Shown here piece after piece: positions 1 through 64,000 of a stretch of 64,000 nt of DNA. Source of the DNA: an uncultured virus (IMG/VR IMGVR_UViG_3300007961_000315) (taxonomy: Duplodnaviria > Heunggongvirae > Uroviricota > Caudoviricetes); IMG/VR virus record IMGVR_UViG_3300007961_000315. One strand, given 5' to 3'. The notes under the pieces were generated by a model. The model saw only the letters and a program-made list of their open reading frames with translations, ran no database searches and was not told the origin of the DNA. Positions within the stretch are counted from its first letter, which is position 1. Every line of letters starts with the position of its first letter. Both the position numbers and the translations under genes were made by a program.

Positions 1-1266
1 TTGTTATCCCCAAAGGCAAAACGGATTTTCGCATGGTCGATGGCTCTGCTGATGGCGCTGATGGTGCTGGTCCCATCGCTTTCTGCGATGGTGGACGCCG
101 CCGACGATGAGGACGAATATGAAGAAGAGCTGGTTGCGGAAGGTTCCGAAGATGCGGCACAGCCGGACTTCACAGAAGAAAAGAACCAGATCAGCAATCT
201 CAATAATAAATATAAGCAGCTGCAGCAGCAGCAAAACGAGATCCAGTCGAAGATCACCGCCGCGCAGGGCCAGCGCAAACAGCAGGAGGCCCTCAAGCAG
301 GAGATCGATAACCAGATCAACAACACCCTGCAGCAGATTGATCTGCTCAATGAACGCATTGCCCTTCTGGAGGACGAGATCCGCACGAAGGAAAAGGAAA
401 TGAACCAGAAACAGGCTGAGATTGACGACACCTATGAGCTGTTCAAGCTGCGTTTCCGTGCGATGACCGCGACACAGAACACCAGTACCCTGGGACTGGT
501 GCTCGGAGCGGAGGATTTCTCCGAGTTTTTGACCCGCACCGAGGTTTCGACCCGGATTGCCAAATACGACCAGGCCATGATGGACGCGCTGCTCGCGGAA
601 AAGCGGGAACTTGAAGAGATCAAGGGCAAGATCGAAGAGAGCAAAGCGGGCGTCGAGCGGGATAAAGCGGATATGGCCGTCAAGAAAAACGACCTCGACC
701 ACCAGATGTCCGAAGCGCAGGAGCGCATCCAGGACATCGCCGCGATGGAGCGGGAATTCCTCGCAAACAAGGCTGAGCTGCAAAAGCAGATGGCGGCCGT
801 GCAGGCGGAAATCGACAAGATCTACGATGAAATCAACAAAAATTCGGCCAATTCAGTCTACAGCGGCGGCCAGATGGCCTGGCCCGCGCCCGGGCTTTCG
901 ATGGTCACCTCGGAATACGGCTCCCGCTTCGGCGGAAGCGATTACCATACCGGCATCGACATCTCCGGCGGGGGCGCTTATGGTGCTTCGATCGTCGCGG
1001 CAAACTCTGGGACGGTAGCCTTTGTCAATACGGCGGTTACGCCGGGATACGGCTACGGAAAATATCTGATCATCGACCACGGCGGCGGGATTTCCACCCT
1101 TTATGCCCATTGCAGCGCGATCAATGTTTCGGTGGGGGAGAAAGTCTCCCGCGGCCAGAAGATCGCGGAGGTCGGATCGACTGGCTGGTCTACCGGGCCA
1201 CATGTCCATTTTGAGGTGCGTGTCAACGGCAAGCACCAGCCGCCGCGTCCATACCTGGGCAGATAA
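1..1266 (+). CDS. Coiled-coil + M23 (LytM) peptidase, EnvC/murein hydrolase-like
   Basis: Signal peptide, long coiled coil, C-terminal HTGID and GPHVHFEVR zinc motifs; TTG start at window edge matches the paralogue's N-terminus. Confidence 0.85.
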   Translation: MLSPKAKRIFAWSMALLMALMVLVPSLSAMVDAADDEDEYEEELVAEGSEDAAQPDFTEEKNQISNLNNKYKQLQQQQNEIQSKITAAQGQRKQQEALKQEIDNQINNTLQQIDLLNERIALLEDEIRTKEKEMNQKQAEIDDTYELFKLRFRAMTATQNTSTLGLVLGAEDFSEFLTRTEVSTRIAKYDQAMMDALLAEKRELEEIKGKIEESKAGVERDKADMAVKKNDLDHQMSEAQERIQDIAAMEREFLANKAELQKQMAAVQAEIDKIYDEINKNSANSVYSGGQMAWPAPGLSMVTSEYGSRFGGSDYHTGIDISGGGAYGASIVAANSGTVAFVNTAVTPGYGYGKYLIIDHGGGISTLYAHCSAINVSVGEKVSRGQKIAEVGSTGWSTGPHVHFEVRVNGKHQPPRPYLGR

Positions 1267-1346
1267 CGCCCCTCCGGCATCAGCGCGGAACGGGCAGCCT
1301 ATTTTAAAAACAGCTTTTGCAGAGGACAGAGAGGAGTGTTCGCAGC

Positions 1347-2543
1347 GTGATTTCACCGAGAGGCAAACGGATTTTTGCGTGGCTGATGGCCGCTTTGATG
1401 GCGCTGATGCTGATTGTGCCGACGGTTTCGCTTGTGGCGCAGGCCGACGAATACTCCGACGGGCAGGCGGAGATCGATGCGCTGAGCGACCAATATAAAG
1501 ATCTGCAGCAGCAGCAGAAAGAGATCCAGCGCAAGCTTTCGCTCGCGCAGGGGGAAAAGAAAAAGCTTCAGGCCGTCCAGCAGGAGCTCAATAACCAGCT
1601 CAACACCACCCTCAGCCAGATCGAGGTTTTGAATGAGCGCATCGAGCACCTCAACCGCAACATTGCGGTCAAGGAGGAGGAACTTGCGGAAAAGCAGGCG
1701 GCCTATGACGAGACTTATGCCCTTTTCAAACAACGGTTTCGTGCGATGACCGCCGCGCAGAATACCAGTACCCTCGGGCTTGTGCTCGGCGCGGACAATT
1801 TTTCCGAGGTGCTTACCCGCACCGAAGTCTCCACCCGGATCGCCCAGTATGACCGGGAGATCATGGACCGGCTCGCCGCGGAGCGACAGGAGCTTGAAGA
1901 GGTTAAAGAAATCATCGAAACCAGCAAACGCCTGGTGGAGGAGGACAAGGGAGAGCTTGACTCCAAGCGGGAGGACCTGAGCGTCCAGGAGGCCGAAGCC
2001 CGCAATCGTGTGCACGACGTTTCCGCGCTCGAACAGCAGTTTATGGCCAATAAGGAAGAAATGCAGAAAAAAATGGCCGCGGTCCAGGCTGAGATCAACG
2101 AGATCTACCGGGAGATCAACAAGACCTCCACCAAGATCCCGTATGTTGGCGGCGAGATGCAGTGGCCTTCGAACGTACTCACCGGCATCACCTCCAATTT
2201 TGGCTCCCGCTTCGGCGGAAGCGATTACCACACGGGCATCGATATTGCTGGCAACGGGGCCTATGGCACCCCGGTGCTCGCTGCGAACACCGGGACGGTG
2301 GTCGTTGCCAACACCAAGCCGAACGAAGGCTACGGAACCTATGTGATTATCGACCATGGCGGCGGTATCCAGACCCTTTACGGGCATTGCAGCAGGCTCA
2401 CCGTATCGGTGGGGGATGTCGTGGCCACCGGACAGAAGATTGCCGAAGTCGGCTCGACCGGCTGGGCAACCGGCCCGCATATCCACTTTGAAGTGCGCGT
2501 CAACGGCAGCGCGAAGAATCCCATCAGCTATCTTGGCGGCTGA
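1347..2543 (+). CDS. Second coiled-coil + M23 peptidase (tandem paralogue)
   Basis: GTG start after GAGGAG; same architecture, HTGID and GPHIHFEVR motifs. Confidence 0.85.
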   Translation: MISPRGKRIFAWLMAALMALMLIVPTVSLVAQADEYSDGQAEIDALSDQYKDLQQQQKEIQRKLSLAQGEKKKLQAVQQELNNQLNTTLSQIEVLNERIEHLNRNIAVKEEELAEKQAAYDETYALFKQRFRAMTAAQNTSTLGLVLGADNFSEVLTRTEVSTRIAQYDREIMDRLAAERQELEEVKEIIETSKRLVEEDKGELDSKREDLSVQEAEARNRVHDVSALEQQFMANKEEMQKKMAAVQAEINEIYREINKTSTKIPYVGGEMQWPSNVLTGITSNFGSRFGGSDYHTGIDIAGNGAYGTPVLAANTGTVVVANTKPNEGYGTYVIIDHGGGIQTLYGHCSRLTVSVGDVVATGQKIAEVGSTGWATGPHIHFEVRVNGSAKNPISYLGG

Positions 2544-2591
2544 CGGCGCGCCGGGTTGGGCAGATGAGAAAAGCGAACAAAGGAGACTCGG

Positions 2592-4046
2592 ATGAACAAA
2601 AAGATTTCACTCGGCGCGGCGATCGCCTTCACGGTAATCATGGTGGCAATGACCTACTCGGTCACAATGGTCAGCTCAATGGGCAATTTTAACGACAAGG
2701 TAAATAACCTGCGGGAACGGGAGTCCTTCTACAGCAAGCTTGCGGAGATCGACAGCATCACCCGCCAGAATTATATCGGTACCATCGACGAATCGCTCCT
2801 GATGAATGAGGAGGCCAAAGGTTTTATCGCCGGCTTGGACGATCCTTACGCCGCCTATTACGACGCGGCGGCTTATGACCGGCTGCTGCAGGATTACAGC
2901 GGTGACCGGGTGCAGATCGGCATCGTGACCAAGATGAACGAGGAAGGTTATATCGAGGTCACCGAGGTCTATCCGGATTCCCCTGCGCAGGCTGCGGGCA
3001 TCGAGCCGGGCGATTTGATCGTCAAAATCGACGACACCGATATCACTTCGGACAACTATATCGAGGCGGTCGGGATGCTTAAGGACAAGCCTGGCACCCA
3101 GATGACCATCATCCTGCGCAAAGGCGTTGAGGACAGCACCCTCGTGATGACCAGGCGGTTTGTGGAAACCCCGTCTATCTCCACCACAATGCTCGGCGGG
3201 AGCATCGGCATGGTCAAAATCAAGGAATTCAACGACAGCACGCCCGACCAGTTCTCCAAAATGGTTGACCGGCTGATCGACGAAGGCGCATACGGCCTTG
3301 TTTTCGATGTGCGCGGTGTGAGCAGGGGAACCCTGCGCTCGGTCGCGCAGATTCTGGATAAGCTATTGCCGGAAGGCGTGCTTGTCTCCTCGACCGATAA
3401 AACCGGTGTGACCACTGTGTTGGAGACCTCGGACGCGCGGCAGGTGGAGCTGCCGATGGCGGTGCTCGTAAACGATAAGACCTCCGGCGAGGCGGAGCTT
3501 TTCGCAGTTGCGATCAAGGATTATAACAAGGGCAAGATCATTGGCGTGCGCACCGCGGGAAAGGGGACGATGCAGACCATCTTCCCGCTCACCGATGGCA
3601 GCGCGATCCGCCTGACCACCGCGCGCTACAACCCGCCGGTCAGCCCGAGCTTTGACAAGGAGGGCGTCACGCCCGACTTTGAGGTGCGCAATACTGACGA
3701 CGCGCTGGCGGCGGCCGATCCGATGGAATACGACCTGCAGCTCAAAAAAGCGATGGAAGTTATTTCGGTGGCGATGAACGCCGCGGATACTCCGGCGCAG
3801 GACGCTTCGGAACCGGAGGAGAGCTCGTCGGCCGCATCAAGCCGGCCTGCATCCTCGTCCTCCGATGTGGATTCGGAAGACGAAGAGGAAAGTTCTTCCA
3901 GAAGTTCGGCGTCGTCGGGCCCGGTGGACTCCTCCGCCAGCTCGGCCGTTTCCAGCCGCGCACAAAGCAGTTCTTCCGCTTCCAGCAGCGCGGTTTCATC
4001 CGGCAGTTCCTCGGATTTGGCCGGTTCGGAGGCTTCTGGCGGCTGA
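2592..4046 (+). CDS. S41 (CtpA-like) PDZ protease homologue with Ser-rich tail
   Basis: N-terminal TM, LDDPYA, PDZ (SPAQAAGIEPGD), TAGKGTMQ, LTTARY, GVTPDFEV; active-site region divergent. Confidence 0.8.
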   Translation: MNKKISLGAAIAFTVIMVAMTYSVTMVSSMGNFNDKVNNLRERESFYSKLAEIDSITRQNYIGTIDESLLMNEEAKGFIAGLDDPYAAYYDAAAYDRLLQDYSGDRVQIGIVTKMNEEGYIEVTEVYPDSPAQAAGIEPGDLIVKIDDTDITSDNYIEAVGMLKDKPGTQMTIILRKGVEDSTLVMTRRFVETPSISTTMLGGSIGMVKIKEFNDSTPDQFSKMVDRLIDEGAYGLVFDVRGVSRGTLRSVAQILDKLLPEGVLVSSTDKTGVTTVLETSDARQVELPMAVLVNDKTSGEAELFAVAIKDYNKGKIIGVRTAGKGTMQTIFPLTDGSAIRLTTARYNPPVSPSFDKEGVTPDFEVRNTDDALAAADPMEYDLQLKKAMEVISVAMNAADTPAQDASEPEESSSAASSRPASSSSDVDSEDEEESSSRSSASSGPVDSSASSAVSSRAQSSSSASSSAVSSGSSSDLAGSEASGG

Positions 4047-4070
4047 TTTGTACAACAGGAAAAATGTGGA

Positions 4071-4103
4071 AACGCCGGCGGGCATTTTATGCCCGCCGGC
4101 GTT
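4071..4103 (+). terminator. GC-rich hairpin after S41 gene
   Basis: AACGCCGGCGGGCAT-TTT-ATGCCCGCCGGCGTT, no clear U-tract. Confidence 0.55.
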
Positions 4104-4197
4104 GGCATATTTGCGGCATGGTTGGAATATACTGTTCAGGACAAACAAAAAGATAGGATCGGGATGAAAAATTTTGATAAAATGTCAAAACCTGCAC

Positions 4198-4226
4198 TTG
4201 ACATCTCGGGACGGTTTGACTATAAT
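4198..4226 (+). promoter_or_regulatory. Sigma-A promoter of greA
   Basis: TTGACA-17bp-TATAAT perfect consensus. Confidence 0.8.
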
Positions 4227-4359
4227 ACTAACCATTGCAACATACGGTGATACCGGAGGTGCTTGCGCACCGGAACAGATTGCTGGCTAGATGGTCGCCA
4301 TAGGGCGGCCTTCTGTAATATACAAAAGAAAATGTTCTTGTAAAGGGGAATGTGTGGAT

Positions 4360-4833
4360 ATGGCGACGGAGCTTTTGATGACGAAAGAGGGCTATGAAGC
4401 CCTGAAAAAAGAACTTGACGAGCTGAAAAGCGTCACCAGGGGGGAGATCTCGGAAAAAATCCGGGTGGCACGCGGTTTCGGCGACCTGAGTGAAAACAGC
4501 GAGTACGATGAGGCCAAAAATGAACAGGCGGTCGTGGAAGCGCGGATCAAAAAGCTGGAGGATCAGCTCAAAAATGTGAAAATCATCTCGAAGGAGGAAA
4601 TCGCCACCGACAGGGTGACGGTTGGCTGCCGCGTCAAGATTCTGGACCTCGACTACAATGAGGAGATGGAATACCGTATTGCCAGCTCGGTGGAATCGAA
4701 TGCTTCGGACAACACAATTTCTGACGAATCCCCGGTGGGTAAAGGTCTTATTGGGCACAAGGTGGGCGAGTGTGTGGAAATCCATGCGCCGGCTGCGACT
4801 TTCAAGCTCAAGATCCTTGAAATCGGCCTTTGA
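4360..4833 (+). CDS. greA: Transcription elongation factor GreA
   Basis: ARGFGDLSENSEYDEAK and ISDESPVGKGL motifs; greA-lysS synteny. Confidence 0.97.
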   Translation: MATELLMTKEGYEALKKELDELKSVTRGEISEKIRVARGFGDLSENSEYDEAKNEQAVVEARIKKLEDQLKNVKIISKEEIATDRVTVGCRVKILDLDYNEEMEYRIASSVESNASDNTISDESPVGKGLIGHKVGECVEIHAPAATFKLKILEIGL

Positions 4834-4877
4834 TCACTTTGGATCAATCAAAATTGATATGCGGCGAAATATTTGTG

Positions 4878-4908
4878 AAAAGCGGGCTTTGCAAAAGCCC
4901 GCTTTTTT
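4878..4908 (+). terminator. Intrinsic terminator after greA
   Basis: AAAAGCGGGCTTT-GCA-AAAGCCCGCTTTTTT. Confidence 0.75.
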
Positions 4909-4941
4909 GGTATAATAATTCCATATGTAAATGTTGCGTAA

Positions 4942-6474
<1,533 letters not shown>

Positions 6475-6524
6475 CATGAACCCGCATAAACACTAGGTTT
6501 TCAGCGTTGGTAGTTTGCGTAGTA

Positions 6525-6563
6525 TACGCCAATTTACGCCAACCTTACGCCAATTGACGCAAC
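6525..6563 (+). repeat. TACGCCAA direct repeats x3 plus one degenerate copy (putative integrase arm sites)
   Basis: TACGCCAA at 6525, 6535 and 6546; GACGCAAC at 6556; 10-11 bp period. Confidence 0.65.
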
Positions 6564-6740
6564 ATGTACAACTGGGAAAGATAAGAGATATCCACTAATG
6601 CAGAAAAGAGCCTTGAAAAAGGTTCTTTTCTTTTATGCTGAGAAATTTCCAACTGCGAAGCGTTCTGGAAGACAATCCACTATGTAAGGCACTCCAAGGG
6701 GAGTGCTTTTTTCTATATCCGATAAAGTTGAGGTGAAGAA

Positions 6741-7988
6741 ATGGAGACGATCATCAGCGTTGATTCCAAGGGATATGGGAAAATTTACAAGGCAGTAATG
6801 CGCGATCGGGAACTCCCAATTTTGGCAAAAACTATCTACGCATATTTTTGCTCCTATGCCGGCTGTGGAGGACAGGCATATCCTAAGCGTGACAAGATCG
6901 TACGTGATCTTCAAATGAATAAAGACACCTACACCAAACATCTCGGTTTACTTGTAGGAAGGGGATATATCACAAAGGAACGTACAGCTACAGGAAATCT
7001 CTATACCATCCAGCAGTCGGTTCCGGGCTATCATTTCATTGGGGAGGATGAAGCAGGCTTAGGGGATTTTCTTGTCTTTGAAAACATAACAGCCCATGGT
7101 TTCGGCACTGTCCCAAAGCTGGTAATGCTGGATCCAGACCTAACGCCCCAGGCAAAGGCTATATACGCTTATTTCGCGGCTTTTGCCGGCGCAGGTACAA
7201 TATCATTCCCAAAGCGGTCAACGGTCCTTAGAGAGCTTAGAATTGGCTCTGTGGGCACTTACTATCGTCACTTCAATCTTCTCATTGAAAAAGGCTATCT
7301 TTCGGTAGAGCAGCGCAAGGATAACGGGCGGTTTGATATCTGCATATACCGGTTGAATAATATGGTCTCAGCGGGGATGTCCGAAAAATCGAAACACGGT
7401 GATCCCTTGGGTGCACCAGACACTGGAATGTCCGAAAAAATGGTACGCGGTGGAAAGACGTTGAAAAGTTCCTCTATTTCATCCGAAAAACTGATGTCCG
7501 AAAAAGTAGTATCCGAAAAAACAGAACCCCAAAATGTCGGACGCAATAATAATAACAATCAAAACATAACAAACAGGATCCATGAAAAGGAACAGGAGAA
7601 TAATCATCAGCGCGAGGAAAAAGATTCTCCATTTCATGCCTTCACGCCGGATGAAGTGATGGAACTTATCCGTTACGAAAAGTTGAGACAGGAATTTGAG
7701 GGATGGGGATCTCTGCTAAAGAACACGCTTGGTCAACTGCCGTCACCGAAGGAAGAACGACGGTATCAACAGGTCACGACAGAAATTCTGACAGAGCTTG
7801 TCAATCAGATCACAGAGTCATTGAACACAGCAGAGTGTCCCGGCCGAATCCTAGAGGCAATGCAAGGCGCAGCATTTTCCTGTATGATCGATGGCTTCTT
7901 GGAGCATTGGAGCAGCATCCGCCATGTTAAAAGCTACGTTGCCGCCTCCATTGCAAATCTAATTCGGAGTGAAAGTGCGATGCTCTAA
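6741..7988 (+). CDS. Tandem helix-turn-helix protein, probable replication initiator
   Basis: Two homologous wHTH units (GYGKIYKAVMRD..AKTIYAYF / GFGTVPKLVMLD..AKAIYAYF), then a linker with DNA iterons. Confidence 0.6.
   Translation: METIISVDSKGYGKIYKAVMRDRELPILAKTIYAYFCSYAGCGGQAYPKRDKIVRDLQMNKDTYTKHLGLLVGRGYITKERTATGNLYTIQQSVPGYHFIGEDEAGLGDFLVFENITAHGFGTVPKLVMLDPDLTPQAKAIYAYFAAFAGAGTISFPKRSTVLRELRIGSVGTYYRHFNLLIEKGYLSVEQRKDNGRFDICIYRLNNMVSAGMSEKSKHGDPLGAPDTGMSEKMVRGGKTLKSSSISSEKLMSEKVVSEKTEPQNVGRNNNNNQNITNRIHEKEQENNHQREEKDSPFHAFTPDEVMELIRYEKLRQEFEGWGSLLKNTLGQLPSPKEERRYQQVTTEILTELVNQITESLNTAECPGRILEAMQGAAFSCMIDGFLEHWSSIRHVKSYVAASIANLIRSESAML
7380..7575 (+). repeat. Iteron-like TCCGAAAAA x5 plus A-rich tract (putative origin)
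   Basis: TCCGAAAAA at 7380, 7431, 7482, 7497 and 7512, followed by AATAATAATAACAATCAAAACATAACAAAC. Confidence 0.55.
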
Positions 7989-8006
7989 GTATCGTACTGG
8001 TTTCAT

Positions 8007-8160
8007 ATGGCAATCGTTGAGGTTAAATCTGCCGACAACACCCGGGCAAAGAGGCTGAAAATCGATATGCAGGCCTATGCGATCAAGCACTCGGCAAATA
8101 AATTCGGCTTTGAGGATGATAAGAAAATCTTACCCTTCTATGCTGCATTGTGTTTGAACA
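8007..8160 (+). pseudogene. C-terminal fragment of DUF4143-type ATPase/nuclease
   Basis: IVEVKSADNTRAK...LPFYAA resembles the C-terminus of AAA_14-DUF4143 proteins; no upstream body. Confidence 0.4.
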
Positions 8161-8177
8161 GGGAGCAGATAGCATCC

Positions 8178-8223
8178 AATTATAGAAATTCACTTGACAT
8201 ACGTCAAGTGAATTTCTATAATT
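8178..8223. promoter_or_regulatory. Perfect 21-bp-arm inverted repeat forming a promoter on each strand
   Basis: AATTATAGAAATTCACTTGAC-ATAC-GTCAAGTGAATTTCTATAATT; TTGACA-17-TATAAT on +, TTGACG-17-TATAAT on -. Confidence 0.8.
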
Positions 8224-8240
8224 AATGCGAGGTGAACAGT

Positions 8241-9065
8241 ATGGAAAAGCAGTTGGTTCTTGAGAAACAGGACATGACCTATCTGACTTGGAGTAAAATC
8301 CGGCATTCCTCTGGGACCGCCGGCTCATTTTTGAAGTCATACTCTGAGTTGGGAGGGAAAAAGATCTACTATAAGCTTTCCAATTACGATAACACGAAAG
8401 GCGTAATCGGGCACGAAAGCGTTAATGAATTGATCGTAGACCGTTTACTGACGGTTCTGGGAATTCCGCATCTCCAGTATCAGCTCATCCATGCAAATAT
8501 ACTCGTGAATGAAAGGCCGGAGGAAACCTATCTCTGTGCTTCTGAGGATTTCAAACAGACAAGCGAGGATAAAATCGCCCTGGATGCATTTTATGAGGCA
8601 GAGCGAGTGCCCGGAGAAACACCCCTTGCGTTCTGTATCCGCATGGGCTGGGGTTCATACATTTGGCAGATGCTTGTTGTGGATTTTCTAATTCTGAATC
8701 GGGACCGGCATGGCGCCAATATTGAGGTGCTTCGCAACAAAAAAAAGAAAACGATCTGCTTGGCGCCTTTGTTTGATCACGGCTTATCCCTGCTTTGCAC
8801 CTGTCTTTCAGATGATGCGATTGCGAAGTTTGACGTCATGGAGGACCGCGCAATTCAGTCCTATGTGGCATCCCGGTCCGCCAAGGATAACCTGAAGCTG
8901 ATTCCTGCCGATGAAATGCCGAAACTCAACTGGCTGAAGGAAAGCGACAAGGCAATCTTGCTGGAAGGGCTTGACGGAGTCCTTTCAAAGGGACTGCAGG
9001 AAAAGATTTGGGATATGATTTGGGGGCGGTGGTGCTGCTATGAAGATTTTTGCAATCAGAGATGA
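8241..9065 (+). CDS. HipA/HipT-like kinase (putative toxin)
   Basis: NELIVDRLL, DFLILNRDRHGANI and LAPLFDHG kinase motifs. Confidence 0.7.
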   Translation: MEKQLVLEKQDMTYLTWSKIRHSSGTAGSFLKSYSELGGKKIYYKLSNYDNTKGVIGHESVNELIVDRLLTVLGIPHLQYQLIHANILVNERPEETYLCASEDFKQTSEDKIALDAFYEAERVPGETPLAFCIRMGWGSYIWQMLVVDFLILNRDRHGANIEVLRNKKKKTICLAPLFDHGLSLLCTCLSDDAIAKFDVMEDRAIQSYVASRSAKDNLKLIPADEMPKLNWLKESDKAILLEGLDGVLSKGLQEKIWDMIWGRWCCYEDFCNQR

Positions 9066-9855
9066 ATTTGAGGATACTCCAAAGAATCTGGGATATCTGC
9101 TCTATTACGAAACAGAAAAAAATTTTTATATTGAACTGCCCGAAAACGCAGATCCTTGGAAAACCCCGCTGATCCTGTCAAGCTTTGCCCAAAAAGGCGA
9201 GACGACAATCAATTCCTATTGGAGCAGGCTTTGGGTGCAGCAGCGCATTGTGCCACCAGACCGCCAGAATATCGGGCAGGTGTTGCGGGATAACAAGCTG
9301 AAGGAATATGACGAGTTTGATCTGTTGATGCTTTCGATGGGCCGCTGTGCGCAGGACGACTACTACCTTGCCCCATTGGATGAAAGCGAGCTTCCGAAGG
9401 ATGTGCTGCGCCGTTTTGAAAAAAAGATCGAAGATGCAGTTGCACTGGACGGCAACAAGCTGCTCGTTTTTTTCCGGGATGGGACGATTCGAAAATGTGA
9501 TCTGACCCGTTATTTTGAAACGCACAAACGGTTTTCGATCCTGCTGAGCAAACCGGAGTTCTTTCCATCAGTTAAAATCCAAACAGGCGGATATGGAATC
9601 CGATGGGACGAAAATCTTACAATCACCGACTCGGTGCTTTACAAAATGGGAAAGGCAATTCCTTTGACGATGGAAGATTTTAAGCGCTTTGCATCGGAGA
9701 GAATCGTAAATGCAGCGGAGGCGGCTGAAATGCTGAACTGCTCCCGGCAATATGTGAATGAGCTTGTCAAGAAAGGGCTGCTTCATCCGATCAAGGCATA
9801 TGAAAAGACTACTTTGTTTTTAAAGAGTGAGGTGCTAAAAAAGAATTGGGAGTGA
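9040..9855 (+). CDS. HipA-N/HipS-like + DUF2442-like + C-terminal HTH protein (putative antitoxin)
   Basis: RIVPPDRQNI..EYDEFDLL..GRCAQD; LLVFFRDG..GYGIRW; AAEAAEMLNCSRQYVNELVKKG; overlaps kinase gene. Confidence 0.55.
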   Translation: MKIFAIRDEFEDTPKNLGYLLYYETEKNFYIELPENADPWKTPLILSSFAQKGETTINSYWSRLWVQQRIVPPDRQNIGQVLRDNKLKEYDEFDLLMLSMGRCAQDDYYLAPLDESELPKDVLRRFEKKIEDAVALDGNKLLVFFRDGTIRKCDLTRYFETHKRFSILLSKPEFFPSVKIQTGGYGIRWDENLTITDSVLYKMGKAIPLTMEDFKRFASERIVNAAEAAEMLNCSRQYVNELVKKGLLHPIKAYEKTTLFLKSEVLKKNWE

Positions 9856-9892
9856 AGGTTCAACCAGTTCGACCAGTCAACTGCATATAGTA

Positions 9893-10036
9893 TTGACAAT
9901 TTTTAAATAATACTATATACTGTGGTTACAATGTTTTTTGAACTCTTCGAAGAGTTTGCTTGTTGGCAGCTTCGTCGCTGCTTGAAATGATTTTTTGGCG
10001 CAGTACTCCCATGATGGGCGTACTGCGCCTTTTTTG
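9893..10036 (+). promoter_or_regulatory. Conserved leader copy 1: promoter + two hairpins + terminator
   Basis: TTGACA-17-TATACT; AACTCTTCGAAGAGTT palindrome; GCAGC-TTCGTC-GCTGC; GGCGCAGTAC..GTACTGCGCC-T6; near-identical copies at 57501-57644(-) and 62977-63121(+). Confidence 0.85.
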
Positions 10037-10137
10037 TTTTTTGAGCCGAATTGACAATGATCAGGGAGCTGGACTCCCTGTTTACATAGATATAAATAGC
10101 GAAAGGAGGCAAAAGCCGCAATAGAATCAGGTCTGAT

Positions 10138-10185
10138 GGGGAGCAAAGCTGCGAGAGCTGTTTTGCTCCCCTTTTTATTTTTTTA
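10138..10185 (+). terminator. Second terminator before the first gene of operon A
   Basis: GGGGAGCAAA...TTTGCTCCCC followed by TTTTTATTTTTTT. Confidence 0.7.
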
Positions 10186-10206
10186 TGAGGGAAAGGATGT
10201 ATCAAA

Positions 10207-10584
10207 ATGAAAGCAGCAGAAAACACGATCAATATGCTCGGTGAAAAGATGGAAGTATTTGTCGGCGCAGGATGCTTATCCGAATGCAATTCCTATATAG
10301 CAGCCCGGCTCCCGGCAATCATCTCGAATCTTTGTGAGACTTTATCCAGGCGCCAGGTGGCCCGCACCTTCATGCATCATGTCCGAATTGGAGATACGGT
10401 GGCTCTGATAGACAGAAAAAATGGTTGCTCGTTTCGCCTTAAGATGGAAGCTCATTCCGTTTGCATCATTGGAATTGGTTTTACCGCTGCGCCTCCGGAA
10501 AGTTCCGGCCAGGTATACTATCTTGTCAATTCAAGATTGTGGCAGCGCCACAATGGTCGGAACAGATTGGCGGTGGCTGCATGA
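10207..10584 (+). CDS. Hypothetical protein (ends LAVAA)
   Basis: RBS GAAAGGA; first gene of operon A; ATGA overlap with next gene. Confidence 0.6.
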   Translation: MKAAENTINMLGEKMEVFVGAGCLSECNSYIAARLPAIISNLCETLSRRQVARTFMHHVRIGDTVALIDRKNGCSFRLKMEAHSVCIIGIGFTAAPPESSGQVYYLVNSRLWQRHNGRNRLAVAA

Positions 10585-10955
10585 CGGTTGGCACTGAGGT
10601 TACGGTGAAAGAGACCGTCATCATTGTGGACGGGGGGAATACGAAAACGATTCTCTCCGGTACCAAAGGGCTTCTTAAATGCGTAGGAGCCAATCAAACG
10701 GTGTCGCTCATGATTGGCGATGAAGTATATCCGGATATCCCGATACAGTCGATAGAAGATATGAAAGATGAGGAAGACGAGATGAAAAAAAGGGGCACGT
10801 TGGACTTGTATCTGATTTGCAGCCGGTACCCCGATCAGAAGCCTATCTGTTTCAATTACATGCAGGCGAGAGCGGACGTCTTTTCCTTATGTGAAGAGAT
10901 TCGGCGAAACAGCAAATATATCCAGGAACTGGAAACAAAGCTTGGAAAGCGATAG
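10581..10955 (+). CDS. Hypothetical protein
   Basis: ATGA-coupled to upstream gene. Confidence 0.5.
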   Translation: MTVGTEVTVKETVIIVDGGNTKTILSGTKGLLKCVGANQTVSLMIGDEVYPDIPIQSIEDMKDEEDEMKKRGTLDLYLICSRYPDQKPICFNYMQARADVFSLCEEIRRNSKYIQELETKLGKR

Positions 10956-10971
10956 GAGAAAGGTGAGGAAT

Positions 10972-11499
10972 ATGACAAAAAAAGAACTGATCCATTGGCT
11001 GGATGAGAAAAAACACCATACCATTTCTGAAAAGCAGGAAGAAAACCGGCTGAAAAAGAATGCCATGCTGAAAGAACAGTTGGAACCGCGCGGATTTTAT
11101 GAAATGGCGGAACAGGTCGAATCATGTTTGGAACAGGCATGGAACCTGTGGGAAACGTGGAAAGAGAACGAGGGAAAAGACCTTGTAGAGAATGGACCCC
11201 GGTATCAGAGCTTTGATTCTCAGATGAAGACGTTACTTGGTTCCTGCAAACCTCTTGACGAGCACATGATGAAATATGACATTCAACTGTGCAGCGAATC
11301 CCTTGAGAAACTCAATGAGAGCAGGGGGCTTGTCAGCAAAATTTGCGTATCTTATGACAAGGTAATCAGTAACGTGACTGCGGCGCAGAACACGAAGGAA
11401 GCCATAAATTATGTGCGGGGCCTGGGCTTCGATCTTTCCGAATTAGAAAAACCGGAAAGCGTGGATACCGAATTCCTCTTTGTGAAGCAAGCCGCATGA
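10972..11499 (+). CDS. Hypothetical protein (ends KQAA)
   Basis: RBS AAAGGTGAGG; helical charged composition. Confidence 0.65.
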   Translation: MTKKELIHWLDEKKHHTISEKQEENRLKKNAMLKEQLEPRGFYEMAEQVESCLEQAWNLWETWKENEGKDLVENGPRYQSFDSQMKTLLGSCKPLDEHMMKYDIQLCSESLEKLNESRGLVSKICVSYDKVISNVTAAQNTKEAINYVRGLGFDLSELEKPESVDTEFLFVKQAA

Positions 11500-11541
11500 G
11501 TAGTCGGAATGTTTCGAGTAATGAGAGGATGTGACGCAACG

Positions 11542-12063
11542 ATGCAGCAGATTACACGTAACCAGTTGTTTGAGGAAAAGCTGCCTCTCGTAGACCGGGT
11601 GATGAAACGGTACAGCTGGGAAATCCAAATATACCGATTGTGCCGGGAGGATGTTTGGCAGGAACTGGCCCTTCGAATGTTGGAATGCCTGGATCGGTAT
11701 GACGCAGAGATCTGCCCGAATGTAGACGCCTATCTGGTGAAGCAGCTTCGCTATGCCCTGCTTCACCAGACGGCGCCGAGCAAGCGGTACGGCATCCCAA
11801 ATGCGCCGCGGGGGTGTGTCCTTCAGATCATTTCATTGGAGGAGAACTGCGCCGAAACGTCTTATACGGAGATGCCTGACGACCTGTTTGCAGTACGGGA
11901 AGAAATCCTGGCGCTGCCTCATAGCCAGCGATGTGCCATTCGGCGCGCAGTATATGACGGCAGAATCCGCAGCAGCAACAAGGCTCTGCGGTGCGCCAAG
12001 CTGCACCTCCATAAAAAAGTAAAAGGGTACAATGGAAAACGTTTGAAAAGACAGGGAGCGTGA
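11542..12063 (+). CDS. Sigma-70 region 2-like protein (element-encoded sigma factor/regulator)
   Basis: LFEEKLPLVDRVMKRY..REDVWQELALRMLECLDRYD; region 4 degenerate. Confidence 0.55.
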   Translation: MQQITRNQLFEEKLPLVDRVMKRYSWEIQIYRLCREDVWQELALRMLECLDRYDAEICPNVDAYLVKQLRYALLHQTAPSKRYGIPNAPRGCVLQIISLEENCAETSYTEMPDDLFAVREEILALPHSQRCAIRRAVYDGRIRSSNKALRCAKLHLHKKVKGYNGKRLKRQGA

Positions 12064-13247
12064 TTTCTATCATCAGGCAGAAGTATGAGCCGCTTGTTCT
12101 GGCGGATACTACCCGCCTGACCTTTGCGGAAAGGTTGGAATACCAAAAGTTGGGGATTATGGCCGACGAGCTTCCAACCATTTATCAGAATAATCAGATG
12201 GAAAAGACCGAGTACAATTCTGTGCTCGGCCTTTTTCTGGAAAAAATGTCCCGCAGATCAAAGGCGGAGTTGGATGAGGCGGTGCAGACGCGGTTGAAGA
12301 GGAACGAGAAGCGTGTTCCAATAGAGCCGGAACTGCCTATTTTCGGTGTGAATCGCAGGCCGCTGATCGATGTGGGAGAAGACTTTGAATTGTCGGTTGC
12401 GCACAGCTACACGCTCAAGTGGGTCATAGCGAAATATCTTTCGACCAGGCTGGGTGCCCCGGTTTACAGCCCTTCGCTGCTGCTTCAGCATCCACACCAT
12501 CCATATATGCTGGCGCGGCCGGATTTTGTCGCTGTGTTTCCCGACTCTGATACCGGCGAATTAAACCGGATGGTAAATGTCAAGTGCAAAACCGCGACCC
12601 ATTGGAAGCTGGAAGACCTGAAAGAAGAATTGCCGTTAGAACATGAACTGCATTGCCGGCAGGAGATGGCGGTGGCGAATCTCGATGAAACGATCATCGT
12701 CTACCTCTGCGACAACAACGAAGGGGGGATCGCACTTTACCACCTGGATCGCGATCAAGCGGCCGAGGCAAAAATCATCCAGTGCGTCAAAGCGTTTTGG
12801 CAGGGCAATGTTGAGAAAGAAATTGTACCATTGCCCACAGTGCCATCCAACGCAGCCGACCGGGATATAGCGCTCTATGCTATGTCCCGTAAAAAATACC
12901 ACCGCCCGCCGGACGTCCTTGAGCGGGGAATGCCGGAGTTGTTGGCCGCCTATGCGAAGAAGAAAGAGGCGTATGACAAATGCAATGACACCCTGGAAAG
13001 CTTAAAGGAAGAGGTCAAAGGAATCGAGCTCAAGCTCTCGACCCTGATGCTTGAGAAACCGGAAGGCAGTTGCGGAGACATTAAAATGCGCTGGATTACC
13101 AGAAAGTCCCGCACAGTGGATATGGACGGCCTGGCAGCGGCATATCCGGATATCTATGCGAGATTTGTGACCGAGAACAGTAAACCTGCTTTCGAGGTGC
13201 GCATGAAGAAACCGGCGCCAGGCGCGGAAAAGAAAACAGCGGCTTAA
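12060..13247 (+). CDS. YqaJ-like viral recombinase/exonuclease (ends KTAA)
   Basis: QHPHHPYMLARPDF, VKCKT, HCRQEMAV, FWQGNVEKEIVP; canonical ExK reads KCK. Confidence 0.7.
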   Translation: MISIIRQKYEPLVLADTTRLTFAERLEYQKLGIMADELPTIYQNNQMEKTEYNSVLGLFLEKMSRRSKAELDEAVQTRLKRNEKRVPIEPELPIFGVNRRPLIDVGEDFELSVAHSYTLKWVIAKYLSTRLGAPVYSPSLLLQHPHHPYMLARPDFVAVFPDSDTGELNRMVNVKCKTATHWKLEDLKEELPLEHELHCRQEMAVANLDETIIVYLCDNNEGGIALYHLDRDQAAEAKIIQCVKAFWQGNVEKEIVPLPTVPSNAADRDIALYAMSRKKYHRPPDVLERGMPELLAAYAKKKEAYDKCNDTLESLKEEVKGIELKLSTLMLEKPEGSCGDIKMRWITRKSRTVDMDGLAAAYPDIYARFVTENSKPAFEVRMKKPAPGAEKKTAA

Positions 13248-13271
13248 TGCTGATGAAAGGCGGCAGAAAAT

Positions 13272-13805
13272 TTGAAACTCAATAAAGAAAAGATTACGCG
13301 ATCTGCTTTACGGATTTTAAAGCGGACAAAGCAATATCAAGACTGCAGGGAATCTGGTACTGATGAACAGGATAATTTTCAGTTACAGTACGTTCTGCTT
13401 CAAGGGGATATCGACTCCCCCACGGATGTCCGGGCCTATGCTTATTCGGTAGATACAGAAACCATGCTCTTGTTCCATCCATTAGATGAAGATCCTGATG
13501 TGCGGGAGCTACCGGAATCTGTATTTAATTTCGATGATGCGCTATTCAGTCTGTTGGAATCGGGGTATTCCATTATTGAAATATCCCTGGATTCTCACTG
13601 CGCCATTTTGTCTGATGCGTTGGAAAATGATCCGGAAAAGGAAGAAGGGTTCCTGCGTTATCTGGACTATTGCAGGAAAAACAACGTGCTCGAGGAGGTG
13701 CTGTTTGAAAATCCTCATCTTGCGGAAGAACCAGGGTTAAGGGAGATGTTGTCCCCAAAATATCGACGGGACAGACAAAATGCCAAGACGGAAGGAGCAA
13801 AATGA
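13272..13805 (+). CDS. Hypothetical acidic protein
   Basis: TTG start after GAAAGG; operon position. Confidence 0.55.
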   Translation: MKLNKEKITRSALRILKRTKQYQDCRESGTDEQDNFQLQYVLLQGDIDSPTDVRAYAYSVDTETMLLFHPLDEDPDVRELPESVFNFDDALFSLLESGYSIIEISLDSHCAILSDALENDPEKEEGFLRYLDYCRKNNVLEEVLFENPHLAEEPGLREMLSPKYRRDRQNAKTEGAK

Positions 13806-13806
13806 T

Positions 13807-14094
13807 ATGGGCAAGAAAAAGGAACTGTATCGGGTTGAACGCAGCAATGAAACGCTGGATATCCATTTGGTTGGGGATATCCTTCCCAATACGGTGTTCC
13901 AAAAGGTGATCGAGCTGATGCGTGAGAACCGGGAATGCGAAAACCCTAAAGGGGTGCGTTTTGTAGTTGACAGCAGCGTAATGATGATGGCGGTAAAATA
14001 TGCGATCCCCTCCCAGTTCTATGAAGAAGTGGTATTGGAGGGGCAGTATTCGGCAGATAAGGATGAGGTGCTGAAAGATGCGGCTGGCATGTGA
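13807..14094 (+). CDS. Hypothetical protein
   Basis: RBS AAGGAG; operon position. Confidence 0.55.
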   Translation: MGKKKELYRVERSNETLDIHLVGDILPNTVFQKVIELMRENRECENPKGVRFVVDSSVMMMAVKYAIPSQFYEEVVLEGQYSADKDEVLKDAAGM

Positions 14095-16297
14095 GTATGT
14101 GCAGACACTCTGGCCCAAACCTGGGACGGGGGTGGATTCGGATTTTCGCATCGTGCGCTACCGTCCGCTCCCCGGCGGTAAGATCACCAATGAGTTCACC
14201 GCAAAAGGTGAAGGGCTTCCGGAAAGCAATTTTTTTGAGATTAGCCTGGATGGTGAGCTGAGAACCAGCGATCAGTATGGGAAAACCTTTGTCGTAAAGT
14301 CTTTCTCAACAAAGGTCAAGCAGACCCGGGCCAATGTGCTGGGCTATCTTTCCTCGGGCGCAGTGAAGGGCGTAGGGCCGGCTGTCGCAAAAAAAATCGT
14401 CGATCACTTTGGCGTCGAGGCCCTGGATATTCTGGAGAACGAACCGCAGCGGCTGAAGGAAGTAAGCGGCATCGGAGAAAAAGTCCTGACGGAAATCACC
14501 GACAGCTTTGCGGCAAACAGGGAGATCAACGAGCTCCTGCTCTATGTAGGGCAGTTTTATGCCGCCGCACTGAGCAACGATCCGGACTCCAAATGCCCTA
14601 TCACGCTGAACAGCGCGCGGAAGATTGTTTCCCACTTTGGGGAACGCGCCCTGGAAATCATCCGGTCCGATATCTATCACCTTTGTGAAGTTGACGGATT
14701 CGGCTTCTTGACCGTTGATGCGATGGCGGTGCGGATGCAGCAGCCGATGAATACACTGCCCCGGATCAAAGCGGCGGCGCTGTATATCCTAAAACAGGCG
14801 AAGCAGCAAATGGGCCACCTGTATCTGGAACCGGAAGAATTCCTGCGGGAACTGAAACGCAGCCTGAACCATAAAAAAGCGACCTATCACATTCCGGATT
14901 CAGAGCTGCGCGCTCTCGCAAATGAGGTGCTGCGCACCGAGCAGATCACTTACCAAAACAAATCGATTTATCTTGTGCAGGATTATCAGAATGAAAAATC
15001 CTTCGCAGAAAAAATGGCGGTGCGGCTGTACCAAAACCGGTTCAGCCGCCGGCAGCCGCCTGACGTAATCAAAAATGGAGAAAAGCTGTCGGAAGAACAA
15101 AAGCAGGCCACAATTATGGCGCTCACTCAGAACACCTGTGTGATCACCGGCGGACCTGGTACCGGGAAGACGACCGTGGTGCGTACGATCCTTGAAAACC
15201 TTGTGGGGAATGGCGTGCGGAAGGATGCGCTTCTGCTGTGCGCCCCAACCGGACGGGCTGCCAAGCGGCTTTCCGAGGCGACCGGCTATCCGGCTTACAC
15301 CATTCACAAATCTTTTGGGATTTGGGAAGAGGACGGCGGATATGGGAACGAGACGATTAAGGACCTGGATCTGGTTATTGTTGACGAGGTTTCCATGATG
15401 GATATGGGGCTTGGCACGCAAATGATTTCCCGTATCTCGCCGGAAACCAGATTGATTCTGGTCGGAGACCCGGAGCAGCTGCCCAGCGTGGGGCCCGGTA
15501 ACGTTCTGTGTGAGCTGATCCAATCTGAGGTCGTTCCGGTTGCCCGTTTGAAAACGGTATTCCGGCAGGCTGCGGGGAGCTCCATCGCCGTCAACGCGCA
15601 GCTCATTGTCAGTGCGGAAACCGAATTGGTGTATGATGAAAATTTCGTGTTCATTCCCGCAAAGGACCAGCAGGAAGCGATGTATCTGATCTGTGCCCTC
15701 TATAAACGTGCGGCGGAATCGGTAGGATCTGAAAACGTGCAGATCCTCACGCCGGTGCGCAAAGAAGGGCACCAGTGCGGCGTCAATAACTTAAACACAT
15801 CGATCCAAAGTCTTGTGCAGGACGAGCCGGGGCTGGGATACCACCATTACGGACGTTTCTACTGTCTTGGAGACCCTGTCATACAGAATAAAAATGCAGA
15901 TGACGTTTACAACGGCGAGATCGGCGTTATAACCGGCGTGGAGGACGACAAGATATTTGTCTGCTTTGCGGGTTATGACAAGAATTTGGCTTATGATGAC
16001 GAGAAGATGAACCTTTTGGATTTGGCATATGCGCTCACGGTTCACAAAGCCCAGGGCGCCGAATATCCGATCGTCATTGTGCCGGTGCTGAAAGCGCACA
16101 GCTTCATGCTCAACCGCAACCTGATCTATACAGCCATCACCAGAGGCAAGTCCAGAGTGTTTCTCGTAGGAAGCAAATGGGCGTTGATGAGGGCGATCAA
16201 GAAGGCGGATACCAGCAAGCGCCATACCCATCTGGCCGCCCGCATTCAGGCGGGCCTCAACCGCTTATTGGAAGCTGAAAAGAATGTAGCCGCGTAA
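14078..16297 (+). CDS. recD2: RecD2-like SF1B helicase (ends NVAA)
   Basis: HhH motifs VKGVG/VSGIG, TGGPGTGKTT, APTGRAAKRL, VDEVSM, GDPEQLPSVGPG, AYALTVHKAQG, YTAITRGK. Confidence 0.9.
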   Translation: MRLACEYVQTLWPKPGTGVDSDFRIVRYRPLPGGKITNEFTAKGEGLPESNFFEISLDGELRTSDQYGKTFVVKSFSTKVKQTRANVLGYLSSGAVKGVGPAVAKKIVDHFGVEALDILENEPQRLKEVSGIGEKVLTEITDSFAANREINELLLYVGQFYAAALSNDPDSKCPITLNSARKIVSHFGERALEIIRSDIYHLCEVDGFGFLTVDAMAVRMQQPMNTLPRIKAAALYILKQAKQQMGHLYLEPEEFLRELKRSLNHKKATYHIPDSELRALANEVLRTEQITYQNKSIYLVQDYQNEKSFAEKMAVRLYQNRFSRRQPPDVIKNGEKLSEEQKQATIMALTQNTCVITGGPGTGKTTVVRTILENLVGNGVRKDALLLCAPTGRAAKRLSEATGYPAYTIHKSFGIWEEDGGYGNETIKDLDLVIVDEVSMMDMGLGTQMISRISPETRLILVGDPEQLPSVGPGNVLCELIQSEVVPVARLKTVFRQAAGSSIAVNAQLIVSAETELVYDENFVFIPAKDQQEAMYLICALYKRAAESVGSENVQILTPVRKEGHQCGVNNLNTSIQSLVQDEPGLGYHHYGRFYCLGDPVIQNKNADDVYNGEIGVITGVEDDKIFVCFAGYDKNLAYDDEKMNLLDLAYALTVHKAQGAEYPIVIVPVLKAHSFMLNRNLIYTAITRGKSRVFLVGSKWALMRAIKKADTSKRHTHLAARIQAGLNRLLEAEKNVAA

Positions 16298-16323
16298 AAA
16301 ACGCGCAAGGAAGGAGAAAGTTC

Positions 16324-16677
16324 ATGTTTTCCATGGCGATTCAAGCCGAAGCTTCCGCCTGTCCTGCGGATGGGTGGAGGCCGGCATATACGCATTCCTC
16401 TACCATCTACATGAGGGAATCAAGGCAGGAAGTCGAGATGATTGGCATCTTTGAAAGTTCCAAGGGGGAGTATGGGATAGCACATGGGCGGGTCATGTTC
16501 AACGCGCCTGTTGAAAGCGTATATAAATGCTGCATCGCACAGGATACGTTTGAGCAGGAGCATTACTGGAGGCATTGCCTGCTGCCACAGAGATTTGGAT
16601 CGACTGGCGAGGCATTAAAGCTCTTGCAGCGTCTGATCTGTAAGAAGGAGGAAAACCATTATGAGCATACTGTCTGA
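16324..16677 (+). CDS. Hypothetical protein
   Basis: RBS AAGGAG; operon position. Confidence 0.5.
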   Translation: MFSMAIQAEASACPADGWRPAYTHSSTIYMRESRQEVEMIGIFESSKGEYGIAHGRVMFNAPVESVYKCCIAQDTFEQEHYWRHCLLPQRFGSTGEALKLLQRLICKKEENHYEHTV

Positions 16678-17143
16678 TCTGAAAGTTGTCTGCCCTTTTC
16701 CGCAGGTCTTTGAGGAAGTGGAGGATCCCGGCGCCATAGTTCTCAGCTATCGGAGAAAGATCGGCCATATCCGCGCGGATTATGACGGGTCCAGATGGTG
16801 GAACACCATCTGGCCAATGCATAACGAGCTGGCTTCAACGGAAATCAGCAAGGAAATAGACGCTGTATATGATGCACTGACAGCAAAGGACGCATTGGCG
16901 GATTTGAAGACCTTGCGCGCCTTCTGCGGCCAATTTCCGCAGGCGAAGGCCAGCGCCAACTGTGAGGATGAATACAATTTTTATTATGTGGGAGAGCGCT
17001 GTCTGTACTGGATGCGGTTTATCACACGCAAGGGAGATTACAACCTGTATCTGCATATATTCTTAAAATCTGCGGAGGAAAATAGAGCAGAGGAGAATTT
17101 AGATGGATATATGCGACCAGATGGTGTTCATTCCGGCCAATAG
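16661..17143 (+). CDS. Conserved-looking hypothetical protein of Clostridial mobile elements
   Basis: IGHIRADYDG..WW..W, KGDYNLYL; RBS AAGGAGG. Confidence 0.65.
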   Translation: MSILSDLKVVCPFPQVFEEVEDPGAIVLSYRRKIGHIRADYDGSRWWNTIWPMHNELASTEISKEIDAVYDALTAKDALADLKTLRAFCGQFPQAKASANCEDEYNFYYVGERCLYWMRFITRKGDYNLYLHIFLKSAEENRAEENLDGYMRPDGVHSGQ

Positions 17144-18785
17144 CGAGTATGGCCTGCGCAAGTACAAGGCGTACTACCGCAAAGGTGGGCATCTATTATA
17201 CTGTACACGAAAAGACGAGGAGATCCACGTAGCGGGGCTTCGCAGCGTCTACATCAGCGAATGGCTTCCCCGGATGCTGATCCAAAGAGCCACGCAGCAG
17301 CTGGATGATTATCTGGCCGTCAATCTGCGAGAGTACGAAATGTACCGTTGCGACGGCTTTTGGCAGGATGCTCTGCTGTATGCAGGAAGGCCTATTATAC
17401 CGAAAGCCCCCTATGTGCTGGATACACATGTTGAACAAGGATACGTCACAATCTATGCCGGAGATCGTTATGGGAAGGATCAATCCTGCAGCTGCCGCTA
17501 TGACCTCGTCCGGGAAGAACTGAGCCTCAGATATGACAGTTGGCAGCGGGAAGGCGAGATCCCTCCACAGGACTTCATGGGCTACTTTTTCGATGGCATG
17601 CAGCGGCAGATTCTGGCGCTGCGCCAGCTTGACAGGGGTACCATGCCGGAGCCATACCGCACTACATATTTGGAGATTGCCCGGATCAACGGTTTCTTAA
17701 AAGGAAAACGGACGGTCCGCGCCTGGTTTGACGGCCGGACCAAAGGCATTCTGTGCTACCCGCGCGACGTTCAGACGGCCGCGTTTCTCATCAAGGTGGA
17801 GGATGCAACATTCATCAACCATCTTTACAACTACCGCCACGATGAGGAAGGCAACGAGTTCAAAAAGGGCGAGATCACCACGCTGCCCTATAAGCTCAGC
17901 CACTATTCGGAAGAACTGACGCTTCATAGAGATGCCTTTGCTGCATTCGAGCTGATTTCTGCGGACCCGAGAGTACGCGAAAAGCTGGAACGTGAAGCCA
18001 AAAGGTCAGAAATGAACAGGCTGATTGAAGAAACCGGCGGCGGGGTGTTCTACGAAATTGATTTACTGGTCGGTGGGCATGTCCTTGAGCGGCTGATTAC
18101 TTCGCAGGACTGCGCATCTCTGGAAGAACTTTATGCCTGGCAGCCCGCTGGGGAACGCTTGCTGCAGCTCTATATAGGGCACAGCGGCCGGCTGGAAGTA
18201 CGGGTCATAAAGCACAGTGTCGGTGTGGATGAGAATAGGCCTGTCTCAGATGAGCTGCTGGAAATCATCCGGAAGCTGCCGCACACAAGATGGCATGAAA
18301 TGAAAGGATACAGCCGGGCAGAGGATGACGTCCAATTTACGCAGGATGCTTTGTTTCAATTTTTGGACACGGCTCCAGCGCTTTCGGACAGCGAGAAAAA
18401 CGGGCTGCGAAAGGCAAGGCTGCGATTCCTGATCCCCTCTGACACACAGTACCTGTTCACCGTTTTGGAACTGGATGGGAATCGTTCCTCTGCGGTGGAG
18501 GTGGTTAGCGGGCATCCCCTGGATGGAGCGGAAATCCACCGGCTGGGCTGCGCGGAAAGGTTTGCCATTGGGCATCCGGAGGATAGGATGCTCAATATAC
18601 ACCCTCACTATCTCATCGCTGGGGAAGGCAAAAACGTGCCGTTACCGGATGAGCTGATGGCAATGATCGCAGACGTTGATCCAATGGAGATCCTGCTGGA
18701 AAGGTCGTTTCGCAGCGCACATCCGGAGCATCAAGGATTTTTCTGCTGCCTGGAGAGAAAGGAAAAGGAACCAAGGAAAGGATGA
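17103..18785 (+). CDS. Hypothetical protein (560 aa)
   Basis: RBS AGGAG; long ORF overlapping neighbours. Confidence 0.65.
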   Translation: MDICDQMVFIPANSEYGLRKYKAYYRKGGHLLYCTRKDEEIHVAGLRSVYISEWLPRMLIQRATQQLDDYLAVNLREYEMYRCDGFWQDALLYAGRPIIPKAPYVLDTHVEQGYVTIYAGDRYGKDQSCSCRYDLVREELSLRYDSWQREGEIPPQDFMGYFFDGMQRQILALRQLDRGTMPEPYRTTYLEIARINGFLKGKRTVRAWFDGRTKGILCYPRDVQTAAFLIKVEDATFINHLYNYRHDEEGNEFKKGEITTLPYKLSHYSEELTLHRDAFAAFELISADPRVREKLEREAKRSEMNRLIEETGGGVFYEIDLLVGGHVLERLITSQDCASLEELYAWQPAGERLLQLYIGHSGRLEVRVIKHSVGVDENRPVSDELLEIIRKLPHTRWHEMKGYSRAEDDVQFTQDALFQFLDTAPALSDSEKNGLRKARLRFLIPSDTQYLFTVLELDGNRSSAVEVVSGHPLDGAEIHRLGCAERFAIGHPEDRMLNIHPHYLIAGEGKNVPLPDELMAMIADVDPMEILLERSFRSAHPEHQGFFCCLERKEKEPRKG

Positions 18786-19153
18786 CAACCATGAGAAAGA
18801 TGCAGTTCAAGCGCGGAAAGTTTGGACGAATGAAGATGAAATCCGTCACGAGAGCGCCCAAGACTTTTTTGGAGCTTCTTGAGAGCGGAAAGGAACTGGA
18901 TTGTGAGCTGATTATTGGGGACGTGGACATGCCTGCATCCTTTGTCTGGAATGCGGACAGCCGCATCAGCAGATATGGCATAGAAAAATACCGGACGCTG
19001 ATGGATTCTCCGATTCACCGTCTGCCCAATGGGAATATTGAGCTTTTGTGCCCCGACTGGCAGCTGGGGGAAGAATTCTGCATGGCAGCGGCCGGATACA
19101 TCGGAGATGCTGAGTATCAGCGTATTTTTGAAATGAACGGAGGAGTTTTGTAA
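18782..19153 (+). CDS. Hypothetical protein
   Basis: ATGA overlap; RBS GAAAGG. Confidence 0.6.
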   Translation: MTTMRKMQFKRGKFGRMKMKSVTRAPKTFLELLESGKELDCELIIGDVDMPASFVWNADSRISRYGIEKYRTLMDSPIHRLPNGNIELLCPDWQLGEEFCMAAAGYIGDAEYQRIFEMNGGVL

Positions 19154-19542
19154 TGGGTTCGGGGACAGATGACAGAAGGCAAGTTGCGGAACAGATTTTA
19201 ATGCAATTGGGCGGCAGGGAGTTTTTGCTCATGACAGGGTGTAAAAAGCTTGTGTATGATGAATCCTCTCTGCGGATGCATTTAGCCAGAAATTGCAGCG
19301 GCGCCAATATTCTAAAGATTACCCTGGGTAGCGACGATCTCTATGAGGTCGTCTTTTCGTACCACCGGGCGCCAGGCTATAAGATTAAGGACGGAAAGGT
19401 GTTCGAACGCCCTGAGATCAATCGGGAAGTTGCGCGGTATGAAGGAGTATATGATACGATGCTTCGCCCTATCTTCAGCGAGGTAACGGGGATGGATACC
19501 CACATGCCTCGAATTGAAGGGTTTAACACTCCCGTGCGTTGA
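19153..19542 (+). CDS. Hypothetical phage/ICE-type protein
   Basis: ILMQLGG..F..MTG..DDLYEVVF..GVYDTML; RBS GGAGGAG. Confidence 0.65.
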   Translation: MGSGTDDRRQVAEQILMQLGGREFLLMTGCKKLVYDESSLRMHLARNCSGANILKITLGSDDLYEVVFSYHRAPGYKIKDGKVFERPEINREVARYEGVYDTMLRPIFSEVTGMDTHMPRIEGFNTPVR

Positions 19543-19618
19543 AGCGTGGACAGAGGTTCGGCCGGTTACAGGAAAAGTACGGCATGTAATGTATTGACAT
19601 AAAGTCATAAAAAGATCC

Positions 19619-19661
19619 TGCGCGGGTGTCATGACAAAAAATGACGCCCGCGCACTTTTTT
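19619..19661 (+). terminator. Intra-operon intrinsic terminator
   Basis: TGCGCGGGTGTCAT..ATGACGCCCGCGCA-C-T6. Confidence 0.7.
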
Positions 19662-19677
19662 AGAAAGTGGGAGTGAC

Positions 19678-20238
19678 ATGCTCGCATACAAAGCATTTAA
19701 ACCAGGCCTTGTTTGCCTCGGATATCATTTTGTGATGGGGAAAAACAAAACCGAACAAGCCAATTGCGCACAGAACGGATTCCACTGTGCGGAGAACCCG
19801 TTGGACTGTCTCACATATTACCCGGATATGGAACGGTCGGAGTACTATTTGGTTGACGCCGGCGGAGACCGGGACGAAGATCATGTGGACAGTAAAATTT
19901 CCTGTACGGAGCTTACGATCCTCAAAAAACTGAATCATGAGGAGTTCTTTCTGCACGCGCTGGCCTATATGGCGGATCATCCAAAGCAGAAATGGAATTG
20001 TCATGTTTCTAAAGACTGGGCACAGGCGGCAAACGGTTTTGCGGTCGTCCGGGGGAGTGCCCCTCTCGCCTGTGGGAACCTGAACGATATTCTGGCGATG
20101 GCACAAGAAGACCCGAAATCCGGCGCCATTTTGCAGGTGGCGGTCGCCCGGGTGGACGGTGAGAAGATCCTGCCCGGCAGATGGTATGACATTGATTTAT
20201 CGGAGGTTGAACATGATAAGAAAACAAGAATTGCTTAG
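19678..20238 (+). CDS. Phage/ICE hypothetical protein typically found upstream of PcfJ
   Basis: AYKAF..GLVCLGY.F..G, GFHCAENPLDCLTYY, VDGEKILPGRWY. Confidence 0.7.
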   Translation: MLAYKAFKPGLVCLGYHFVMGKNKTEQANCAQNGFHCAENPLDCLTYYPDMERSEYYLVDAGGDRDEDHVDSKISCTELTILKKLNHEEFFLHALAYMADHPKQKWNCHVSKDWAQAANGFAVVRGSAPLACGNLNDILAMAQEDPKSGAILQVAVARVDGEKILPGRWYDIDLSEVEHDKKTRIA

Positions 20239-22378
20239 TCTCTCTCCACTTTTCGCTACACCGGAAATTCAAAAATTGGCTGAGGACGATCAGCTAATCC
20301 GAAGACAATGCAAATACGGGATATATGAATATGTTGAGCACTGTTATGAACGTAAAATGTACCTGCGGTGTCTGGTTGAGAAGGAAATCCTGAAGGTGGG
20401 CATCTACTTGCCGGACCACTTGAAAACCGGGAGCAATCTTCCGAGCTTTGAGGTGTTCGTCAACAAAAAGGAGAACAGGTTTCTCACCTACGACCGCGCA
20501 AATGACCGATGGCTCAAAGCGAAGCTGGACAGGATCGATTTTCCAGGCTATGTGTATCGTAGCGGGGAGAGATGGATTGAAAAAGCGGACAGCGACGCAG
20601 TTAGGGATTATCTGGGCATAAAGAAAGGCGGGTATGATGGCTTACTTGAATACCAGCGGGGCATTCGGGAAAAGGAACTGATCGCTCGCTACAAAAAAGA
20701 AACCGATCCATGGGATGAGGATATGAAACAGATACCGGCGCTTCCAAAAGACTGGCTGCAGTGGGCAGGCAGGATCGGCATCCCGGAACATTTTATCTAT
20801 TACCACTATAAAAAGCGGGGCGCAAAGGTAGGATACTGTACCCGATGCGGAAAAGAAGTGCCAATCACAAACCCCCGCCACAATAAGAAGGGCCGTTGTC
20901 CCCGCTGCCATCATGAAGTAGTATATAAATCAGTTGGCAGAGCAGGAAGAGTTATTACCCGGCGGTATACTGCATATCTGATACAGCGATGCCGGGATGG
21001 GTTTGTCGTTCGCGAATTTCAGGTGGACCGCACGCATCCCAATGGTGGGAATTACAAAAATGTAGATGTCTACTCCCACGAGATTCGCCGGGTGATCTAT
21101 GACAACCGGCAACAGGTTCGGGCCTACTACTGGGGCTTATATAAACAGCGTGATATGCGATGGATTGCCGGATCTCCGATGAATCTCTCGTGGTATGGAG
21201 ACGATTCCGGGCTGGTATACGGTAAAACCCTGCCGCATTTGGCAAAGAAAGAACTCAAAAGGACGGGACTGAATGAATGGATCCGTCACTATAAAAAGGT
21301 GGACCCGGAGCGGTATCTGCAGACGCTGTACAAAACACCGCAATTGGAGCAGATCACCAAAGCCAACCTTTGGCAGCTTGCGGAAGAGTGTGTAAAACAG
21401 AATTACGACGTCAAACATGAAATCAGTTTTTATTCGAACACCACTTTGACGGGCATACTCGGAATCAATTCCCAGAGCCTCAAAAGGCTGCGCCTGAACA
21501 AAGGCGGATATCGGTTTCTCAGTTGGCTTCAGTATGAGGTGCGATCTGGAAAGCCCATTTCCGACGAGGTGATAAGATGGTTTTGTAAACAGCGGGTTTC
21601 TTCCAGAGAACTCCAGTTTATTTTGGATAGGATGAGTCCTCTTCAAATACGCAACTACCTCACCCGTCAAATGCGGCGAATGAAATGGCATTGCAATGCA
21701 GTCATCAACACCTGGGCGGACTATCTTGCCATGGCCAAGCGGCTGAAGATGAATACAAATGATGAGATCATCTATCGGGTGAACAAGCTGAAAAAGCGCC
21801 ATGACGAACTGGTGAAGATCTGTCAGGAGAGGGCCCCGGAGTTACGGCTGGCGGAGATGAGGGAAAAATATCCGGATGTTGATCCCGTCTGTCGGACACT
21901 GAAAAAGTACGAGTACCGCGGTGAGGCCTATTCGGTGATCGCGCCAAACGGCATGGAGGATATCATTGCCGATGGCGACGCTCTGCACCACTGTACAAGT
22001 ACCCAGGAGCGCTATTGGGAGCGGATCGAAAAGAAGGAAAGCTATATTCTTTTCCTTCGGAGAAGCACTTCTCTGGAAAAGCCGTATTACACGCTGGAGG
22101 TTGAACCTGGAGGTGTAGTCCGCCAAAAACGCACCGAATTTGACCGGCATGACAAGGACATTGATAAGATCGAATTATTCCTGAAAGAATGGCAGGAGGC
22201 TGTCTCCAAGCAAATGACCGGAGATGACCTCCGGTTGGCAGAGGCCAGTCGTGTACTGAGAATGGAGGAATTTGCAGAGCTGCGTGAGAAGCGTGCGATT
22301 ATCCATACCGGAGACCTTGCCGGAAGAAAGCTGGTTGACGTACTGATGGCTGATTTGATGGAAAACAAAGTCGCTTAA
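20213..22378 (+). CDS. PcfJ domain-containing protein
   Basis: WADYLAMA..LKKRHD, DGDALHHC, ILFLRR..PYYTLEV..VRQKR; CxxC zinc motifs. Confidence 0.8.
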   Translation: MIRKQELLSLSPLFATPEIQKLAEDDQLIRRQCKYGIYEYVEHCYERKMYLRCLVEKEILKVGIYLPDHLKTGSNLPSFEVFVNKKENRFLTYDRANDRWLKAKLDRIDFPGYVYRSGERWIEKADSDAVRDYLGIKKGGYDGLLEYQRGIREKELIARYKKETDPWDEDMKQIPALPKDWLQWAGRIGIPEHFIYYHYKKRGAKVGYCTRCGKEVPITNPRHNKKGRCPRCHHEVVYKSVGRAGRVITRRYTAYLIQRCRDGFVVREFQVDRTHPNGGNYKNVDVYSHEIRRVIYDNRQQVRAYYWGLYKQRDMRWIAGSPMNLSWYGDDSGLVYGKTLPHLAKKELKRTGLNEWIRHYKKVDPERYLQTLYKTPQLEQITKANLWQLAEECVKQNYDVKHEISFYSNTTLTGILGINSQSLKRLRLNKGGYRFLSWLQYEVRSGKPISDEVIRWFCKQRVSSRELQFILDRMSPLQIRNYLTRQMRRMKWHCNAVINTWADYLAMAKRLKMNTNDEIIYRVNKLKKRHDELVKICQERAPELRLAEMREKYPDVDPVCRTLKKYEYRGEAYSVIAPNGMEDIIADGDALHHCTSTQERYWERIEKKESYILFLRRSTSLEKPYYTLEVEPGGVVRQKRTEFDRHDKDIDKIELFLKEWQEAVSKQMTGDDLRLAEASRVLRMEEFAELREKRAIIHTGDLAGRKLVDVLMADLMENKVA

Positions 22379-22508
22379 GTCTAAACAGGTGTATACAGCA
22401 AGAGCAAGTAGAAAGCCGAGGGCCCTGAATACGGCTCTGGCTTTCTGCTTGTAAATATGAAGTTTGTGTGCCATAATAAAAACAGTATTCAGAAAGGAGG
22501 TCGTCTCC

Positions 22509-23870
22509 ATGATGTATATTACCGGTGAACGGCTGACATTGCTTCAAACGCCTGCTCAGCCGCGCCGCCAGCTGTCAGAACTGATGGCATATCTCGACGG
22601 CCGTGGTGCCGAGAGCGTCTGCACTCTGTATGGGCTGCGCCGTACCGGGAAAACCACACTGCTGCTTCAAGCGATTCAAAGGCTTGTCACACATGGGATC
22701 CCCGCCGAGCGGATCGGATATTTTACCGGACTCAGAGGCGATGATTTTGATGATCTGTACCTGGAGCTGGAATCGCTCAAGGATACGCTGGATTACATTT
22801 TTATCGATGAGATCGGCTACTTCGCCAATTTTCTTCAGGGTGGCAGCTATCTTTACGACACCCTGGTCCGCCTCTATAACAAAAAGGTTGTGATTGCGGG
22901 AACAAACCTGTTGGCCCTTTATGTATCCGGTAAGCGCACCCTTTATGACCGTTGCCGGATCATCCATGTGCCCTATCTGAGTTTTTATGAGCACTGCCGC
23001 TTTGTGCTGCGGACCGAACAGCCTACCTTTGAGCAGTTCATGCAGTACATGAAAGTCGGCGGACTCTTCAAAGAACCGGAGGACATCCCGGATTATGTGC
23101 AGACCAGCATCACCGATTCCATCGTGGAACTGTTTGAAACACAGCCGGACAGCGAGGTGTTTGTCTGGCTTAAACCAAAGGGAGAGCAGGTGGACTGGAA
23201 GGCCTATGTCAATACTGTCCTTTTCCTCTCCAGCAACTATGTCTCTAACAAAAGCTTCCAGACGCCGGTTTCCTTGATCCAAGACTTTAAAGTGCTGGAT
23301 CGCCAGGTCAGTCGGCAGGTGGCAAAGGACTTTAAGGAGTATTTCAGCCTGAACCGCAATGACCGGGCTTACCGGATGAAACGCACCGAAACGGTGGCAC
23401 TGCTGGACTTTCTGGTGCATTGCGGCGTGATCGTCGTGCTGCCAAACCTGTTCGATGACACCGAGCCGTACAAATGCTATGTGCAGGCGCCGTTCCTTCG
23501 GTTCCACTTTACAGAACGGCTGCGGCAGATGGTAGATGGTACAGTCGTCGATTACCACAAACCGCTGTTCGGCGATCTGCTGGAGGCGGCGGTTGTCAGC
23601 GAATATCAGCAAAGTCACCCCATGGCGGATATCTGGTTTGCGCGGACGCACTGCCCGCCGGGAAGCGACTTTGTCGGCGAGATCGACCTACTGGATTTGG
23701 ATGCCAAAGACGGTTTTGAGGTGAAGCTCACTGATGGCCGCGGCTACCGGGGGTTCCAATTGCTTGGCGAACGGCCGGAGCTGAAGGATTTTCGGTTTGA
23801 GCTGCTGGAAGAGCAGCACTGCATGGAACGGATTTGTCAGTGGGGCAGGCTGTACTACGAAGAAAAGTGA
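22509..23870 (+). CDS. AAA_14-like ATPase with C-terminal PD-(D/E)xK-like region
   Basis: GLRRTGKTT, IFIDEI, EIDLL..FEVK. Confidence 0.75.
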   Translation: MMYITGERLTLLQTPAQPRRQLSELMAYLDGRGAESVCTLYGLRRTGKTTLLLQAIQRLVTHGIPAERIGYFTGLRGDDFDDLYLELESLKDTLDYIFIDEIGYFANFLQGGSYLYDTLVRLYNKKVVIAGTNLLALYVSGKRTLYDRCRIIHVPYLSFYEHCRFVLRTEQPTFEQFMQYMKVGGLFKEPEDIPDYVQTSITDSIVELFETQPDSEVFVWLKPKGEQVDWKAYVNTVLFLSSNYVSNKSFQTPVSLIQDFKVLDRQVSRQVAKDFKEYFSLNRNDRAYRMKRTETVALLDFLVHCGVIVVLPNLFDDTEPYKCYVQAPFLRFHFTERLRQMVDGTVVDYHKPLFGDLLEAAVVSEYQQSHPMADIWFARTHCPPGSDFVGEIDLLDLDAKDGFEVKLTDGRGYRGFQLLGERPELKDFRFELLEEQHCMERICQWGRLYYEEK

Positions 23871-23901
23871 AGAAGCGGTCCGACCAGGATCGTCCAAGAC
23901 G

Positions 23902-23939
23902 GGGCTATCTGAAGCATTTGTGTTTCGGATAGCCCTTTT
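23902..23939 (+). terminator. Intrinsic terminator-like hairpin
   Basis: GGGCTATCTGAAGCA-TTTG-TGTTTCGGATAGCCC-TTTT. Confidence 0.6.
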
Positions 23940-24082
23940 GGCACCCATTTATTTTTTGACGCCAATGACAAGGTGCAAGAGGCTTTGCTGGTGGTCAGAG
24001 ACAAACATATTTTGATGGATAAAAATGAAAGGCGCCTGGATTTATGCCCCTATTGAGCGCTTATCAAGAAAGGAAATCGAAA

Positions 24083-26005
24083 ATGCAACAATTTGATTAT
24101 CTGGGCTTGACCTTTGAGCCATACCGAAATTTAACAGAGGATGAAAGAACCTGTTTTTATGAGTCGATCCAGCATAGTGCATTTTCACCGGAAGGGTTTT
24201 GCCATGAAGACTTTTATGCAGCTGCGACAGCTGCCGATCCGGAAAATGCGGTGGATTTGTTTTACTATGAAGGAGAGGTGGTCCTTCCCTGCAGTTCCTA
24301 TCTCGCCTCTTATCAGGACCCGCAGCGGCCCGCCCACTGCATACGGGAAAAATACCATTCTCTTTCCATGTCAACGATGCTCCAGATCATAGAGGATGTA
24401 GGGATCAACGGATTTTTCCCCACACCGGATGATCTTGCGGCAGAAATGCTCAGCGGTGTTAACTGGGATGAGGTGGAAAGCGTTCTGGAACCGTCCGCCG
24501 GCAAAGGAGATCTGGCAAACAATATTGTCTCCTGGTATCAGAGTGCAATGAGTAGTTACCGGGCACGTTTGGATTTGGATTGCGTGGAAATCAATCCAGA
24601 CCTGCGGGCAATTTTGAAAAGCCGGGGCTATCGCGTGATACACGATGATTTTCTCACACTGCATACCCATAAACGGTATCAGCTCATCGTGATGAACCCG
24701 CCCTTTGCCGAGGGGGATCGTCATCTGATGAAAGCGATGGAGATGGTTCAAAACGGCGGCCAGGTAGTCTGCCTGCTCAATGCACAGACGCTGCGCAATC
24801 CAAACACCAATCTGCGCAAGCTCCTTTTGCAAACCTTGGAAAAACAGGATGCCGTTGTCACCTATTTTGATGGGGCGTTCAGCGGCGCGGAACGAAAGTC
24901 CGATGTGGAGGTAGCCATGGTCCAGGTCACCTTTCCACCCAAAGCGGAAAAGAGTGATCTCTACGAGCACTTGAAGAAGACGGTTGCAGAGGAAGATCAG
25001 GTGCAGGAACCGAACGCCCTGGCCCCATCGGATTTTATTGAGGGTATGATCCGTCAGTTCGAGGTGGAGGTGCGTTCCGGCTTGGAGATTATTCGGCTCT
25101 ATAATGGGCTCCGGCCTTATATCTTGCAGAACATCAATTCGGAAGCGCGTTTCAGCTCCCCAATTTTAACGCTGAATATCGGAAATGATGAGTGTACAGT
25201 CAATGGGTACTTGGTGGCCACCAGAGAAAAATATTGGCGTGCATTGCTTCAGAAACGTGAATTTACCGACCTGCTCACCAAGGACCTCTATACAAAATAT
25301 CAGGAGATGGTGGATCAGCTGAAATTTTATGATTTTTCAAAGTTCAATATTCATCGGGTGTTCACGGAGATGCGCTCAGAGGTCCCCGCAGGACTTCGAG
25401 AAACGATCCTAAAGGTCTTTGATCGGCTGAGCGCGCAGCACGCCTGGTATCCGGAATGCAGCGGCAATATTCACTATTACAATGGATGGGCTACCAACAA
25501 GGCGCACAAGATCAATAAAAAGGTGATCATCCCCTCCCATGGAATTTTCCCGGATTGGGAGTGGAGCAAGGATGCATTCCAAGTCTATGAGGCCCACAAA
25601 CATCTGGAGGACATCGAAAAAATCCTCAACTATCTGGATGGGTGTATGACCGCCGAAGTGGACCTTCATTTCATACTGGAACGGGCGAACCATGAGGGAC
25701 AAACCAAAAAAATTCACTGCAAATATTTCGATGTTACCTTTTACAAAAAGGGCACGACACACATCATGTTCCATGACCAGCGGATTGTGGATGCGCTGAA
25801 TATCTACGCCGCCCGCAACCGCAACTGGCTGCCGCCTTCCTACGGTAAATCCCATTATCAGGATATGGGACCGGAAGAACAGAAGGTCATCGACGAGTTT
25901 CAGGGCGAAGAGGCGTATGATCAGGTGTTAGCGCACCCGGATATCTACCTGTCTGGTCGCATCGTGCTGGCACTGCCGGGATGGCCTATAGAACAAGCGG
26001 GATAA
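24083..26005 (+). CDS. Adenine DNA methyltransferase with DUF4942 domain
   Basis: FFPTP, VLEPSAGKG, MNPPF; C-terminal YFDVTFYKKGTTHI and NWLPPSYG. Confidence 0.85.
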   Translation: MQQFDYLGLTFEPYRNLTEDERTCFYESIQHSAFSPEGFCHEDFYAAATAADPENAVDLFYYEGEVVLPCSSYLASYQDPQRPAHCIREKYHSLSMSTMLQIIEDVGINGFFPTPDDLAAEMLSGVNWDEVESVLEPSAGKGDLANNIVSWYQSAMSSYRARLDLDCVEINPDLRAILKSRGYRVIHDDFLTLHTHKRYQLIVMNPPFAEGDRHLMKAMEMVQNGGQVVCLLNAQTLRNPNTNLRKLLLQTLEKQDAVVTYFDGAFSGAERKSDVEVAMVQVTFPPKAEKSDLYEHLKKTVAEEDQVQEPNALAPSDFIEGMIRQFEVEVRSGLEIIRLYNGLRPYILQNINSEARFSSPILTLNIGNDECTVNGYLVATREKYWRALLQKREFTDLLTKDLYTKYQEMVDQLKFYDFSKFNIHRVFTEMRSEVPAGLRETILKVFDRLSAQHAWYPECSGNIHYYNGWATNKAHKINKKVIIPSHGIFPDWEWSKDAFQVYEAHKHLEDIEKILNYLDGCMTAEVDLHFILERANHEGQTKKIHCKYFDVTFYKKGTTHIMFHDQRIVDALNIYAARNRNWLPPSYGKSHYQDMGPEEQKVIDEFQGEEAYDQVLAHPDIYLSGRIVLALPGWPIEQAG

Positions 26006-26309
26006 AGAAGGAGAATTTTGATGGTATAAAGGAATTAACCTATATTTTGTATAGCGATGCCATGAATGCAAACGAAGTCCGAAAAGTCTTGTTCTACAAG
26101 GCTTTCCGGGCTTCAAATCAAATGCTGAAAAATGTTGCCTGTCTTTTGTTCAGCTGCGTCATTTACTGCTTTTAACATTACCATAATTTCGATTGTGCTA
26201 TTGTAATGTTCATTTCAAAATACCGCATATGGTGTAACTTTGTTGTCAAGATGTGTGCAGGCAGTTCCTAAAAGTGTTGAAAAAATGCTGTCCGCCATAT
26301 GCGGAGCGA

Positions 26310-26406
26310 TTGACAATAAAATTGGTAAGTGATAAAATATTTACGCAATAAAATCGTGTGAAAACAGGAACTGGGGGCTTGACAAATGGGCTCATCTGTG
26401 CATAAT
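26310..26406 (+). promoter_or_regulatory. Tandem promoters upstream of surface protein 1
   Basis: P1 TTGACA(26310)-17-TAAAAT; P2 TTGACA(26379)-16-CATAAT; same layout at 44326-44422. Confidence 0.65.
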
Positions 26407-26514
26407 TTTACTGGGCACTGGGCACTGGGCACTGGGCACTGGGCACTGGGCACTGGGCACTGGGCACTGGGCACTGGGCACTGGGCACTGGGCACTGGGC
26501 ACTGGGCAGGTTAA
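26386..26514 (+). CDS. Putative leader peptide MGSSVHNF(TGHWALG)4TGHWAG
   Basis: ATG 8 nt after GGGGG, reads through the repeat, TAA in the terminator loop; equivalent uORF at 44402. Confidence 0.5.
   Translation: MGSSVHNFTGHWALGTGHWALGTGHWALGTGHWALGTGHWAG
26411..26508 (+). repeat. Heptamer SSR (CTGGGCA)14
   Basis: 98 bp perfect tandem repeat. Confidence 0.97.
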
Positions 26515-26535
26515 GTCTGCCCTTTTTTGTTTTTT
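26504..26535 (+). terminator. Leader hairpin 1; 5' stem supplied by the last repeat unit
   Basis: GGGCAG-GTTAAGT-CTGCCC-TTTTTTGTTTTTT. Confidence 0.7.
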
Positions 26536-26556
26536 CTCACAGTTTACATGGTCTTA

Positions 26557-26615
26557 AAGGCGTGTTCCGTCCGCGGGAGGTTTACCGCGGGCGGGACGCG
26601 CCTTTTCGCGTTTTT
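26557..26615 (+). terminator. Leader hairpin 2 (long GC stem)
   Basis: AAGGCGTGTTCCGTCCGCGG..CCGCGGGCGGGACGCGCCTT then TTCGCGTTTTT; homologue at 44533-44592. Confidence 0.6.
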
Positions 26616-26661
26616 CTCCAAACAGCAGCGTAAATCCAGAAACAAAAAGGAGTGGCCAAAA

Positions 26662-29454
26662 GTGAAACAAAGCAGATTGAAAGTGTTGTCGCTGGTGATG
26701 GCAGCGGCGCTATGCATGACCCTGCTGCCGGTGACAGCGCTGGCGGCAGATGGCGACGCCATGACGCTGGGAGCCAGCAGCATCCCGAAAGGGAATTTCA
26801 TCTATTATGGCAATTATGGCGGCGAGAATATCAAGTGGAAGGTGCTCTCTGATGAAGGAAACGGAGGCACCTATCAGGACAGCGGTGCTGCAATGTTCCT
26901 GCTGTCGGAATACATTCTGGATAATAACAATGTCCAGTTTGAGGCTGTATGGGACAGTGATGATGGCGACGGACAGGGAACCCAGTATAACATGTGGCAG
27001 CACAGCGACGGACAGGTGTGGTGCAGTACTTTTACGAATTCAGCTTTCGATAAAAAGGAAGCCGCTGCCATTCATAAGACCAGCAAGACTGACAACAAGA
27101 CTGACAGTGCGACGGGTCCATACAATGTAAGCTGGGGAGCAAGCAGTTTGAATGAAGAACAGGTATTTTTCATTTCGGCGGACGAAGCGGCGGCCTATAT
27201 CGGGCCGAATGATGGAGCTGCAGGTCTTGCGGCGACAACCAGCGCCGGAGGCGCCGGGGCGTGGTGGCTGCGCTCCCCTTACCGGTACAATGCTTACAAC
27301 GCGGGGGCCGTCATCGATAATGGTTTTGTGCGCGATCGCAGCGTAGACATTACCTACGGTGCTCGGCCCGCTTTTAATTTAAATCTGGACTCTGTTCTCT
27401 TCGCATCTGCCGCCGCAGGCGGCAAATCTTCCGGCGCCGCAGGCGCCGGCGCTCTCCAGAAAATTACCGGCCCTGCGCCGACCGAGTGGAAGCTGACGCT
27501 GAGGGACAGCTCCCGCAGCGGATTTGATGTGAGCGGCGAAACAATTTCCGGCAGTACCGTTTCCTTTTCCTACTCCGGCGCAAAGACCGGCACCAATGAA
27601 TATCTCTCGGCAATAATCGAGCAGGGCGGAAGCATCACCCATTACGGGCGGATTAAGCTACTGGATGAAACAACAGAATCTTCCGGTACTGCGTCCATCA
27701 CCCTGCCTGCCAATGTGAAACTGGGCGGGAATGTCAGCCTGTATGTGTTCAACGAGCAGTACAATGGCGATAAAAAGACCGACTATGCCAGTGAGTTGAA
27801 GTCTCTTAACCCTCCCCCGGCAGAGGGAAACAAACTGTTGAGCATTACGCAGCCCGTCCCTGTCATTGGCTTGAGCAATGGAACGGCAAAGACTGCGGAG
27901 GCTATGGGCCTGCCCAAAACGGTGGATATCACCACCTCTACCGGCACCCCCACCGAAGCAGAGGTAGCATGGAAAGTAGACGAGTGCGGCTATGACCAAA
28001 CAAAAGACGAGGCGCAGACCTTTGATGTTTCCGGTACGGTAACCCTGCCGGACGGCGTCACCAACCCGGACAATGTTTCTCTTAATGTGACCATCAGCGT
28101 CACCGTTTCCGCAAAAGCTGATCCGAATATCAACAGCATATCCATCAAAACCAAACCAGATAAAACCCGTTATACCGAGGGCGATACGCTGGATTTGAAC
28201 GGGCTTGAAATCACCATTGGTTACAGCGGCGGCGATCCGAAGGATGTTCCGTTCAGCGATTTTGCGGACAGCGGCGTGAGCACCAGCCCGGCGAACGGCG
28301 CCCCTTTGACAACGGCAAATACCACCGTTACCGTCAGCGTGGGAGCGTACAGCGACAGTTTCAATATCACCGTGGCAGAGGGAAACAAACTGTTGAGCAT
28401 TACGCAGCCCGTCCCTGTCATTGGCTTGAGCAATGGAACGGAAAAGACCGCGGAGGCTATGGGCCTGCCCGAAACGGTTGGCATCACAACCAGCAGCGGT
28501 TCGCCAACCTCCGCCAGCGTCACATGGGATGTGGATGGATGCAGCTATAACCCTGCAAGTGGATCGGCGCAGACCTTTGATGTTTCCGGTACGGTGACCC
28601 TGCCAGACGGCGTTACCAATCCGGACAATGTTTCTCTTAATGTGACCATCAGCGTCACCGTTTCCGCAAAGGTTGATTCGACTGTTGCCAGTGTGGAAAT
28701 CAAGACGTCCCCAACGAAAACCAGCTATACCGAGGGCGACACGCTGGATTTGACCGGGCTTGCGATTACCATTGTTTACAGTGATGACGCATCTTCTTCC
28801 AGTTCCTCCTCCGCTTCGGATTCCTCTGGTTCCTCTGTGGATATTGAGTTCAGTGACTTTGCGGACTACGGCGTGGGCACTACCCCTGCACATGGAGCCA
28901 AGCTGACAACGGCAAATACCACCGTTACCGTCAGCGTGGGAGAACATAGCGACAGCTTCAATATCACCGTTACGGAGGCGGGGAACCCCGACCCCGGCCC
29001 TGATGATGACGATGATGACGACCGGCCCAGCAGACCCAGCGGTGGTGGTGGCGACTCCGACAGCCACCCGGATGATGACAACTATGAGTTCTGGGACAAA
29101 GTCAAGCAGAAGGTGCAGGATGCCGAGCCGGGAGAAACCATCAAGGTAAATGCCCGGAGCTATGACAAGTTCCCGTATGACCTGATGAAAGCCCTGTATG
29201 ACCGCGGGGACGTGAGCCTTGAAATCCGCTGGGACGACGGCGATACCTTTACCATCCCGGCAGGGCAGGCCCTGAAACCGGCGAAAAACCGGATTTTCTA
29301 CCGCCTCGAGTACCTTGCAGAGCAGTTTAAGGATGCACCGGCGGCAGCTCCGGTTCAGGAGGAAGACCCCGCCAAGCTCAATCCCAGCACCGGCGCGGGC
29401 AGCTTCTGGGACTATCTGATGTTTTTACTTTGTTCTATCTTTGACGCAGCCTAA
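26662..29454 (+). CDS. Surface protein 1: signal peptide, DUF6273/CLec-like domain, tandem Ig-like domains, NPSTG near C-terminus
   Basis: GTG after AAGGAG; YYGNY..IKWKVL..LLSEYIL..WWLRSP..GARPAFNLNL; KTRYTEGDTLDL Ig-like repeats. Confidence 0.8.
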   Translation: MKQSRLKVLSLVMAAALCMTLLPVTALAADGDAMTLGASSIPKGNFIYYGNYGGENIKWKVLSDEGNGGTYQDSGAAMFLLSEYILDNNNVQFEAVWDSDDGDGQGTQYNMWQHSDGQVWCSTFTNSAFDKKEAAAIHKTSKTDNKTDSATGPYNVSWGASSLNEEQVFFISADEAAAYIGPNDGAAGLAATTSAGGAGAWWLRSPYRYNAYNAGAVIDNGFVRDRSVDITYGARPAFNLNLDSVLFASAAAGGKSSGAAGAGALQKITGPAPTEWKLTLRDSSRSGFDVSGETISGSTVSFSYSGAKTGTNEYLSAIIEQGGSITHYGRIKLLDETTESSGTASITLPANVKLGGNVSLYVFNEQYNGDKKTDYASELKSLNPPPAEGNKLLSITQPVPVIGLSNGTAKTAEAMGLPKTVDITTSTGTPTEAEVAWKVDECGYDQTKDEAQTFDVSGTVTLPDGVTNPDNVSLNVTISVTVSAKADPNINSISIKTKPDKTRYTEGDTLDLNGLEITIGYSGGDPKDVPFSDFADSGVSTSPANGAPLTTANTTVTVSVGAYSDSFNITVAEGNKLLSITQPVPVIGLSNGTEKTAEAMGLPETVGITTSSGSPTSASVTWDVDGCSYNPASGSAQTFDVSGTVTLPDGVTNPDNVSLNVTISVTVSAKVDSTVASVEIKTSPTKTSYTEGDTLDLTGLAITIVYSDDASSSSSSSASDSSGSSVDIEFSDFADYGVGTTPAHGAKLTTANTTVTVSVGEHSDSFNITVTEAGNPDPGPDDDDDDDRPSRPSGGGGDSDSHPDDDNYEFWDKVKQKVQDAEPGETIKVNARSYDKFPYDLMKALYDRGDVSLEIRWDDGDTFTIPAGQALKPAKNRIFYRLEYLAEQFKDAPAAAPVQEEDPAKLNPSTGAGSFWDYLMFLLCSIFDAA
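27262..27449 (+). other. Candidate DGR variable region plus downstream GCA-triloop hairpins
   Basis: WWLRSP...GARPA with 21/26 intervening codons ending in C/T; TGCCGCC-GCA-GGCGGCA (27408) and CCGGCGCC-GCA-GGCGCCGG (27431). Confidence 0.6.
27820..28971 (+). repeat. Intragenic duplication of a ~555-bp two-Ig-domain unit
   Basis: GCAGAGGGAAACAAACTGTTGAGCATTACGCAGCCC at 27820 and 28375; second copy has a Ser-rich insertion. Confidence 0.9.
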
Positions 29455-29466
29455 AACTTCATAACA

Positions 29467-29540
29467 AAAGCAAAGGAACCCCGTCAATGGCGGCATAGCC
29501 GTTCATCTCGACCATTGAGGGGGTTCCTGCTTTTGTTTTT
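29467..29540 (+). terminator. Long hairpin terminator after surface protein 1
   Basis: AAAGCAAAGGAACCCC..CAATGG..CCATTG..GGGGTTCCTGCTTTTGTTTTT. Confidence 0.6.
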
Positions 29541-29678
29541 ATTCTTATACGGATAATAGCGCAAATGAATTCGAAATATGTTGAAAGATTAGGCCGACTG
29601 CGCTATAATAAACAGTCTGGGTAAGTTCAGACTAAGCAAAGAGCGGTCGACTGAAAACCGACCGCTCATAAAGTTTAA

Positions 29679-30575
29679 TCATTTATCTCGCAGCATGGAC
29701 AGGTACATGTCCAGCCGCTCGTTGATATATCCGGCGAACAGTTTTTCCATGGCCGACAGGTCGTGCTTCAAATAGTAGGCGTCGAAAGCATTGTAATAGG
29801 CGAGCCGGTCTGTGAACTTGATATCGATAGGCGGAAACCCTGCCTTCATCAGTTCCAGATTGACCAGCAGACGCCCAGTACGCCCATTGCCGTCGATGAA
29901 GGGGTGGATACCCTCAAACTCGATGTGGAACCAGGCCAACTTGGTAACGATGTGTTCGGTGCTCTCTGCGAAGCTCGCCATAAGCTGTTCCATGCGAGGC
30001 TGGATCAGATAGGGCTGCACCGGCTCATGCTGCGCGCCCATGATACGCACGGGCACCCGACGATACATACCCCGGTCATCCTTCTTATCCGCCAGCACTA
30101 GGAAGTGGATCTGCTGAATGATGCGCTCAGACATGGGGGCCTGCTCCTGCACCAGTTCCCGAACATAGTCAAAGGCCTCCTTGTGGCCCACGGCTTCCAT
30201 GTGATCCTTCAGGGGCTTCCGGTCAATGGTCAGTCCCCGCAGGACCATATCAGTCTCCCGGAGAGTCAGGGTGTTGCCCTCAATGGCGTTGGAGTTGTAA
30301 GTGTACTCTACGGTGAACTCCTCTGTCAGCCGTGCCACCTCGCCCTCGGTCAGCGGACGGCGGGTATTCAGCTCGGCTTTCTTCCGGTCGATCATATCGA
30401 GCAGACTTTCGGTGGACTTGAACCGTCCGTCGGCGGGCTTCACGGCATCCGCGGGGATCTTCCACCCGCGCCCCTCCTGAAACGCACCGGGGATCTTCCC
30501 CTCGGCGCAGAGAATGCGGACGCGCCGGTCAGACAGACCCCATTTCTCCGCGGCCTGCTTTGCAGTCATAAACAT
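29679..30575 (-). CDS. HTH-Fic protein (class II Fic)
   Basis: N-terminal HTH (TAKQAAEKWGLSDRRVR), inhibitory SNAIEG motif, catalytic HPFIDGNGRTGR; RBS GGAGG. Confidence 0.9.
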   Translation of the reverse strand: MFMTAKQAAEKWGLSDRRVRILCAEGKIPGAFQEGRGWKIPADAVKPADGRFKSTESLLDMIDRKKAELNTRRPLTEGEVARLTEEFTVEYTYNSNAIEGNTLTLRETDMVLRGLTIDRKPLKDHMEAVGHKEAFDYVRELVQEQAPMSERIIQQIHFLVLADKKDDRGMYRRVPVRIMGAQHEPVQPYLIQPRMEQLMASFAESTEHIVTKLAWFHIEFEGIHPFIDGNGRTGRLLVNLELMKAGFPPIDIKFTDRLAYYNAFDAYYLKHDLSAMEKLFAGYINERLDMYLSMLRDK

Positions 30576-30613
30576 GAGCAACCCTCCAATCCACAGAAAG
30601 TATACCACAACAG

Positions 30614-30667
30614 CGGAATAATATCAATTGCATCGGAATAATATTTTTTGAATTATCGGAATAATAT
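30614..30667. repeat. CGGAATAATAT x3, probable operator of the HTH-Fic gene
   Basis: Copies at 30614, 30634 and 30657, directly upstream of the Fic start. Confidence 0.6.
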
Positions 30668-30844
30668 GTTTTCCGCCACAGGTGACCGTCCTGACCAACG
30701 CACAGTCAGAATGGTTGTCTTTTTGTTTGCTCAACAGGTGCACCGCGATAAACAAGGAAATGAGAAAAACTTTTTCGTGCTATTTCTAATTGCCTTTAAT
30801 CGTTTTCTCTCGATTTTATTTCCTTTCAAAGCATCTTTAACACT

Positions 30845-31574
30845 GTCAGCGGTGGTGGAGGTGCTGCGGGAGTATAAGAAAACCGTGGACTCCCGGTGGA
30901 TGTTCCCCTCCCCGGTGAAGGAGGACTGCCCCCTTACTCCTGGCGTGGTGCGGCGCAGGCTGCAGCTCATTCTGGAACACGCCGGGTGCAAGCATGTGAG
31001 GTTTCATGATCTGCGCCATACCTTTGCAACGCTGGCGCTGGAGAACGGCATGGACGTGAAGACCCTCTCCGCCATGCTGGGCCATGTGTCGGTGGCCACC
31101 ACGCTGGATATCTACACCCACATCACCGACGATATGCAGCGCATGGCCGCCGCCAATATCGACCGGGGTATCGGCAAGGCAGCACCGCAGGAGGCCGCTT
31201 CGGCACCGGGGCAGGAATCTGCCCCGGCCACGGAAGAAAAGCCGAGGATGACCGATTTCAAGCCCTACGTGGGCCGCAAACGCAAGCCCGGCACCGGCTG
31301 CATCACCGAGATCAACGACCACCTGTTCGAGGGCCGCTACTCGCCCAAGTGGCCCGATGGTAAAAAGCACTCCCGAAATGTCTACGCCCACACTCGTGAA
31401 GAGTGTGAAGAGAAGCTGAAGGTGCTAATCGTGGAAATGAAGGCTGAGATTGCAGAAGCACAACGGCTGAAGGATCTGGGAGAAGGGGATGGCAGTCCGC
31501 TGAACCCACCGAAGAAACTAAAAAAGGCAAAGAAAACGAAGAAGAAAAGCAAGAGCGCAAAGAAGCGGAAGTGA
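30845..31574 (+). pseudogene. 5'-truncated tyrosine integrase
   Basis: RFHDLRHTFAT, MLGH and DIYTH catalytic C-half; upstream sequence is AT-rich and non-homologous, no RBS. Confidence 0.8.
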
Positions 31575-31716
31575 AATAAGCGCCGCCCTGAGGACCGAAT
31601 GTTCGGCACCCGGGGCGGCATTCTTTTTGAAAAATAATTCATTATTCACTTGCGACTATAACAAGACAAGTGACATATTATTTGCCTCCGTATATTGTGG
31701 TTGTTCGGGATCAGCA

Positions 31717-31896
31717 TTACCGATAACCTTTGTGAGTTTTTTTGAATTCGCCGTACTCATCATCTGTGAGTTCAAGTATGGTACCGACATCGTCGCACAC
31801 GATGTGGACGGTTTCCATATCGTCATCGTGACAATACGGGCATCTGGAGTATTCGGACTCGTCGTAAACTTTGTCGCAGAATGGGCACATTTGCAT
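31717..31896 (-). CDS. Small zinc-ribbon protein
   Basis: CPFC..CPYC; RBS GGAGG. Confidence 0.6.
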   Translation of the reverse strand: MQMCPFCDKVYDESEYSRCPYCHDDDMETVHIVCDDVGTILELTDDEYGEFKKTHKGYR

Positions 31897-31931
31897 AATA
31901 AGTACCTCCCTGTTAATTGCTGGTTTTGTGT

Positions 31932-32141
31932 TTACAGGTCGTTTTCGGTTACTTTGAAACCACAGCTGGTGCATCCCCAATAGCCTTCACCGAAGGCGAA
32001 ATCACCGGTATCGTCGTGTCCGTGGAAATCCATCGTACTGCCGCAATGGGGGCAGTTGGGGTGATCGGAGTTGATGTCACTTTCCCAAGGATAATCAACT
32101 GCGTTTTTAAGAGCCTTCTTCCAGCCTCTCAAGTTTGCCAT
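31932..32141 (-). CDS. Small zinc-ribbon protein
   Basis: CPHC..CTSC; RBS AGGGG. Confidence 0.6.
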   Translation of the reverse strand: MANLRGWKKALKNAVDYPWESDINSDHPNCPHCGSTMDFHGHDDTGDFAFGEGYWGCTSCGFKVTENDL

Positions 32142-32155
32142 AATGTTTTCCCCCT

Positions 32156-32335
32156 TTAATCTCTGTTGATTACTTTCCCGATGATATCGAAAAATGTCCC
32201 TACTGAAGCTTTGCGATCCGCAAGTGCTTCTTCCAGCGTGGAATCACCGTATACGTCCTCAACCTGTTCGGGTGTCCATTTATCGCCGATTTCTTCCATT
32301 TCTTCGATGAATGTGTTGATGTCTTTCGTTTTCAT
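32156..32335 (-). CDS. Small acidic hypothetical protein
   Basis: RBS GGAGG; packed operon. Confidence 0.6.
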   Translation of the reverse strand: MKTKDINTFIEEMEEIGDKWTPEQVEDVYGDSTLEEALADRKASVGTFFDIIGKVINRD

Positions 32336-32353
32336 GATAATATCCTCCAAACT

Positions 32354-32563
32354 TTACTTTCTAAATGGTCTCGAAAAAACTTTTCCGCCCTCCTGAACAA
32401 GCTCTTCGGTGTGTTCAGAAATATATTCTGCAACTGGATACCACGCCTTCTTAAATACAAAACACAGTTGACCATCGATTTCTTTGGTAGGACAAGTGTA
32501 TCTTCTTCCGCCACTGGTGATTTGACACCATTTAAGAATTTTGTTTACTCCAAGCACTAACAT
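32354..32563 (-). CDS. Small hypothetical protein
   Basis: RBS AAGGAGG. Confidence 0.6.
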   Translation of the reverse strand: MLVLGVNKILKWCQITSGGRRYTCPTKEIDGQLCFVFKKAWYPVAEYISEHTEELVQEGGKVFSRPFRK

Positions 32564-32574
32564 GCCGCGCCTCC

Positions 32575-32796
32575 TTAACTAATGTGTTGTTTTAGCCAAT
32601 CAGGCATATCGTGGGCATCGAGGGCCCACGATTCAACAGCTTCCTCGTCTTCGTACCATTCGTTTTCGTGTCCATCGAATATTTTCTGACGGTGGCATCT
32701 GTATTTGACTACCTCTCCGCCTTCAATCCGGTACTCGTTCCAGTAGTAGTTTTGTTTGCCGTAACCTTTCCATTCCTGAGTGGTGTAAACTGTCAT
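32575..32796 (-). CDS. Small hypothetical protein
   Basis: RBS GGGAGG. Confidence 0.6.
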
Positions 32797-32810
32797 TTTG
32801 CTTTCCTCCC

Positions 32811-33014
32811 TTAAACAAACAGTGAGTGGACTTTTACGCCGAGGCAGTCAGACAGTACCGAAGCGCGGCGGGTAAGCATCTTGCGAAGCTTCCTGTGCTG
32901 ACGACTTGACATTTTCTTCGGGTGCTTCTTACAGAAGCGGTCGATAGAGGTCGATACACGGGACAGTCGTTTGAGTGATTTCTTGCTGGCCTTGCCAAGA
33001 TCTAAAAACTCCAT
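32811..33014 (-). CDS. Small basic hypothetical protein
   Basis: RBS AAAGGAAG; K/R-rich. Confidence 0.55.
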
Positions 33015-33090
33015 AATTTACTTCCTTTCTTATTTCGTTATTTGTGTTTCCCTTGTTTATGGCTTAATTATAAGCCGTGAGTTCTTATGG

Positions 33091-33131
33091 AAAAATGACT
33101 ATAGGGGCAAAATAGAGTGGCTATTTTGCCC
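33091..33131 (-). promoter_or_regulatory. Operator-like inverted repeat GCAAAATAG..CTATTTTGC, copy 1
   Basis: AAAAATGACTATAGGGGCAAAATAGAGTGGCTATTTTGCCC; homologue at 34469-34510; TATAAT on minus strand downstream. Confidence 0.65.
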
Positions 33132-33138
33132 TTTTACG

Positions 33139-34212
33139 TTATGCGCGGCGGGTGGCAAGGCTCAACATTGCAGCTGCGCCGGAAACAAGTACACCGGCAA
33201 AGACGCTGGCAATCGCATATCGCGCGGTACGATCCTGCTTTTTCTGCTCCTGCGCAATTCGAGCGGTCTTGAGTTCGATGACCTTTGCTGCACGAGAACT
33301 GTTTTCATCGGTGGCTGCGGGAGCTTCCTCCGGCACATCCTGCAGTACAGACAGTGCTTCTGCAAGACTGCGGCGCACCTCATCGTAATTGAGTTCGGTC
33401 TTAAAGCGCTTTACATTGGACGCCATCTCGGAAAAAATCTCACCAAGCTGTGCCAGCTGATCTTCTTTGTAATAAGCACAGCCGAGGTAGTTCTCAATCT
33501 TTTTGTTGAGGCCGGTCCGGAAGCAATGCTTTTCGCGGCGGTATCTGTCGTCGATGCGAATGAACTGTCCCTTCGGGGCAGAGAATACGATGAAGCTGTC
33601 CACGAACACAGGGATATCCAAGCCCTTGTCTGCCAGTGCCTTTTTCAAGCACTTCTTCAGCAGTCTGCGTTTCAGCGCCATCTTGTCTGCCAGAGGCACC
33701 TTGTCATAGCACTCATCGCCAGCGAATACCATTCTTCCGTCTTCTGTGAGGGTGAGATCGGATTTAACCTTCTTTACCTCCAAGATGATAACACCGTTGT
33801 CCGTCAGCACGATGCCGTCAAGCTCGGTTTCTTCCATGCCGTCAGTAATATACACATTGTGGAACACCTGAGTATTGGGCCTATCCAAAAACTCGAGTGT
33901 TCTGGAAACGAGGCTTTCGCCTTTAGCGCCGGACATGGTAATGGCCATTTCCTTTGCAAGCTTCTTCATGGTAAGAACACCATTATGAACGGCAGGGTGG
34001 CTGCGGAGTTCCTTCTTTCTTGCGGTGGATTCCATAATGTACAGGGCTTCGTCGACACGCATTTTTTTGTGGTAGGCATCACCGGCGATCATTTTGCAAA
34101 TCATGCTCTGGAACTGCACGATTTCGGAAACGTATTCCTTGAACGTACACTCGCAGGTCATCAAGATGTTGCTGCTCTCCATTTCATGAATAAAATCTTC
34201 AGCTGTTTTCAT
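33139..34212 (-). CDS. NERD-domain (nuclease-related) protein with C-terminal hydrophobic segment
   Basis: GAKGE..FHNVYI..ELDGIVL..GVIILEVK. Confidence 0.75.
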   Translation of the reverse strand: MKTAEDFIHEMESSNILMTCECTFKEYVSEIVQFQSMICKMIAGDAYHKKMRVDEALYIMESTARKKELRSHPAVHNGVLTMKKLAKEMAITMSGAKGESLVSRTLEFLDRPNTQVFHNVYITDGMEETELDGIVLTDNGVIILEVKKVKSDLTLTEDGRMVFAGDECYDKVPLADKMALKRRLLKKCLKKALADKGLDIPVFVDSFIVFSAPKGQFIRIDDRYRREKHCFRTGLNKKIENYLGCAYYKEDQLAQLGEIFSEMASNVKRFKTELNYDEVRRSLAEALSVLQDVPEEAPAATDENSSRAAKVIELKTARIAQEQKKQDRTARYAIASVFAGVLVSGAAAMLSLATRRA

Positions 34213-34230
34213 AATAAAATCCCCTTTTTA

Positions 34231-34392
34231 TCAGTCGTTCTTCTCTATGGTTGTTGCCTGTGTTTTCGGCTTTTCTTTACTTTCGTTGGTGGCTACAAGC
34301 GAATAGCTGAGGCCAATTTGATTTGCGTAGCTTGCCTGGTTATCAATTTTCTGGATTAGGCGACTGGCGATAATGCGTTCTCTAACAGTCAT
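34231..34392 (-). CDS. 53-aa hypothetical protein (MTVRERIIASRL...)
   Basis: RBS AAAGGGGG; translated by hand, below the ORF-track cutoff. Confidence 0.5.
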   Translation of the reverse strand: MTVRERIIASRLIQKIDNQASYANQIGLSYSLVATNESKEKPKTQATTIEKND

Positions 34393-34468
34393 TTATGTCC
34401 CCCCTTTCTTCCTTGAAAAATGCTTGTTCCTTGTTTGTGCCTTAATAATACCTGAGGGGTCGCTAAGT

Positions 34469-34510
34469 AAAAATGACTGTAGGAGCAAAATAGAGAAGGC
34501 TATTTTTGCC
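34469..34510 (-). promoter_or_regulatory. Operator-like inverted repeat, copy 2
   Basis: AAAAATGACTGTAGGAGCAAAATAGAGAAGGCTATTTTTGCC. Confidence 0.6.
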
Positions 34511-34563
34511 GTCAGAGCATGAAAAAACACCCCAGCATTTCTGCTGAGGTGTCTGCGTCCCAA

Positions 34564-35085
34564 TTACTTATTATTGTGTTTCGTTCTAAACTTGTTATAT
34601 ACGTCGATATCAATTACACCGGTTGCAAGCATGCGTTCCGACCACAGTTGTAGCGTTTCTACGGTAATAGATATTTTCTCCAGTTCTTCTTGGATATGAA
34701 CGAAATCGGCGATTTCATCTTCCGTGATTTCTCCATCTGCCGTGATCTCAATCAAGCGATCCTGCGTTTTCCGCATTGCGTTGAGAGATGCCAGCATTTC
34801 AAGGACGATTTGAGAAAGGTCTTTTACCTTAACTTCCGGCACATATTCCTGCCCGATGGGGCACAGATTTGCACAGTAATGATTGCAGAGCCTCGGTACC
34901 TTGTACACGTCGGACATTGCCAAAACCTCATCCGGATGCGGAAGGGATTTCTCGTTCTCAATCTTCTCGATGCGTTCAGGTGAAATCCAGCCAAGCAGCT
35001 CGCTGGCCTTTTCTCTGGACAAGCCCATTTCTTCACGGCTTATCTGAAAATGTGTTTTATTCTCCTTTGTTGATACGCGCCCCAC
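34564..35085 (-). CDS. XRE-family HTH regulator
   Basis: REEMGLSREKASELL..ERIEKIENEKSLP; GTG start after AGGGGG. Confidence 0.8.
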   Translation of the reverse strand: MGRVSTKENKTHFQISREEMGLSREKASELLGWISPERIEKIENEKSLPHPDEVLAMSDVYKVPRLCNHYCANLCPIGQEYVPEVKVKDLSQIVLEMLASLNAMRKTQDRLIEITADGEITEDEIADFVHIQEELEKISITVETLQLWSERMLATGVIDIDVYNKFRTKHNNK

Positions 35086-35643
35086 AAATTTATCCCCCTG
35101 TACCAGTATACCGACGAAGAAAACCCGTCCTGCGACCTATTTTATCACAATTCGAGGTTTTTTCAATACGCGCCTCAACCGTTGTGTTTAGATTCCTTCG
35201 TTTCAAACTCTGCGCCGCAATAAACAAGGAATAAGAAAAAGCCTCTGAAATCACCGATTTCAGAGGCTTTTTGTCGTTGGCGGTTAAAATGGATATTTCC
35301 ATAAAGCGTTGCAGCGGAAAGCTTTTAAGGACGTTGAACTGCTGGAGACCGCAGAAAATTCTGTGTAATCGACAACCGTCGACAGTATGAAAATCATCGG
35401 CACAGTCAAGAATGGAACTAACATTCAAGACGAAGGAGTCGAAGATTATGAAGTCGGTACCACAGGATTTACTGAAGGAATATACACGACGAAGCTCTTC
35501 TTTTTCCTGCGAAATCTCAATTACATATTTGGACATAGTAAAACCTCCATACTACTGCTAAAAGCAGTTTAACATGGAGGTTTCAAAAAGAAAAAAGCCA
35601 CATCTCAGCCTTGGATCACAAGACTAAAATGTAGCTTTTAACA

Positions 35644-35718
35644 TGGTCAGAGTAGAGCGATTCGAACGCTCGGCCTCTTGAACCCGAAGCAGGCGCGCTA
35701 CCAACCGCGCTGCTCCCG
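35644..35718 (-). pseudogene. Chimeric/degenerate tRNA-Pro-like sequence (probable att remnant)
   Basis: GGTAG D-loop, CGG at anticodon position, intact T-arm GAGCG-TTCGAAT-CGCTC and CCA end; acceptor and anticodon stems do not pair. Confidence 0.6.
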
Positions 35719-35928
35719 GTTATTTAGTTGTTTCATCCGGCTGGTCGTATTCACCCAATACGTGTCTGAATCTTCAGTAGGCACTCTTTCGCCTTTTAGG
35801 ATTCAAATAAGATTGAATTCTGTATATTAAAAGAAACTACATCAGGATTCGCTCTAGAAGACCGATAGCTCTGCCGTAGAACAAAACGCGGGAATTGCGT
35901 TGCATAAACAAGGAATAAGCAGATTAAA

Positions 35929-36684
35929 TTATATGCACTCAATATGATGGTGCGCCATTATCAGCTCATCAGAAATGATTTGATATGCTCTTGCACTGTC
36001 CACATAAGACCAGGGAGAGCCAGAGCGATGCGTGAAATCAACAAGTGTGCCAGCAGTATACTTTCCATACTTCTGAATTGTCTGATCAATCGAGCGGAGC
36101 TTTTCAGCACCATCTTTTGCAAACAGAATACGGCTTCTTGCCGGTAATTCCTTTACGCCAGTTCGAACGTTGCTGTCATCGCCAAACTCTAATGGCTTAA
36201 CATATTGAGAACCACTTCGCTTGTAGGTTTCATAAACGCTATCAACAACAGGTCCATGTGTAAATGCATAGATTTGATCTTCAAATAAGCGTTCGGAGTG
36301 CTCACACAAATAATCAGCATATGCAAAATAGACGAGTTTTTCCAAAGACAGATGTGTGCATTTAATTTTAGAAAGAATATAGGTAGCCACATCCAAACCG
36401 ATCAAGACTCGGTCCTTTTTGATTATCTTTGTAAAGTCCGATACCGACTTGGTACACTCAACACTCTCGAAGAAAGGATCATACTCTGCGACAGAGTCCC
36501 AAGAGTCAGAGGGGATCTCAATGAGATGTGTTGACAGAGGAACATCCTTGCCGCAGATCTGCTTAATATCCTTGATGATATCTGCAATTGCTTCTCTGTT
36601 GAGCAAACCTTCCTCCGTGATATCCAGTGCGACACGAGTGCCGTCGGTGTATGAACTGCTCATAATAATATAGTGCTTAGCCAT
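35929..36684 (-). CDS. Panacea (SocA/DUF4065) antitoxin with N-terminal extension
   Basis: THLSLEKLVYFAY, IYAFTHGPVV, LVDFTH..SPW; start overlaps upstream gene end, RBS AAGGAGG. Confidence 0.8.
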   Translation of the reverse strand: MAKHYIIMSSSYTDGTRVALDITEEGLLNREAIADIIKDIKQICGKDVPLSTHLIEIPSDSWDSVAEYDPFFESVECTKSVSDFTKIIKKDRVLIGLDVATYILSKIKCTHLSLEKLVYFAYADYLCEHSERLFEDQIYAFTHGPVVDSVYETYKRSGSQYVKPLEFGDDSNVRTGVKELPARSRILFAKDGAEKLRSIDQTIQKYGKYTAGTLVDFTHRSGSPWSYVDSARAYQIISDELIMAHHHIECI

Positions 36685-37306
36685 CGATGATTCCTCCTTC
36701 CTTACTTTCTTTTTCCCATGTAGTATATTCTTGCTTATGTTTCTTATGAGACGCAAAATTACTGTCGGCATCACATTGGTTCCAAATTTGCAGTTCCCAT
36801 GGGAAGGACTGATTGTTTTTTCTGAAATAGATATGAACGGCCTTGTAGTCGAACTTAGATGAGTCGATACATCTATACTTACCTTGGTAAGTCTTCTCAA
36901 GAAAAGCATGAATTTCGTCAAAGGTCAACGGAGTTTCCAAAAAGATTCTAACGCCAAACAGCTCATTGACACACTTATTGATGGGGATCTTACCGAATTC
37001 ATGCCGTGAAGTCTTATAGTTTTGAATTTTGCACTCAATGGAGTTCTGCGCTTTTACTCGAGCCGTAACCTGACAAGCGCATACGAAAGAAAGCTGCAAG
37101 GTAATGCCCGCACTTCTTTCGTTCAAGAGTTGGACATATTCCATAATGCTCTTGTGTATACTTCCATCAACATCAATGTCTGCAATCTGAGATTTTTTCA
37201 GATTTATTTTTGCATTTGCACCGTGCATCCATTCATCTGTAACCTCGGTATATACTGACTGAATATAATCAATCAAGTCTTTAAGTTCATCAAAAACACT
37301 TCTCAT
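36677..37306 (-). CDS. Small alarmone synthetase (RelA/SpoT SYNTH), toxSAS-like
   Basis: RVKAQNSIECK, NELFGVRI, YKAVHIYF, PWELQIW. Confidence 0.75.
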   Translation of the reverse strand: MRSVFDELKDLIDYIQSVYTEVTDEWMHGANAKINLKKSQIADIDVDGSIHKSIMEYVQLLNERSAGITLQLSFVCACQVTARVKAQNSIECKIQNYKTSRHEFGKIPINKCVNELFGVRIFLETPLTFDEIHAFLEKTYQGKYRCIDSSKFDYKAVHIYFRKNNQSFPWELQIWNQCDADSNFASHKKHKQEYTTWEKESKEGGIIDG

Positions 37307-37667
37307 AGTATACTACCTCAATGATATTATATCTCCACTGTGCAAATTAGTCAATCAAGTAAGCGGAGGAGGCGAGCGATGTATGAATAACAATGACGAT
37401 ATACATCTCCGAAAGGATTTCTGATTTTTAGGTAGAGCGGAGTGCCTTAAAATGTAGGACAAACCTACGTACAGCTATTTGATAAGGAAAAACAAATCTT
37501 ATCAATATTTATTCACAAGTGTTAATAGAAATGGACTTGCCCTTTAATAGGAACATAATGTATAATAAATATATTGTGTGTCGAATACCGACGAAACACA
37601 ATAATATTATTAACATAGAAAATGACAGACGACTTTTCCCGATCAAGCGATACTCTGGGCCAATAAC

Positions 37668-37710
37668 TTGACACTCCCCACAGATAAAGCGAGGGGCTTT
37701 ACGGTGCTTT
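37668..37710. mobile_element. Orphan IS200/IS605 end hairpin (collapsed scar)
   Basis: TTGACACTCCCCAC matches the IS right end (59109); TAAAGCGAGGGGCTTTACG resembles the left end (60837). Confidence 0.6.
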
Positions 37711-37744
37711 TGGTAAAATGATTGAAACGAGGGAGCGAGGGCTG

Positions 37745-38286
37745 ATGAATATGTCCATATTGAATATTCAGCAAATTGAAGATTATAGAGATCATTTTCT
37801 GGAAGAAGAACACAGCATGTAAACCTTGAAAGGTATGTCCGGAATATTGGATTTTTTCAAATTTCTACTGGCAGATAAGACAATCAGTAGGGAAGCGGCT
37901 CCGGCCTATAAGCAGACGTCAAGGGAACGATACCGAGTGTCCAAGCGCCAACAGTATGTTACGGCGCTGAGTAGTTTTTTGAAATTCATCGGTCTGGGCG
38001 AATATCGGGTCAAACTGTTTTGAATGCAGCAAAAAACCTGTATGCCCAGTTGGTAAAAACCGCGCAGTCACAATATGACAAACGCCTCACCCTGTTCATT
38101 AAGGCAATCTGTGGCGTTGACAATCGGATGATTGAGCGTCGCTTCATCACACCAGAAGTTTTGTGGAAAGGGTACGCTCAGATCGCCAGTAAGGGTAAAA
38201 ATCATACGCTTATTTTGAAGAAAGAGCTCTGCCGTCTGTTTTGGCAGCGTTGCAGACGTAAAGGAATTTCCGTAGGCTGGTCTTAA
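37745..38286 (+). pseudogene. Fragmented tyrosine recombinase
   Basis: IEDYRDHFLEEEHS*, LSSFLKFIG, LFIKAICG..FITPE..KGKNH spread over frames with stops. Confidence 0.55.
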
Positions 38287-38413
38287 TCCATTGTAATGGA
38301 CACATGCTGAACAGGTCCAACATCTGGGCGCAGATAAAGCAACTGCGTGAGTCGGTCCAGATTGACTCATCAACAAGAAATTATTATTAAGCGAGGATCG
38401 GTAGGGAAGTATC

Positions 38414-41400
38414 ATGCAATCCAGTATGAACACAGCTCCTTTGGACGAATTGCAGAATCAGGCAGGCAGCAATATGGAAGCGTCTGCCGCTCAAATCAAA
38501 GAGTGGAAAGAGCTGCAAACAATTGTTGAAAGCAGTTCTTGCGGTGTATATAAGGCTGCTCTGCTGGAAGGCGTCCCTATCCTCTACGCAAACGATGGGT
38601 ACTATGCAATCCACGACTATACCAGGCAGCAGTTTGAAGAGGAGCTTGGAAACCGGGGGGCTTCTCTGATTCTGCCGCAGGATATCCAGCGGATTGCCCA
38701 AGCGATTGAAAACAGCCTCAAATGCAGAGATTCCAAATTGGTTCTGGAATATCGAATTCGTCGGAGGGACGGCGCCGTTGCATGGGTGCACAGCGAGATC
38801 AACTTTTTTAGCGGCACGGACGGTGAACAGCAGATCGCGGGACTGGTTTTTGATATCACCGAGCGGAAAGAGCTGGAACTGCGCCTCCGGCGTACCTCCA
38901 CGCTCTACCATATAGCGCAGAAGCATAGCCGGCTCAACATGTGGGAGCTGGATATTAAGAACCGGCGTATCATCCAGACAGAGGGATCAAAAGCTCTTCA
39001 CGGGTATGGAGATGTAGTGGAAAATGTGCCGGATTCACTGCTCGCATCCGGCTATTTTCACCCGGATACAGTTGCTGAGGTTCAGGGACTGTTCGACCGA
39101 ATCTACAGCGGCAGGAAACAGTCGTCCGCCACCTACAAAGTGAAGAAAAAGGATTCTGACACCGAATACTGGTGGGAAAAGGTCACCTATGAGCTGGTGC
39201 CGGACGAAGACGGAAATGCCGCTTATGCCATCGGTGTTTCGGAGGATGTAACTGAACAGAAGGAAACGGAGCTTCAGAGGAGCAGGGATGTGCTTCTGAA
39301 CCAGATGGTGTATGAAGATGTGCTTTTCTCTATACAGGCAGATCTGACAGAGGATACTGTACTGAGCAGCTGGTTTTCTGAACGGGCCTTGGGTTTTGAA
39401 AAAGCGGAGAACTTCAGCGCCAATGATCTTTTTCAATATATTTTGACCGCAATGGCCAATCCGGATGACGCCAAGCGGTTCAAGGAGCAGTTTTCTGAAA
39501 AGCCGCTCCAAACATACATACAAAACGATTTGGATATCCCTTCGTTTGAGTGCCGTCAGCAGACGGCGGATGGGCACATTGTTTGGGTGCGGCTCATTTC
39601 GAGAATTAACACCTCGGCGGAGAACGGCCATCGGATACTCACCCTGTATGCCCGGGATATTTCAAAGCAAATTCAGGGGGAACAGCGACTGCAGCAAAAG
39701 GCGGAACGGGATGAGGAATCCGGCCTGTATAATTTCCCCACCGGCAGACTGCTCATTCAAAATATCCTGAGAAGCAGGGCGGTCAGCAACCAAAACAGTA
39801 CCTTGGCGCTGATGAAGCTTGACGGACTTTCTTCAGTGCAGGGACAAACCGCGAAAAAAGAGCTGATGCTCAGCATCACTGCACAGGTTAGGGCATGGCT
39901 TCCTTCCTCCTGTATCATTGCCAGAGATAGCGAGGATACATTTCTTTTGTTCTGCTACGGTATGCGGTCTACGGCAGAACGCATCGCTGTTGTGGAACGG
40001 ATCATCAAGGAGGCCACGCATCCAGAACACCATCTTCCGGATGGCGTCACGCTGCAGACGTTTGCCGGCATAATCAACCAAATCGAAGCGGAGGCGGAAT
40101 TCGATCAGATTTATCATGCCGCTTTCAATTTGTTGATGCAGGCTTGGAAAAACGGCGAGCCCTGCGTGGTGTCGGATGAAGAGAACGTTTCTGAGACGTC
40201 TGCGGAGCAGCAAGGCTGGAGTATTGAAAAATTTGTTGAGCAGAGCTGGAAAGATTTTGAGCGTGGAACGTCCCCGGATGAAATTGCACGGATTGCATTC
40301 GGATATCTTGGGACAGAAAGCCATGCCCGTCGGATCACTTCGTTTCTCCGTCTGCCGGGCAGCCGGCAGCTGCAAAAGCAGTTGGAATGGCGCTCCCATA
40401 AAAACGGCGGCTCCCTGCCGGATTTGGATTCTGCAAAAATGGGCGAGCTGTTTCTATCCATTCCGGAATCTAAAAATGTTGTTACCATCAGGCCTGATTC
40501 CGGGCGACTTTATGATTGCTTCAGTAAATGCTGCCAGACAGCGCCGGTTTGTCCTGCGATAGTCTGCAGCAGCAGGGCAAATGGCATTCTCACCTTTTGT
40601 ATCCTGATGGAAGGCACCAATCAAACGCCGCCGGTTCAGGAGATGGAGTCTATTGTTTCCTTCCTGCGTCGGATTTACTTTGTCAATGAGCTGCATATCC
40701 ATTACAAATATGCAGCGCTGCGTGACCCTGTTACCTCGCTGTTTAACTTTGAGGGGTATCTGAAACGCCTGCAGGATTTGCAGGAGGATACCCTTTCCAG
40801 TCTGGGAATGGTATCGGTATATATCCTTAATTTCAAGGAGTACAACCGGCAGTACAGCAGCCGTCAGGGAGATGCCATGCTCCAGAGCGTTGCTCAAATT
40901 ATGGAGGATATATTTGGCGCCAATGCCTGTTACAGGATCAGCGGTGCAACTTTCCTTGCCATCTGCCCTGATGTTACATATGAAACGTTCATGGGACTTT
41001 ACCACAAGCTGGAAAGCAGGATGGAACTGGCGCATCGCAGTCGTATCGCCTGCGCCAGTGTGTGGGAGCAAAACGCCATCTCCCTTGACGTTATGAAAGA
41101 GCAGCTGGACGAGCGGATCCAGGTTGCGGCCAACCGGCTGCGTTTGGAAAATAAGACTGCGGCGGAGCGCTTTGCCCACATTGCATATGAACAGGTCAAA
41201 GAAAAAATAGGGAAAGGAAACTTTGTTGCCTTTTTACAGCCAAAGGCGTCTGCCTCTACAGGGAAGGTCTGCGGTGCGGAAGCACTCATCCGCTATCAGG
41301 ATGAGGAGAGGGGCATCCTGCCGCCGGGAGAATTTCTGAAGGCAATAGAAGCTGCCGGTGCGATCCGGGAAATCGATCTGTTTATGCTGGAGAGTGTGTG

Positions 41401-41992
41401 CAGGACGATGCGGCAGTGGCTGGACGCAGGCTGGAAGGGTTTCCCCATCTCGTTAAACTACTCCCGTTCCACCCTTCTGGAACCGGATATTTTGGAAGAA
41501 ACCAACCGCATTGTGGAACGCTATCGCATTCCGAAAGAGCTGATTGAAATTGAGATCACCGAGACCATCTCCTCCGTAGACAGCATGGGTCTGAAGGATA
41601 TCGTCCGCAGGCTCGCGCAGTCCGGATACCGGCTGGCCATCGATGATTTCGGTGCGGATTACAGCAACATCTATGTACTGTATCTGCTGGATATCCACAC
41701 TCTCAAGTTCGACCGGAAGATCATCAACGATATCTATCATAATGATCGGGCGCGCGCAGTGGTCCAAAACCTCCTGAATCTGTGCCGACAGATGAACATT
41801 GTGTCAGTAGCAGAAGGGGTTCAGTCTCAAGAGCAGCTGGAGACGCTGCGGGAGATGTCCTGCGACCTGATTCAGGGCTATTTTATCAACAAGCCTATAC
41901 CGATGGACGAATTCCAACGGCTGTATATTCAGGTGGTTCAGGGAGCAGATCTGCACGCTGATCATATGGTGGACGGTGTTTCTCTGATCTAA
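38414..41992 (+). CDS. PAS-repeat, degenerate GGDEF x2, EAL phosphodiesterase
   Basis: PAS/PAC (EYRIRRRDG..WV..DITERK), DSEDTF and ISGATF degenerate GGDEF sites, EALIR, DDFG, VAEGV, QGYF. Confidence 0.85.
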   Translation: MQSSMNTAPLDELQNQAGSNMEASAAQIKEWKELQTIVESSSCGVYKAALLEGVPILYANDGYYAIHDYTRQQFEEELGNRGASLILPQDIQRIAQAIENSLKCRDSKLVLEYRIRRRDGAVAWVHSEINFFSGTDGEQQIAGLVFDITERKELELRLRRTSTLYHIAQKHSRLNMWELDIKNRRIIQTEGSKALHGYGDVVENVPDSLLASGYFHPDTVAEVQGLFDRIYSGRKQSSATYKVKKKDSDTEYWWEKVTYELVPDEDGNAAYAIGVSEDVTEQKETELQRSRDVLLNQMVYEDVLFSIQADLTEDTVLSSWFSERALGFEKAENFSANDLFQYILTAMANPDDAKRFKEQFSEKPLQTYIQNDLDIPSFECRQQTADGHIVWVRLISRINTSAENGHRILTLYARDISKQIQGEQRLQQKAERDEESGLYNFPTGRLLIQNILRSRAVSNQNSTLALMKLDGLSSVQGQTAKKELMLSITAQVRAWLPSSCIIARDSEDTFLLFCYGMRSTAERIAVVERIIKEATHPEHHLPDGVTLQTFAGIINQIEAEAEFDQIYHAAFNLLMQAWKNGEPCVVSDEENVSETSAEQQGWSIEKFVEQSWKDFERGTSPDEIARIAFGYLGTESHARRITSFLRLPGSRQLQKQLEWRSHKNGGSLPDLDSAKMGELFLSIPESKNVVTIRPDSGRLYDCFSKCCQTAPVCPAIVCSSRANGILTFCILMEGTNQTPPVQEMESIVSFLRRIYFVNELHIHYKYAALRDPVTSLFNFEGYLKRLQDLQEDTLSSLGMVSVYILNFKEYNRQYSSRQGDAMLQSVAQIMEDIFGANACYRISGATFLAICPDVTYETFMGLYHKLESRMELAHRSRIACASVWEQNAISLDVMKEQLDERIQVAANRLRLENKTAAERFAHIAYEQVKEKIGKGNFVAFLQPKASASTGKVCGAEALIRYQDEERGILPPGEFLKAIEAAGAIREIDLFMLESVCRTMRQWLDAGWKGFPISLNYSRSTLLEPDILEETNRIVERYRIPKELIEIEITETISSVDSMGLKDIVRRLAQSGYRLAIDDFGADYSNIYVLYLLDIHTLKFDRKIINDIYHNDRARAVVQNLLNLCRQMNIVSVAEGVQSQEQLETLREMSCDLIQGYFINKPIPMDEFQRLYIQVVQGADLHADHMVDGVSLI

Positions 41993-42012
41993 CCGAAGAG
42001 AGGATTGAGTTT

Positions 42013-43290
42013 ATGTTTGGTCATCAGTTGTTTATGAAGGAAGCAGGGAAGATTGCCGCCAGATATGCCGGAGAACACAGAGTATTTCTCTTCTATGCGG
42101 ATATTGCTGAGTTCCGACTCATTAACTACTTTTATGGCACGAAACAGGGAGATGAGTTGCTTCTTGCAGTGGAAGGATATCTAAGTCAAATCCCGCAAGT
42201 TCAGCTATATGAAAGGATATTTTCTGACTATTTCGCGTTTGTAGTTGTTACCGATGCGCCACGGTCGGACGACGCGCTGATTGAAACGTATCAGCGCTAT
42301 GCCGATACGTTTATCGCTGCTCAAAAGGAGAAGTATCCAGCCGGCAATCTGAAGATTTACTGCGGTATCTGCCCACTGGGAGAGAACAATCTTTCGGAAA
42401 CATTAGACCACGCCAACATTGCTCGCAAACAAGCACGAGAAAGTGTTGTGCGTACCGTTGTTGTTTTTAACCGCCAGATGCAGAAGAATCTTCAAACAAA
42501 TATTGAACTGGAAAAGGAAGTGAACACCTGTCTTTGGGAGAAACGGTTCACCTTTGTTTTACAGCCGAAGGTCAATATGCTCACCGGTGAGATCGTCGGC
42601 GCTGAAGCGCTAGCCCGCCGGGTTACGCCAGAAGGTGAAATCATTTATCCCGATTTTTTTCTGTCAATCATGGAACGTAACGGTTCCATTGTGGATATGG
42701 ACTATCTGATTTTGGAGCATGTCTGTGTCCACATGGCGGAGCGGTTGCGCAGAGGGTTGCCGGTGGTTCCCACATCGGTGAATCTTTCCCTACTGCATGT
42801 CTTAGATGAGTCCACCGCCTTTCGTATCCATGAGATTGTGCAACAATATAAGGTGCCGGCCAGGCTATTAGAGTTCGAACTTACCGAGACTATTTTCACC
42901 GAAGAATTGGCAGGAGCTAAGCGGTTAGTGGAGCGTCTGCGAAATTTGCATTACTCTGTGGCTATTGACGATTTTGGTTCGGGCTATGCAGGCATTACCC
43001 TTTGGCAGGAACTGGACTTTAACGTCCTCAAGTTGGACAGGCGATTTCTATCGGAGGAGGAACCTCTGTGTACCCGAAATCAAGCCATTGTTCCAAATAT
43101 TGTGAACATCGCCTGGAAGTTGGACAACACCGTTATCTGTGAAGGCATCGAAACCTATGAGCAGTGCCAGTATATGCTGAATATGGGGTGTACGATTGCG
43201 CAGGGCTTTTATTTTTCGCGAGCAGTGCCTGCGGAAGAATTTTATCAGAAATACCAAGAAGTGTCTGGGTATTTCCCCATTTTTCGTTAG
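42013..43290 (+). CDS. Degenerate GGDEF + EAL phosphodiesterase
   Basis: IFSDYF site; LQPK, EALAR, DDFGSGY, CEGIET, QGFY. Confidence 0.85.
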   Translation: MFGHQLFMKEAGKIAARYAGEHRVFLFYADIAEFRLINYFYGTKQGDELLLAVEGYLSQIPQVQLYERIFSDYFAFVVVTDAPRSDDALIETYQRYADTFIAAQKEKYPAGNLKIYCGICPLGENNLSETLDHANIARKQARESVVRTVVVFNRQMQKNLQTNIELEKEVNTCLWEKRFTFVLQPKVNMLTGEIVGAEALARRVTPEGEIIYPDFFLSIMERNGSIVDMDYLILEHVCVHMAERLRRGLPVVPTSVNLSLLHVLDESTAFRIHEIVQQYKVPARLLEFELTETIFTEELAGAKRLVERLRNLHYSVAIDDFGSGYAGITLWQELDFNVLKLDRRFLSEEEPLCTRNQAIVPNIVNIAWKLDNTVICEGIETYEQCQYMLNMGCTIAQGFYFSRAVPAEEFYQKYQEVSGYFPIFR

Positions 43291-43301
43291 GAGTGTTTTT
43301 T

Positions 43302-44192
43302 GTGGAAGAGATGTACTTAACCATTATCAACCATATCCATGACGGGGTCTACTATGTGGACAGGGATCGCAAAATCCTCTTTTGGAACAAAGCAGCTGAG
43401 AGAATCACCGGATACTCCGTCGAAGAAATCGTTGGGGTACGATGCCCGGAGACTCACCTGGATCACATCGATGAAGAAGGGCGGCCGATGTGTGAGATCG
43501 GATGCCCTTTGTTCGCCGCCATTGGTGATGGAGAAGAACGGCAGGCCCATGTGCTGGTTCGTCACAAGGAGGGCTACCGTATCCCAATTTTGGTCAATGT
43601 GTACCCGGTAAAAAAAGATGGGGAGATTGTCGGCGCTCTTGATATCTTCACGCTGGAGTCCCCCACCGTTTACGAGGATACCGTGGTGGAACATCTCTCT
43701 GGAATCGCCATGCACGACCCGATCACCGGACTTCCCAATCGTAGATACCTAGAGAGCTTTTTGACTTATAAGTACGATGAGTACAAGAGGTTTGGCCGTC
43801 TGTTTGCGGTGCTGTTTGGGGACATTGACAATTTCAGAAATTTCAATAACAATTTTGGACATGAGCTCGGTGACCAGGTGCTGCGCAACATTGCGGCCAG
43901 TATCCAGAAAAATATGCGCCGGGACGATCTGGTCGGCCGGTGGGGCGGTGAAGAATTCGTGGGTATTTACAGCGTTTCATCTCCGGATGATATCCATATT
44001 ATCGGCAATAAGTTCTGGAAGCTTATTCAGAGCACAGAAGTTTCTCATGAAGAGGAGTTTTTAAACGTTTCTATGTCGGTCGGAATTACTACCATCCAGC
44101 AGGAAGATACGGTCGATTCTATTCTGTCCCGGGCAGACCGACTGATGTATCAGGCAAAAAAAGCAGGTAAGGACCAGGTGATGTTCGGATAA
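43302..44192 (+). CDS. PAS-GGDEF diguanylate cyclase
   Basis: WNKAAERITGY PAS with Cys cluster; DIDNF, RRDD I-site, RWGGEEF. Confidence 0.9.
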   Translation: MEEMYLTIINHIHDGVYYVDRDRKILFWNKAAERITGYSVEEIVGVRCPETHLDHIDEEGRPMCEIGCPLFAAIGDGEERQAHVLVRHKEGYRIPILVNVYPVKKDGEIVGALDIFTLESPTVYEDTVVEHLSGIAMHDPITGLPNRRYLESFLTYKYDEYKRFGRLFAVLFGDIDNFRNFNNNFGHELGDQVLRNIAASIQKNMRRDDLVGRWGGEEFVGIYSVSSPDDIHIIGNKFWKLIQSTEVSHEEEFLNVSMSVGITTIQQEDTVDSILSRADRLMYQAKKAGKDQVMFG

Positions 44193-44325
44193 ACCAGTGA
44201 GGGAACAGGGACAGGAATACATTGATATGTGAAAGCAAGAAGAAATTTATCAAAGAGTGTTCCTCTTTAAAAAGTGACAGAAGTGTTCCGGATTTTTGAT
44301 TTGCAGAACACAGGGGATAAGAAAA

Positions 44326-44422
44326 TTGACAAAAAAGGGGCTGTTTTGGTAAAATATATGCGTAAAAAATTGTGTGAAAGCAGGAACTGGGGGCTTGACA
44401 AATGGGCTTAATTGTGCATAAT
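44326..44422 (+). promoter_or_regulatory. Tandem promoters upstream of surface protein 2
   Basis: TTGACA(44326)-18-TAAAAT; TTGACA(44395)-16-CATAAT; homologous to 26310-26406. Confidence 0.6.
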
Positions 44423-44488
44423 TTCACTGGGCACTGGGCACTGGGCACTGGGCACTGGGCACTGGGCACTGGGCACTGGGCAGGTTAA
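44402..44488 (+). CDS. Putative leader peptide MGLIVHNF(TGHWALG)2TGHWAG
   Basis: ATG after GGGGG; TAA in the terminator loop; same frame outcome as locus 1. Confidence 0.5.
   Translation: MGLIVHNFTGHWALGTGHWALGTGHWAG
44427..44482 (+). repeat. Heptamer SSR (CTGGGCA)8
   Basis: 56 bp perfect tandem repeat. Confidence 0.97.
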
Positions 44489-44592
44489 GTCTGCCCTTTT
44501 TTGCGTTCAACAGTTGTATAACAAATTAAAAAAAGGCGTGTTCTGTTCGCAGTATTTTTACTGCGGGCGGGACGCGCCTTCCTGCGTTTTTC
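44478..44592 (+). terminator. Leader hairpins 1 and 2 of locus 2
   Basis: GGGCAG-GTTAAGT-CTGCCC-T6; AAGGCGTGTTCTGTTCGCAGTA..TACTGCGGGCGGGACGCGCCTT. Confidence 0.65.
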
Positions 44593-44635
44593 CCCAAACC
44601 ACATAGCAAACCAAGAACCAAAAGGAGTGGCCGAA

Positions 44636-47600
44636 ATGAAACAAATTAGAATGAAAGCGTTGTCGCTGGTGATGGCGGCGGCTCTTTGCATGACCCAGCT
44701 GCCGGTGACGGCGCTGGCTGTAATTGCAGAAGATAAGCAGCTTACCTGCACGCAGGAGGAGCATGCCCATAACGAGAGTTGCTATGAAAACGTCCTTACC
44801 TGCACGGAGCAAACCGGAGAGCATGAGCATGAGGAAAGCTGCTATGAAGGAAAACTGACCTGTGAAAAAGAAGAGCACGCCCATGGGGAGGACTGCTATT
44901 CTGCCGTTCCAGACTCGGGGCCTGAAGGCGAAAAGGACAAAGCTGAGTGCAGCTGCGGCAGCACGGGCGATACCCATGCCGAAAACTGCCCGTTATACGC
45001 TTCGCCTGAAGGCGAAAAGGAGTGTACCTGTGGCAGCACTGACAACACCCACGCCGAGGACTGCGAACTTTACCAAGCGCCTGACGAGCCTGTCTGCTCA
45101 CAGTTGGAGGGCTGCGGCGATAATACCCACGACGAAAACTGCCCGTTATACACCGCGCCTGAAGGTGAAAAGCAACTGACCGAGGCGGCAAAAGAGGTAC
45201 AGGAGCAGATAGATGCTCTGCCCGCTGTTTTGGATGCCGAAAGCTTTACCGATGAGCAAAAAGAAAGCGCACTGGCAGATGCCAAAAGCGCAAAAGCGGC
45301 TTACGATGCCCTGAGCGATGATGAAAAGAATACCGTAACAGGGATAGAAAGCCTGAATGCCCTCCTCGCACTTTTAGAGGGGAAAAACGTTGATAATACG
45401 AAAGCCAAATACATAATCACCGCATGGAAATGGGTGGATGAGGAAGAAATGCTTGACCCCGAAACCGGTGTGCTGGCACTTCCCGGTGCATCGCAGCAAT
45501 ATGTTGTATCCTTTGAGGATATCACGGCATTTCTCCACGCATCTATAACCGCTGCCGTTGCTGCGGCAGACGGTGAAGACGCCGAAGAAACAGAGGATAC
45601 CGAAGAAACGGTTGCTCTGGGCGGTTGGATATGCGAGGATTACCCGCAGGATGGCGCATACAGCGGCAGCTATACCTTTAACGCCACCCTGCCGGATGGC
45701 TATGCCCTTGCGGAGAATGCAAAAGCGCTTACCGTATCGGTGGAGCTGGGCGGTGCGCAGCTTTTTGATGAAAAAACAATTTCCAGCTACACCGTCTACG
45801 TGGCCGGTCAGGCACTGACCGTCACAAATGTCGGCGGCAGCTGGAACACCGCCTACGCCACCACCAACAGTGCTGGTGAGGTCGACCCGGTCACGGACAG
45901 CACTGTCCCGACGGACAACTACGTCAAATTTGAGGTCGTGGACGGTACCCCCACCTTGACCCTGAAGGATGCCAATATTGTGAACAACGACAACTCGGAG
46001 TATGCCACTGTTTATGGCATTTACTTTGCCAAGGAGACTCCCTTGACGATCAACGGCGCGGGCGACAACACCATCGCCGCCAGCGCCGGAGAAGATACAC
46101 GGGCGTTTGGCATCCGTGCCGGTGGCCCTCTGACCCTGACGGGAAACTTTAAGAGCATCACCGCAACAGCTACCAACGCCACCGGCATTGAGGCGCAGAC
46201 GGTAACCATTGACGAGGGCTGCGAGATCGGCAAGATCACTGCAGACGAAAATCAAGGACATGGCATTTTAGCTGGCAATGGGTCGGTGACCATCAAGGGC
46301 ACTCTGGGAGAAGTCACCGCCGGAAGGTATACAGTAAATACATCGAATCTGACGATTGCGGGTACGGCTGAATTTACCAACACCGGTTTGATCGAAATCA
46401 GTGGTGCCGCAGAGTTAAATGTGAACTCCGGGGCTACATTTATCAACACCGGCACGATCAAAACCGGAGCGACGTACTCCATCAATAACAATGGCAGTAT
46501 CACCAACACCGGCACCATGACGCTGGGGACGAACCTTACCGGCAGCTCCGTCGAAATCACGAATGACGGCGGCAGCTTTACCAATGCCGGCACAATCGAG
46601 TTTGGGAGCGGGAGCACTGTCACCGTCACAAATAAGAATAACGGCACCTTTATCAACAACGGCACGCTGAAGGTCGACTGCCAGAACAAAAATACAATTA
46701 CTATAGACGGCTGCACAGTGGAGCGCATCCACAATTGGTCAAACGGCACTTGTACGAACTGCAGGGAAGAACACGTCCACGCGGAAAACGATTGTACTTA
46801 CGAGCTCGGAGCTGCGCAGAACATCCTCAATGCGACCTGCGGCGTTTGCAAAGGCACGGCCACCATCACGCTGACGGCCCCCAATGATTTGATCTATGAC
46901 GGAAATCCCAAGACCGTCACCGTGACCCAATCCCCCGAAAGGGCGTTTACCAACCTGCCCGCTGTGCAGTACCCCAGCGGTAACACCGACGCAGGAAACC
47001 GCACAGCAACCTTGAACTGCGGCGGACAGGCCGCAGAAGTGAAGTTTACCATTCGCCCCTGTGAAGTCAAGGGCGCGGCCGTGACCGTCAGTGGCAGCTA
47101 TAGCTACACGGGCAGCGCCATTGTTCCCGAAGCAGGCAATGTGAGCGTTACGCTGGACGGCAAGACCTTTGCCAGCGGCACGGACTATGCCTACACCGCC
47201 AGCAGCAATGTGGACGCAGGCCCAGCCACCGTGACCGTGACCTTTAAGGGGAACTACTCCGGCACCGCAGAGGGCAGCTTCACCATCGGCAAGGCCGCTC
47301 AACCCCTGAGCTTTGCGGAATCCACGCTGAACAAGACCTACGGCGACAGCGCCTTTACGCCGACAATCAACCATGTTGGCGACGGCGCTGTGACCTATAC
47401 CAGCAGCAATCCGGATGTGGCCGGCGTGGACATTGACGGCAAGGTGACGATCAAGAACGCCGGAACCACCAAGCTGACCATCAGCGCCGCGGGCACGGAC
47501 AACTACAACGCCAGCACGGAAGCCGGCTGTACGCTGACGGTGAACAAGAAGCCCGTTACCGTCTGCCTTGCGAATATGGGCGTGACCGTGGGCAGCACCG

Positions 47601-48805
47601 CCCCCACCGTAGCCCTGACCTACCAGGGCTTGGTCAGCGGCGATACGGTGGACTTTACCCCCGCGTTCACCCTGACCGACAAGGACGGCAACCCCCTCAA
47701 GGGCGCAGACGGAGCGGAGCTAACCTTTGCCGACGCGCTGACCAAGGCGGTGAGCAAGGTGGGCAGCTATACCATCAAATGGGATAACGCCGAGGAACTC
47801 ACAGCCCTTAACGAAACGGGCAACTATACCTTCACCGTGGCCGAGGGCAGCGACATCGCCACCCTCACCGTCAAGAGAAAATCCTATAGCGGCGGCGGAG
47901 ACTCTGACGACTCCGATTCCGACAGCAGCTATTCGGGCGGCTCGGCAGGCACGGGCAGCAGTTCTGTATCCACGCCCACTGCACCTCAGACCCCCGCAGA
48001 GCAGCCGAGCACCGTTTCTCCGCAGGGATATGCCCCGGCAGGCGAAATCAGGCCCTCGGCAGAGCTGCCGTTCATTCAAGGGGAAAACGGCAAGGCCGGC
48101 TGGGCGGCAATCGTAGATGAACTGACCGATAAGGCGGCGCTGCCGGAGCATACCACTGTTACCGTGGATATGAACGGCGCTGTAACCGTTCCCGGAAATG
48201 TTTTGGAGCAGATAAAGGGGAAGGATATTACCGTCGTCTTTGATATGGGCAATGGAATTACATGGTCGGTAAACGGCAGGGATGTTACCGCCGATAAAAT
48301 CGGGGATATCAACTTCAATGTCCGCGCGGGCGAAGATGCGGATAAAATTCCGGTTGATGTGATAAACAAGGTGACGGGAGAACGCTATTCCATCCAGATC
48401 AGCCTTGATTACAGCGGCGAATTCGGCTTTGCCGCAATCCTCACCATCGATTTGGGTAAGAATAACGCGGGCCTGTTTGCAAACCTGTTCTACTATAACG
48501 AAACCACCGGCGAAATGGAGTTTATCTGTGCCGATGAGATTGCTAAGGACGGAACCGCAAGCCTCACCTTTACACACGCCTCCAGCTACACCATCGTGAT
48601 CGATGATGCGCCGATGGATGGAAGTGTGGAGGAAGCTGCCGGCAGCAGTGCCGGTGAGCAGGACGGCACAAAGACTGAAGATCCGGCCGTGCCGGCTGAA
48701 GCAAAAGCAACATCCGGCAAGCCGATTTTGGTCGTCATCGCGGCTGTCGTGATTGCGGCAGGGCTTGGAGCATTTCTCCTGATCAGGAAAAAGAAAAAGG
48801 AATAG
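44636..48805 (+). CDS. Surface protein 2: signal peptide, His/Cys repeats, beta-helix-like region, Ig/MBG-like repeats, C-terminal TM anchor
   Basis: Signal peptide almost identical to surface protein 1; TC..EEH.H.E.CY repeats; N.GT repeats; YTGSAI..DAG.ATVTV..KGNYSG; TM plus RKKKKE tail. Confidence 0.85.
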   Translation: MKQIRMKALSLVMAAALCMTQLPVTALAVIAEDKQLTCTQEEHAHNESCYENVLTCTEQTGEHEHEESCYEGKLTCEKEEHAHGEDCYSAVPDSGPEGEKDKAECSCGSTGDTHAENCPLYASPEGEKECTCGSTDNTHAEDCELYQAPDEPVCSQLEGCGDNTHDENCPLYTAPEGEKQLTEAAKEVQEQIDALPAVLDAESFTDEQKESALADAKSAKAAYDALSDDEKNTVTGIESLNALLALLEGKNVDNTKAKYIITAWKWVDEEEMLDPETGVLALPGASQQYVVSFEDITAFLHASITAAVAAADGEDAEETEDTEETVALGGWICEDYPQDGAYSGSYTFNATLPDGYALAENAKALTVSVELGGAQLFDEKTISSYTVYVAGQALTVTNVGGSWNTAYATTNSAGEVDPVTDSTVPTDNYVKFEVVDGTPTLTLKDANIVNNDNSEYATVYGIYFAKETPLTINGAGDNTIAASAGEDTRAFGIRAGGPLTLTGNFKSITATATNATGIEAQTVTIDEGCEIGKITADENQGHGILAGNGSVTIKGTLGEVTAGRYTVNTSNLTIAGTAEFTNTGLIEISGAAELNVNSGATFINTGTIKTGATYSINNNGSITNTGTMTLGTNLTGSSVEITNDGGSFTNAGTIEFGSGSTVTVTNKNNGTFINNGTLKVDCQNKNTITIDGCTVERIHNWSNGTCTNCREEHVHAENDCTYELGAAQNILNATCGVCKGTATITLTAPNDLIYDGNPKTVTVTQSPERAFTNLPAVQYPSGNTDAGNRTATLNCGGQAAEVKFTIRPCEVKGAAVTVSGSYSYTGSAIVPEAGNVSVTLDGKTFASGTDYAYTASSNVDAGPATVTVTFKGNYSGTAEGSFTIGKAAQPLSFAESTLNKTYGDSAFTPTINHVGDGAVTYTSSNPDVAGVDIDGKVTIKNAGTTKLTISAAGTDNYNASTEAGCTLTVNKKPVTVCLANMGVTVGSTAPTVALTYQGLVSGDTVDFTPAFTLTDKDGNPLKGADGAELTFADALTKAVSKVGSYTIKWDNAEELTALNETGNYTFTVAEGSDIATLTVKRKSYSGGGDSDDSDSDSSYSGGSAGTGSSSVSTPTAPQTPAEQPSTVSPQGYAPAGEIRPSAELPFIQGENGKAGWAAIVDELTDKAALPEHTTVTVDMNGAVTVPGNVLEQIKGKDITVVFDMGNGITWSVNGRDVTADKIGDINFNVRAGEDADKIPVDVINKVTGERYSIQISLDYSGEFGFAAILTIDLGKNNAGLFANLFYYNETTGEMEFICADEIAKDGTASLTFTHASSYTIVIDDAPMDGSVEEAAGSSAGEQDGTKTEDPAVPAEAKATSGKPILVVIAAVVIAAGLGAFLLIRKKKKE

Positions 48806-48821
48806 CCAGAATAGACTTCGA

Positions 48822-48865
48822 AAACAGAGCAGCGGCAGCCCAATATAGGCTGCCGCTGTTCTGTT
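48822..48865 (+). terminator. Hairpin terminator after surface protein 2
   Basis: AACAGAGCAGCGGCAGCC-CAATATA-GGCTGCCGCTGTTCTGTT. Confidence 0.7.
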
Positions 48866-49459
48866 CATAAATGGTAAACCACCGATGCAGCGCAGGGTAT
48901 AAAACCAGAGGTCTACAGTGTTGGAGAACCTTGAGGAAAGGCTAAACCTGCTTAATTTGAGATGATGTAAAAAAGCCGTATTTCCCTTTTCGCACTGATG
49001 TTGCCTCTCGCAGAAGCGAATACAGGGGTGACGCCGTCGGTACGCCAAGATGCATACCGACGGGGACTGACAGATTGCCGCCGATAATGATGGTCGCTTG
49101 AACCCACATGGCGAAAAGACTGATCTTGGTTCTACGACTTTGGGATAAATCTTATTATCTTCGATTTACTGTAAGACAATCAGAAAAATGACAGATACTA
49201 GCACTTTGAAGGGGTTGACCGTCAAAACTATAAAGGCACCTACAAGTGTTGCGATTTACGCACATATATAGGGAACTAGTGTAGTTACCCCAACCAGCGC
49301 ACCGATCATCGGTGAATACTATATCCTTAAAACCAACATACCAATCAAATACAGGGTGCCTAAAATGACTGCCTCAGTGGCCTGTCTGGCAACAAGAGGT
49401 TACAGATCGAAGCTGCCTGGATTCCCAATTTGTGAAGCGTTCAGGAGACTATATATGAG

Positions 49460-50086
49460 TCAGCCAGCTAACATCTCTTTCTCGGTGGTGGTTCTATAGA
49501 CGACGCCATAGCGAGTCGTTCTTACTATGATTTTACCCTGGTGAACCAATCCGGTAAAGATCTCCCGTACCACTTCATTTCCCGGCGGGAAGGGAGAATT
49601 TTTGCAGTCAATTAGATTCAGTGAATACTTTTCTGAAACCGAGGAAAGCTCCTTTCTGCCGTCCGTATACAGATTTCTGCGCGAAGTGCGGAATGCCTCC
49701 AGAAGATCAGATGCAATCTGATCCCGCTGACTCGCCAAATCTTTTAAATGCTCTTCCAAGGGCATATCTACGTAAATCTTGTAGAAATCCACGCGGTAGC
49801 AGGAAAAAGTTTGGGCTGTCATCAGAAGAGAATGGATTGCTTCAATATTTTCTTCCAACACCACCCCGCTGAATTCCTGCGGATGCAGGTAAAGTTCTTC
49901 TTTTCCGCGAGTGACAGTGTCGGCGGCGCCGAAAATCGTATGAGGCACTAATGTCCAGCCGTCATCCAAAAAAAGCTGAGAAGATTCTTTCTGGAAGGCA
50001 TCCTTTTTTTCTGAGGACAAATATCCGGAATAGGGGCAGTAAGCAGGGCACTCAATCCGGTAATAGACTTTGATGTATTTCTTGAT
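49460..50086 (-). CDS. Hypothetical protein; start uncertain (ATC after a perfect RBS)
   Basis: AAGGAGG then ATC AAG AAA TAC; EELYLHPQEFSG motif; may have a mutated or non-canonical start. Confidence 0.55.
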   Translation of the reverse strand: MKKYIKVYYRIECPAYCPYSGYLSSEKKDAFQKESSQLFLDDGWTLVPHTIFGAADTVTRGKEELYLHPQEFSGVVLEENIEAIHSLLMTAQTFSCYRVDFYKIYVDMPLEEHLKDLASQRDQIASDLLEAFRTSRRNLYTDGRKELSSVSEKYSLNLIDCKNSPFPPGNEVVREIFTGLVHQGKIIVRTTRYGVVYRTTTEKEMLAG

Positions 50087-50129
50087 GATTCTTCCTCCTT
50101 CGTGAATATAGTTCGGATGTTCCTCACTG

Positions 50130-53100
50130 CTATGCCGCAATCTGCTGCTTTCCCCAGTACAACTCCGGCCGCCCCTCTAAATCATAGCTTTTAAAGACAG
50201 CGCCCTGATGGTGCAGCAGAGAAAATCCCATTTCCTCGAACAATTTTTCAAAGGAGATATCCTGTCCTTTGAGAAAGCGGAGCATCCGCTCTTTTGCAAC
50301 GAGTAAATAAATGAGATTTGTTTCGATACTGCGAGGATAATTTACGTAATAAATAAATTTTTCTCGGGTGCTGGTATAGCGGATGAAGCGGTAATAGAAC
50401 TGGGACATCCGACTTTCATTCCAATGAAGCTCGGCTAAAAAGCAGTAGTCGACACTGTCGATGCTCATGGATTCGGACAGGCTTTGCTGCGTACAGATTA
50501 AGATCGCGTTTTCGCATTCCTCGAACCGTCCGTAGATCAAATCACGCCGCTGATGCGGCTGATACTCACTGCCGGTGATGGTGAAGACCGGACGATCTGG
50601 GAAGGCCTCACGCGCCGCCGCCGCATAAGCGCGGACGATATTGTTCTGCCGTACCCCGATGGCGACACGTTTGTTGGCGGGAATCTTCTGTATTTCATCG
50701 AAGATCGCCTCCATCTTTCCGGTAATCGCCGGGCCATGATAGTCCTGGAAGACCGGCGCACAGGTACAGATGCGCAGCATAATTTTGATCTGTGCAATGA
50801 TCCTGGCCTGGGCCAGCTTCCTGGCTGACATTTTAGTGGTTTTGAAATATTCACTTTCCAAACGGTTGAATTCTTTGAGCGCGACCTCATACAGAGCTTC
50901 CTCTTCCGGTTTCATCTCTGCGAGCAATTCGCGGCGATGTTCCAGGCTTTTGCCGGTAACCTCCTGAAAAGTTCGGGTGACCATGGTGTAGCTGATGAGC
51001 TCCCGCAGGACTTCCGCGTTGAGGATATCCTGCCGGCGCTGCACCACTCCGAATACTGTGAGCTTCTCCGGGAGATGGCTGTGCTTGAAGTAGGAGAGGC
51101 CTTCGGTATAAGGGGGATAGGGCTGCATGTACCGGTCATTTTCCTGAGATTCGTATTCCTGATAATCTTCACTCCATGAAAAAAGTTCCTTTGCTTTACA
51201 AAGCATGTTTACGGAAGCGTTGTAAAGCAGATAAAACTGGGGATAGGATTCCACGACATTGTTGTTTATGGACGTTCCGCTCATCAGGAGTTTGTATTTG
51301 AGAGAACCAAAGCAGGCGATGGTGGCTTTCGTGAGCCTGCCGACATCATCGCTCGCTTCCAGTGCCGACGAATTCTGCGCTTCGTCGTAGATGAGGAAGA
51401 GCTTGTGATTTGCCAGCCGTACAATTTCCTGGATGTTCTTTTTGTAATTTTTGACCCTCCCAAGGGTAATCAGTACAAAATCTCCAGGGTAGACCCGCCG
51501 CAGGTCGGCACGTTTTCGGATGACCTTATGGGGAATCTGATATTTCTCGAGAAACGGCGCCCAGGTCGTTTCGACGGAAATGGCCGAGGAAACCACAAAC
51601 ACATAATCGGTCTGGGCATGCGCCAGGCGGTACATCCCCTGTGCGGTTCCAGAAACAGTTTTGCCTGCGCCTTGGGACCATTGGAGATAGGCATACCGCT
51701 TTTGCAGGGTCAGATTGGTGTCATGCAGCTGCCGGTCACTGAGCCTGATGGGATTTTTCCCCCATCGATCAGTCAATACCCAGTTCTTCAGCCAATCACG
51801 GATCTCCGAGTCCTCCTCCATTTGATCGAAGGGCGTCACCTGATGGCGGTATTCCCGTTGCTTGCGCTGCATTAGTTTTCGATAGGGACCGCAGCTGTGC
51901 AGATCCTCCGCTTTTCCGGAAGTGACGATCTGCGCGATATCCTGCATACCCATTTCAAAGTTGCGTTCGTCTGCTTCCTTCTGAACCTGTTGGGAATAGG
52001 CCTTGTAGTAGATTTTGCTCTTTCCCTTTACCAATGCGATCCGGTCTTCTTCTACTTGATTTTGCTGTTTCAGGACACTGCGAATATACTGCACCACCGG
52101 ATTGTAGTGCAGACGTTCCTTTTCCCATTCCTGATAATCCATGTTATGGGGACGCTGCTGCTGATGGTAACGATTGAGCAAGTCCCGGCACTCTTCGTAC
52201 TTTCCTCTGGTGCGCGGATGAACTTTGATTTGATACAGCAGCAATTCTTCCTGCCGGCGCTTCTCATCATCCGCCCGTTCCTGACGGTTGAATTCGAGTT
52301 TGAGCTGCGGGGAGTTCCTCCGCTGCAGTTCCATCGCCTTACTGACATAGTCCAAATAAATGCGTTCCGCACTTGTATCCCTTCGAAGCTCCGGATTATA
52401 GGGAACTGCCTGAAATACAGCGGCCCGCCGCTGCAGGATCAGCAGCTTGGTGGGGAAATTGCGCACCCCCAGCCAGGCGAAGGCGTTGGGATCGAGGGCT
52501 ACCTGCACCACATGGTTAAACTGTTGATAGATACGCTTGATTTCGATCTTTTTGGTGGATTCTCCGAGGAAGGTTTCCGGAACGATCACTGCCAGCAATC
52601 CGCCGGGGAACAGCAGCTCTGCCGCTTTTAGGATGTATACCGTCTGGCTGCTCATCGATTTCCCATTATAAACCCAGTTAAGATTGTAAGGAGGATTGCC
52701 GACGACCAAATGAAAGTGGACACGTGGGTTATAAGTACGGATATCGCCCAGGGTGATCTTTGCCTGTGGGAACAGGTGACGCGCGATGCTGAAGCTGTCG
52801 GGGTCGATTTCACAGCCATAGATGCGGTCCTCGCCGCTGATATGGTTGAAAAAGGAGCCTTTGCCGCAGGTCAGATCGGCGACTCTGTGCCAGCATTTCG
52901 GCTGGAGACAGTCCATGACCCATTTACATAAACTGTCCGATGTGAAAAACTGCCCTTGTTCAATTTCTTTCTTTGCTTCGGAAAAATCATGGTAATTACC
53001 GTAATCGACATAGTTGAGCCCATGCAGCCCGCCAACGCCGGTGAATTTGTGGAAGATTTCTTCCGGTTCCATGGTGGGATGTTTCTGATCCAAAGCATCT

Positions 53101-53219
53101 AAGCACGCCCGGTTGAGGGTCTTGCGGTCCTTTAATGCGATGGGTTCTTGGTTTGCGGGGAATTTCAAAGAAACGTACACTCCCTTCTTCAAAGCAGAGC
53201 GGAGGAGCGCCTGTTGCAC
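50130..53219 (-). CDS. N6-adenine methyltransferase fused to SNF2/DExx-like helicase (ends QIAA)
   Basis: GQFFT, DLTCGKG, GNPPY; WSQGAGKT, YDEAQ, LMSGT, QFYYRFIR. Confidence 0.8.
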   Translation of the reverse strand: MQQALLRSALKKGVYVSLKFPANQEPIALKDRKTLNRACLDALDQKHPTMEPEEIFHKFTGVGGLHGLNYVDYGNYHDFSEAKKEIEQGQFFTSDSLCKWVMDCLQPKCWHRVADLTCGKGSFFNHISGEDRIYGCEIDPDSFSIARHLFPQAKITLGDIRTYNPRVHFHLVVGNPPYNLNWVYNGKSMSSQTVYILKAAELLFPGGLLAVIVPETFLGESTKKIEIKRIYQQFNHVVQVALDPNAFAWLGVRNFPTKLLILQRRAAVFQAVPYNPELRRDTSAERIYLDYVSKAMELQRRNSPQLKLEFNRQERADDEKRRQEELLLYQIKVHPRTRGKYEECRDLLNRYHQQQRPHNMDYQEWEKERLHYNPVVQYIRSVLKQQNQVEEDRIALVKGKSKIYYKAYSQQVQKEADERNFEMGMQDIAQIVTSGKAEDLHSCGPYRKLMQRKQREYRHQVTPFDQMEEDSEIRDWLKNWVLTDRWGKNPIRLSDRQLHDTNLTLQKRYAYLQWSQGAGKTVSGTAQGMYRLAHAQTDYVFVVSSAISVETTWAPFLEKYQIPHKVIRKRADLRRVYPGDFVLITLGRVKNYKKNIQEIVRLANHKLFLIYDEAQNSSALEASDDVGRLTKATIACFGSLKYKLLMSGTSINNNVVESYPQFYLLYNASVNMLCKAKELFSWSEDYQEYESQENDRYMQPYPPYTEGLSYFKHSHLPEKLTVFGVVQRRQDILNAEVLRELISYTMVTRTFQEVTGKSLEHRRELLAEMKPEEEALYEVALKEFNRLESEYFKTTKMSARKLAQARIIAQIKIMLRICTCAPVFQDYHGPAITGKMEAIFDEIQKIPANKRVAIGVRQNNIVRAYAAAAREAFPDRPVFTITGSEYQPHQRRDLIYGRFEECENAILICTQQSLSESMSIDSVDYCFLAELHWNESRMSQFYYRFIRYTSTREKFIYYVNYPRSIETNLIYLLVAKERMLRFLKGQDISFEKLFEEMGFSLLHHQGAVFKSYDLEGRPELYWGKQQIAA

Positions 53220-53238
53220 TCCTCCGCTTTCTTGTCAA

Positions 53239-54318
53239 TTATGCAGCCCAGCGTTCCGGCTGGAACCAGCAGTCCCAATCCGTTGCAAAAGGGCCATCGT
53301 GTTTTTCAATCGCTTTTTTGTTGATGGTCAGCAGCTCACCTTTTCCCGGATACACCAGATAGACCGGCTGCCCTTCGCGAAACAAGCGCATTGCTGTGCG
53401 GGGATTGACGAGCATAAAATACTCGCTGGAAGCATACCCAATTCGGTCCGCTTCCAAGAGACCGTCTATTGAATCGATAAAGTATAGAGCGGTCTGTTGG
53501 ATGGCGTTTAGAAACAGCTTCAGATTTTTGCGTTCCTTGCCGAAGCTGTACTGGGCGATATGCGGAAAGCTAAACCCGGAGGTGTCCAGACCAAGATGCC
53601 GACAGACGATAAAGGCTACGCTTTCTGCTTCAATCTCCAGCTGATCCTGGTCCATACAAAATGGACGGCGCCAAATCTGCGTGATCTGATTGATGGCGGA
53701 ACGGATGGCCTGCAGCTGGCTCATATCGCTCTTGAGAGTGATCTCTGAAAAATTTGCCGCGGCGCTGGACCGGATGCCATGCCGGAATACGATAGGGGAC
53801 GGGGCGATCATTTTCAGAATCTGCAAGGCGAGTTCATAGTTTTGCACCTGTCCCTCCAAAAGCTCAGTTTTAAAGGGATTGGTATTACCAAAGGCGGGGG
53901 CGGGGGATGGCTGTGTGTTGCCGGCAACCCCATCCAGCGGCGAGGTCTGCGAAATATCAAAGATGCTGATCCGGCGGAAGTTAAACTCTTTTTCATCCTT
54001 CTTCTTTTCTTTTTCCCGGTGCATCGCAGGAGAAGTTACCGGATCGTCCGGATCCTCCGCCTGGAAATTGGCGTTGATTCGGATTCCATGTTCCCCCTCA
54101 TTGACGCAGCGGTTTGCTTTCAGCCATCCTTTAAAGCCCTTGGTTTGAGTGGCATTTGGCCTTTGCTGTAAAATCAACAGCACATTGCGGGCAGAGTAGT
54201 TTGGATTGTTGGCGACAAACCGCAGGAACCGCTGAAACGGTTCTCTGGAAACCACTTCGTCCAGTCCATCCTGGAGCATCTGCGCATAGGTCCGCACCTC
54301 TTTTTCCTGATCTTGCAT
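53239..54318 (-). CDS. ArdC-like ssDNA-binding/antirestriction protein (ends RWAA)
   Basis: YSARNVLLILQQRPNAT..GFKGW..V..GE.GIRI, IFDISQT, EIEAESVAFIVC..LGLDTS. Confidence 0.75.
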   Translation of the reverse strand: MQDQEKEVRTYAQMLQDGLDEVVSREPFQRFLRFVANNPNYSARNVLLILQQRPNATQTKGFKGWLKANRCVNEGEHGIRINANFQAEDPDDPVTSPAMHREKEKKKDEKEFNFRRISIFDISQTSPLDGVAGNTQPSPAPAFGNTNPFKTELLEGQVQNYELALQILKMIAPSPIVFRHGIRSSAAANFSEITLKSDMSQLQAIRSAINQITQIWRRPFCMDQDQLEIEAESVAFIVCRHLGLDTSGFSFPHIAQYSFGKERKNLKLFLNAIQQTALYFIDSIDGLLEADRIGYASSEYFMLVNPRTAMRLFREGQPVYLVYPGKGELLTINKKAIEKHDGPFATDWDCWFQPERWAA

Positions 54319-54339
54319 GTTGACTTACCTCCCATCATT

Positions 54340-54693
54340 TTATTTGCAATATGCTGGATCATCGCCGCGCTCCACATTCTCACTGTGGAAGCAGTGCCCG
54401 CAATATTCCCAAATCCCATGAGGCCACTCACCTGACACACGCTTAAAGGTGGCATAGGTTGGACGCCATTTTCCGGAATCGGGGTCATGCCGATGGCTGT
54501 ACGGGTCCCCCATCTGAGTACAGCTATCTCTTAAACAGGCAGGCGGTAAACAGTTTACGGCATCGTCAACGATGGCTTGTTCAACATAGTCTCCAACCTG
54601 CACGCTGGTATAATCGAAATTATCCCTGCTCCACACTGTTTTTCCGTTAAACAGCGTTGTGGTTTGATTCCTGCTTTCTGGTGAAATATCCAT
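54340..54693 (-). CDS. Hypothetical protein
   Basis: CLPP..QMGDPYSH..TYATF..WEYCGHCF; RBS AAAGGAG. Confidence 0.65.
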   Translation of the reverse strand: MDISPESRNQTTTLFNGKTVWSRDNFDYTSVQVGDYVEQAIVDDAVNCLPPACLRDSCTQMGDPYSHRHDPDSGKWRPTYATFKRVSGEWPHGIWEYCGHCFHSENVERGDDPAYCK

Positions 54694-54785
54694 CTCATAA
54701 GCTCCTTTCCATGAAAACAAAAAAGGCACCCTGCGAATTCCCTCGTTTCGCAGAATGCGTCTCTCATCGTTTCGGTTTGGTTCTA

Positions 54786-55136
54786 CTAGTCGTCGGCAAC
54801 CATTTCACGGACGATGCCGCTGCGGATATATCTTCGCAGGTCATCTTCCTCAAATGGAATCACATGGATCTCGCCGCATTCGTCGCATTGGACCGTTAGG
54901 CTTTCAGGAGTTAGCTGTATTGAGGCGATGATCTCCGCCTCACATGCGAAGCAGTGATCCCAAAAGGCTGACGCCAGGCGGTCGGCGCTGGGCCATTCGC
55001 CTAAAATGCTGTTCAGCATCGTACAGCGGCTGCAGAGTGTAGTTCCTGATTCGATTTCTTTGCCGCATGCCTCACAGTGCGATTGTTGACCCGCCTTGGT
55101 ACATTCTTCATCAAAGGGTCTTAAAACATGACTCAT
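54786..55136 (-). CDS. Cys-rich hypothetical protein
   Basis: Four CxxC motifs; ATGA overlap. Confidence 0.6.
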   Translation of the reverse strand: MSHVLRPFDEECTKAGQQSHCEACGKEIESGTTLCSRCTMLNSILGEWPSADRLASAFWDHCFACEAEIIASIQLTPESLTVQCDECGEIHVIPFEEDDLRRYIRSGIVREMVADD

Positions 55137-56143
55137 AAAACATCCTCTTTTCCTTTTTCTTGCTGATGTAGCTTTTCTTGCCGGCGCAGCTTTGCCAACT
55201 GGCGTTTTTCTTTTCGTTGGCGTTTTTCCATCTGTGCCTGCTTTTCCAGATCGCTTGTATGGACGACCTCATATCCTTCCGCAATATCGGCCAAGTCCTG
55301 CAGCAGGTCGCGGTGTTCCCGACATTCGATCCGTACATTACGTACCGCCATGGTGAATTCAAAAGCCTCATATTCCCCGAAACCTTCTTTGCCATGCACA
55401 TCGCTGAAAAACCGGTCTCGACGGTCTGCGAAAGTCATTTTCGGCCTGAATTCCTTCTCGCCGTATACCTTCAGCCAGATTTCCGCATCGGTGCGGGCAA
55501 TGCCCTTTTTGAAACGGCGCACGCCTTTCTCCAGCTTCTTTTCTTCCGTAACAGAACCGCCTTTTGTTCGGCGCCAGAGCCGGAGTATGTCATAATAGAT
55601 ATTGACTCTCTGCAAATTGCGCTCTTTTCGGGTGATGGCACAGACTTCATTTTGGCAGCCAAATTGGATGCATTTCTCAACGTCGTAGCGCGGGACATAT
55701 TTCCGGCTCTTCCGGTCCCATTCCATACAGGAACAGTACCCAAATTCAGCTACTTGCTTCTGCCATGCCTGGGATTGGATTTTATCCCATCTGCCCCAGA
55801 GCTTTTCAACGCTGACGGAATAATCGTAATGCCGGACGATTTGATGGAAGGCGCAGTTGGCGCCCATCAATTTGGTGTCCAGCCGGTACTCGCAGGGCAC
55901 CTCATCAAAATATGGGCATCCAAACAGGGGATTGTCATTTTCCGGGCAGTGGGTGACGCCGTTCTGAGAACAGTTGTTATATCCGCAGCCTTGTTTAATC
56001 AGGCCGCAGGGAGCTTCCCAAATCATCTCCCTGAGTGCGGCGGCGGTATACTCAAAATCATTCCAGTTGCTCCACGTCACATAATCGGGATGGTGTTCCC
56101 GGGTAAAGCCTTCCGCAAATAATCGCTTTGTCAAATCGTTCAT
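55133..56143 (-). CDS. Cys-rich hypothetical protein
   Basis: ATGA-coupled; RDLLQDLADIAEG motif. Confidence 0.65.
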   Translation of the reverse strand: MNDLTKRLFAEGFTREHHPDYVTWSNWNDFEYTAAALREMIWEAPCGLIKQGCGYNNCSQNGVTHCPENDNPLFGCPYFDEVPCEYRLDTKLMGANCAFHQIVRHYDYSVSVEKLWGRWDKIQSQAWQKQVAEFGYCSCMEWDRKSRKYVPRYDVEKCIQFGCQNEVCAITRKERNLQRVNIYYDILRLWRRTKGGSVTEEKKLEKGVRRFKKGIARTDAEIWLKVYGEKEFRPKMTFADRRDRFFSDVHGKEGFGEYEAFEFTMAVRNVRIECREHRDLLQDLADIAEGYEVVHTSDLEKQAQMEKRQRKEKRQLAKLRRQEKLHQQEKGKEDVL

Positions 56144-56325
56144 TGGAATAAACAGGGCCGTTTGCCCTTTACCCAAAGCATCTGCTCGTTGAGGTCTTCC
56201 ACGTTTTGGTCGTATTCCTCAGCGATGCATTTGATGCAGAGGGGGAACTTATATGCCAGTACCTTTGACACCTGCCGGTCCCATGCAGTCAACGGCGTAC
56301 CGCAGGCGGCACAGACGTTTTCCAT
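56140..56325 (-). CDS. Small zinc-finger protein
   Basis: CAAC..CIKC; RBS AAGGAG. Confidence 0.55.
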   Translation of the reverse strand: MENVCAACGTPLTAWDRQVSKVLAYKFPLCIKCIAEEYDQNVEDLNEQMLWVKGKRPCLFQ

Positions 56326-56326
56326 G

Positions 56327-56515
56327 TTACATTTTCTCCTTCTCTATGCGTAATCTGTGCGGGATCTCCGATTTCAACGCTCTTGTGCGTTCAGACCATC
56401 TTTTTTCTAAAATATCGTCATAGCGGGCGGCTTTTGTTTGTTCCGCTGTTGCCGCATCAAGCAGCTTCAACAGGGCTGCGGTAGGGATTTCGTTCAAAGG
56501 GCACTGATGATTCAT
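56327..56515 (-). CDS. Small hypothetical protein
   Basis: RBS GGAGG; ATGA overlap. Confidence 0.55.
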   Translation of the reverse strand: MNHQCPLNEIPTAALLKLLDAATAEQTKAARYDDILEKRWSERTRALKSEIPHRLRIEKEKM

Positions 56516-56988
56516 GCCGCCTCCGTGTCAAGAGTTTTCTCTTTGTTGTCCTCTTTTGCCAGTTCTTTGCGATCATGGAGATACCCCTCATAGCCAATGG
56601 GATCAAGCTCTCGCAGCAGTGCCTCCTCAAAGCGGTACTCCGGATATTTGCAATAGCCGCTGTACTCATATCGCCCTGTGGGTACGGCCAGGTTATGCTG
56701 CGCGATCCATTCGAGGATATCTTCGCCGTTTCCATTGGTGTCGATAAAGGCACAATTGAGCGGCGGGATCGCATCGAGATTGACGGTTAAGTAAGACCAG
56801 GGCTCTGCTATGCCATCCTCGTGGCTGATCATCTGGATTGCGAGGCCGCCGCCATACAAATAAACGGAAATCTTCAGTTGGATGGGCCAGGTAGAACCGT
56901 ACTTTTTCAGATCAAAGGTCTTCATCGATGGTTTGTGCTCCTCTCTCAAACAGCTTTTTTCAGGTATTGCTTTGCGTGGGTCAAACAC
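56512..56988 (-). CDS. DUF4313-like protein (ends TEAA)
   Basis: EPW..LTVNL..AFIDTN..W..LA.PTGR..SGYC.YPEYRF. Confidence 0.7.
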   Translation of the reverse strand: MFDPRKAIPEKSCLREEHKPSMKTFDLKKYGSTWPIQLKISVYLYGGGLAIQMISHEDGIAEPWSYLTVNLDAIPPLNCAFIDTNGNGEDILEWIAQHNLAVPTGRYEYSGYCKYPEYRFEEALLRELDPIGYEGYLHDRKELAKEDNKEKTLDTEAA

Positions 56989-57161
56989 TCCCTTTCAGTG
57001 TCACAGGCGGATGCTATGGTGATGCCACGGCATTTCGCCAGCCAGAAGGCTTTTGTTTCCTCCATTACAAAGGCGTAATAGCAGAGCAGCTCCACTGCTT
57101 GTCCTTCGACGCATGCTGTTTCTCTGATTTCCGGTTGGGAAAACAGCTGCTTTTCTTCCAT
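56946..57161 (-). CDS. Small hypothetical protein
   Basis: RBS AAAGGAG before MEEKQ. Confidence 0.5.
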   Translation of the reverse strand: MEEKQLFSQPEIRETACVEGQAVELLCYYAFVMEETKAFWLAKCRGITIASACDTERECLTHAKQYLKKAV

Positions 57162-57229
57162 TACGCGGCACTCTCCTTTGGACAAACCGGGTGTTCCTCT
57201 GCGCTTTTTTGCCGCATGAGTTCCATGCA

Positions 57230-57403
57230 TTAGGCCCCCTTATCCAGGTCAAGCGGTTCTTTCATCAGCTCCTGCATCCAAGCAGGCGGCTTTTTGGTGT
57301 TGTGCAGGTCGTCCCGAAAAATAATTGCTTCGCGTTCGATCCCATTGGCATCAATAAATTTGATTACCTGCCGGCGCTCCCGGTTTACCTTTTTCAGTCT
57401 CAT
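57230..57403 (-). CDS. 57-aa first gene of operon B (MRLKKVNRERRQ...)
   Basis: RBS GAAAGGAAG; translated by hand. Confidence 0.5.
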   Translation of the reverse strand: MRLKKVNRERRQVIKFIDANGIEREAIIFRDDLHNTKKPPAWMQELMKEPLDLDKGA

Positions 57404-57436
57404 GTCTCAACTTCCTTTCACTTTGGTTTTATATGC

Positions 57437-57470
57437 AAAAAGAAGCGGGAGCCGTTCGGTCCCTGCTTCC
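57437..57470 (-). terminator. Second terminator before the first gene of operon B
   Basis: Minus strand GAAGCAGGGA..TCCCGCTTC-TTTTT. Confidence 0.6.
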
Positions 57471-57500
57471 AATTACCATCGCGATTCATCTTTTCACAAC

Positions 57501-57644
57501 AAAAAAGGCGCAGTACGCCCATAATGGGGGTACTGCGCCAAGAAAATCATTTCAAGCAGCGACGAAGCTGCCAACAAGCAAACTCTTCGAAGAGTTCAAA
57601 AAATATCGTAAATATAGTATAGCCTGACAGCAGGTGGTTGTCAA
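57501..57644 (-). promoter_or_regulatory. Conserved leader copy 2
   Basis: TTGACA(57644)-17-TATACT on minus strand; identical ~60-nt core and terminator stem. Confidence 0.85.
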
Positions 57645-57779
57645 GCTGGGGGGCTCCGCCTTTGGATGATAAGTACAAAGATCATCTTCTGGCTGGGGAT
57701 GCTATTCCCATTGCAGTTGCAAAAACTATATGGTATACTGATACTAATTGATACTATAAATTATCAAAGGCGGTGTGCC

Positions 57780-58949
57780 ATGAACGCAAAAGACCTCGCA
57801 AAGATGATAAACGACAAGCATTTTTTTGATCTCAAGAAGATGCAATATAAGTATTCGAATGAAAGTGTTGCCGAGATGCTGGATGCACTGGTGGCAATGA
57901 GCTATAACGAACTTCCTATTCGGGATTTTGCAGGGGTTTCCTGCGTTTACCTGCCTGCCCAGAGTATGATTTCTACTGGCGTGGTGAAGAAGTTGCTGGC
58001 GGCAAATACCTCCAAGGAGATGTTTGGTCGAAAGGCGATGGAGGAGGAGATCAACTCCACCCTGCAGATCGAAAATATCCAGTCCAACCGGGAGAGCGTC
58101 CGTAGGATCATGCAGGGCTATGCCCCCGCCAATGAGGAAGAAAACCGCATCCTGGGCATGAAAAAGGCGATCGAGTTTATCGGTGACCCGGCAAATAAGA
58201 TCACCGAAGAAAATCTGCATAAGCTCTATATGCTTTCGGTTGGCGCCTATCTGGAGGGCGAGGACGGACTTTCCGAGGGCAGTTTTTATCGTGATGACTC
58301 CGTTTTCGTCATCGGTGATAAGCCGTATCATCAGGGCCTGCCTGCAAAACTGTTGCCGGAATACATGGCGCAGCTGATTGATTTTGCCAATCAGAAGGAC
58401 GACATCCCGGAGCTAGCTAAAGCGTGTATTCTACATTTTTATATCGCCTATCTGCACCTCTACTTTGACGGTAACGGCAGAACTGCCCGAAATGTGCAGA
58501 TGTGGTATCTTGTGCAGCAGGGCTTTTCCTCGACCTTATTCTATGCCTTTTCCAAGTATATCAACGCCTCGAAAAATGAATATTATGACAGCTTCCTCGC
58601 TATCGAAGAGAATTACAAAATCAGTGGACTGATCGATGTGACGCCATTTATTCGGTACTTCAAAGAGAATGTGTACGACAAGATCAGTGTAGCGGGGGAT
58701 GAGGTGGCGGTTTCGCAGATCTTTACACAGGCGATGCGGGAGGGCAGAATCACCGAGAAAGAGCGTGACCTGTGGAATTTTGTCCTCTCTGCCTATGGAG
58801 ATGCTGAGTTTTCGACCAAGCGACTAGAGAAGGACTTCGGCAACGCGGCATACGCGACGATCCGCAGCTTTGTGCTGAAGTTCGAGGAGCTGGACTTGCT
58901 GGAAGGGCAAAAGGTTGGAAATAAGGTGAAGTATCGGGTGAGAGGTTGA
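57780..58949 (+). CDS. Fic-family protein with C-terminal wHTH
   Basis: STLQIENI inhibitory motif; HLYFDGNGRTAR (Leu where Pro is usual). Confidence 0.85.
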   Translation: MNAKDLAKMINDKHFFDLKKMQYKYSNESVAEMLDALVAMSYNELPIRDFAGVSCVYLPAQSMISTGVVKKLLAANTSKEMFGRKAMEEEINSTLQIENIQSNRESVRRIMQGYAPANEEENRILGMKKAIEFIGDPANKITEENLHKLYMLSVGAYLEGEDGLSEGSFYRDDSVFVIGDKPYHQGLPAKLLPEYMAQLIDFANQKDDIPELAKACILHFYIAYLHLYFDGNGRTARNVQMWYLVQQGFSSTLFYAFSKYINASKNEYYDSFLAIEENYKISGLIDVTPFIRYFKENVYDKISVAGDEVAVSQIFTQAMREGRITEKERDLWNFVLSAYGDAEFSTKRLEKDFGNAAYATIRSFVLKFEELDLLEGQKVGNKVKYRVRG

Positions 58950-59088
58950 CATACTCAAAGAGGAGGAGCAATATAAAAAATATGTGTTATATGGTTGCTT
59001 ACGCTGATGCCGATGGCAGAGGTTTCGGGATACTACCATTTATCGAAGATTCGTTCGGCTGCAAAGAAGAAGCCTTGCAAAAGAGTCG

Positions 59089-59260
59089 CCTTATGGCTGG
59101 TTGGGGCTTTGACACTCCCCACGCCTAAAGGCGGGGGATTCTCGGTTCAGCGACCGTAGCCCGCAATATGCAAGGACTTACATAGTCTTCCCGAGCGTTA
59201 GGTTCGGGCGTGTCCCGCCCTACCGTATGCACCAACTACGCCAGTAGGCGCAGCCCTTCA
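59089..59260 (-). ncRNA. Predicted TnpB omega/reRNA; guide from flank AGCCCCAACCAGCCATAAGG
   Basis: Position inferred from known TnpB biology; hairpin GTAGGGCGGGACACGCCCGAACCTA after the tnpB stop; boundaries approximate. Confidence 0.55.
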
Positions 59261-60348
59261 TTCAGGATGTTTTTTGCGGCGTTGCGGTCTCTGTCGTGAA
59301 CAGCGCCGCACTCCGGGCAAGTCCACTCTCTGACGCTGAGGTCTTTTGTACCCGGCCACTGCGCACCGCAAGCGGAGCATAGCTGAGAGGACGGAAAGAA
59401 GCAGTCTATCGTCACTACCTGCTTCCCATACCATCCGGCTTTGTACTCCAACTGCCGCCGGAACTCGCCCCACGATGCGTTTGAAATGGACTTGGCCAAT
59501 CTGTGGTTTTTTACCATGTTTTTCGGGGCTAAATCCTCCACGCAGATCACATCGTTCTGCCGGATGATTTCCGTAGACAGCTTGTGTATCATGTCCTGCC
59601 GCTGGTTAGCGATGTGCTCATGGAGCCGCGCTACCTGAAGCCTCACCTTTTCCCGGCGGTTGCTCCCCTTTGTCTTTCGGGAGAGCTGCCGCTGGAAACG
59701 GGCCAGCTTCTTCTCAGACTTGGCAAGGTATTTGTGGTTTGGATGCTCTACTCCATCGGAAGTGACTGCAAATGTCTTGATCCCCATGTCGAGCCCCACA
59801 GCCGTTCCGGTGGAGGGCAGGTGCGCAATGTCCACATCCGTACAGCACAGGGCGACGAAGTATTTCCCGCTGGGATTCTGCGACACTGTGGCGGACAGGA
59901 TACGGCCTTTGACCTCTTTGGAGATCCGGCATTTCACCTTTCCCAGCTTCGGGAGCTGTACGGATTTATCTAGCACCTTGATGTTCGTCCCCACGCATTT
60001 GCTCTTGTAGCTCTGCCGGTGGTCGCGCTTGCTATTGAACCGGGGGTAGCCGGGCTTCTCGCCCTGTTTAACACGCCGAAAAAAATTCTGGAAGGCTGTA
60101 TCCAGGTCGCGCAGAGATGATTGAAGAGCAGTAGCATCCACCTCGCGCAGCCATTCCAGAGACTTCTTAAGCTGGGTCATATCCCCGGCGCAATCGTAGT
60201 AGTTGAATGTTCTGCCGTTCTGCTCATAGTCTTCTTTGCGCTTGGAGAGATAGTAGTTGAACACATACCGGCAGCAGCCGAAGGTCTTATGTATTTGATG
60301 CACCTGCGCTGCATTGGGATAGATGCGGAATTTATAGCTGTATTCCAT
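59236..60348 (-). CDS. tnpB: RNA-guided endonuclease TnpB
   Basis: [37 protein letters not shown]; RuvC D-E-D intact. Confidence 0.95.
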
Positions 60349-60357
60349 CTTCCCACC

Positions 60358-60750
60358 TCACACATTCTTCTGGTTTTCAATGTATTGCTTGATGACCGAT
60401 AAAGGAGCTCCACCGACGGTAGACACAAAATATGAGTTTGTCCACAACGACGGCAGACGGGAGTTCAGCCACGCAAATTCCTGACGCAGCACCCTTGATG
60501 TTCGGCCTTTTATTTGCTTGATAGCTTTATGGACGCCGAATTGTGGGTTTACTTCCATCAGCAAATGCACATGGTCTGGCATGACTTCCATCTCAATGAT
60601 GTCGATGCGGTATTCACGGCTAATTTCCTCTATGAGTTCCTTTAACCGTATATCAACACCATCGACCAAGACCTTACGGCGGTATTTTGGACACCATACC
60701 ACATGATATTTGCAGGAGTACACCACATTGTTATTGCTTTTATATTCCAT
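60358..60750 (-). CDS. tnpA: Y1 HUH transposase TnpA
   Basis: YHVVWCPKYRR, PDHVHLL, LWTNSYF, YIENQ. Confidence 0.95.
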   Translation of the reverse strand: MEYKSNNNVVYSCKYHVVWCPKYRRKVLVDGVDIRLKELIEEISREYRIDIIEMEVMPDHVHLLMEVNPQFGVHKAIKQIKGRTSRVLRQEFAWLNSRLPSLWTNSYFVSTVGGAPLSVIKQYIENQKNV

Positions 60751-60864
60751 AGAAATATTATACTACTGTTCGCCATCTAATGCAAGACGATATCCTGTTA
60801 ACGGGGGGAGCAAGGTGTGGCTTATATCCCCATAGCTAAAGCAAGGGGTTTTACGCCACGTGTG

Positions 60865-61005
60865 ATAAATGGCCCGTTCCACTTCATCGACGAAGTGCTC
60901 CGCCACTATGGGATTTTCTAAACGATGCGTGATATAATCCACAATCCCATTCAAATCCTTTTCAAATAATGGAAGAAAGGAAAGGCTATATCGCTTAGTG
61001 TTCAC
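60865..61005 (-). pseudogene. RelE/ParE toxin truncated by the IS
   Basis: YSLSFLPLFEKDLNGIVDYI..LENP..AEHF..AIY then IS left-end sequence. Confidence 0.75.
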
Positions 61006-61017
61006 GGATGCGCTTCC

Positions 61018-61254
61018 TCACTCTCGCAAAGACTTCCCCTCGGAGGATCGGATTTCAGAAAGTGAAGCAGCGCGATCTGCTTCGTCCAGTTTAAGTTCCA
61101 GCTCATCGGTCAAAGCGGAATACTGCTCCAGGCTCATCACCACCATAGAGCCATATCCATTCTTGGTCAAAAAGACTGGCTCACCGGTGTTCAAAACAAC
61201 TTCTTCGATTTCCGGGAATTTGTTGCGCAAATCGGATACAGGACGAATCGTCAT
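61018..61254 (-). CDS. Phd/YefM antitoxin (probable 3' frameshift)
   Basis: IRPVSDLRNKF..PVFLTKNG..VVMSLEQY; tail EVFARVRKRIREH lies in another frame. Confidence 0.8.
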   Translation of the reverse strand: MTIRPVSDLRNKFPEIEEVVLNTGEPVFLTKNGYGSMVVMSLEQYSALTDELELKLDEADRAASLSEIRSSEGKSLRE

Positions 61255-61346
61255 AGTAACACCCCACTTTTAATTTATATCATTATTTTATCATTATTTT
61301 ATCATGATATTATCAAAATATCGATATTTGCAAAGGCGGTAAGGGG

Positions 61347-61518
61347 TTGAAAATCGGATAAGTACCCAAGAGCAGAACACCATCCGCCAAACGGCGCTGA
61401 TGGAATCTCTTGGCGTGGATGAGGTCTATATTGACAAGACGAACGAGAAAAACACCGACCGGAGCTTCAAGGGATGATGGAATATGTCAGGTTGGGCGAT
61501 ACTGTAATTGTAGAATCA
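61347..61518 (+). pseudogene. Serine resolvase N-terminal remnant
   Basis: KIG/ISTQEQNTIRQ..LGVDEVYIDK..NTDR/ELQGMMEYVR.GDTVIVES broken by frameshifts. Confidence 0.7.
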
Positions 61519-61591
61519 AAAAAGTTTATGCTATCAATAGCATAAACTTGAATAAATCGTCTTTTTGTGCTACACTTCAAGCAGAGGTGAT

Positions 61592-62914
61592 ATGATGCTT
61601 AAAAATGGAAGTGAGTTGTGCCGCCGTGATTTGTATCTGAACCGGCTGATTGCATTTCAAGATACCGAACCGGTTAAGATAGTCACCGGCATTCGGCGCT
61701 GTGGAAAATCCAGCGTTTTGAAGTTGATGGTCCGCCATCTACAGGAAACCGGTGTAACGGATGATCAGATTATCGAGATGAACTTTGAATCCATGGATTT
61801 CCGCAGAATGACTGTCGAGGAGCTATACCGGTATGTAAAGGAACGATTGCCGGAGAAAAAGCGCGCCTATCTGTTCTTTGATGAGATCCAGCGCATCGAT
61901 CAATGGCAGGACGCAGTGAACTCCTTCCGGGTGGATTTTGACTGTGATATCTATGTGACCGGCTCCAACGCTTATCTTTTGTCCTCGGAGTATGCAACCT
62001 ACCTGGCCGGACGAAGTGTGGAGATTAAAATGCTTCCGCTCTCCTTTCGAGAGTTTCTGGACTTCCACGGCTATACGGTCCGGGAGAGCAAAAGCCCCGC
62101 TGGAGGAATGAGAAAGCGGATCTACGATTCCAATGGCGATAGCTATGAGGTTCAGGAGTTGCTAGACGCCTATCTGCGCTTCGGCGGGATGCCTGGAATC
62201 GCAGATGTGGGGCTGGATATCGACAAGGCGCTGACCCTGCTGGATGGGATCTACTCCACGGTCGTGGTGCGAGATATCTTGGAGCGGGAGCGCCGCCGTG
62301 GCCAACGGCAGATCACCGACCCAGATCTGCTGCGGAAGATCATCATGTTTCTGGCTGACAATATTGGTAACAGCACCTCCATCACATCCATCAGCAATAC
62401 CTTAGTGAACGAAAAGCTGTTGGACCAGAACCGTAAGGGGAATCCTTCGGTCCACACCATTCAGGCGTATGTGGATGCGCTGCTGGAGTCCTATATCTTT
62501 TATGAGATCAAGCGTTTTGACATCAAGGGCAAGGAGTACCTTCGCACCCTGGGTAAATATTATATCGTGGACACTGGTCTGCGAAACTATTTGTTAGGCT
62601 TCCGGGACATGGATACCGGACACCTCATCGAGAACATCGTTTACTTTGAACTGCTCCGCCAGGGATACGATGTGTCGATCGGCAAGGTGGACAACAAGGA
62701 AGTGGATTTTATCGCCGCCAATACGGAGGAGAAGCGTTATATCCAGGTGACCGAGTCCATAAACGATCCGGCCACCCGGGAGCGGGAGCTGGCACCGCTG
62801 CGGATGATCCGGGACAATTACGAGAAGGTCGTTATTGCCGGAAGCTGCGATTATCCCATCACAGCGGACGGCATCAAGATAATCAAGCTGACAGACTTTC
62901 TTCTGGATACCTGA
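61592..62914 (+). CDS. AAA_14 ATPase + DUF4143
   Basis: TGIRRCGKS, FFDEIQ, VTGSN, GGMP, KYYIVDTGL, ENIVYFEL, EVDF, YIQV. Confidence 0.9.
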   Translation: MMLKNGSELCRRDLYLNRLIAFQDTEPVKIVTGIRRCGKSSVLKLMVRHLQETGVTDDQIIEMNFESMDFRRMTVEELYRYVKERLPEKKRAYLFFDEIQRIDQWQDAVNSFRVDFDCDIYVTGSNAYLLSSEYATYLAGRSVEIKMLPLSFREFLDFHGYTVRESKSPAGGMRKRIYDSNGDSYEVQELLDAYLRFGGMPGIADVGLDIDKALTLLDGIYSTVVVRDILERERRRGQRQITDPDLLRKIIMFLADNIGNSTSITSISNTLVNEKLLDQNRKGNPSVHTIQAYVDALLESYIFYEIKRFDIKGKEYLRTLGKYYIVDTGLRNYLLGFRDMDTGHLIENIVYFELLRQGYDVSIGKVDNKEVDFIAANTEEKRYIQVTESINDPATRERELAPLRMIRDNYEKVVIAGSCDYPITADGIKIIKLTDFLLDT

Positions 62915-62976
62915 CCAATTGGAGGCGAATTGATGGCATATGAAATTACCGTTACTGGAATATGACATATGTGGTG

Positions 62977-63121
62977 TTGACATTTAAAATAAAATACTAT
63001 ATACTGTGGTTACAGTGTTTTTTGAACTCTTCGAAGAGTTTGCTTGTTGGCAGCTTCGTCGCTGCTTGAAATGATTTTTTTGGCGCAGTACTCCCACTAT
63101 GGGCGTACTGCGCCTTTTTTT
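62977..63121 (+). promoter_or_regulatory. Conserved leader copy 3
   Basis: TTGACA(62977)-17-TATACT; nearly identical to copy 1 through the terminator. Confidence 0.85.
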
Positions 63122-63234
63122 ATTGCAAAAAACACTGTGAAGTCAAAAAGGAAGGAGATCACAACTATGAGCGGGTAAATCTCACAATCACCGCAGTATT
63201 CAAAATTTTAAAATGAAAAGGAAGGAACGTGTGT

Positions 63235-64000
63235 ATGAGCCAGTCCCTGTCATTGTCGGAGTTTTTTCTCATGGGAAAAATGGATGCCGGTTTTGAGATC
63301 AGCGAAAGGTATGTCACCGGGATCTGCGTCCTGTATGCGGAACGAACAGCGGAAGAGCGGGAGTACATGATTCGGGAAAAATCCATTGTTGCGCTGGCCG
63401 GACGAGAACTGAGCGAGTGTGTGCAGGAGGCGAAAGACCTTGCGTGCCGATCTGCTATCCGGCGCTTATCGGATATGCCGGCAATCCCTGCCGCCGAACC
63501 AGCGCAGGAGAAAGACAGCGAAAAGCCAGCCTCCCGATTCAGCATCGCACCTCAGAAACGGGTTGTAAAGGAAGCGCCGGCGGTTGAACCGGAGCCGGAA
63601 GAACAACTTAGGCCGGACGACTTTATGGAAGAACGTTCGATCTCTTTTGTGGACGAATCGAAGAATGCGGTAAAATCTCAAAATACGGAGGAGCCGATTT
63701 TGAGTAGCGTCAAACAGGTCGGGTTTGCTGATTTACGGCCTGCATCCTCACTCCTGAAAGAAGAACCGACGCCTGTGCTAAGCAGCGATCTTGAAGCGGA
63801 CAAAGAAGATGAGGCGCTGGAAAAGGCTCGCGCCATGAAGATCAGCATCGTTGGCAAGGTCCATCAGTGCTATGGCTGGACGGCTGGTAAGATTTTGAAT
63901 GAAGCGCCTGAAGTAATCGTGGAATTTGCCAACCGGTATAACGGACCAAGAACAGAGGAACGTGACGCATTGCGAGCGCTCTATACCGAGGCCCTGCGGC
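63235..64000 (+). CDS. Hypothetical protein, runs off the window (first gene of operon C)
   Basis: ATG after AAGGA; frame hand-checked open to 64000. Confidence 0.6.
   Translation, partial: MSQSLSLSEFFLMGKMDAGFEISERYVTGICVLYAERTAEEREYMIREKSIVALAGRELSECVQEAKDLACRSAIRRLSDMPAIPAAEPAQEKDSEKPASRFSIAPQKRVVKEAPAVEPEPEEQLRPDDFMEERSISFVDESKNAVKSQNTEEPILSSVKQVGFADLRPASSLLKEEPTPVLSSDLEADKEDEALEKARAMKISIVGKVHQCYGWTAGKILNEAPEVIVEFANRYNGPRTEERDALRALYTEALR

Follow-up and report, generated by a model that had tools for sequence, protein, structure and literature searches.

On the Bacillus pumilus plasmid p576, the sequence EGeRS2 is described as giving common control of an establishment regulon, Reg576 (PMC6294495, PMC8708921), in which four promoters answer to one repressor (PMC6294495). 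EGeRS1, found in the pLS20 family and on the Bacillus plasmid pBS72, is presented as a GC-rich, highly structured element of 420-750 bp that has no constitutive sigma-A promoter and blocks read-through in its native orientation; on pBS72 four EGeRS1 sequences are reported before putative operons (PMC8708921). The CUP repeats of IncN plasmids (the ArdK regulon) are described as tying anti-restriction genes of the leading region to one regulator (PMC6289460).

The window analysed here, a stretch of 64,000 nt, holds three near-identical copies (A, B and C) of a unit of about 150 bases that falls into the same functional class as EGeRS1, EGeRS2 and CUP, a multi-copy sequence directly upstream of anti-restriction operons in three of three cases. 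All three copies are intergenic, and each sits immediately in front of an operon and faces it; that each heads an operon had been stated in the original prediction. With EGeRS2 the cassette shares the design of a short repeated sequence with a strong sigma-A promoter heading operons that include ardC. It differs by the intrinsic terminator that follows the promoter, whereas EGeRS2 has dual TTATCCC heptamers and a ribbon-helix-helix repressor; the dual heptamer has two chance-level matches in the window (659 and 51105; up to 2 mismatches), neither near a copy. EGeRS1 is likewise a multi-copy leader before putative establishment operons, but the cassette is only 150 bp long, has a near-consensus promoter and shows no sequence similarity to it: a pLS20-type EGeRS1 would have more than 60% identity, and blastn gives no match in PLSDB, which includes pBS72. 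CUP, for whose control of such genes PMC6289460 cites Delver and Belogurov (1997), is by contrast a protein-binding DNA element of enterobacterial plasmids, has no terminator and yields no sequence match in PLSDB. On the best reading, the cassette is a sequence-unrelated analogue of EGeRS and CUP, and by function a third type beside EGeRS1, EGeRS2 and CUP.

The original prediction had named EGeRS and CUP as analogues and recognised the sequence as neither. The second half agrees with the blastn result in PLSDB, and the first gains from pBS72, where a multi-copy leader precedes a homologue of the methylase-helicase encoded behind copy B. Full-length homologues of this protein, 35-39% identical to it, occur on a Vescimonas plasmid as well as on plasmids of Bacillus and Lysinibacillus, with 37% for that of pBS72. 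In the 17 kb of pBS72 compared, a repeat of at least 300 nt occurs in three copies that are 89-99% identical, each before an operon. We take these repeats to be EGeRS1 because EGeRS1 is reported on this plasmid (PMC8708921), an identification that goes by that report. The methylase-helicase thus stands behind unlike multi-copy leaders, and the same kind of gene is so placed in two unrelated lineages.

Anatomy and conservation of the three copies

Each copy consists of the promoter TTGACA-17-TATACT, the core with its palindrome and hairpin, and a strong terminator; anatomy, number and dispersed positions of the copies are those of the original prediction. The promoter agrees with the consensus at 11 of 12 positions in all three copies (promoter scan). 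Its spacers have diverged, again as foreseen, with 3 of 17 bases equal between A and B and 11 of 17 between A and C, yet the hexamers and the constant spacing of 17 nt are kept, which argues that the promoter is maintained. The -35 element of copy A lies within a 10-bp inverted repeat that is absent from copy C, and the DNA fold shows an ordinary duplex-type promoter rather than a single-stranded promoter of the Frpo type. Transcription of copy A is predicted to start at about 9928, within a -10-like hexamer (TACAAT in A, TACGAT in B and TACAGT in C) that is possibly a sigma-dependent pause element.

From this start to the U-tract the predicted RNA has about 110 nt, so that the terminated RNA of about 105 nt proposed as the default output is retained as to termination, a sound prediction given the strength of the first terminator (T1), and corrected as to length. 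The predicted fold of the leader RNA has three independent hairpins (total -42.8 kcal/mol, z-score -5.45), with about 65 nt ahead of T1. The first is formed by the palindrome AACTCTTCGAAGAGTT, which lies at about +14 to +29 (13-28 nt downstream of the predicted start). As an RNA hairpin it is weak (-5.1 kcal/mol, with 10 of 200 shuffles folding equally well), and the palindrome is a candidate DNA operator. Hairpin 2 follows, and then T1, with 14 pairs and one mismatch, a 3-nt loop and a U-tract (-24.7 to -25.2 kcal/mol across the copies). A second terminator is present in A and B and absent from C; that of copy A (T2) stops roughly 18 nt short of the first gene's start codon, right ahead of the ribosome-binding site. 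In none of the copies does the promoter scan place a sigma-70-like promoter between T1 and the first gene. Every copy also contains a weak promoter-like site, TTGGCA-17-AATGAT, which was set aside because its transcript would start at the terminator.

Table 1. Positions of the cassette parts, of the operons behind them and of the repeats of pBS72. Strand-minus features of copy B are given from their 5' end where the higher number stands first.
Feature	Position	Strand	Remarks
Copy A	9893-10042	+	promoter to U-tract
Promoter, copy A	9893..9921	+	TTGACA 9893-9898, 17-nt spacer, TATACT 9916-9921
-10-like hexamer TACAAT, copy A	9927..9932	+	around predicted start
Palindrome AACTCTTCGAAGAGTT, copy A	9941..9956	+	perfect, 16 bp
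Hairpin 2, GGCAGC-UUCGUC-GCUGCU, copy A	9965..9982	+	-8.6 kcal/mol (predicted)
T1, copy A	9997..10042	+	stem 9997-10029, -25.2 kcal/mol, then TTTTTTGTTTTTT
T2, second terminator-like hairpin, copy A	10138..10188	+	hairpin 10138-10171, -25.7 kcal/mol, T-run
Operon A	10207..26005	+	ORF and family matches
Internal terminator, operon A	19619..19664	+	14-bp stem, -27.5 kcal/mol
Copy B	57644-57498	-	promoter to U-tract
Promoter, copy B	-35 57644-57639, -10 57621-57616	-	promoter scan
Palindrome, copy B	57596-57581	-	pattern match
Hairpin 2, copy B	57572-57555	-	pattern match
T1 stem, copy B	57539-57507	-	then U-tract
Second terminator-like hairpin, copy B	57441..57470	-	-16.1 kcal/mol, then TTTTTG
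Operon B	49460..57403	-	11 tightly packed genes
Copy C	62977-63121	+	promoter to U-tract
Promoter, copy C	-35 62977-62982, -10 63000-63005	+	promoter scan
Palindrome, copy C	63025-63040	+	pattern match
Hairpin 2, copy C	63049-63066	+	pattern match
T1 stem, copy C	63082-63114	+	then U-tract
First gene, operon C	63235..64000	+	open at window end, at least 255 aa, no family match
Repeats of pBS72 (locus L049)	3067-3403, 5239-5575, 11443-11779		one operon holds the methylase-helicase homologue

Alignment of the transcribed parts of A, B and C (120 columns) gives an invariant run over columns 11-71, and these 61 nt correspond to the invariant core of about 60 nt noted originally. Over columns 11-107, where 107 is the end of the terminator stem, four columns vary, one in the U-rich linker and three in the 33-column terminator hairpin. 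All three are among its five unpaired columns (three in the loop, two in the mismatch), an outcome with a chance of 10/5456 = 0.002 (hypergeometric); that terminator variation is confined to loop and mismatch positions had been claimed beforehand and is what the alignment gives. A 42-nt core has three exact matches in the window against 0 expected from 100 shuffles. No fourth copy is found in the window by a covariance model built from the three copies and run with filters off, and neither the AACTCTTCGAAGAGTT palindrome nor the hairpin GGCAGC-TTCGTC-GCTGCT recurs in the window outside the copies at up to 3 mismatches. The bounds of the cassette are exact, from the -35 element to the U-tract, with unrelated flanks, and a 121-nt stretch of copy B recurs inverted in copy C, at a distance of 5.4 kb. 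The cassette is conserved far beyond its surroundings, because neighbour genes of the same families at different copies are only 24-26% identical (short local alignments). Against selection on the cassette it can be said that identity within one genome could reflect recent duplication or gene conversion.

Operons and surroundings

Operon A encodes a 125-aa ORF, a sigma70_r2-like protein, a YqaJ/RecE-like exonuclease and a RecD2 helicase, and further a DUF7666 protein, PcfJ, an AAA_14 ATPase and a DUF4942 methylase; its internal terminator lies directly before a ribosome-binding site, 14 nt ahead of the next start codon (19678). Operon B encodes a 57-aa basic protein (57403-57230), a DUF4313 protein, a zinc-ribbon protein and an ArdC-N-like protein, together with the N6-methylase-helicase of 1029 aa and a 226-aa ORF. 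The YqaJ, RecD2, PcfJ, methyltransferase and ArdC-like genes named in the original prediction are all there, a content of the anti-restriction or establishment type. The basic N-terminus of the 57-aa protein recalls an arginine-rich RNA-binding motif. The protein has only three relatives (77-81% identity), among which residue 11 varies as R, K or Q, and its fold model is poor (pLDDT 58.9).

Positions 1-6474 carry ordinary chromosomal genes (two M23 peptidases, a CtpB-like protease, GreA and LysS), and the window beyond is mosaic mobile DNA with a DnaD-like initiator, an excisionase-like HTH protein, an integrase fragment and an IS200/IS605 element. Candidate defence genes stand beside the anti-restriction operons, at 8232-9065, 29679-30608, 35929-37306, 57780-58949 and 61565-62914. 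They comprise a PDC-M03A-like protein, PDC-S04/SoFic-like Fic proteins, a PDC-S01 ATPase (E = 4e-153) and a small RelA/SpoT-like synthetase adjoining a Panacea-domain protein. Since they adjoin these operons, defence and counter-defence lie on one mobile DNA. A perfect consensus promoter, TTGACA-17-TATAAT (8194-8222), is contained in the final part of a 72-aa ORF and lies shortly ahead of the PDC-M03A-like or HipA_C-like gene (8232-9065).

The mobile part holds other repeats. A second repeated leader, unrelated to the cassette, precedes two large surface-protein genes (26290-26760 and 44306-44740), whose products have 975 aa (DUF6273 and Big_3/4 domains) and 1392 aa (Big_2 domain). It consists of a promoter TTGACA-16-CATAAT, perfect tandem CACTGGG heptamers in 14.1 and 8.3 copies, a terminator hairpin that uses the last repeat unit as its 5' arm, and a conserved GC-rich hairpin, followed by the signal peptide; this second leader is a candidate site of slipped-strand phase variation or of leader control. 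With two surface-protein genes that have a promoter-leader-terminator module of their own, promoter-proximal termination recurs on the element. Three direct repeats of CGGAATAATAT with the look of operators (30613-30670) are placed between a divergent Fic/HTH gene (29679-30608, minus strand) and the integrase fragment (30648-31574), of which only the C-terminal catalytic part matches. The gene of the DnaD-like initiator (7374-7520) contains 28-mers at 7374 and 7425 and a 15-mer repeated 2.7 times at 7481-7520, and the 11-mer ATTTTATCATT is repeated 3.8 times at 61273-61315, upstream of the PDC-S01 ATPase gene; both sets are possibly iterons or operators. Three related 38-nt sequences (37668-37705, 59109-59146 and 60820-60857) were also noted. 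Two of them flank the tnpA-tnpB pair of the IS200/IS605 element (59236-60750), and the isolated third one, near 37.7 kb, could be a remnant or a solo end.

Proposed default termination and its relief

The reading that we prefer, at a probability of about one half, is that the cassette is a shared cis-regulatory head at which transcription terminates by default and is released by a trans-acting factor on the leader. It would head three operons of anti-restriction, DNA modification and recombination, on what is probably integrated mobile DNA of a gut Clostridia bacterium. The near-consensus sigma-A promoter would fire, and the polymerase would make the leader of about 65 nt, palindrome first and then hairpin 2. 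It would then stop at the long-stemmed T1, to leave the RNA of about 110 nt and a silent operon, with a second terminator added in A and B. The operons would be expressed only once the factor, whose existence we infer, acts on the invariant leader. Strong terminators, in places doubled, with no space left for a further sigma-70 promoter, are our grounds for reading the default as off. No antiterminator fold common to the three copies was found, so release should need a factor. Factor-dependent antitermination, with the logic of lambda PR'/Q/tR' or N/nut, would be its most likely form; the tandem and internal terminators and the modules of the surface genes fit such a mechanism. A repressor on the palindrome may act too, as the perfect palindrome, weak as RNA and operator-like, fits repression of the kind described for p576 (PMC6294495). 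Release might come, for example, after transfer to a new host. Because the window has no relaxase or T4SS genes, this timing, which the original prediction had also offered, is conjectural and unanchored.

Several observations speak against the preferred reading. The leader folds into independent hairpins, with an alternative fold only in truncated copy A. The T1 stem belongs to the class for which resistance to conAn antitermination is reported (stems of at least 14 bp; PMC10325885). Antiterminator-type proteins (ConAn1, PF17362; Q; NusG-like; ANTAR) are found neither in 60 distinct ORFs at E <= 0.001 nor, at E <= 0.1, in 18 ORFs (17 of that set and the 57-aa ORF), and Pfam and PHROG give no Q or antiterminator family match among the ORFs scanned; a protein unrelated to these families could nevertheless fill the role of Q. 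The interpretation in the original prediction is thus supported in part: the regulon and default termination stay plausible, and the switch itself is a conjecture, for which neither an antiterminator fold common to the copies nor a regulator was found. The antisense factor offered there as one possible agent finds no support, as no antisense or trans target stands out in the target search.

The nearest logic for such a head is that of late control in phage lambda. PR' is a constitutive strong promoter from which a short RNA, 6S, is terminated by default at tR', and Q-modified polymerase reads the operon. The cassette resembles this PR'/qut/6S/tR'/Q arrangement in the predicted default short RNA and in the -10-like hexamer at the transcript start; its Q-type features (promoter, T1 and early -10-like hexamer) are predicted from sequence. 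Lambda Q binds in the promoter spacer, whereas here the spacer is unconserved in copy B and no Q-family protein is found among the ORFs scanned; in addition, three operon heads take the place of one, on mobile DNA of a Gram-positive bacterium. A full PR'/Q-like switch outside phages, in which one factor of the element, at the palindrome or hairpin, would make the polymerase terminator-proof for the three operons together, through the second and internal terminators as well, is doubtful in our judgement. If true, it would be the first multi-operon antitermination regulon for establishment genes. In a bolder variant of this reading, the 110-nt RNA, which would be abundant, would itself serve as an anti-defence decoy.

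Other leaders share parts of this architecture. The put RNAs of phage HK022 form two small hairpins just after the promoter, an arrangement duplicated where divergent operons begin and followed by terminators, and the cassette is likened to put and to lambda nut by its architecture. Put acts constitutively. An ANTAR target has two hexaloop hairpins, the second overlapping the terminator; in the cassette hairpin 2 ends 14-15 nt before T1, and no ANTAR domain is found among the ORFs scanned. Put and EAR are also named in the discussion of PMC8191782. Like conAn, canT and cATT of Gram-positive conjugative elements, the cassette would exert leader-based control of termination (PMC8191782, PMC11658703, PMC13401043). 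The conAn system, of pLS20 and others, is bipartite, with a ConAn1 protein (PF17362) followed by the conAn2 RNA region. The leaders of conAn and canT are reported as longer and single, with 260-600 nt for conAn2 and 341-452 nt for canT (Tn916), each once at a conjugation operon (PMC8191782, PMC11658703), against about 65 nt before T1 here, where ConAn1 is not found among the ORFs scanned. Judged on sequence, the cassette is not a member of any named family compared.

Control centred on an operator, in the style of EGeRS2 or CUP, is compatible with the preferred reading and may act together with it; as the explanation in its own right it is a tentative possibility. The palindrome would be the operator of a dimeric repressor encoded by the element, which shuts the promoters when resident and lets them fire briefly in a repressor-free cell, while the terminator only damps or insulates. 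Perfect symmetry over 16 bp including a self-complementary centre, the weak RNA hairpin, a usual place for a repressor downstream of the start, confinement within the window to the three cassettes and the precedent reported for p576 (PMC6294495) are all in line with this. It leaves hairpin 2, the invariant linker and the strong T1 and T2 unexplained, however, and no repressor is found: there is no ribbon-helix-helix family match among the ORFs scanned and no extra operator before a regulator gene, and the dual heptamer of Reg576 is absent near the copies.

The main rival, and a serious one, is a free-standing small-RNA gene present three times, which we consider unlikely. The RNA of about 110 nt would act in trans, for example as a regulator or anti-defence decoy, and the terminator would insulate operons driven by other promoters, for example through the sigma-like protein of the element. 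A self-contained promoter-to-terminator unit with a near-consensus promoter, a very strong, long-stemmed T1 and a low fold z-score is what such a gene would look like, and the sigma70_r2-like protein of operon A has a parallel in the related Vescimonas plasmid, which annotates two sigma factors in the homologous region. The position of every copy, directly upstream of an operon and pointing into it, argues against it, and in copy A T2 comes too close to the ribosome-binding site for a promoter to fit between them. Nor does a target emerge: the best score for a duplex with any of 53 translation-start regions, -37.1, falls inside the null distribution (mean -34.5, sd 3.0), reverse-complement matches of at least 12 nt are only chance-level or U-tract, and no Rfam family matches, CRISPR-repeat families included.

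A structure-switching attenuator with an internal antiterminator, whether riboswitch, zipper or leader peptide, is very improbable. In truncated copy A a terminator-sequestering fold is the minimum-energy one (-17.5 versus -15.0 kcal/mol): the 3' half of the palindrome pairs with the U-linker and the start of T1 and encloses hairpin 2, which recalls cATT, the zipper-type attenuator reported on pLS20 (PMC13401043). In the zipper type a weak upstream stem-loop is complementary to the terminator, and the central stem is thereby extended into an antiterminator. In the cassette the complementarity is not common to the three copies. The fold is unfavoured in B and C, the sole variable leader position lies within its helix and half of its pairs are G-U; Rfam gives no riboswitch. 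The leader of copy A contains a reading frame of 19 codons, and a leader peptide was rejected because its start is unconserved (ATG in A, ATA in B and GTG in C) and no Shine-Dalgarno sequence precedes it. Scarcely credible is a selfish or neutral repeat (MITE-like or a recombination site) of no regulatory role: near-identical copies with unrelated flanks and the inverted repeat of B and C might suggest one, but terminal inverted repeats and target duplications are missing from the copy ends, each repeat is a whole transcription unit that lies between genes and is directed at an operon, and the promoter hexamers are kept despite spacer divergence.

Distribution and meaning

The cassette is without a known RNA family: the Rfam search proposed with the original prediction gives no match at gathering score in the whole window, and the eight matches at E <= 10 in 9850-10220 are all far below gathering score and mostly on terminators, with no riboswitch and no CRISPR-repeat family. 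Neither PLSDB nor INPHARED has a match to the cassette (blastn). The 34 pattern loci in GTDB species genomes were judged chance by organism and context (one locus inspected), and the single locus in JGI metagenomes is a chance match within GC-rich coding sequence. IMG/VR gives no match to three DNA patterns, and no relatives in protein searches with the DUF4313 protein, the 125-aa ORF and the 57-aa protein alignment. On Vescimonas and Subdoligranulum plasmids the covariance model of the cassette detects generic terminators only; the Vescimonas plasmid has its own single-copy promoter-leader before ssb, unrelated to the cassette.

Most public sequencing runs that contain the stretch bear the label pig gut metagenome, and one run each is labelled stomach and bovine gut. 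At least part of it is present in 20 of the 22 run rows listed (16 studies), at least 0.93 of the sampled words in four, and no RNA run is among the public runs listed. In four runs that contain part of the stretch we find two further family members in other contexts, each on one single low-depth contig. The pig-gut contig of run X5 has a diverged copy with 6 differences in 62 nt of the core and, at the position of the usual -10, a TATAAT of its own. The visible part of its terminator has five changes, of which two turn Watson-Crick pairs into G-U (plus sense), one opens the loop-closing pair and two fall on unpaired positions. The contig of run X7 has the terminator with a downstream flank unlike that of all three window copies.

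How anti-restriction and establishment genes are timed is understood for very few mobile elements of Gram-positive bacteria, namely p576 and, to some extent, pLS20, and in the literature searched we found no example of such control from gut Clostridia. These bacteria carry much of the gut's mobile DNA. A constitutive-looking promoter combined with a long-stem terminator is a design that goes unreported in the EGeRS and CUP descriptions compared. The cassette is short, modular and sharply bounded, and so should be easy to test with reporters. We regard it as of moderate interest, a clean, testable module from a poorly studied group with a narrow known distribution. It marks a regulon of mostly unknown genes that adjoin known anti-restriction genes, and for this reason the unknown ones are candidates for anti-defence functions.

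Follow-up and report, generated by a model that had tools for sequence, protein, structure and literature searches.

Heptamer repeats in the leaders of two surface-protein genes of a pig-gut Anaerotruncus: candidate phase-variable transcription attenuators

Two genes encoding large secreted proteins of a pig-gut Anaerotruncus, located on DNA recorded as that of an uncultured member of the Caudoviricetes (IMG/VR record IMGVR_UViG_3300007961_000315), are each preceded by a leader in which a perfect heptamer repeat lies wholly within a short open reading frame (ORF) and is followed by two hairpins. The anatomy, the fold energies, and the frame arithmetic of both loci were read directly from the 64,000-nucleotide stretch of DNA that was analyzed, referred to below as the window. 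As a tentative reading, we propose that transcription attenuation at each locus may be phase variable, with mutation as its driver, in the manner described for pil1 and pil3 of Streptococcus gallolyticus.

Repeat arrays, promoter-like sites, and downstream genes

Tandem Repeats Finder identified perfect simple sequence repeats at both loci, namely, (CTGGGCA)14 at positions 26411 to 26508 (locus 1) and (CTGGGCA)8 at positions 44427 to 44482 (locus 2). The raw calls for these 7-nt arrays were 14.1 copies for 26410 to 26508 and 8.3 copies for 44425 to 44482. These arrays and all of the features described below are on the plus strand. The purity of the arrays was 100% (98/98 nt at locus 1 and 56/56 nt at locus 2), against 76.7% identity (174/227 columns) for the aligned flanks of the leaders. 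The copy numbers of 14 and 8 are a comparison between two paralogues, since the public runs consist of k=31 contigs, by which the arrays cannot be spanned. Together, pure arrays, diverged flanks, and unequal copy numbers have the appearance of a signature of ongoing slippage. Inverted repeats flanking the variable element were looked for, and none were found.

Two promoter-like sites are located upstream of each array. At locus 1, P1 (TTGACA-17-TGaTAAAAT; positions 26310 to 26338) displays 11/12 matches plus a TG extension, with a predicted transcription start near 26345. P2 (TTGACA-16-CATAAT; positions 26379 to 26406) also displays 11/12 matches, and its transcripts are predicted to start near 26413, within the first unit of the array. 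At locus 2, a promoter-match scan located P1 (TTGACA-18-TGgTAAAAT) at positions 44326 to 44355 and P2, the same site as in locus 1, at positions 44395 to 44422, with a predicted start at ~44429. Sites with 11/12 matches occur only 7 times in 40 kb (both strands), and 4 of these 7 sites are the P1 and P2 sites of the two loci. The similarity between the loci begins at P1, with 36% identity upstream of this site, and both P1 hexamers are kept at locus 2 despite a spacer that differs in sequence and in length. Initiation at P1, upstream of the leader ORF, is a prediction from the consensus. P2 matches the promoter consensus as closely as P1 does and is conserved; judging from its position, transcripts from P2 would start inside the array and would not contain the leader ATG.

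The gene downstream of locus 1 (positions 26662 to 29454) encodes a 930-residue secreted protein with a signal peptide and DUF6273, Big_3, and Big_4 domains, and it begins with a GTG codon preceded by AAAGGAG. The gene downstream of locus 2 (positions 44636 to 48805) encodes a 1,389-residue secreted protein with a signal peptide nearly identical to that of the first protein and a C-terminal membrane anchor. From their predicted domains, the genes under control would be those of large secreted surface proteins with Ig-like domains, the usual cargo of contingency loci. The leader design is present in two copies only, those of locus 1 and locus 2, and a search for an orthologous leader in several sequence collections found none.

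Two other types of repeat-based switches were considered and rejected. A switch in which a repeat between or upstream of the −35 and −10 hexamers alters the promoter geometry does not fit the position of the array, which starts downstream of both −10 hexamers, at a distance of 4 nt for P2 and 72 nt for P1. A coding-sequence frameshift switch does not fit either, since the array is outside the structural gene, with its 3′ end 153 nt upstream of the start codon. The start of the structural gene has its own AAAGGAG and opens directly into the signal peptide, and an in-phase path from the leader ORF to the gene is blocked by TAA codons at 26512 (locus 1) and 44486 (locus 2).

Tandem hairpins and frames of the leader ORF

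The first hairpin, T1, is located at positions 26504 to 26535 of locus 1. It consists of a 7-bp stem with a 5-nt loop (positions 26504 to 26522; −11.3 kcal/mol), which is formed by the last repeat plus GG and contains the TAA codon at 26512, followed by a U6GU6 tract (positions 26523 to 26535). At locus 2, T1 (positions 44478 to 44502) consists of a hairpin at 44478 to 44496 and U6. By sequence and predicted fold, T1 is a canonical intrinsic terminator at both loci. The 21 nt following the array are 100% identical between the two loci, and T1 adjoins a spacer that is only 25% identical.

The second hairpin, HP2, is longer. At locus 1 (positions 26556 to 26605), it comprises 21 bp, including four G-U pairs, with an energy of −43.4 kcal/mol (z, −6.9) and the tail UUUUCGCGUUUUU. 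At locus 2 (positions 44533 to 44580), it comprises 22 bp, with an energy of −38.3 kcal/mol (z, −7.1) and the tail UUCCUGCGUUUUU. Of the changes in the stem between the loci, one is compensatory and two are one-sided, and the pairing has been kept throughout. Since it requires G-U pairs, HP2 is specific to the sense-strand RNA. In the tail of locus 2, UUCCUGCG is located ahead of the U-run, which makes this tail that of a weak terminator. From the predicted folds, both T1 and HP2 may terminate transcription. Terminator-like hairpins with stems of 17 to 20 pairs and a T-run are also present elsewhere in the window.

The leader ORF of locus 1, as present, extends from 26386 to 26514 (42 codons plus TAA), holds the whole array, and ends in the loop of T1; that of locus 2 extends from 44402 to 44488 (28 codons plus TAA) and also ends in the T1 loop. 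At locus 1, a GGGGG run (positions 26373 to 26377) is located 8 nt ahead of the ATG at 26386. Pairing of the leader ATG region with a generic anti-Shine-Dalgarno probe has an energy of −8.4 kcal/mol, a value equaled or bettered by 5.6% of the 2,207 ATGs of the window, and the two structural genes reach −9.6 kcal/mol with the same probe. This ATG is the sole start codon leading into the array, and both the ATG and the GGGGG run are identical at the two loci. The conservation of GGGGG does not count independently in favor of a ribosome site, since this run adjoins the −35 hexamer of P2 and is also part of a predicted long-range helix, in its 5′ strand (see below). Two copies of the 18-mer GGGGGCTTGACAAATGGG are present in the window, a number beyond chance, as two matches were obtained in 0 of 100 shuffles.

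Since 7 is not a multiple of 3, the gain or loss of one repeat moves the stop codon of the leader ORF. At locus 1, the ORF ends at TAA 26512 in the T1 loop for n mod 3 = 2, at TAA 26555 to 26557, 1 nt before the GC stem of HP2, for n mod 3 = 1, and at TAA 26631 to 26633, 16 nt before the GGAG of the ribosome site of the gene, for n mod 3 = 0. At locus 2, the ORF ends at 44486 in the T1 loop for n mod 3 = 2, at TAA 44527 for n mod 3 = 0, and at TAG 44604 for n mod 3 = 1. The distance from the stop codon of the middle frame to the GC stem of HP2 is thus 1 nt at locus 1 and 5 nt at locus 2, this codon abuts or overlaps the A:U pairs of HP2, and the stop codon of the current frame (n mod 3 = 2) is 41 to 44 nt ahead of HP2 at both loci. 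The initial annotation had listed the promoters, the GGGGG run, the ATG, the array, and the two hairpins, all of which were found in place at both loci, and it had given the three stop codons of locus 1 as above. Its statement that the same logic holds at locus 2 was correct for the three landmarks, namely, the T1 loop, the foot of HP2, and the gap between HP2 and the ribosome site, which recur even though indels have swapped the class of n that reads through (n mod 3 = 0 at locus 1 versus 1 at locus 2); on this last point, the annotation needs correcting.

The 153-nt leaders contain 3 and 4 stop codons, against 6.2 to 8.0 in shuffled sequences (P = 0.03 to 0.07; for the stop statistics as a whole, P is only about 0.03 to 0.1 per locus), and the full pattern of three landmarks was obtained in 11% and 8% of the shuffles, the two loci not being independent tests since they are paralogues. 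One frame open past HP2 is not beyond chance, as it was found in 86% (locus 1) and 62% (locus 2) of the shuffles that kept the hairpins.

In S. gallolyticus, the combination of a repeat tract in a leader peptide with a terminator has been proven for pil1 and pil3 by mutations of the ATG and of the ribosome site, by stop codons introduced in all three frames, and by deletion of the terminator (Danne et al. 2014, PMC3894217). According to that report, expression is low if the leader stop codon precedes the terminator by 28 nt or more and high if the codon comes immediately before the terminator or beyond it (PMC3894217). The stop codons of the two loci described here follow this spacing rule with respect to HP2 (41 to 44 nt, 1 to 5 nt, and beyond) but not with respect to T1.

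On this model, transcription would start from P1, and a ribosome would load at GGGGG-N8-ATG and translate the leader ORF, including the whole array. Replication slippage by plus or minus one repeat, if it occurs in vivo, would shift the stop codon among three fixed places. The 5′ arm of T1, formed by the last repeat, would be covered by the ribosome in every frame, so that T1 would halt only untranslated or uncoupled transcripts. The choice of the frame would matter at HP2. With n mod 3 = 2, which is the present state of both loci, the ribosome would exit in the T1 loop, HP2 would fold, and transcription would end (low expression or OFF). In the other two frames, the ribosome would stop at the foot of HP2 or pass to a stop codon ~31 nt before the start codon, HP2 could not fold, and the surface-protein gene would be transcribed (ON). 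Both loci would presently be low according to the pil1/pil3 rule, and two of the three frames are expected to be high, at variance with the initial annotation, in which the read-through frame alone was considered to be ON (PMC3894217). Nor is the first hairpin retained as a reader of the frame, since the ORF includes its 5′ arm whichever of the three frames is in use; T1 can separate only translated from untranslated transcripts. Finally, the mechanism presumes that the ribosome and the polymerase are coupled; in Bacillus subtilis, transcription and translation are reportedly uncoupled, which counts against a frame-based mechanism.

Possible frame-independent routes

P2, the array, and T1 could instead constitute a small transcription unit of their own, producing an RNA of ~115 nt (for n = 14) made up almost entirely of CUGGGCA repeats. 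In another form of the same reading, transcription over the G-rich non-template strand (G3N4) would act on the DNA, for example, through repeat instability or interference with P1. The 11/12 matches of P2, its conservation, and its position, ending 4 nt before the array, are in line with such a unit, as are the strong U-tract of T1 and the probability of T1 formation of 0.94 that was computed for a transcript starting in the array at every n from 3 to 21. The array matches the G3N4 pattern and, for 4 units, ViennaRNA with its G-quadruplex option favors the quadruplex, but a hairpin is the minimum-energy fold for 8 and 14 units. The conservation of the P2 hexamers could also be due to their overlap with the leader ORF and with the long-range helix, and no protein or RNA partner is evident. 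We consider either form of this reading to be quite improbable.

In transcripts from P1, T1 competes with a predicted long-range helix. At locus 1, its 5′ strand (positions 26360 to 26383) holds the GGGGG run and the −35 hexamer of P2, and its 3′ strand (positions 26510 to 26534) overlaps the loop, the 3′ arm, and the U-tract of T1. When transcripts from P1 are folded up to and including the U-tract, the fold of minimum free energy is this helix at each of the loci, and the pair probability of T1 then drops to 0.04 to 0.19. The duplex energies of −23.6 and −26.6 kcal/mol compare with −13.4 to −14.7 kcal/mol in shuffles (P = 0.0015 to 0.007) and are matched by only 0.06% of 1,729 other windows. 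A compensatory change, A26364-U26530 to G-C at locus 2, is present in an otherwise diverged region, although covariation of the helix is not significant with two sequences, since 120 of 500 shuffles reached the observed value. According to the folding model, the helix would let P1 transcripts bypass T1 without any ribosome.

The energy and the compensatory change of this helix lend some weight to a reading in which the length of the array or the structure of the RNA, rather than the frame, acts as a dial and expression is graded with n, a situation known from the hmw1A and hmw2A genes in Haemophilus influenzae. The array would be an insert between the two antiterminator strands, its length and its self-folding (−38.3 kcal/mol at n = 14) would set how often the helix prevails over T1, and a double-strand RNase may in addition cut the structured 5′ untranslated region or HP2. 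At the hmw loci, the (ATCTTTC)n array pairs with a G-rich partner to form a long hairpin that is cleaved by RNase III, and expression decreases steadily with increasing n; no leader ORF or terminator is described there (PMC12721329). The two systems share a transcribed heptamer in the 5′ leader, two paralogous loci, two promoter-like elements, and a central RNA structure in the leader, with adhesin genes downstream of the hmw leaders and surface-protein genes here. They differ in that both promoter-like sites are upstream of the array here and terminators follow it. An array hairpin of the hmw type was rejected, since the array has no complementary downstream arm and appears in the folds as self-paired or open, only the last unit pairing downstream, within T1. 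The equilibrium pair probability of T1 is also nearly flat with n, showing only a slight alternation with parity (0.32 versus 0.42), and a dial based on length leaves unexplained both the placement of the stop codons and the presence of an ATG with a ribosome site. On balance, we regard it as fairly unlikely.

The competition between the helix and T1, followed by HP2, also forms a complete attenuator without any role for the repeat number. A protein or a small molecule could choose among the three structures, the repeat being a tolerated and rapidly evolving microsatellite with little or no regulatory effect. The near insensitivity of equilibrium folding to n and the presence of three GGDEF/EAL signaling genes directly upstream of locus 2 are compatible with this possibility. 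However, Rfam 15 gave 0 matches at the gathering score in the whole window, and within positions 26200 to 26750 the best E-value was 0.23, with every score far below the threshold. Moreover, the two paralogues carry the same perfect array at corresponding sites but with unequal values of n, and the last repeat goes into the formation of T1; a long and pure non-triplet tract in an ORF with a ribosome site, ahead of surface-protein genes, is the classic setting of a contingency locus. An attenuator responding to another signal is therefore, in our view, unlikely.

It is highly improbable that all of these elements jointly form a three-layer device, as yet undescribed, in which promoter choice, RNA structure, and repeat frame together set expression. 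P2, the array, and T1 would produce a self-terminating mini-transcript, and transcription over the G3N4 non-template tract would drive repeat instability or provide a heritable repeat RNA of variable length. P1 transcripts would carry a built-in long-range antiterminator and, since the 5′ strand of the helix is upstream of the P2 start, only these transcripts would bypass T1. At HP2, the leader frame would then act as a gate for these transcripts.

Relation to known leader-based switches

For the frame-dependent attenuator, which we retain as the tentative reading, the initial annotation had proposed that the repeat number modulo 3 acts as a heritable switch. The anatomy on which this proposal was based is right and has a precedent in pil1/pil3, but P2 and the long-range helix provide routes that are independent of the frame (PMC3894217). 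The combination of a simple sequence repeat with a leader-peptide attenuator, which that annotation did not recall in this form, has the same published experimental precedent, so that the modulo-3 idea is plausible but not new (PMC3894217). The proposed leader switch is probably a new variant of a known mechanism and not a new principle.

The pil1/pil3 system and the one described here both comprise a non-triplet repeat located wholly in a short leader ORF with its own ribosome site and ATG, and a stem-loop terminator, predicted only in the present case, between the leader ORF and the gene for a surface structure. In both, the repeat number sets the frame and thereby the site of the leader stop codon; a stop far ahead of the terminator goes with low expression, and one that reaches, enters, or passes it goes with high expression, these levels being predicted in the present case. 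Two paralogous loci per genome carry one and the same repeat in unequal numbers (22 and 13 for pil1/pil3; 14 and 8 here). The differences include the unit, which is a heptamer here and the pentamer GCAGA in pil1/pil3, and the presence of two tandem hairpins instead of one, the second hairpin reaching −38 to −43 kcal/mol here versus −18.7 and −28.2 kcal/mol for pil1/pil3. Only at the loci described here does the last repeat form a first predicted terminator, whose loop holds one frame's stop codon, does the leader ORF include a second promoter-like site, and does T1 have a predicted competitor in a long-range helix. The host is a commensal of the Clostridia (pig-gut Anaerotruncus), the genes are not pilus genes, and the loci are known from their sequence alone, unlike pil1/pil3. 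To our knowledge, the rare on/off switch that combines a repeat in a leader ORF with a terminator has so far been proven only in S. gallolyticus.

In Clostridioides difficile, a site-specific recombinase inverts a leader segment of cwpV, and the formation of an intrinsic terminator in the 5′ untranslated region depends on this inversion. The loci described here resemble cwpV in combining a heritable change of the leader DNA with a surface-protein gene of Clostridia, the variable element being a simple sequence repeat instead of an inversion. In the trp operon of Escherichia coli, the position of the ribosome on the leader ORF decides whether the terminator folds (PMC3894217). That position reports the amino acid supply through stalling at particular codons, whereas it would be genetically fixed by the frame at the two loci described here.

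Leader modules in front of two surface-protein genes

A leader module of approximately 350 nt is present in two copies in the window, each extending from a promoter-like site as far as the signal-peptide codons of a gene for a large secreted protein. At locus 1, the module precedes gene 1 (26662..29454, plus strand; GTG start codon at 26662), which encodes a protein of 930 residues containing DUF6273, Big_3, and Big_4 domains. At locus 2, it precedes gene 2 (44636..48805, plus strand; ATG at 44636), which encodes a protein of 1389 residues with a C-terminal membrane anchor and a signal peptide nearly identical to that of gene 1. The sequence features listed in the initial annotation, namely, the heptamer arrays, the promoter-like sites, the ribosome-site run, and the two hairpins, were all confirmed. 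Perfect arrays, (CTGGGCA)14 at 26411-26508 and (CTGGGCA)8 at 44427-44482, are located within short upstream leader ORFs (26386-26514 and 44402-44488, respectively). Promoter-like sites P1 (26310-26338; TTGACA-17-TAAAAT with a TG extension) and P2 (26379-26406; TTGACA-16-CATAAT) each match 11 of the 12 consensus positions and are also present at locus 2; only seven such matches were found in 40 kb scanned on both strands, four of them being P1 and P2 of the two loci. The leader ATG (26386) lies 8 nt downstream of the run GGGGG (26373-26377), which pairs with a generic anti-Shine-Dalgarno probe at -8.4 kcal/mol, a value reached by 5.6% of the 2207 ATGs of the window. The same probe gave -9.6 kcal/mol for structural genes 1 and 2.

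Comparison of the two loci revealed that similarity begins at P1. Identity is 36% upstream of P1, 85% from the P1 -10 hexamer to the array, 100% over the 21 nt located 3' of the array (hairpin T1 and U6G), 25% in the spacer between T1 and the second hairpin (HP2), 84% in HP2, 77% from HP2 to the start codon, and 86% in the signal-peptide codons. At both loci, exactly 153 nt separate the end of the array from the start codon (26509-26661 and 44483-44635), despite four indels between the two sequences. The tract appears to be actively slipping, because the arrays are 100% pure whereas the aligned flanks are 76.7% identical and because the repeat copy number, n, is unequal between the paralogues (14 versus 8).

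T1 (26504-26522) is formed by the last repeat plus GG and comprises 7 bp (-11.3 kcal/mol), with a downstream U-tract of U6GU6 (locus 1) or U6 (locus 2). HP2 comprises 21 bp at locus 1 (26556-26605; -43.4 kcal/mol, z = -6.9) and 22 bp at locus 2 (44533-44580; -38.3 kcal/mol, z = -7.1). The DNA arms of HP2 are only 86% (locus 1) and 77% (locus 2) complementary because four of the pairs are G-U, indicating that the structure belongs to the sense-strand RNA. At locus 2, the HP2 tail is UUCCUGCG followed by U5, which is a weak terminator tail. Stems of 17 to 20 pairs followed by a T-run are present elsewhere in the window, and no Rfam family matched the leader. Several other structures were considered and rejected. 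A small alternative terminator built from the 3' arm of HP2 (26591-26609) consumes the U-run in its own stem when refolded without the lower part of the 5' arm and thus does not resemble a terminator. A G-quadruplex in the array is preferred by ViennaRNA for 4 units only, not for 8 or 14. Pairing of the gene start region with 26544-26554 was seen in the fold of locus 1 but not in that of locus 2 and was dropped. An invertible switch was rejected, as there are no flanking inverted repeats except the hairpins themselves.

Reading frame of the leader ORF and predicted expression states

The initial annotation gave no precedent for combining a repeat tract that sets the frame of a leader ORF with an attenuator. 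This combination is already published: Danne et al. (2014, PMC3894217) described it for the pil1 and pil3 loci of S. gallolyticus. In that account, pil1 carries 22 GCAGA repeats within a 38-codon leader ORF located 5' of a stem-loop terminator, and pil3 is organized in the same way but has 13 repeats. When repeats are gained or lost out of frame, the leader stop codon shifts into or past the terminator, which increases pil1 transcription. The model was confirmed by three mutants, in which the ATG and ribosome site were destroyed, stop codons were introduced in all three frames, or the terminator was deleted. The leader stop codon was located at least 28 nt before the terminator in low isolates and immediately upstream of it or beyond it in high isolates (PMC3894217). 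A full-text literature search revealed no other experimental system in which a repeat tract in a leader peptide controls a terminator. The design considered here is probably a variant of a known one, not a new principle.

In the present state of both loci (n mod 3 = 2), the leader ORF ends at a TAA codon in the T1 loop (26512 at locus 1 and 44486 at locus 2). The leader ORF then shares the phase of the structural gene, and at locus 1 that single TAA is all that separates the two. For n mod 3 = 1, translation at locus 1 would stop at TAA 26555, 1 nt short of the HP2 GC stem, and that at locus 2 would proceed through HP2 to TAG 44604, 32 nt before the start codon. For n mod 3 = 0, translation at locus 1 would proceed through HP2 to TAA 26631, 31 nt before the start codon, and that at locus 2 would stop at TAA 44527, 5 nt short of the HP2 GC stem. 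Frame arithmetic therefore bears out, at both loci, the claim that two frames stop early and one reads through. The loci differ in the read-through class of n owing to an indel of 2 nt in the diverged T1-HP2 spacer, and the homologous frame is used across HP2 at both.

T1 cannot tell the frames apart, since its 5' arm is covered in every one of them. It would stop only transcripts that are not being translated, and the frame would take effect at HP2. By the pil1 rule, the present frame, with a leader stop codon 41 to 44 nt before HP2, should correspond to a low state, and the other two frames, with a stop codon at the foot of HP2 or beyond, to a high state. The proposal that both loci are currently OFF is thus retained as a prediction, whereas its single ON frame would become two of the three. 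On the basis of the two paralogous copies, we tentatively favor, at less than even confidence, a slippage-driven attenuator of the pil1 type that depends on the leader ORF and its frame. In comparison to pil1 and pil3, this leader has a different repeat unit, its host is a gut commensal and obligate anaerobe of another class, and the genes after it encode non-pilus surface proteins. It also appears to add to the pil1 type a first terminator built from the repeat and a very strong second hairpin, a layout predicting that the OFF state is tighter and that there are possibly three levels of expression. If the proposal is correct, this leader is a second, independently built version of the design, which would recur outside streptococci, in or next to what looks like an integrated mobile element. 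Surface variation in gut Clostridia would then involve slippage as well as DNA inversion, and a class of switches would escape any scan for phase-variable genes that is limited to coding regions or promoter spacers.

The 153 nt between the array and the start codon contain 3 (locus 1) and 4 (locus 2) stop codons versus 6.2 to 8.0 in shuffles (P = 0.03 to 0.07). Among shuffles keeping both hairpins, the full three-landmark stop pattern occurred in 11% (locus 1) and 8% (locus 2), and at least one frame was open past HP2 in 86% and 62%, respectively. These statistics are suggestive, not strong, and the loci, being paralogues, are not independent tests. An attenuator under the control of another signal, with the repeat as a passenger, is considered improbable.

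Second promoter-like site and predicted long-range pairing

The P2 promoter match equals that of P1, and its predicted start (approximately 26413) falls inside the first repeat, downstream of the leader ATG. A transcript starting at P2 is predicted to fold T1 with a probability of 0.94 for every n from 3 to 21, so that P2 would yield a short repeat RNA ending at T1. P2, the array, and T1 could form a separate transcription unit, which we regard as highly improbable.

In P1 transcripts, a long-range helix is predicted between 26360-26383, which holds GGGGG and the P2 -35 hexamer, and 26510-26534, which holds the T1 loop, 3' arm, and U-tract. This helix is part of the minimum-energy fold at both loci and lowers the T1 pair probability to 0.04 to 0.05 at locus 1 and 0.11 to 0.19 at locus 2. 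Its duplex energy is -23.6 and -26.6 kcal/mol versus about -14 kcal/mol in shuffles (P = 0.0015 to 0.007). One compensatory change was found in the helix (A26364-U26530 to G-C at locus 2) and one in HP2, a covariation that is not significant in the two-sequence control, as 120 of 500 shuffles reached the observed value. The ribosome site, promoter hexamer, and antiterminator strand are all assigned to the same dozen bases, so that conservation here cannot be ascribed to any single one of these roles. An alternative reading, in which expression is tuned by RNA structure or by the length of the array, independently of the frame, is considered unlikely.

Relatives, host, and genomic setting

Scanning of the genome collection with (CTGGGCA)3 returned at least 122 stretches, those listed being unrelated and mostly of high GC content (Longimicrobium, Phycisphaerales, Streptomyces, and others). 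None of the 122 matches listed contained any of five flank motifs of the leader, which does not imply absence of the leader from sequenced genomes, as the bare query is too generic a pattern. The 18-mer GGGGGCTTGACAAATGGG was found in 13 metagenomic stretches, all chance matches and none related. Among viral contigs, the T1 motif and a 24-mer gave no match, and an HP2 arm gave a single one, in high-GC coding DNA; blastn against the plasmid collection gave no match. Translation of the read-through frame (26412-26630) had 103 matches in the protein database, all of them unrelated repeat peptides; none contained the flank motifs, and one had a chance MGSS start. Several unrelated genomes hold many (CTGGGCA)n arrays, including, among the matches listed, seven loci in one Longimicrobium assembly (L006, L019, L050, L057, L058, L080, and L089) and five in one Sphaerobacteraceae assembly. 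Nostoc and other cyanobacteria have short predicted proteins consisting of GHWALGT-like repeats (among P0123-P0225). These arrays may represent a widespread heptamer repeat family that has no relation to the leader described here.

The N-terminal 60 residues of gene 1, corresponding to the signal-peptide region, were shared by only two proteins in the search, including one of 1164 residues (P0226) that shares 98% of them. In each of the public sequencing runs X1 and X2, a 1511-nt contig matches two parts of 28087-29450 in gene 1 at approximately 80 to 90% identity, with 870 other letters between them. Together, these contigs and P0226 indicate that these communities contain a diverged version of the surface protein, either a paralogue or an allele. 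Contigs from runs X1, X2, X4, and X6 compared with 26495-44440 displayed, among the rows listed, no difference in the covered parts of the leaders, k = 31 contigs being unable to span the arrays.

The region is represented in public metagenomic runs from pig gut, stomach, and the gut of other animals, none of those listed being recorded as RNA. The lysyl-tRNA synthetase encoded at 4954-6474 is 100% identical to the NCBI entry "MULTISPECIES: lysine--tRNA ligase [Anaerotruncus]"; a literature search combining Anaerotruncus and phase variation returned nothing relevant. The genes around the loci, beside lysS, look like an integrated mobile element. At 6741-37400 and 49460-60750, they encode an HTH_36 replication-type protein, a RecD2-like helicase, PcfJ-like, DUF4942, and Fic proteins, an integrase, a SocA/Panacea antitoxin-like protein, an N6 methylase of 1029 residues, ArdC-like and DUF4313 proteins, and IS605 OrfB/TnpB. 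The putatively switchable adhesins may be cargo of an integrative element. In X2, an independent pig-gut run, a nearly identical strain lacks 34788-35481 (694 nt) and 36234-37391 (1158 nt), segments that fall in the HTH and SocA/Panacea gene region; the second deletion was also present in one X4 contig. Immediately 5' of locus 2, a run of three c-di-GMP signalling genes (38414-44192; PAS-GGDEF-EAL, GGDEF-EAL, and PAS-GGDEF) ends 134 nt before P1 and may provide a second, signal-dependent layer of control of the locus 2 surface protein. An AT-rich tandem repeat with an 11-nt unit and approximately 4 copies occupies an intergenic position close to the end of the window (61273-61321).

Follow-up and report, generated by a model that had tools for sequence, protein, structure and literature searches.

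A leader of ~330 nt built around a heptanucleotide repeat appears, from its sequence, to be one and the same control region placed before several surface-protein genes in a gut Anaerotruncus bacterium, and it may act as a stochastic on/off switch of the S. gallolyticus pil1 type. We give this reading, which draws on sequence and on analogy, a probability of roughly 40%; repeat-driven variation of some kind is more probable than the specific upstream ORF (uORF) mechanism. If the reading is right, the leader plausibly adds a new variant to a rare kind of switch that is already known. Two copies lie in the window, a stretch of 64,000 nt from an uncultured virus record (IMGVR_UViG_3300007961_000315), and a third (L123, with 11 repeat units) was the single match in a metagenome scan that used the repeat and the T1 stem as the query. 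Both leaders in the window have the layout of a portable cassette with a fixed order of elements: promoter P1, an SD and ATG opening a short frame, (CACTGGG)n, hairpin T1, hairpin T2, an RBS, and a secreted surface-protein gene. The features of locus 2 and then of locus 1 are as follows.

44326-44638, + strand: locus 2 leader, a copy of the locus 1 leader
44326-44355, + strand: predicted promoter P1 (TTGACA, 18 nt, TGgTAAAAT; 11/12 consensus positions, TG extension)
44389-44393, + strand: SD-like GGGGG, 8 nt 5' of the uORF ATG, invariant in 3/3 leaders
44395-44422, + strand: promoter-like P2 (TTGACA, 16 nt, CATAAT; 11/12 consensus), enclosing the uORF ATG
44402-44488, + strand: uORF as assembled, 28 codons and TAA, containing the repeat
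44425-44482, + strand: perfect repeat (CACTGGG)8 (TRF: 8.3 copies, 100% matches)
44478-44502, + strand: T1, predicted small intrinsic terminator (GGGCAGGT/GTCTGCCC, loop TAA; hairpin 44478-44496, then T6)
44527-44529, + strand: TAA reached at n+1 (n 0 mod 3), 3 nt 5' of the T2 stem
44533-44592, + strand: T2, a 22-bp hairpin and then a U-rich tail (-38.3 kcal/mol, z -7.9), present in the terminator scan
44604-44606, + strand: TAG reached at n-1 (n 1 mod 3; the same frame as n+2), past T2 and 18 nt 5' of GGAG
44624-48805, + strand: RBS (GGAG, 44624-44627) and gene (ATG 44636) for a 1,389-aa protein
26310-~26662, + strand: locus 1 leader, homologous to the locus 2 leader
26310-26338, + strand: predicted promoter P1
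26379-26406, + strand: promoter-like P2
ATG 26386 to TAA 26512, + strand: uORF
~26409-26508, + strand: perfect repeat (CACTGGG)14 (TRF: 14.1 copies, 100% matches)
26504-26522, + strand: T1, identical to the T1 of locus 2
26556-26605, + strand: T2
26662-29454, + strand: gene for a 930-aa secreted protein with DUF6273, Big_3, and Big_4 domains

Homology among the three leaders starts at the -35 element of P1, and a 25-nt block that holds the SD, TTGACA, and the ATG (CAGGAACTGGGGGCTTGACAAATGG) is unchanged in all of them, with variable flanks. The comparison is one of three related leaders, two of which are nearly identical in the segment from T1 to T2. Between the hairpins, loci 1 and 2 have diverged in sequence and differ in length by 2 nt, in agreement with the original prediction, which had described the repeats, hairpins, and ORF stops at locus 2 and had given every stop position correctly.

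The genes behind the leaders encode secreted or anchored surface proteins, which are the usual targets of phase variation. The 1,389-aa protein of locus 2 has a signal peptide, Cys/His-rich repeats, a weak Ig-like match, and a C-terminal membrane helix with KKKKE, and one of the three genes encodes a secreted ubiquitin-domain protein. No regulator gene common to the neighborhoods of the three loci was found, and a device that acts only in cis would therefore fit.

The repeat unit of 7 nt is not divisible by 3, and the arrays are perfect in all three leaders. The copy numbers (14 in locus 1, 8 in locus 2, and 11 in L123) are all 2 mod 3, for which the chance is 1/9; this residue class had been pointed out for n = 8 and n = 14, and the TRF arrays bear it out, with the third leader in agreement. 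From the end of the repeat to the start codon of the gene is 154 nt, and the repeat lies downstream of both predicted promoters, inside neither. As RNA it is predicted to fold upon itself with a stability that grows with n (-19, -29, and -38 kcal/mol at n = 8, 11, and 14), and G-quadruplex-aware folding leaves this structure unchanged relative to ordinary folding. Three or more units of CACTGGG also occur in at least 122 stretches of the genomes of unrelated species; all matches listed for the bare repeat come from unrelated phyla, and none of those listed is from a clostridial genome.

In SD strength, the start of the uORF is a match for the main genes. The predicted energy of its duplex with the anti-SD is -8.4 kcal/mol, compared with -8.5 for the main genes and a weaker median of -6.9 for 17 other ORF starts, and only 4.2% of the 2,207 ATGs in the window reach -8. 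Among starts that read into the repeat, the uORF ATG alone has an SD ahead of it; alternative starts lacking an SD are found at -13 in a different frame (TTG in locus 2 and ATG in L123). The uORF peptide varies at codons 2 to 4 across the leaders, and every change is nonsynonymous. This variation is neutral for the uORF model but fits a promoter spacer equally well. In locus 1, the MFE structure, by 0.6 kcal/mol, is one in which the SD block pairs at long range with the 3' arm of T1; the locus 2 fold has no such pairing.

Upstream of the leader ORF lies the predicted P1, whose -35 element in locus 2 is displaced behind a 13-nt insertion when the three leaders are compared; the equally good predicted P2 spans the ATG itself. 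Across both strands of the entire window, only 12 sites match the promoter consensus at 11 or more of 12 positions; four of these are the P1 and P2 elements of the two leaders. The P2 hexamers are the same in all three leaders, and its spacer varies at five positions with no indels. Because the ATG sits in that spacer, transcripts from P2 are predicted to begin in the first repeat unit and to lack the uORF start. The pure uORF model of the original prediction had overlooked this near-consensus element and is complicated by it.

Terminator scans place two predicted terminators between the uORF and the gene. For the locus 1 copy of T1, the folding energy is -11.3 kcal/mol (z -3.3). When a transcript begins at the repeat, the predicted probability of T1 formation is at least 0.97 at every n from 4 to 17. 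The T2 stem comprises 21 to 22 bp in loci 1 and 2, and its folding energies in the three leaders (-43.4, -38.3, and -34.7 kcal/mol; z -7.3 to -8.6) were equaled by none of 200 shuffles, although the U-tracts behind it are imperfect in loci 1 and 2. Repeats and hairpins are thus features far beyond chance. The evidence from covariation is slighter. Among the 22 pairs of T2 in the three sequences, 16 are invariant, 3 show one-sided changes (U-G to C-G or U-A), 2 have an unpaired cell, and 1 shows a true two-sided change (A-U to G-C), giving a covariation score that was equaled in 141 of 500 shuffles. The earlier claim that the top of hairpin 2 changes on both arms while staying paired thus holds for one compensatory pair but is weaker than was proposed. 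No part of the window matched any of the curated covariance models of Rfam 15 at the gathering score.

The number of repeat units sets where the leader frame ends. In locus 2 as assembled (n = 8), the frame from ATG 44402 ends at TAA 44486, in the 3-nt loop of T1, as had been predicted; the two other stops at 44527 (just before hairpin 2, whose stem begins at 44533) and 44604 (before the RBS, with its GGAG at 44624 to 44627) likewise fall where they had been placed. The corresponding stops from ATG 26386 in locus 1 are 26512, 26555, and 26631, but there the shifts work in the opposite direction, n+1 giving the open frame and n-1 the stop before hairpin 2. Counted from the end of the repeat, the stops of the three leaders lie at +5, at +46 or +48, and at +111 to +124, and the T2 stem extends from +50/52 to +98/100. 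In silico, then, a change in copy number moves the leader stop from well upstream of T2 to a position adjacent to or beyond it, and the frame held by all three leaders is the one whose stop lies farthest from T2.

This arrangement of frames is one that chance often supplies. Each leader was shuffled 5,000 times with its dinucleotides preserved. For the three leaders, 82%, 65%, and 44% of the shuffles had one or more of the three frames open beyond hairpin 2, and 21%, 22%, and 20% showed the full pattern, in which one frame stops within 12 nt and another is open past hairpin 2. T2 has no stop codon in any of the three frames, and an open frame therefore needs no selection. One early stop and one open frame are retained in locus 2 as originally described, but not beyond what about 20% of shuffles show, and with covariation reduced to one pair, the argument that selection maintains both frames and structure finds no support in these data. 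The comparison with homologous leaders that had been proposed produced one more (n = 11), in which the ATG and SD block is again invariant; its stop pattern, too, is found in ~20% of shuffles.

We suggest that the leader would work as follows. Transcripts from P1 would carry an SD-preceded short frame running into a hypermutable 7-nt repeat, and replication slippage would alter n by whole units and so shift the frame. At n = 8, 11, or 14, the ribosome would finish at the TAA of the T1 loop. Because it would stop 43 to 45 nt short of T2, T2 would be expected to form and transcription to stop, leaving the gene off or low. At n±1, the ribosome would either stop 1 to 3 nt before T2 or pass through it to a stop 15 to 25 nt before the RBS, and in either frame it would prevent formation of T2 and turn the gene on. 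T1 falls within the translated part of the leader whatever the frame; the only transcripts it would stop are therefore those that are not translated, among them any from P2. By the rules described for pil1/pil3 in PMC3894217, n = 8, 11, and 14 would be OFF and n±1 would be ON. As those rules make a stop just before T2 also ON, one OFF frame and two ON frames would result, and a two-state switch is more likely, on this analogy, than the three-state switch implied by the original prediction.

What the sequence shows is the layout of the elements, where the stops fall, how stably the hairpins fold, and how strong the SD is. From these we infer use of P1, translation of the uORF, close following of the polymerase by the ribosome, termination at T1 and T2, and variation of n within the population. 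The mechanism as first put forward, in which repeat number sets the uORF frame and the frame decides how far ribosomes reach into the hairpins, is physically sensible, has an experimentally proven precedent (pil1/pil3) that the original prediction did not name, and gains from the n = 11 leader and the SD strength; it loses the selection argument and has to accommodate P2. T1 cannot discriminate between frames, which counts against a switch, as do the near-consensus P2 around the ATG, the SD-less alternative starts, the imperfect U-tracts, and the small set of only three related leaders. In at least some Firmicutes, according to PMC13323073, RNA polymerase outpaces the ribosome, which also counts against a switch of this type.

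The strongest competing explanation, though an unlikely one, does without translation: P2, P1, or both would drive the gene, and n would tune output gradedly via spacing, the length of the 5' hairpin, or promoter escape. The rarity of sites as good as P2 and its invariant hexamers favor such an effect, as does the rise in self-fold stability of the repeat RNA with n, and there is a resemblance to the 7-nt repeats of H. influenzae hmw1A/hmw2A as presented in PMC2651432. However, it leaves unexplained the 2 mod 3 copy numbers of all three leaders and the conserved SD-like block and ATG, and with T1 predicted to form almost invariably at n = 4 to 17, folding offers no n-dependent escape from T1. 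Somewhat less probable still is that the repeat is a hypermutable passenger whose n has no regulatory meaning, with the two terminators either controlled by a trans-acting factor (an antiterminator protein or an RNA) or merely dampening expression. The abundance of (CACTGGG)n in unrelated species indicates that it expands readily, the frame pattern is compatible with chance, and the known leaders are only three. Against this, three leaders that have diverged and precede three different genes have all retained the repeat in the same position, perfect in each case and with lengths in one residue class; nor does a factor acting in trans find support in a shared neighboring regulator gene or in an Rfam match at the gathering score in the window.

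The strong predicted promoter directly before the repeat, followed by a classic small terminator with U6 that is predicted to form so consistently on P2-type transcripts, could also be read as a small-RNA unit. In such a unit, P2, the repeat, and T1 would yield an RNA of ~80 to 125 nt consisting almost entirely of CACUGGG, for example as a platform for a protein recognizing the 7-nt period, and the gene would be expressed via read-through. We regard this as improbable: no partner protein or target is evident, Rfam gave no match, the perfection of the repeats suggests slippage more than conservation of a binding array, and P1, the SD and ATG, and T2 would have no explanation. Least credible is helical phasing of the DNA, in which the residue class of n would keep sites flanking the repeat on the same face of the helix. 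The leaders do differ by exactly 3 units, or 21 bp, which is two helical turns, but no pair of protein-binding sites is evident around the repeat, the elements 3' of it are RNA hairpins, and the proposal rests on the same 1-in-9 coincidence.

Further relatives of the leader were sought in several ways. Viral contigs gave no matches to T1, to the SD/-35 block, or to the DUF6273 protein, and blastn of the locus 1 leader against plasmids and phages gave none either. A protein search with the locus 1 uORF as the query returned 68 proteins at an E value of ≤10 among 463 candidates; 23 of the 68 were inspected as possible ON-frame leader ORFs, and none of these had the N terminus of the leader, being unrelated (GHWALGT)n ORFs. 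A search of longer proteins with the open-frame segment of locus 1 gave no matches. Half or more of the sampled words were present in 4 of 20 sequencing-run rows (13 studies), from stomach and pig-gut metagenomes; none of the rows listed was an RNA run. A literature search on Anaerotruncus and phase variation found nothing relevant by title or abstract, and PMC3894217 was the only match for the combined terms describing frame-dependent leader-peptide SSR attenuation.

A more elaborate form of the switch is conceivable, although we consider it unlikely. Here the leader would be a portable cassette with a dual output: ribosomes would follow P1 transcripts across the hypermutable, self-folding heptamer array, T1 would pass only translated P1 transcripts, T2 would sense the frame, and P2 would give an untranslatable repeat RNA ending at T1. 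Copied before at least three surface-protein genes, with OFF (n = 2 mod 3) as the default, the cassette would provide independent stochastic control of each surface antigen in a gut commensal. Were the switch real, it would be a second, independently built case of frame-dependent SSR leader attenuation, beyond the pili of S. gallolyticus. The host would be a clostridial gut commensal and strict anaerobe, the repeat unit another one, the terminators two in number, and the targets three or more. Such a case would indicate that the design recurs as a means of stochastic surface variation in Gram-positive bacteria, and it would supply a simple sequence signature with which to find further cases. 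Metagenome assemblies of such species would then show just the majority state of these genes, which is probably OFF.

The closest known system is the pil1/pil3 switch of S. gallolyticus (Danne et al. 2014, PMC3894217), in which, as that paper describes it, GCAGA repeats lie within a 38-aa leader peptide ahead of a terminator. Stops 28 to 39 nt or more before the terminator are reported there to give low expression, and stops just before, inside, or after the hairpin to give high expression; the wild-type consensus is in the low frame. Both systems have, in this order, a promoter, an RBS and ATG, a short ORF occupied by tandem units of a length not divisible by 3, a stem-loop terminator, and a gene for a surface structure, although here these are read from the DNA alone. 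In both, n sets the position of the leader stop (in our case in silico): far ahead of the terminator for the low state, and adjacent to the terminator, inside it, or past it for the high state. More than one locus is present per genome, and the assembled or wild-type state corresponds to the low frame, which is assigned here by analogy. Unlike the 5-nt GCAGA of the pilus loci as described, the unit here is the 7-nt CACTGGG, and the array is self-complementary as RNA. The present leader further differs from that account in having two tandem hairpins, the first translated in every frame and holding the default stop in its loop, in the second promoter-like element around the start codon, in its Ig-like, DUF6273, and ubiquitin-domain surface proteins in place of sortase pili, and in its host, a clostridial gut commensal.

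Seven-nucleotide repeats are also found ~70 to 100 bp upstream of the large adhesin genes hmw1A and hmw2A of H. influenzae, in 13 to 38 copies, and their number modulates expression, an effect in which two alternative start sites may be involved (PMC2651432, citing Dawid et al. 1999). The tandem repeats of 7 nt, the two loci per genome with different copy numbers, and the alternative transcription starts (predicted in our case) are common to both systems. The sequence of the unit and the phylum are different, and the leader ORF and the terminators present here are not described for hmw in what PMC2651432 relates of these genes. Finally, the proposed mechanism resembles attenuation at the E. 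coli trp leader, as outlined in PMC3894217, in that the position of the ribosome on a leader ORF would decide whether a downstream terminator forms. It differs from that outline in lacking an alternative antiterminator hairpin and regulatory codons, and the variable here would be an inherited reading frame, in contrast to the supply of charged tRNA at the trp leader.

The window holds one leader twice, as locus 1 (26310-26662) and locus 2 (44326-44638), each lying ahead of a large surface-protein gene. The 64 kb contain only two long perfect microsatellites, which share a 7-nt unit (CACTGGG; copy number n). In both leaders the elements follow the same 5'-to-3' order: P1, a G-rich block, P2, repeat, T1, spacer, T2, ribosome-binding site, and gene.

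Features of the two leaders
26410-26508: repeat of locus 1, 14.1 copies, 100% matches (TRF)
44425-44482: repeat of locus 2, 8.3 copies, 100% matches (TRF)
P1: predicted sigma-70-type promoter, TTGACA, 17-18 nt, TGnTAAAAT, 11/12 positions
P2: 44395-44422 (locus 2) and 26379-26406 (locus 1), promoter-like, TTGACA, 16 nt, CATAAT, 11/12 positions
T1: small terminator-like hairpin, GGGCAGGT / loop TAA / GTCTGCCC, then T6
Spacer from T1 to T2: ~30 nt
T2: terminator-like hairpin of 21-22 bp with a U-rich tail
Main-gene ribosome-binding site: AAGGAG, just before the start of the large gene

A metagenome scan for the repeat plus the T1 stem yielded one further leader (L123), on a 130-kb contig. It is a third paralogue with P1, P2, Shine-Dalgarno (SD)-ATG block, T1, spacer, and T2 as in loci 1 and 2 and with n = 11. 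Since the homology of the three leaders starts at the −35 element of P1 and in L123 stops directly after T2, the leader itself is the copied unit. Both hairpins are predicted to be very strong, with folding energies of −11.3 kcal/mol (z −3.3) for T1 and of −43.4, −38.3, and −34.7 kcal/mol (z −7.3 to −8.6) for T2 in the three leaders. No further leaders turned up in viral contigs, plasmids, phages, or a protein collection. The repeat is widespread beyond this lineage: among the matches listed from species genomes, (CACTGGG)n with n ≥ 3 occurs in at least 122 stretches and at least 130 arrays of 3-16 copies, in unrelated, mostly high-GC phyla (Longimicrobium, Phycisphaerales, Acidobacteriota, Streptomyces, Oscillatoria, and others). 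Tandem repeats of 7 nt are well known in cyanobacteria, and (GHWALGT)n ORFs are recorded from Nostoc and its relatives.

The locus 1 gene encodes a secreted protein of 930 aa with DUF6273, Big_3, and Big_4 domains, whose end, NPSTG and a hydrophobic tail, may be a sortase signal. The locus 2 product (1389 aa) has a signal peptide as well as a membrane anchor at its C terminus, where it ends in a membrane helix and KKKKE; several Cys/His-rich EEHAHxESCY...LTC repeats at its N terminus (44636-45000) suggest metal binding. Each of these two genes has its own hairpin on its 3' side. The gene downstream of L123 differs: its product begins with a signal peptide, followed by a ubiquitin domain (PF00240, E = 1.1e-29) and then a DUF6273-like segment (L123:1-573, minus strand); it is a secreted bacterial fusion with a eukaryote-like ubiquitin domain. 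An ORF upstream of that leader has a weak AP2-domain match, under the Pfam cut-off. The window encodes a lysyl-tRNA synthetase with 100% identity to "MULTISPECIES lysine--tRNA ligase [Anaerotruncus]," and the locus was found in sequencing runs from gut, stomach, and pig-gut metagenomes. The DNA around both leaders (20159-31574 and 49460-60348) looks like accessory DNA of the mobile or conjugative-element type, to judge from its genes: PcfJ-like, AAA_14, DUF4942, Fic-HTH/Fic, tyrosine integrase, a large N6-methylase, an ArdC-like gene, and an IS605-type TnpB. Three consecutive genes for c-di-GMP turnover (PAS-GGDEF-EAL, GGDEF-EAL, and PAS-GGDEF) occupy 38414-44192, immediately 5' of locus 2; Rfam gave 0 matches to the window, and no c-di-GMP riboswitch was found in the whole of it.

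The original prediction held that repeat number sets the frame of a short upstream ORF (uORF) and that structure and frame are both under selection. Recomputed from the sequence, every stop position that it gave is correct. From the ATG at 44402 in locus 2, the assembled n leads to TAA at 44486 in the T1 loop, n+1 to TAA at 44527, 3 nt ahead of the T2 stem (44533), and n−1 to TAG at 44604, 18 nt ahead of the GGAG at 44624. Locus 1 (ATG at 26386) has the same three stop classes, at 26512, 26555, and 26631, with n+1 as the read-through frame; n+1 and n−1 swap roles between the loci because the spacer lengths differ by 2 nt. The copy numbers of 14 (locus 1), 8 (locus 2), and 11 (L123) are each 2 mod 3 (three equal residues have a chance of 1/9), and all three leaders (3/3) are in the frame that stops inside the T1 loop.

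On sequence grounds, the uORF could be translated. A GGGGG lies 8 nt before its ATG, the same spacing as that of GGAG before the main start, and it is predicted to pair with the anti-SD at −8.4 kcal/mol, compared to −8.5 for the two main genes and a median of −6.9 across 17 further ORF starts of the window; 4.2% of 2207 ATGs in the window reach −8 kcal/mol. The 25-nt block from CAGG to ATGG is invariant in the three leaders, with about 8/30 positions variable upstream and 5/10 downstream. Among the three frames, that of the uORF alone enters the repeat from a start with an SD before it; another frame has starts without an SD at −13 (TTG in locus 2, ATG in L123). The SD-like block GGAACTGGGGGC (44382-44393 and 26366-26377) resembles a degenerate repeat unit (ACTGGG) and may mark where the array arose or act as a common recognition element.

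The argument for selection on reading frame was not supported. The segment after the repeat is poor in stops (exactly one per frame in locus 1), and T2 lacks stop codons in all three frames. When each leader was shuffled 5000 times with dinucleotides preserved, one or more frames ran open beyond T2 in 82%, 65%, and 44% of shuffles, and the combination of one early stop with an open frame appeared in 21%, 22%, and 20%, so that the observed pattern does not go beyond chance. Of the 22 T2 pairs compared across the three leaders, one changes on both sides, three change on one side in a wobble-compatible way, and two contain an unpaired cell; 141 of 500 shuffles scored as high. The original prediction is supported in part: the SD-ATG block is kept in L123, but the open-frame pattern is common in shuffles and the covariation comes to one two-sided pair.

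The leaders would most likely work as a frame-dependent switch of the type reported for S. gallolyticus pil1, where GCAGA repeats lie inside a 38-aa leader peptide before a stem-loop terminator (PMC3894217). There, a stop that precedes the terminator by 28-39 nt or more is reported to give low expression, and one that immediately precedes the hairpin, falls inside it, or comes after it to give high expression, because the ribosome blocks hairpin formation (PMC3894217). With its stop 43-45 nt before T2, the natural frame (n = 8, 11, and 14) would therefore be OFF (low main-gene expression) by pil1 rules, and the remaining two would both be ON, one with its stop 1-3 nt short of T2, the other reading through it. 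T1 would be within the translated stretch in every frame and would act on untranslated RNA only, such as P2 transcripts. Such a model would explain why the leaders have an SD and ATG, a 7-nt unit, and T2, why they precede surface-protein genes, and why their copy numbers share one residue class; P2 is left without explanation.

The uORF ATG falls within the P2 spacer. Only 12 sites in the window, on both strands, match TTGACA-16..18-TATAAT at ≥11/12, and 4 of these are P1 and P2 of loci 1 and 2. The P2 hexamers are invariant across the three leaders and the spacer varies at five positions with zero indels, which reads as a promoter signature; this variation fits an unconstrained peptide equally well, because uORF codons 2-4 differ nonsynonymously. 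Transcripts from P2, starting in the first repeat unit, would not be able to encode the uORF peptide. P2, repeat, and T1 would make a self-contained short transcription unit of ~80-125 nt, and these three elements could be a separate small RNA, a reading that predicts neither the SD-ATG block nor the shared residue class. The same two features are not predicted if the repeat is a passenger and the terminators are under some other control, or if repeat number has a graded effect independent of translation, for which the upstream 7-nt repeats of the H. influenzae hmw adhesin genes provide a reported precedent (PMC2651432). DNA helical phasing across the repeat is the sole rival to predict the shared residue class, since steps of three units equal 21 bp, but it does not predict the SD-ATG block.

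The repeat RNA is self-complementary (CUGG/CUGG and GC/GC) and is predicted to fold back into one long hairpin, with interruptions, at −19, −29, and −38 kcal/mol at n = 8, 11, and 14, a G-quadruplex-aware fold giving the same result as the ordinary one. For a transcript starting at the repeat, the predicted probability of T1 formation is ≥0.97 throughout n = 4-17, so that folding by itself offers no n-dependent escape. In locus 1, the MFE fold, by a narrow margin, is one in which the SD block pairs at long range with the T1 3' arm; locus 2 lacks this pairing. By eye, AGTGGCC in the main ribosome-binding region of loci 1 and 2 (44621-44632 and 26647-26658) is complementary to the repeat unit GGGCACT at 6/7 positions; this match is not conserved in L123 and is unused in the predicted MFE folds.

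The S. gallolyticus paper (PMC3894217) was the sole match in a literature search on phase variation by leader-peptide repeats plus a terminator, and a search on Anaerotruncus and phase variation gave nothing relevant, judging by title or abstract. Because the literature search gave S. gallolyticus only and Rfam has no match, the leaders are a candidate new form of a known, rare switch, not a demonstrated one. RNA polymerases are reported to outrun ribosomes in some Firmicutes (PMC13323073), which is a general caution for a pil1-type model; the S. gallolyticus case shows that the mechanism can work in this phylum. There, too, the wild-type consensus is reported to be the low frame, and pil3 is a second locus with the same device (PMC3894217).
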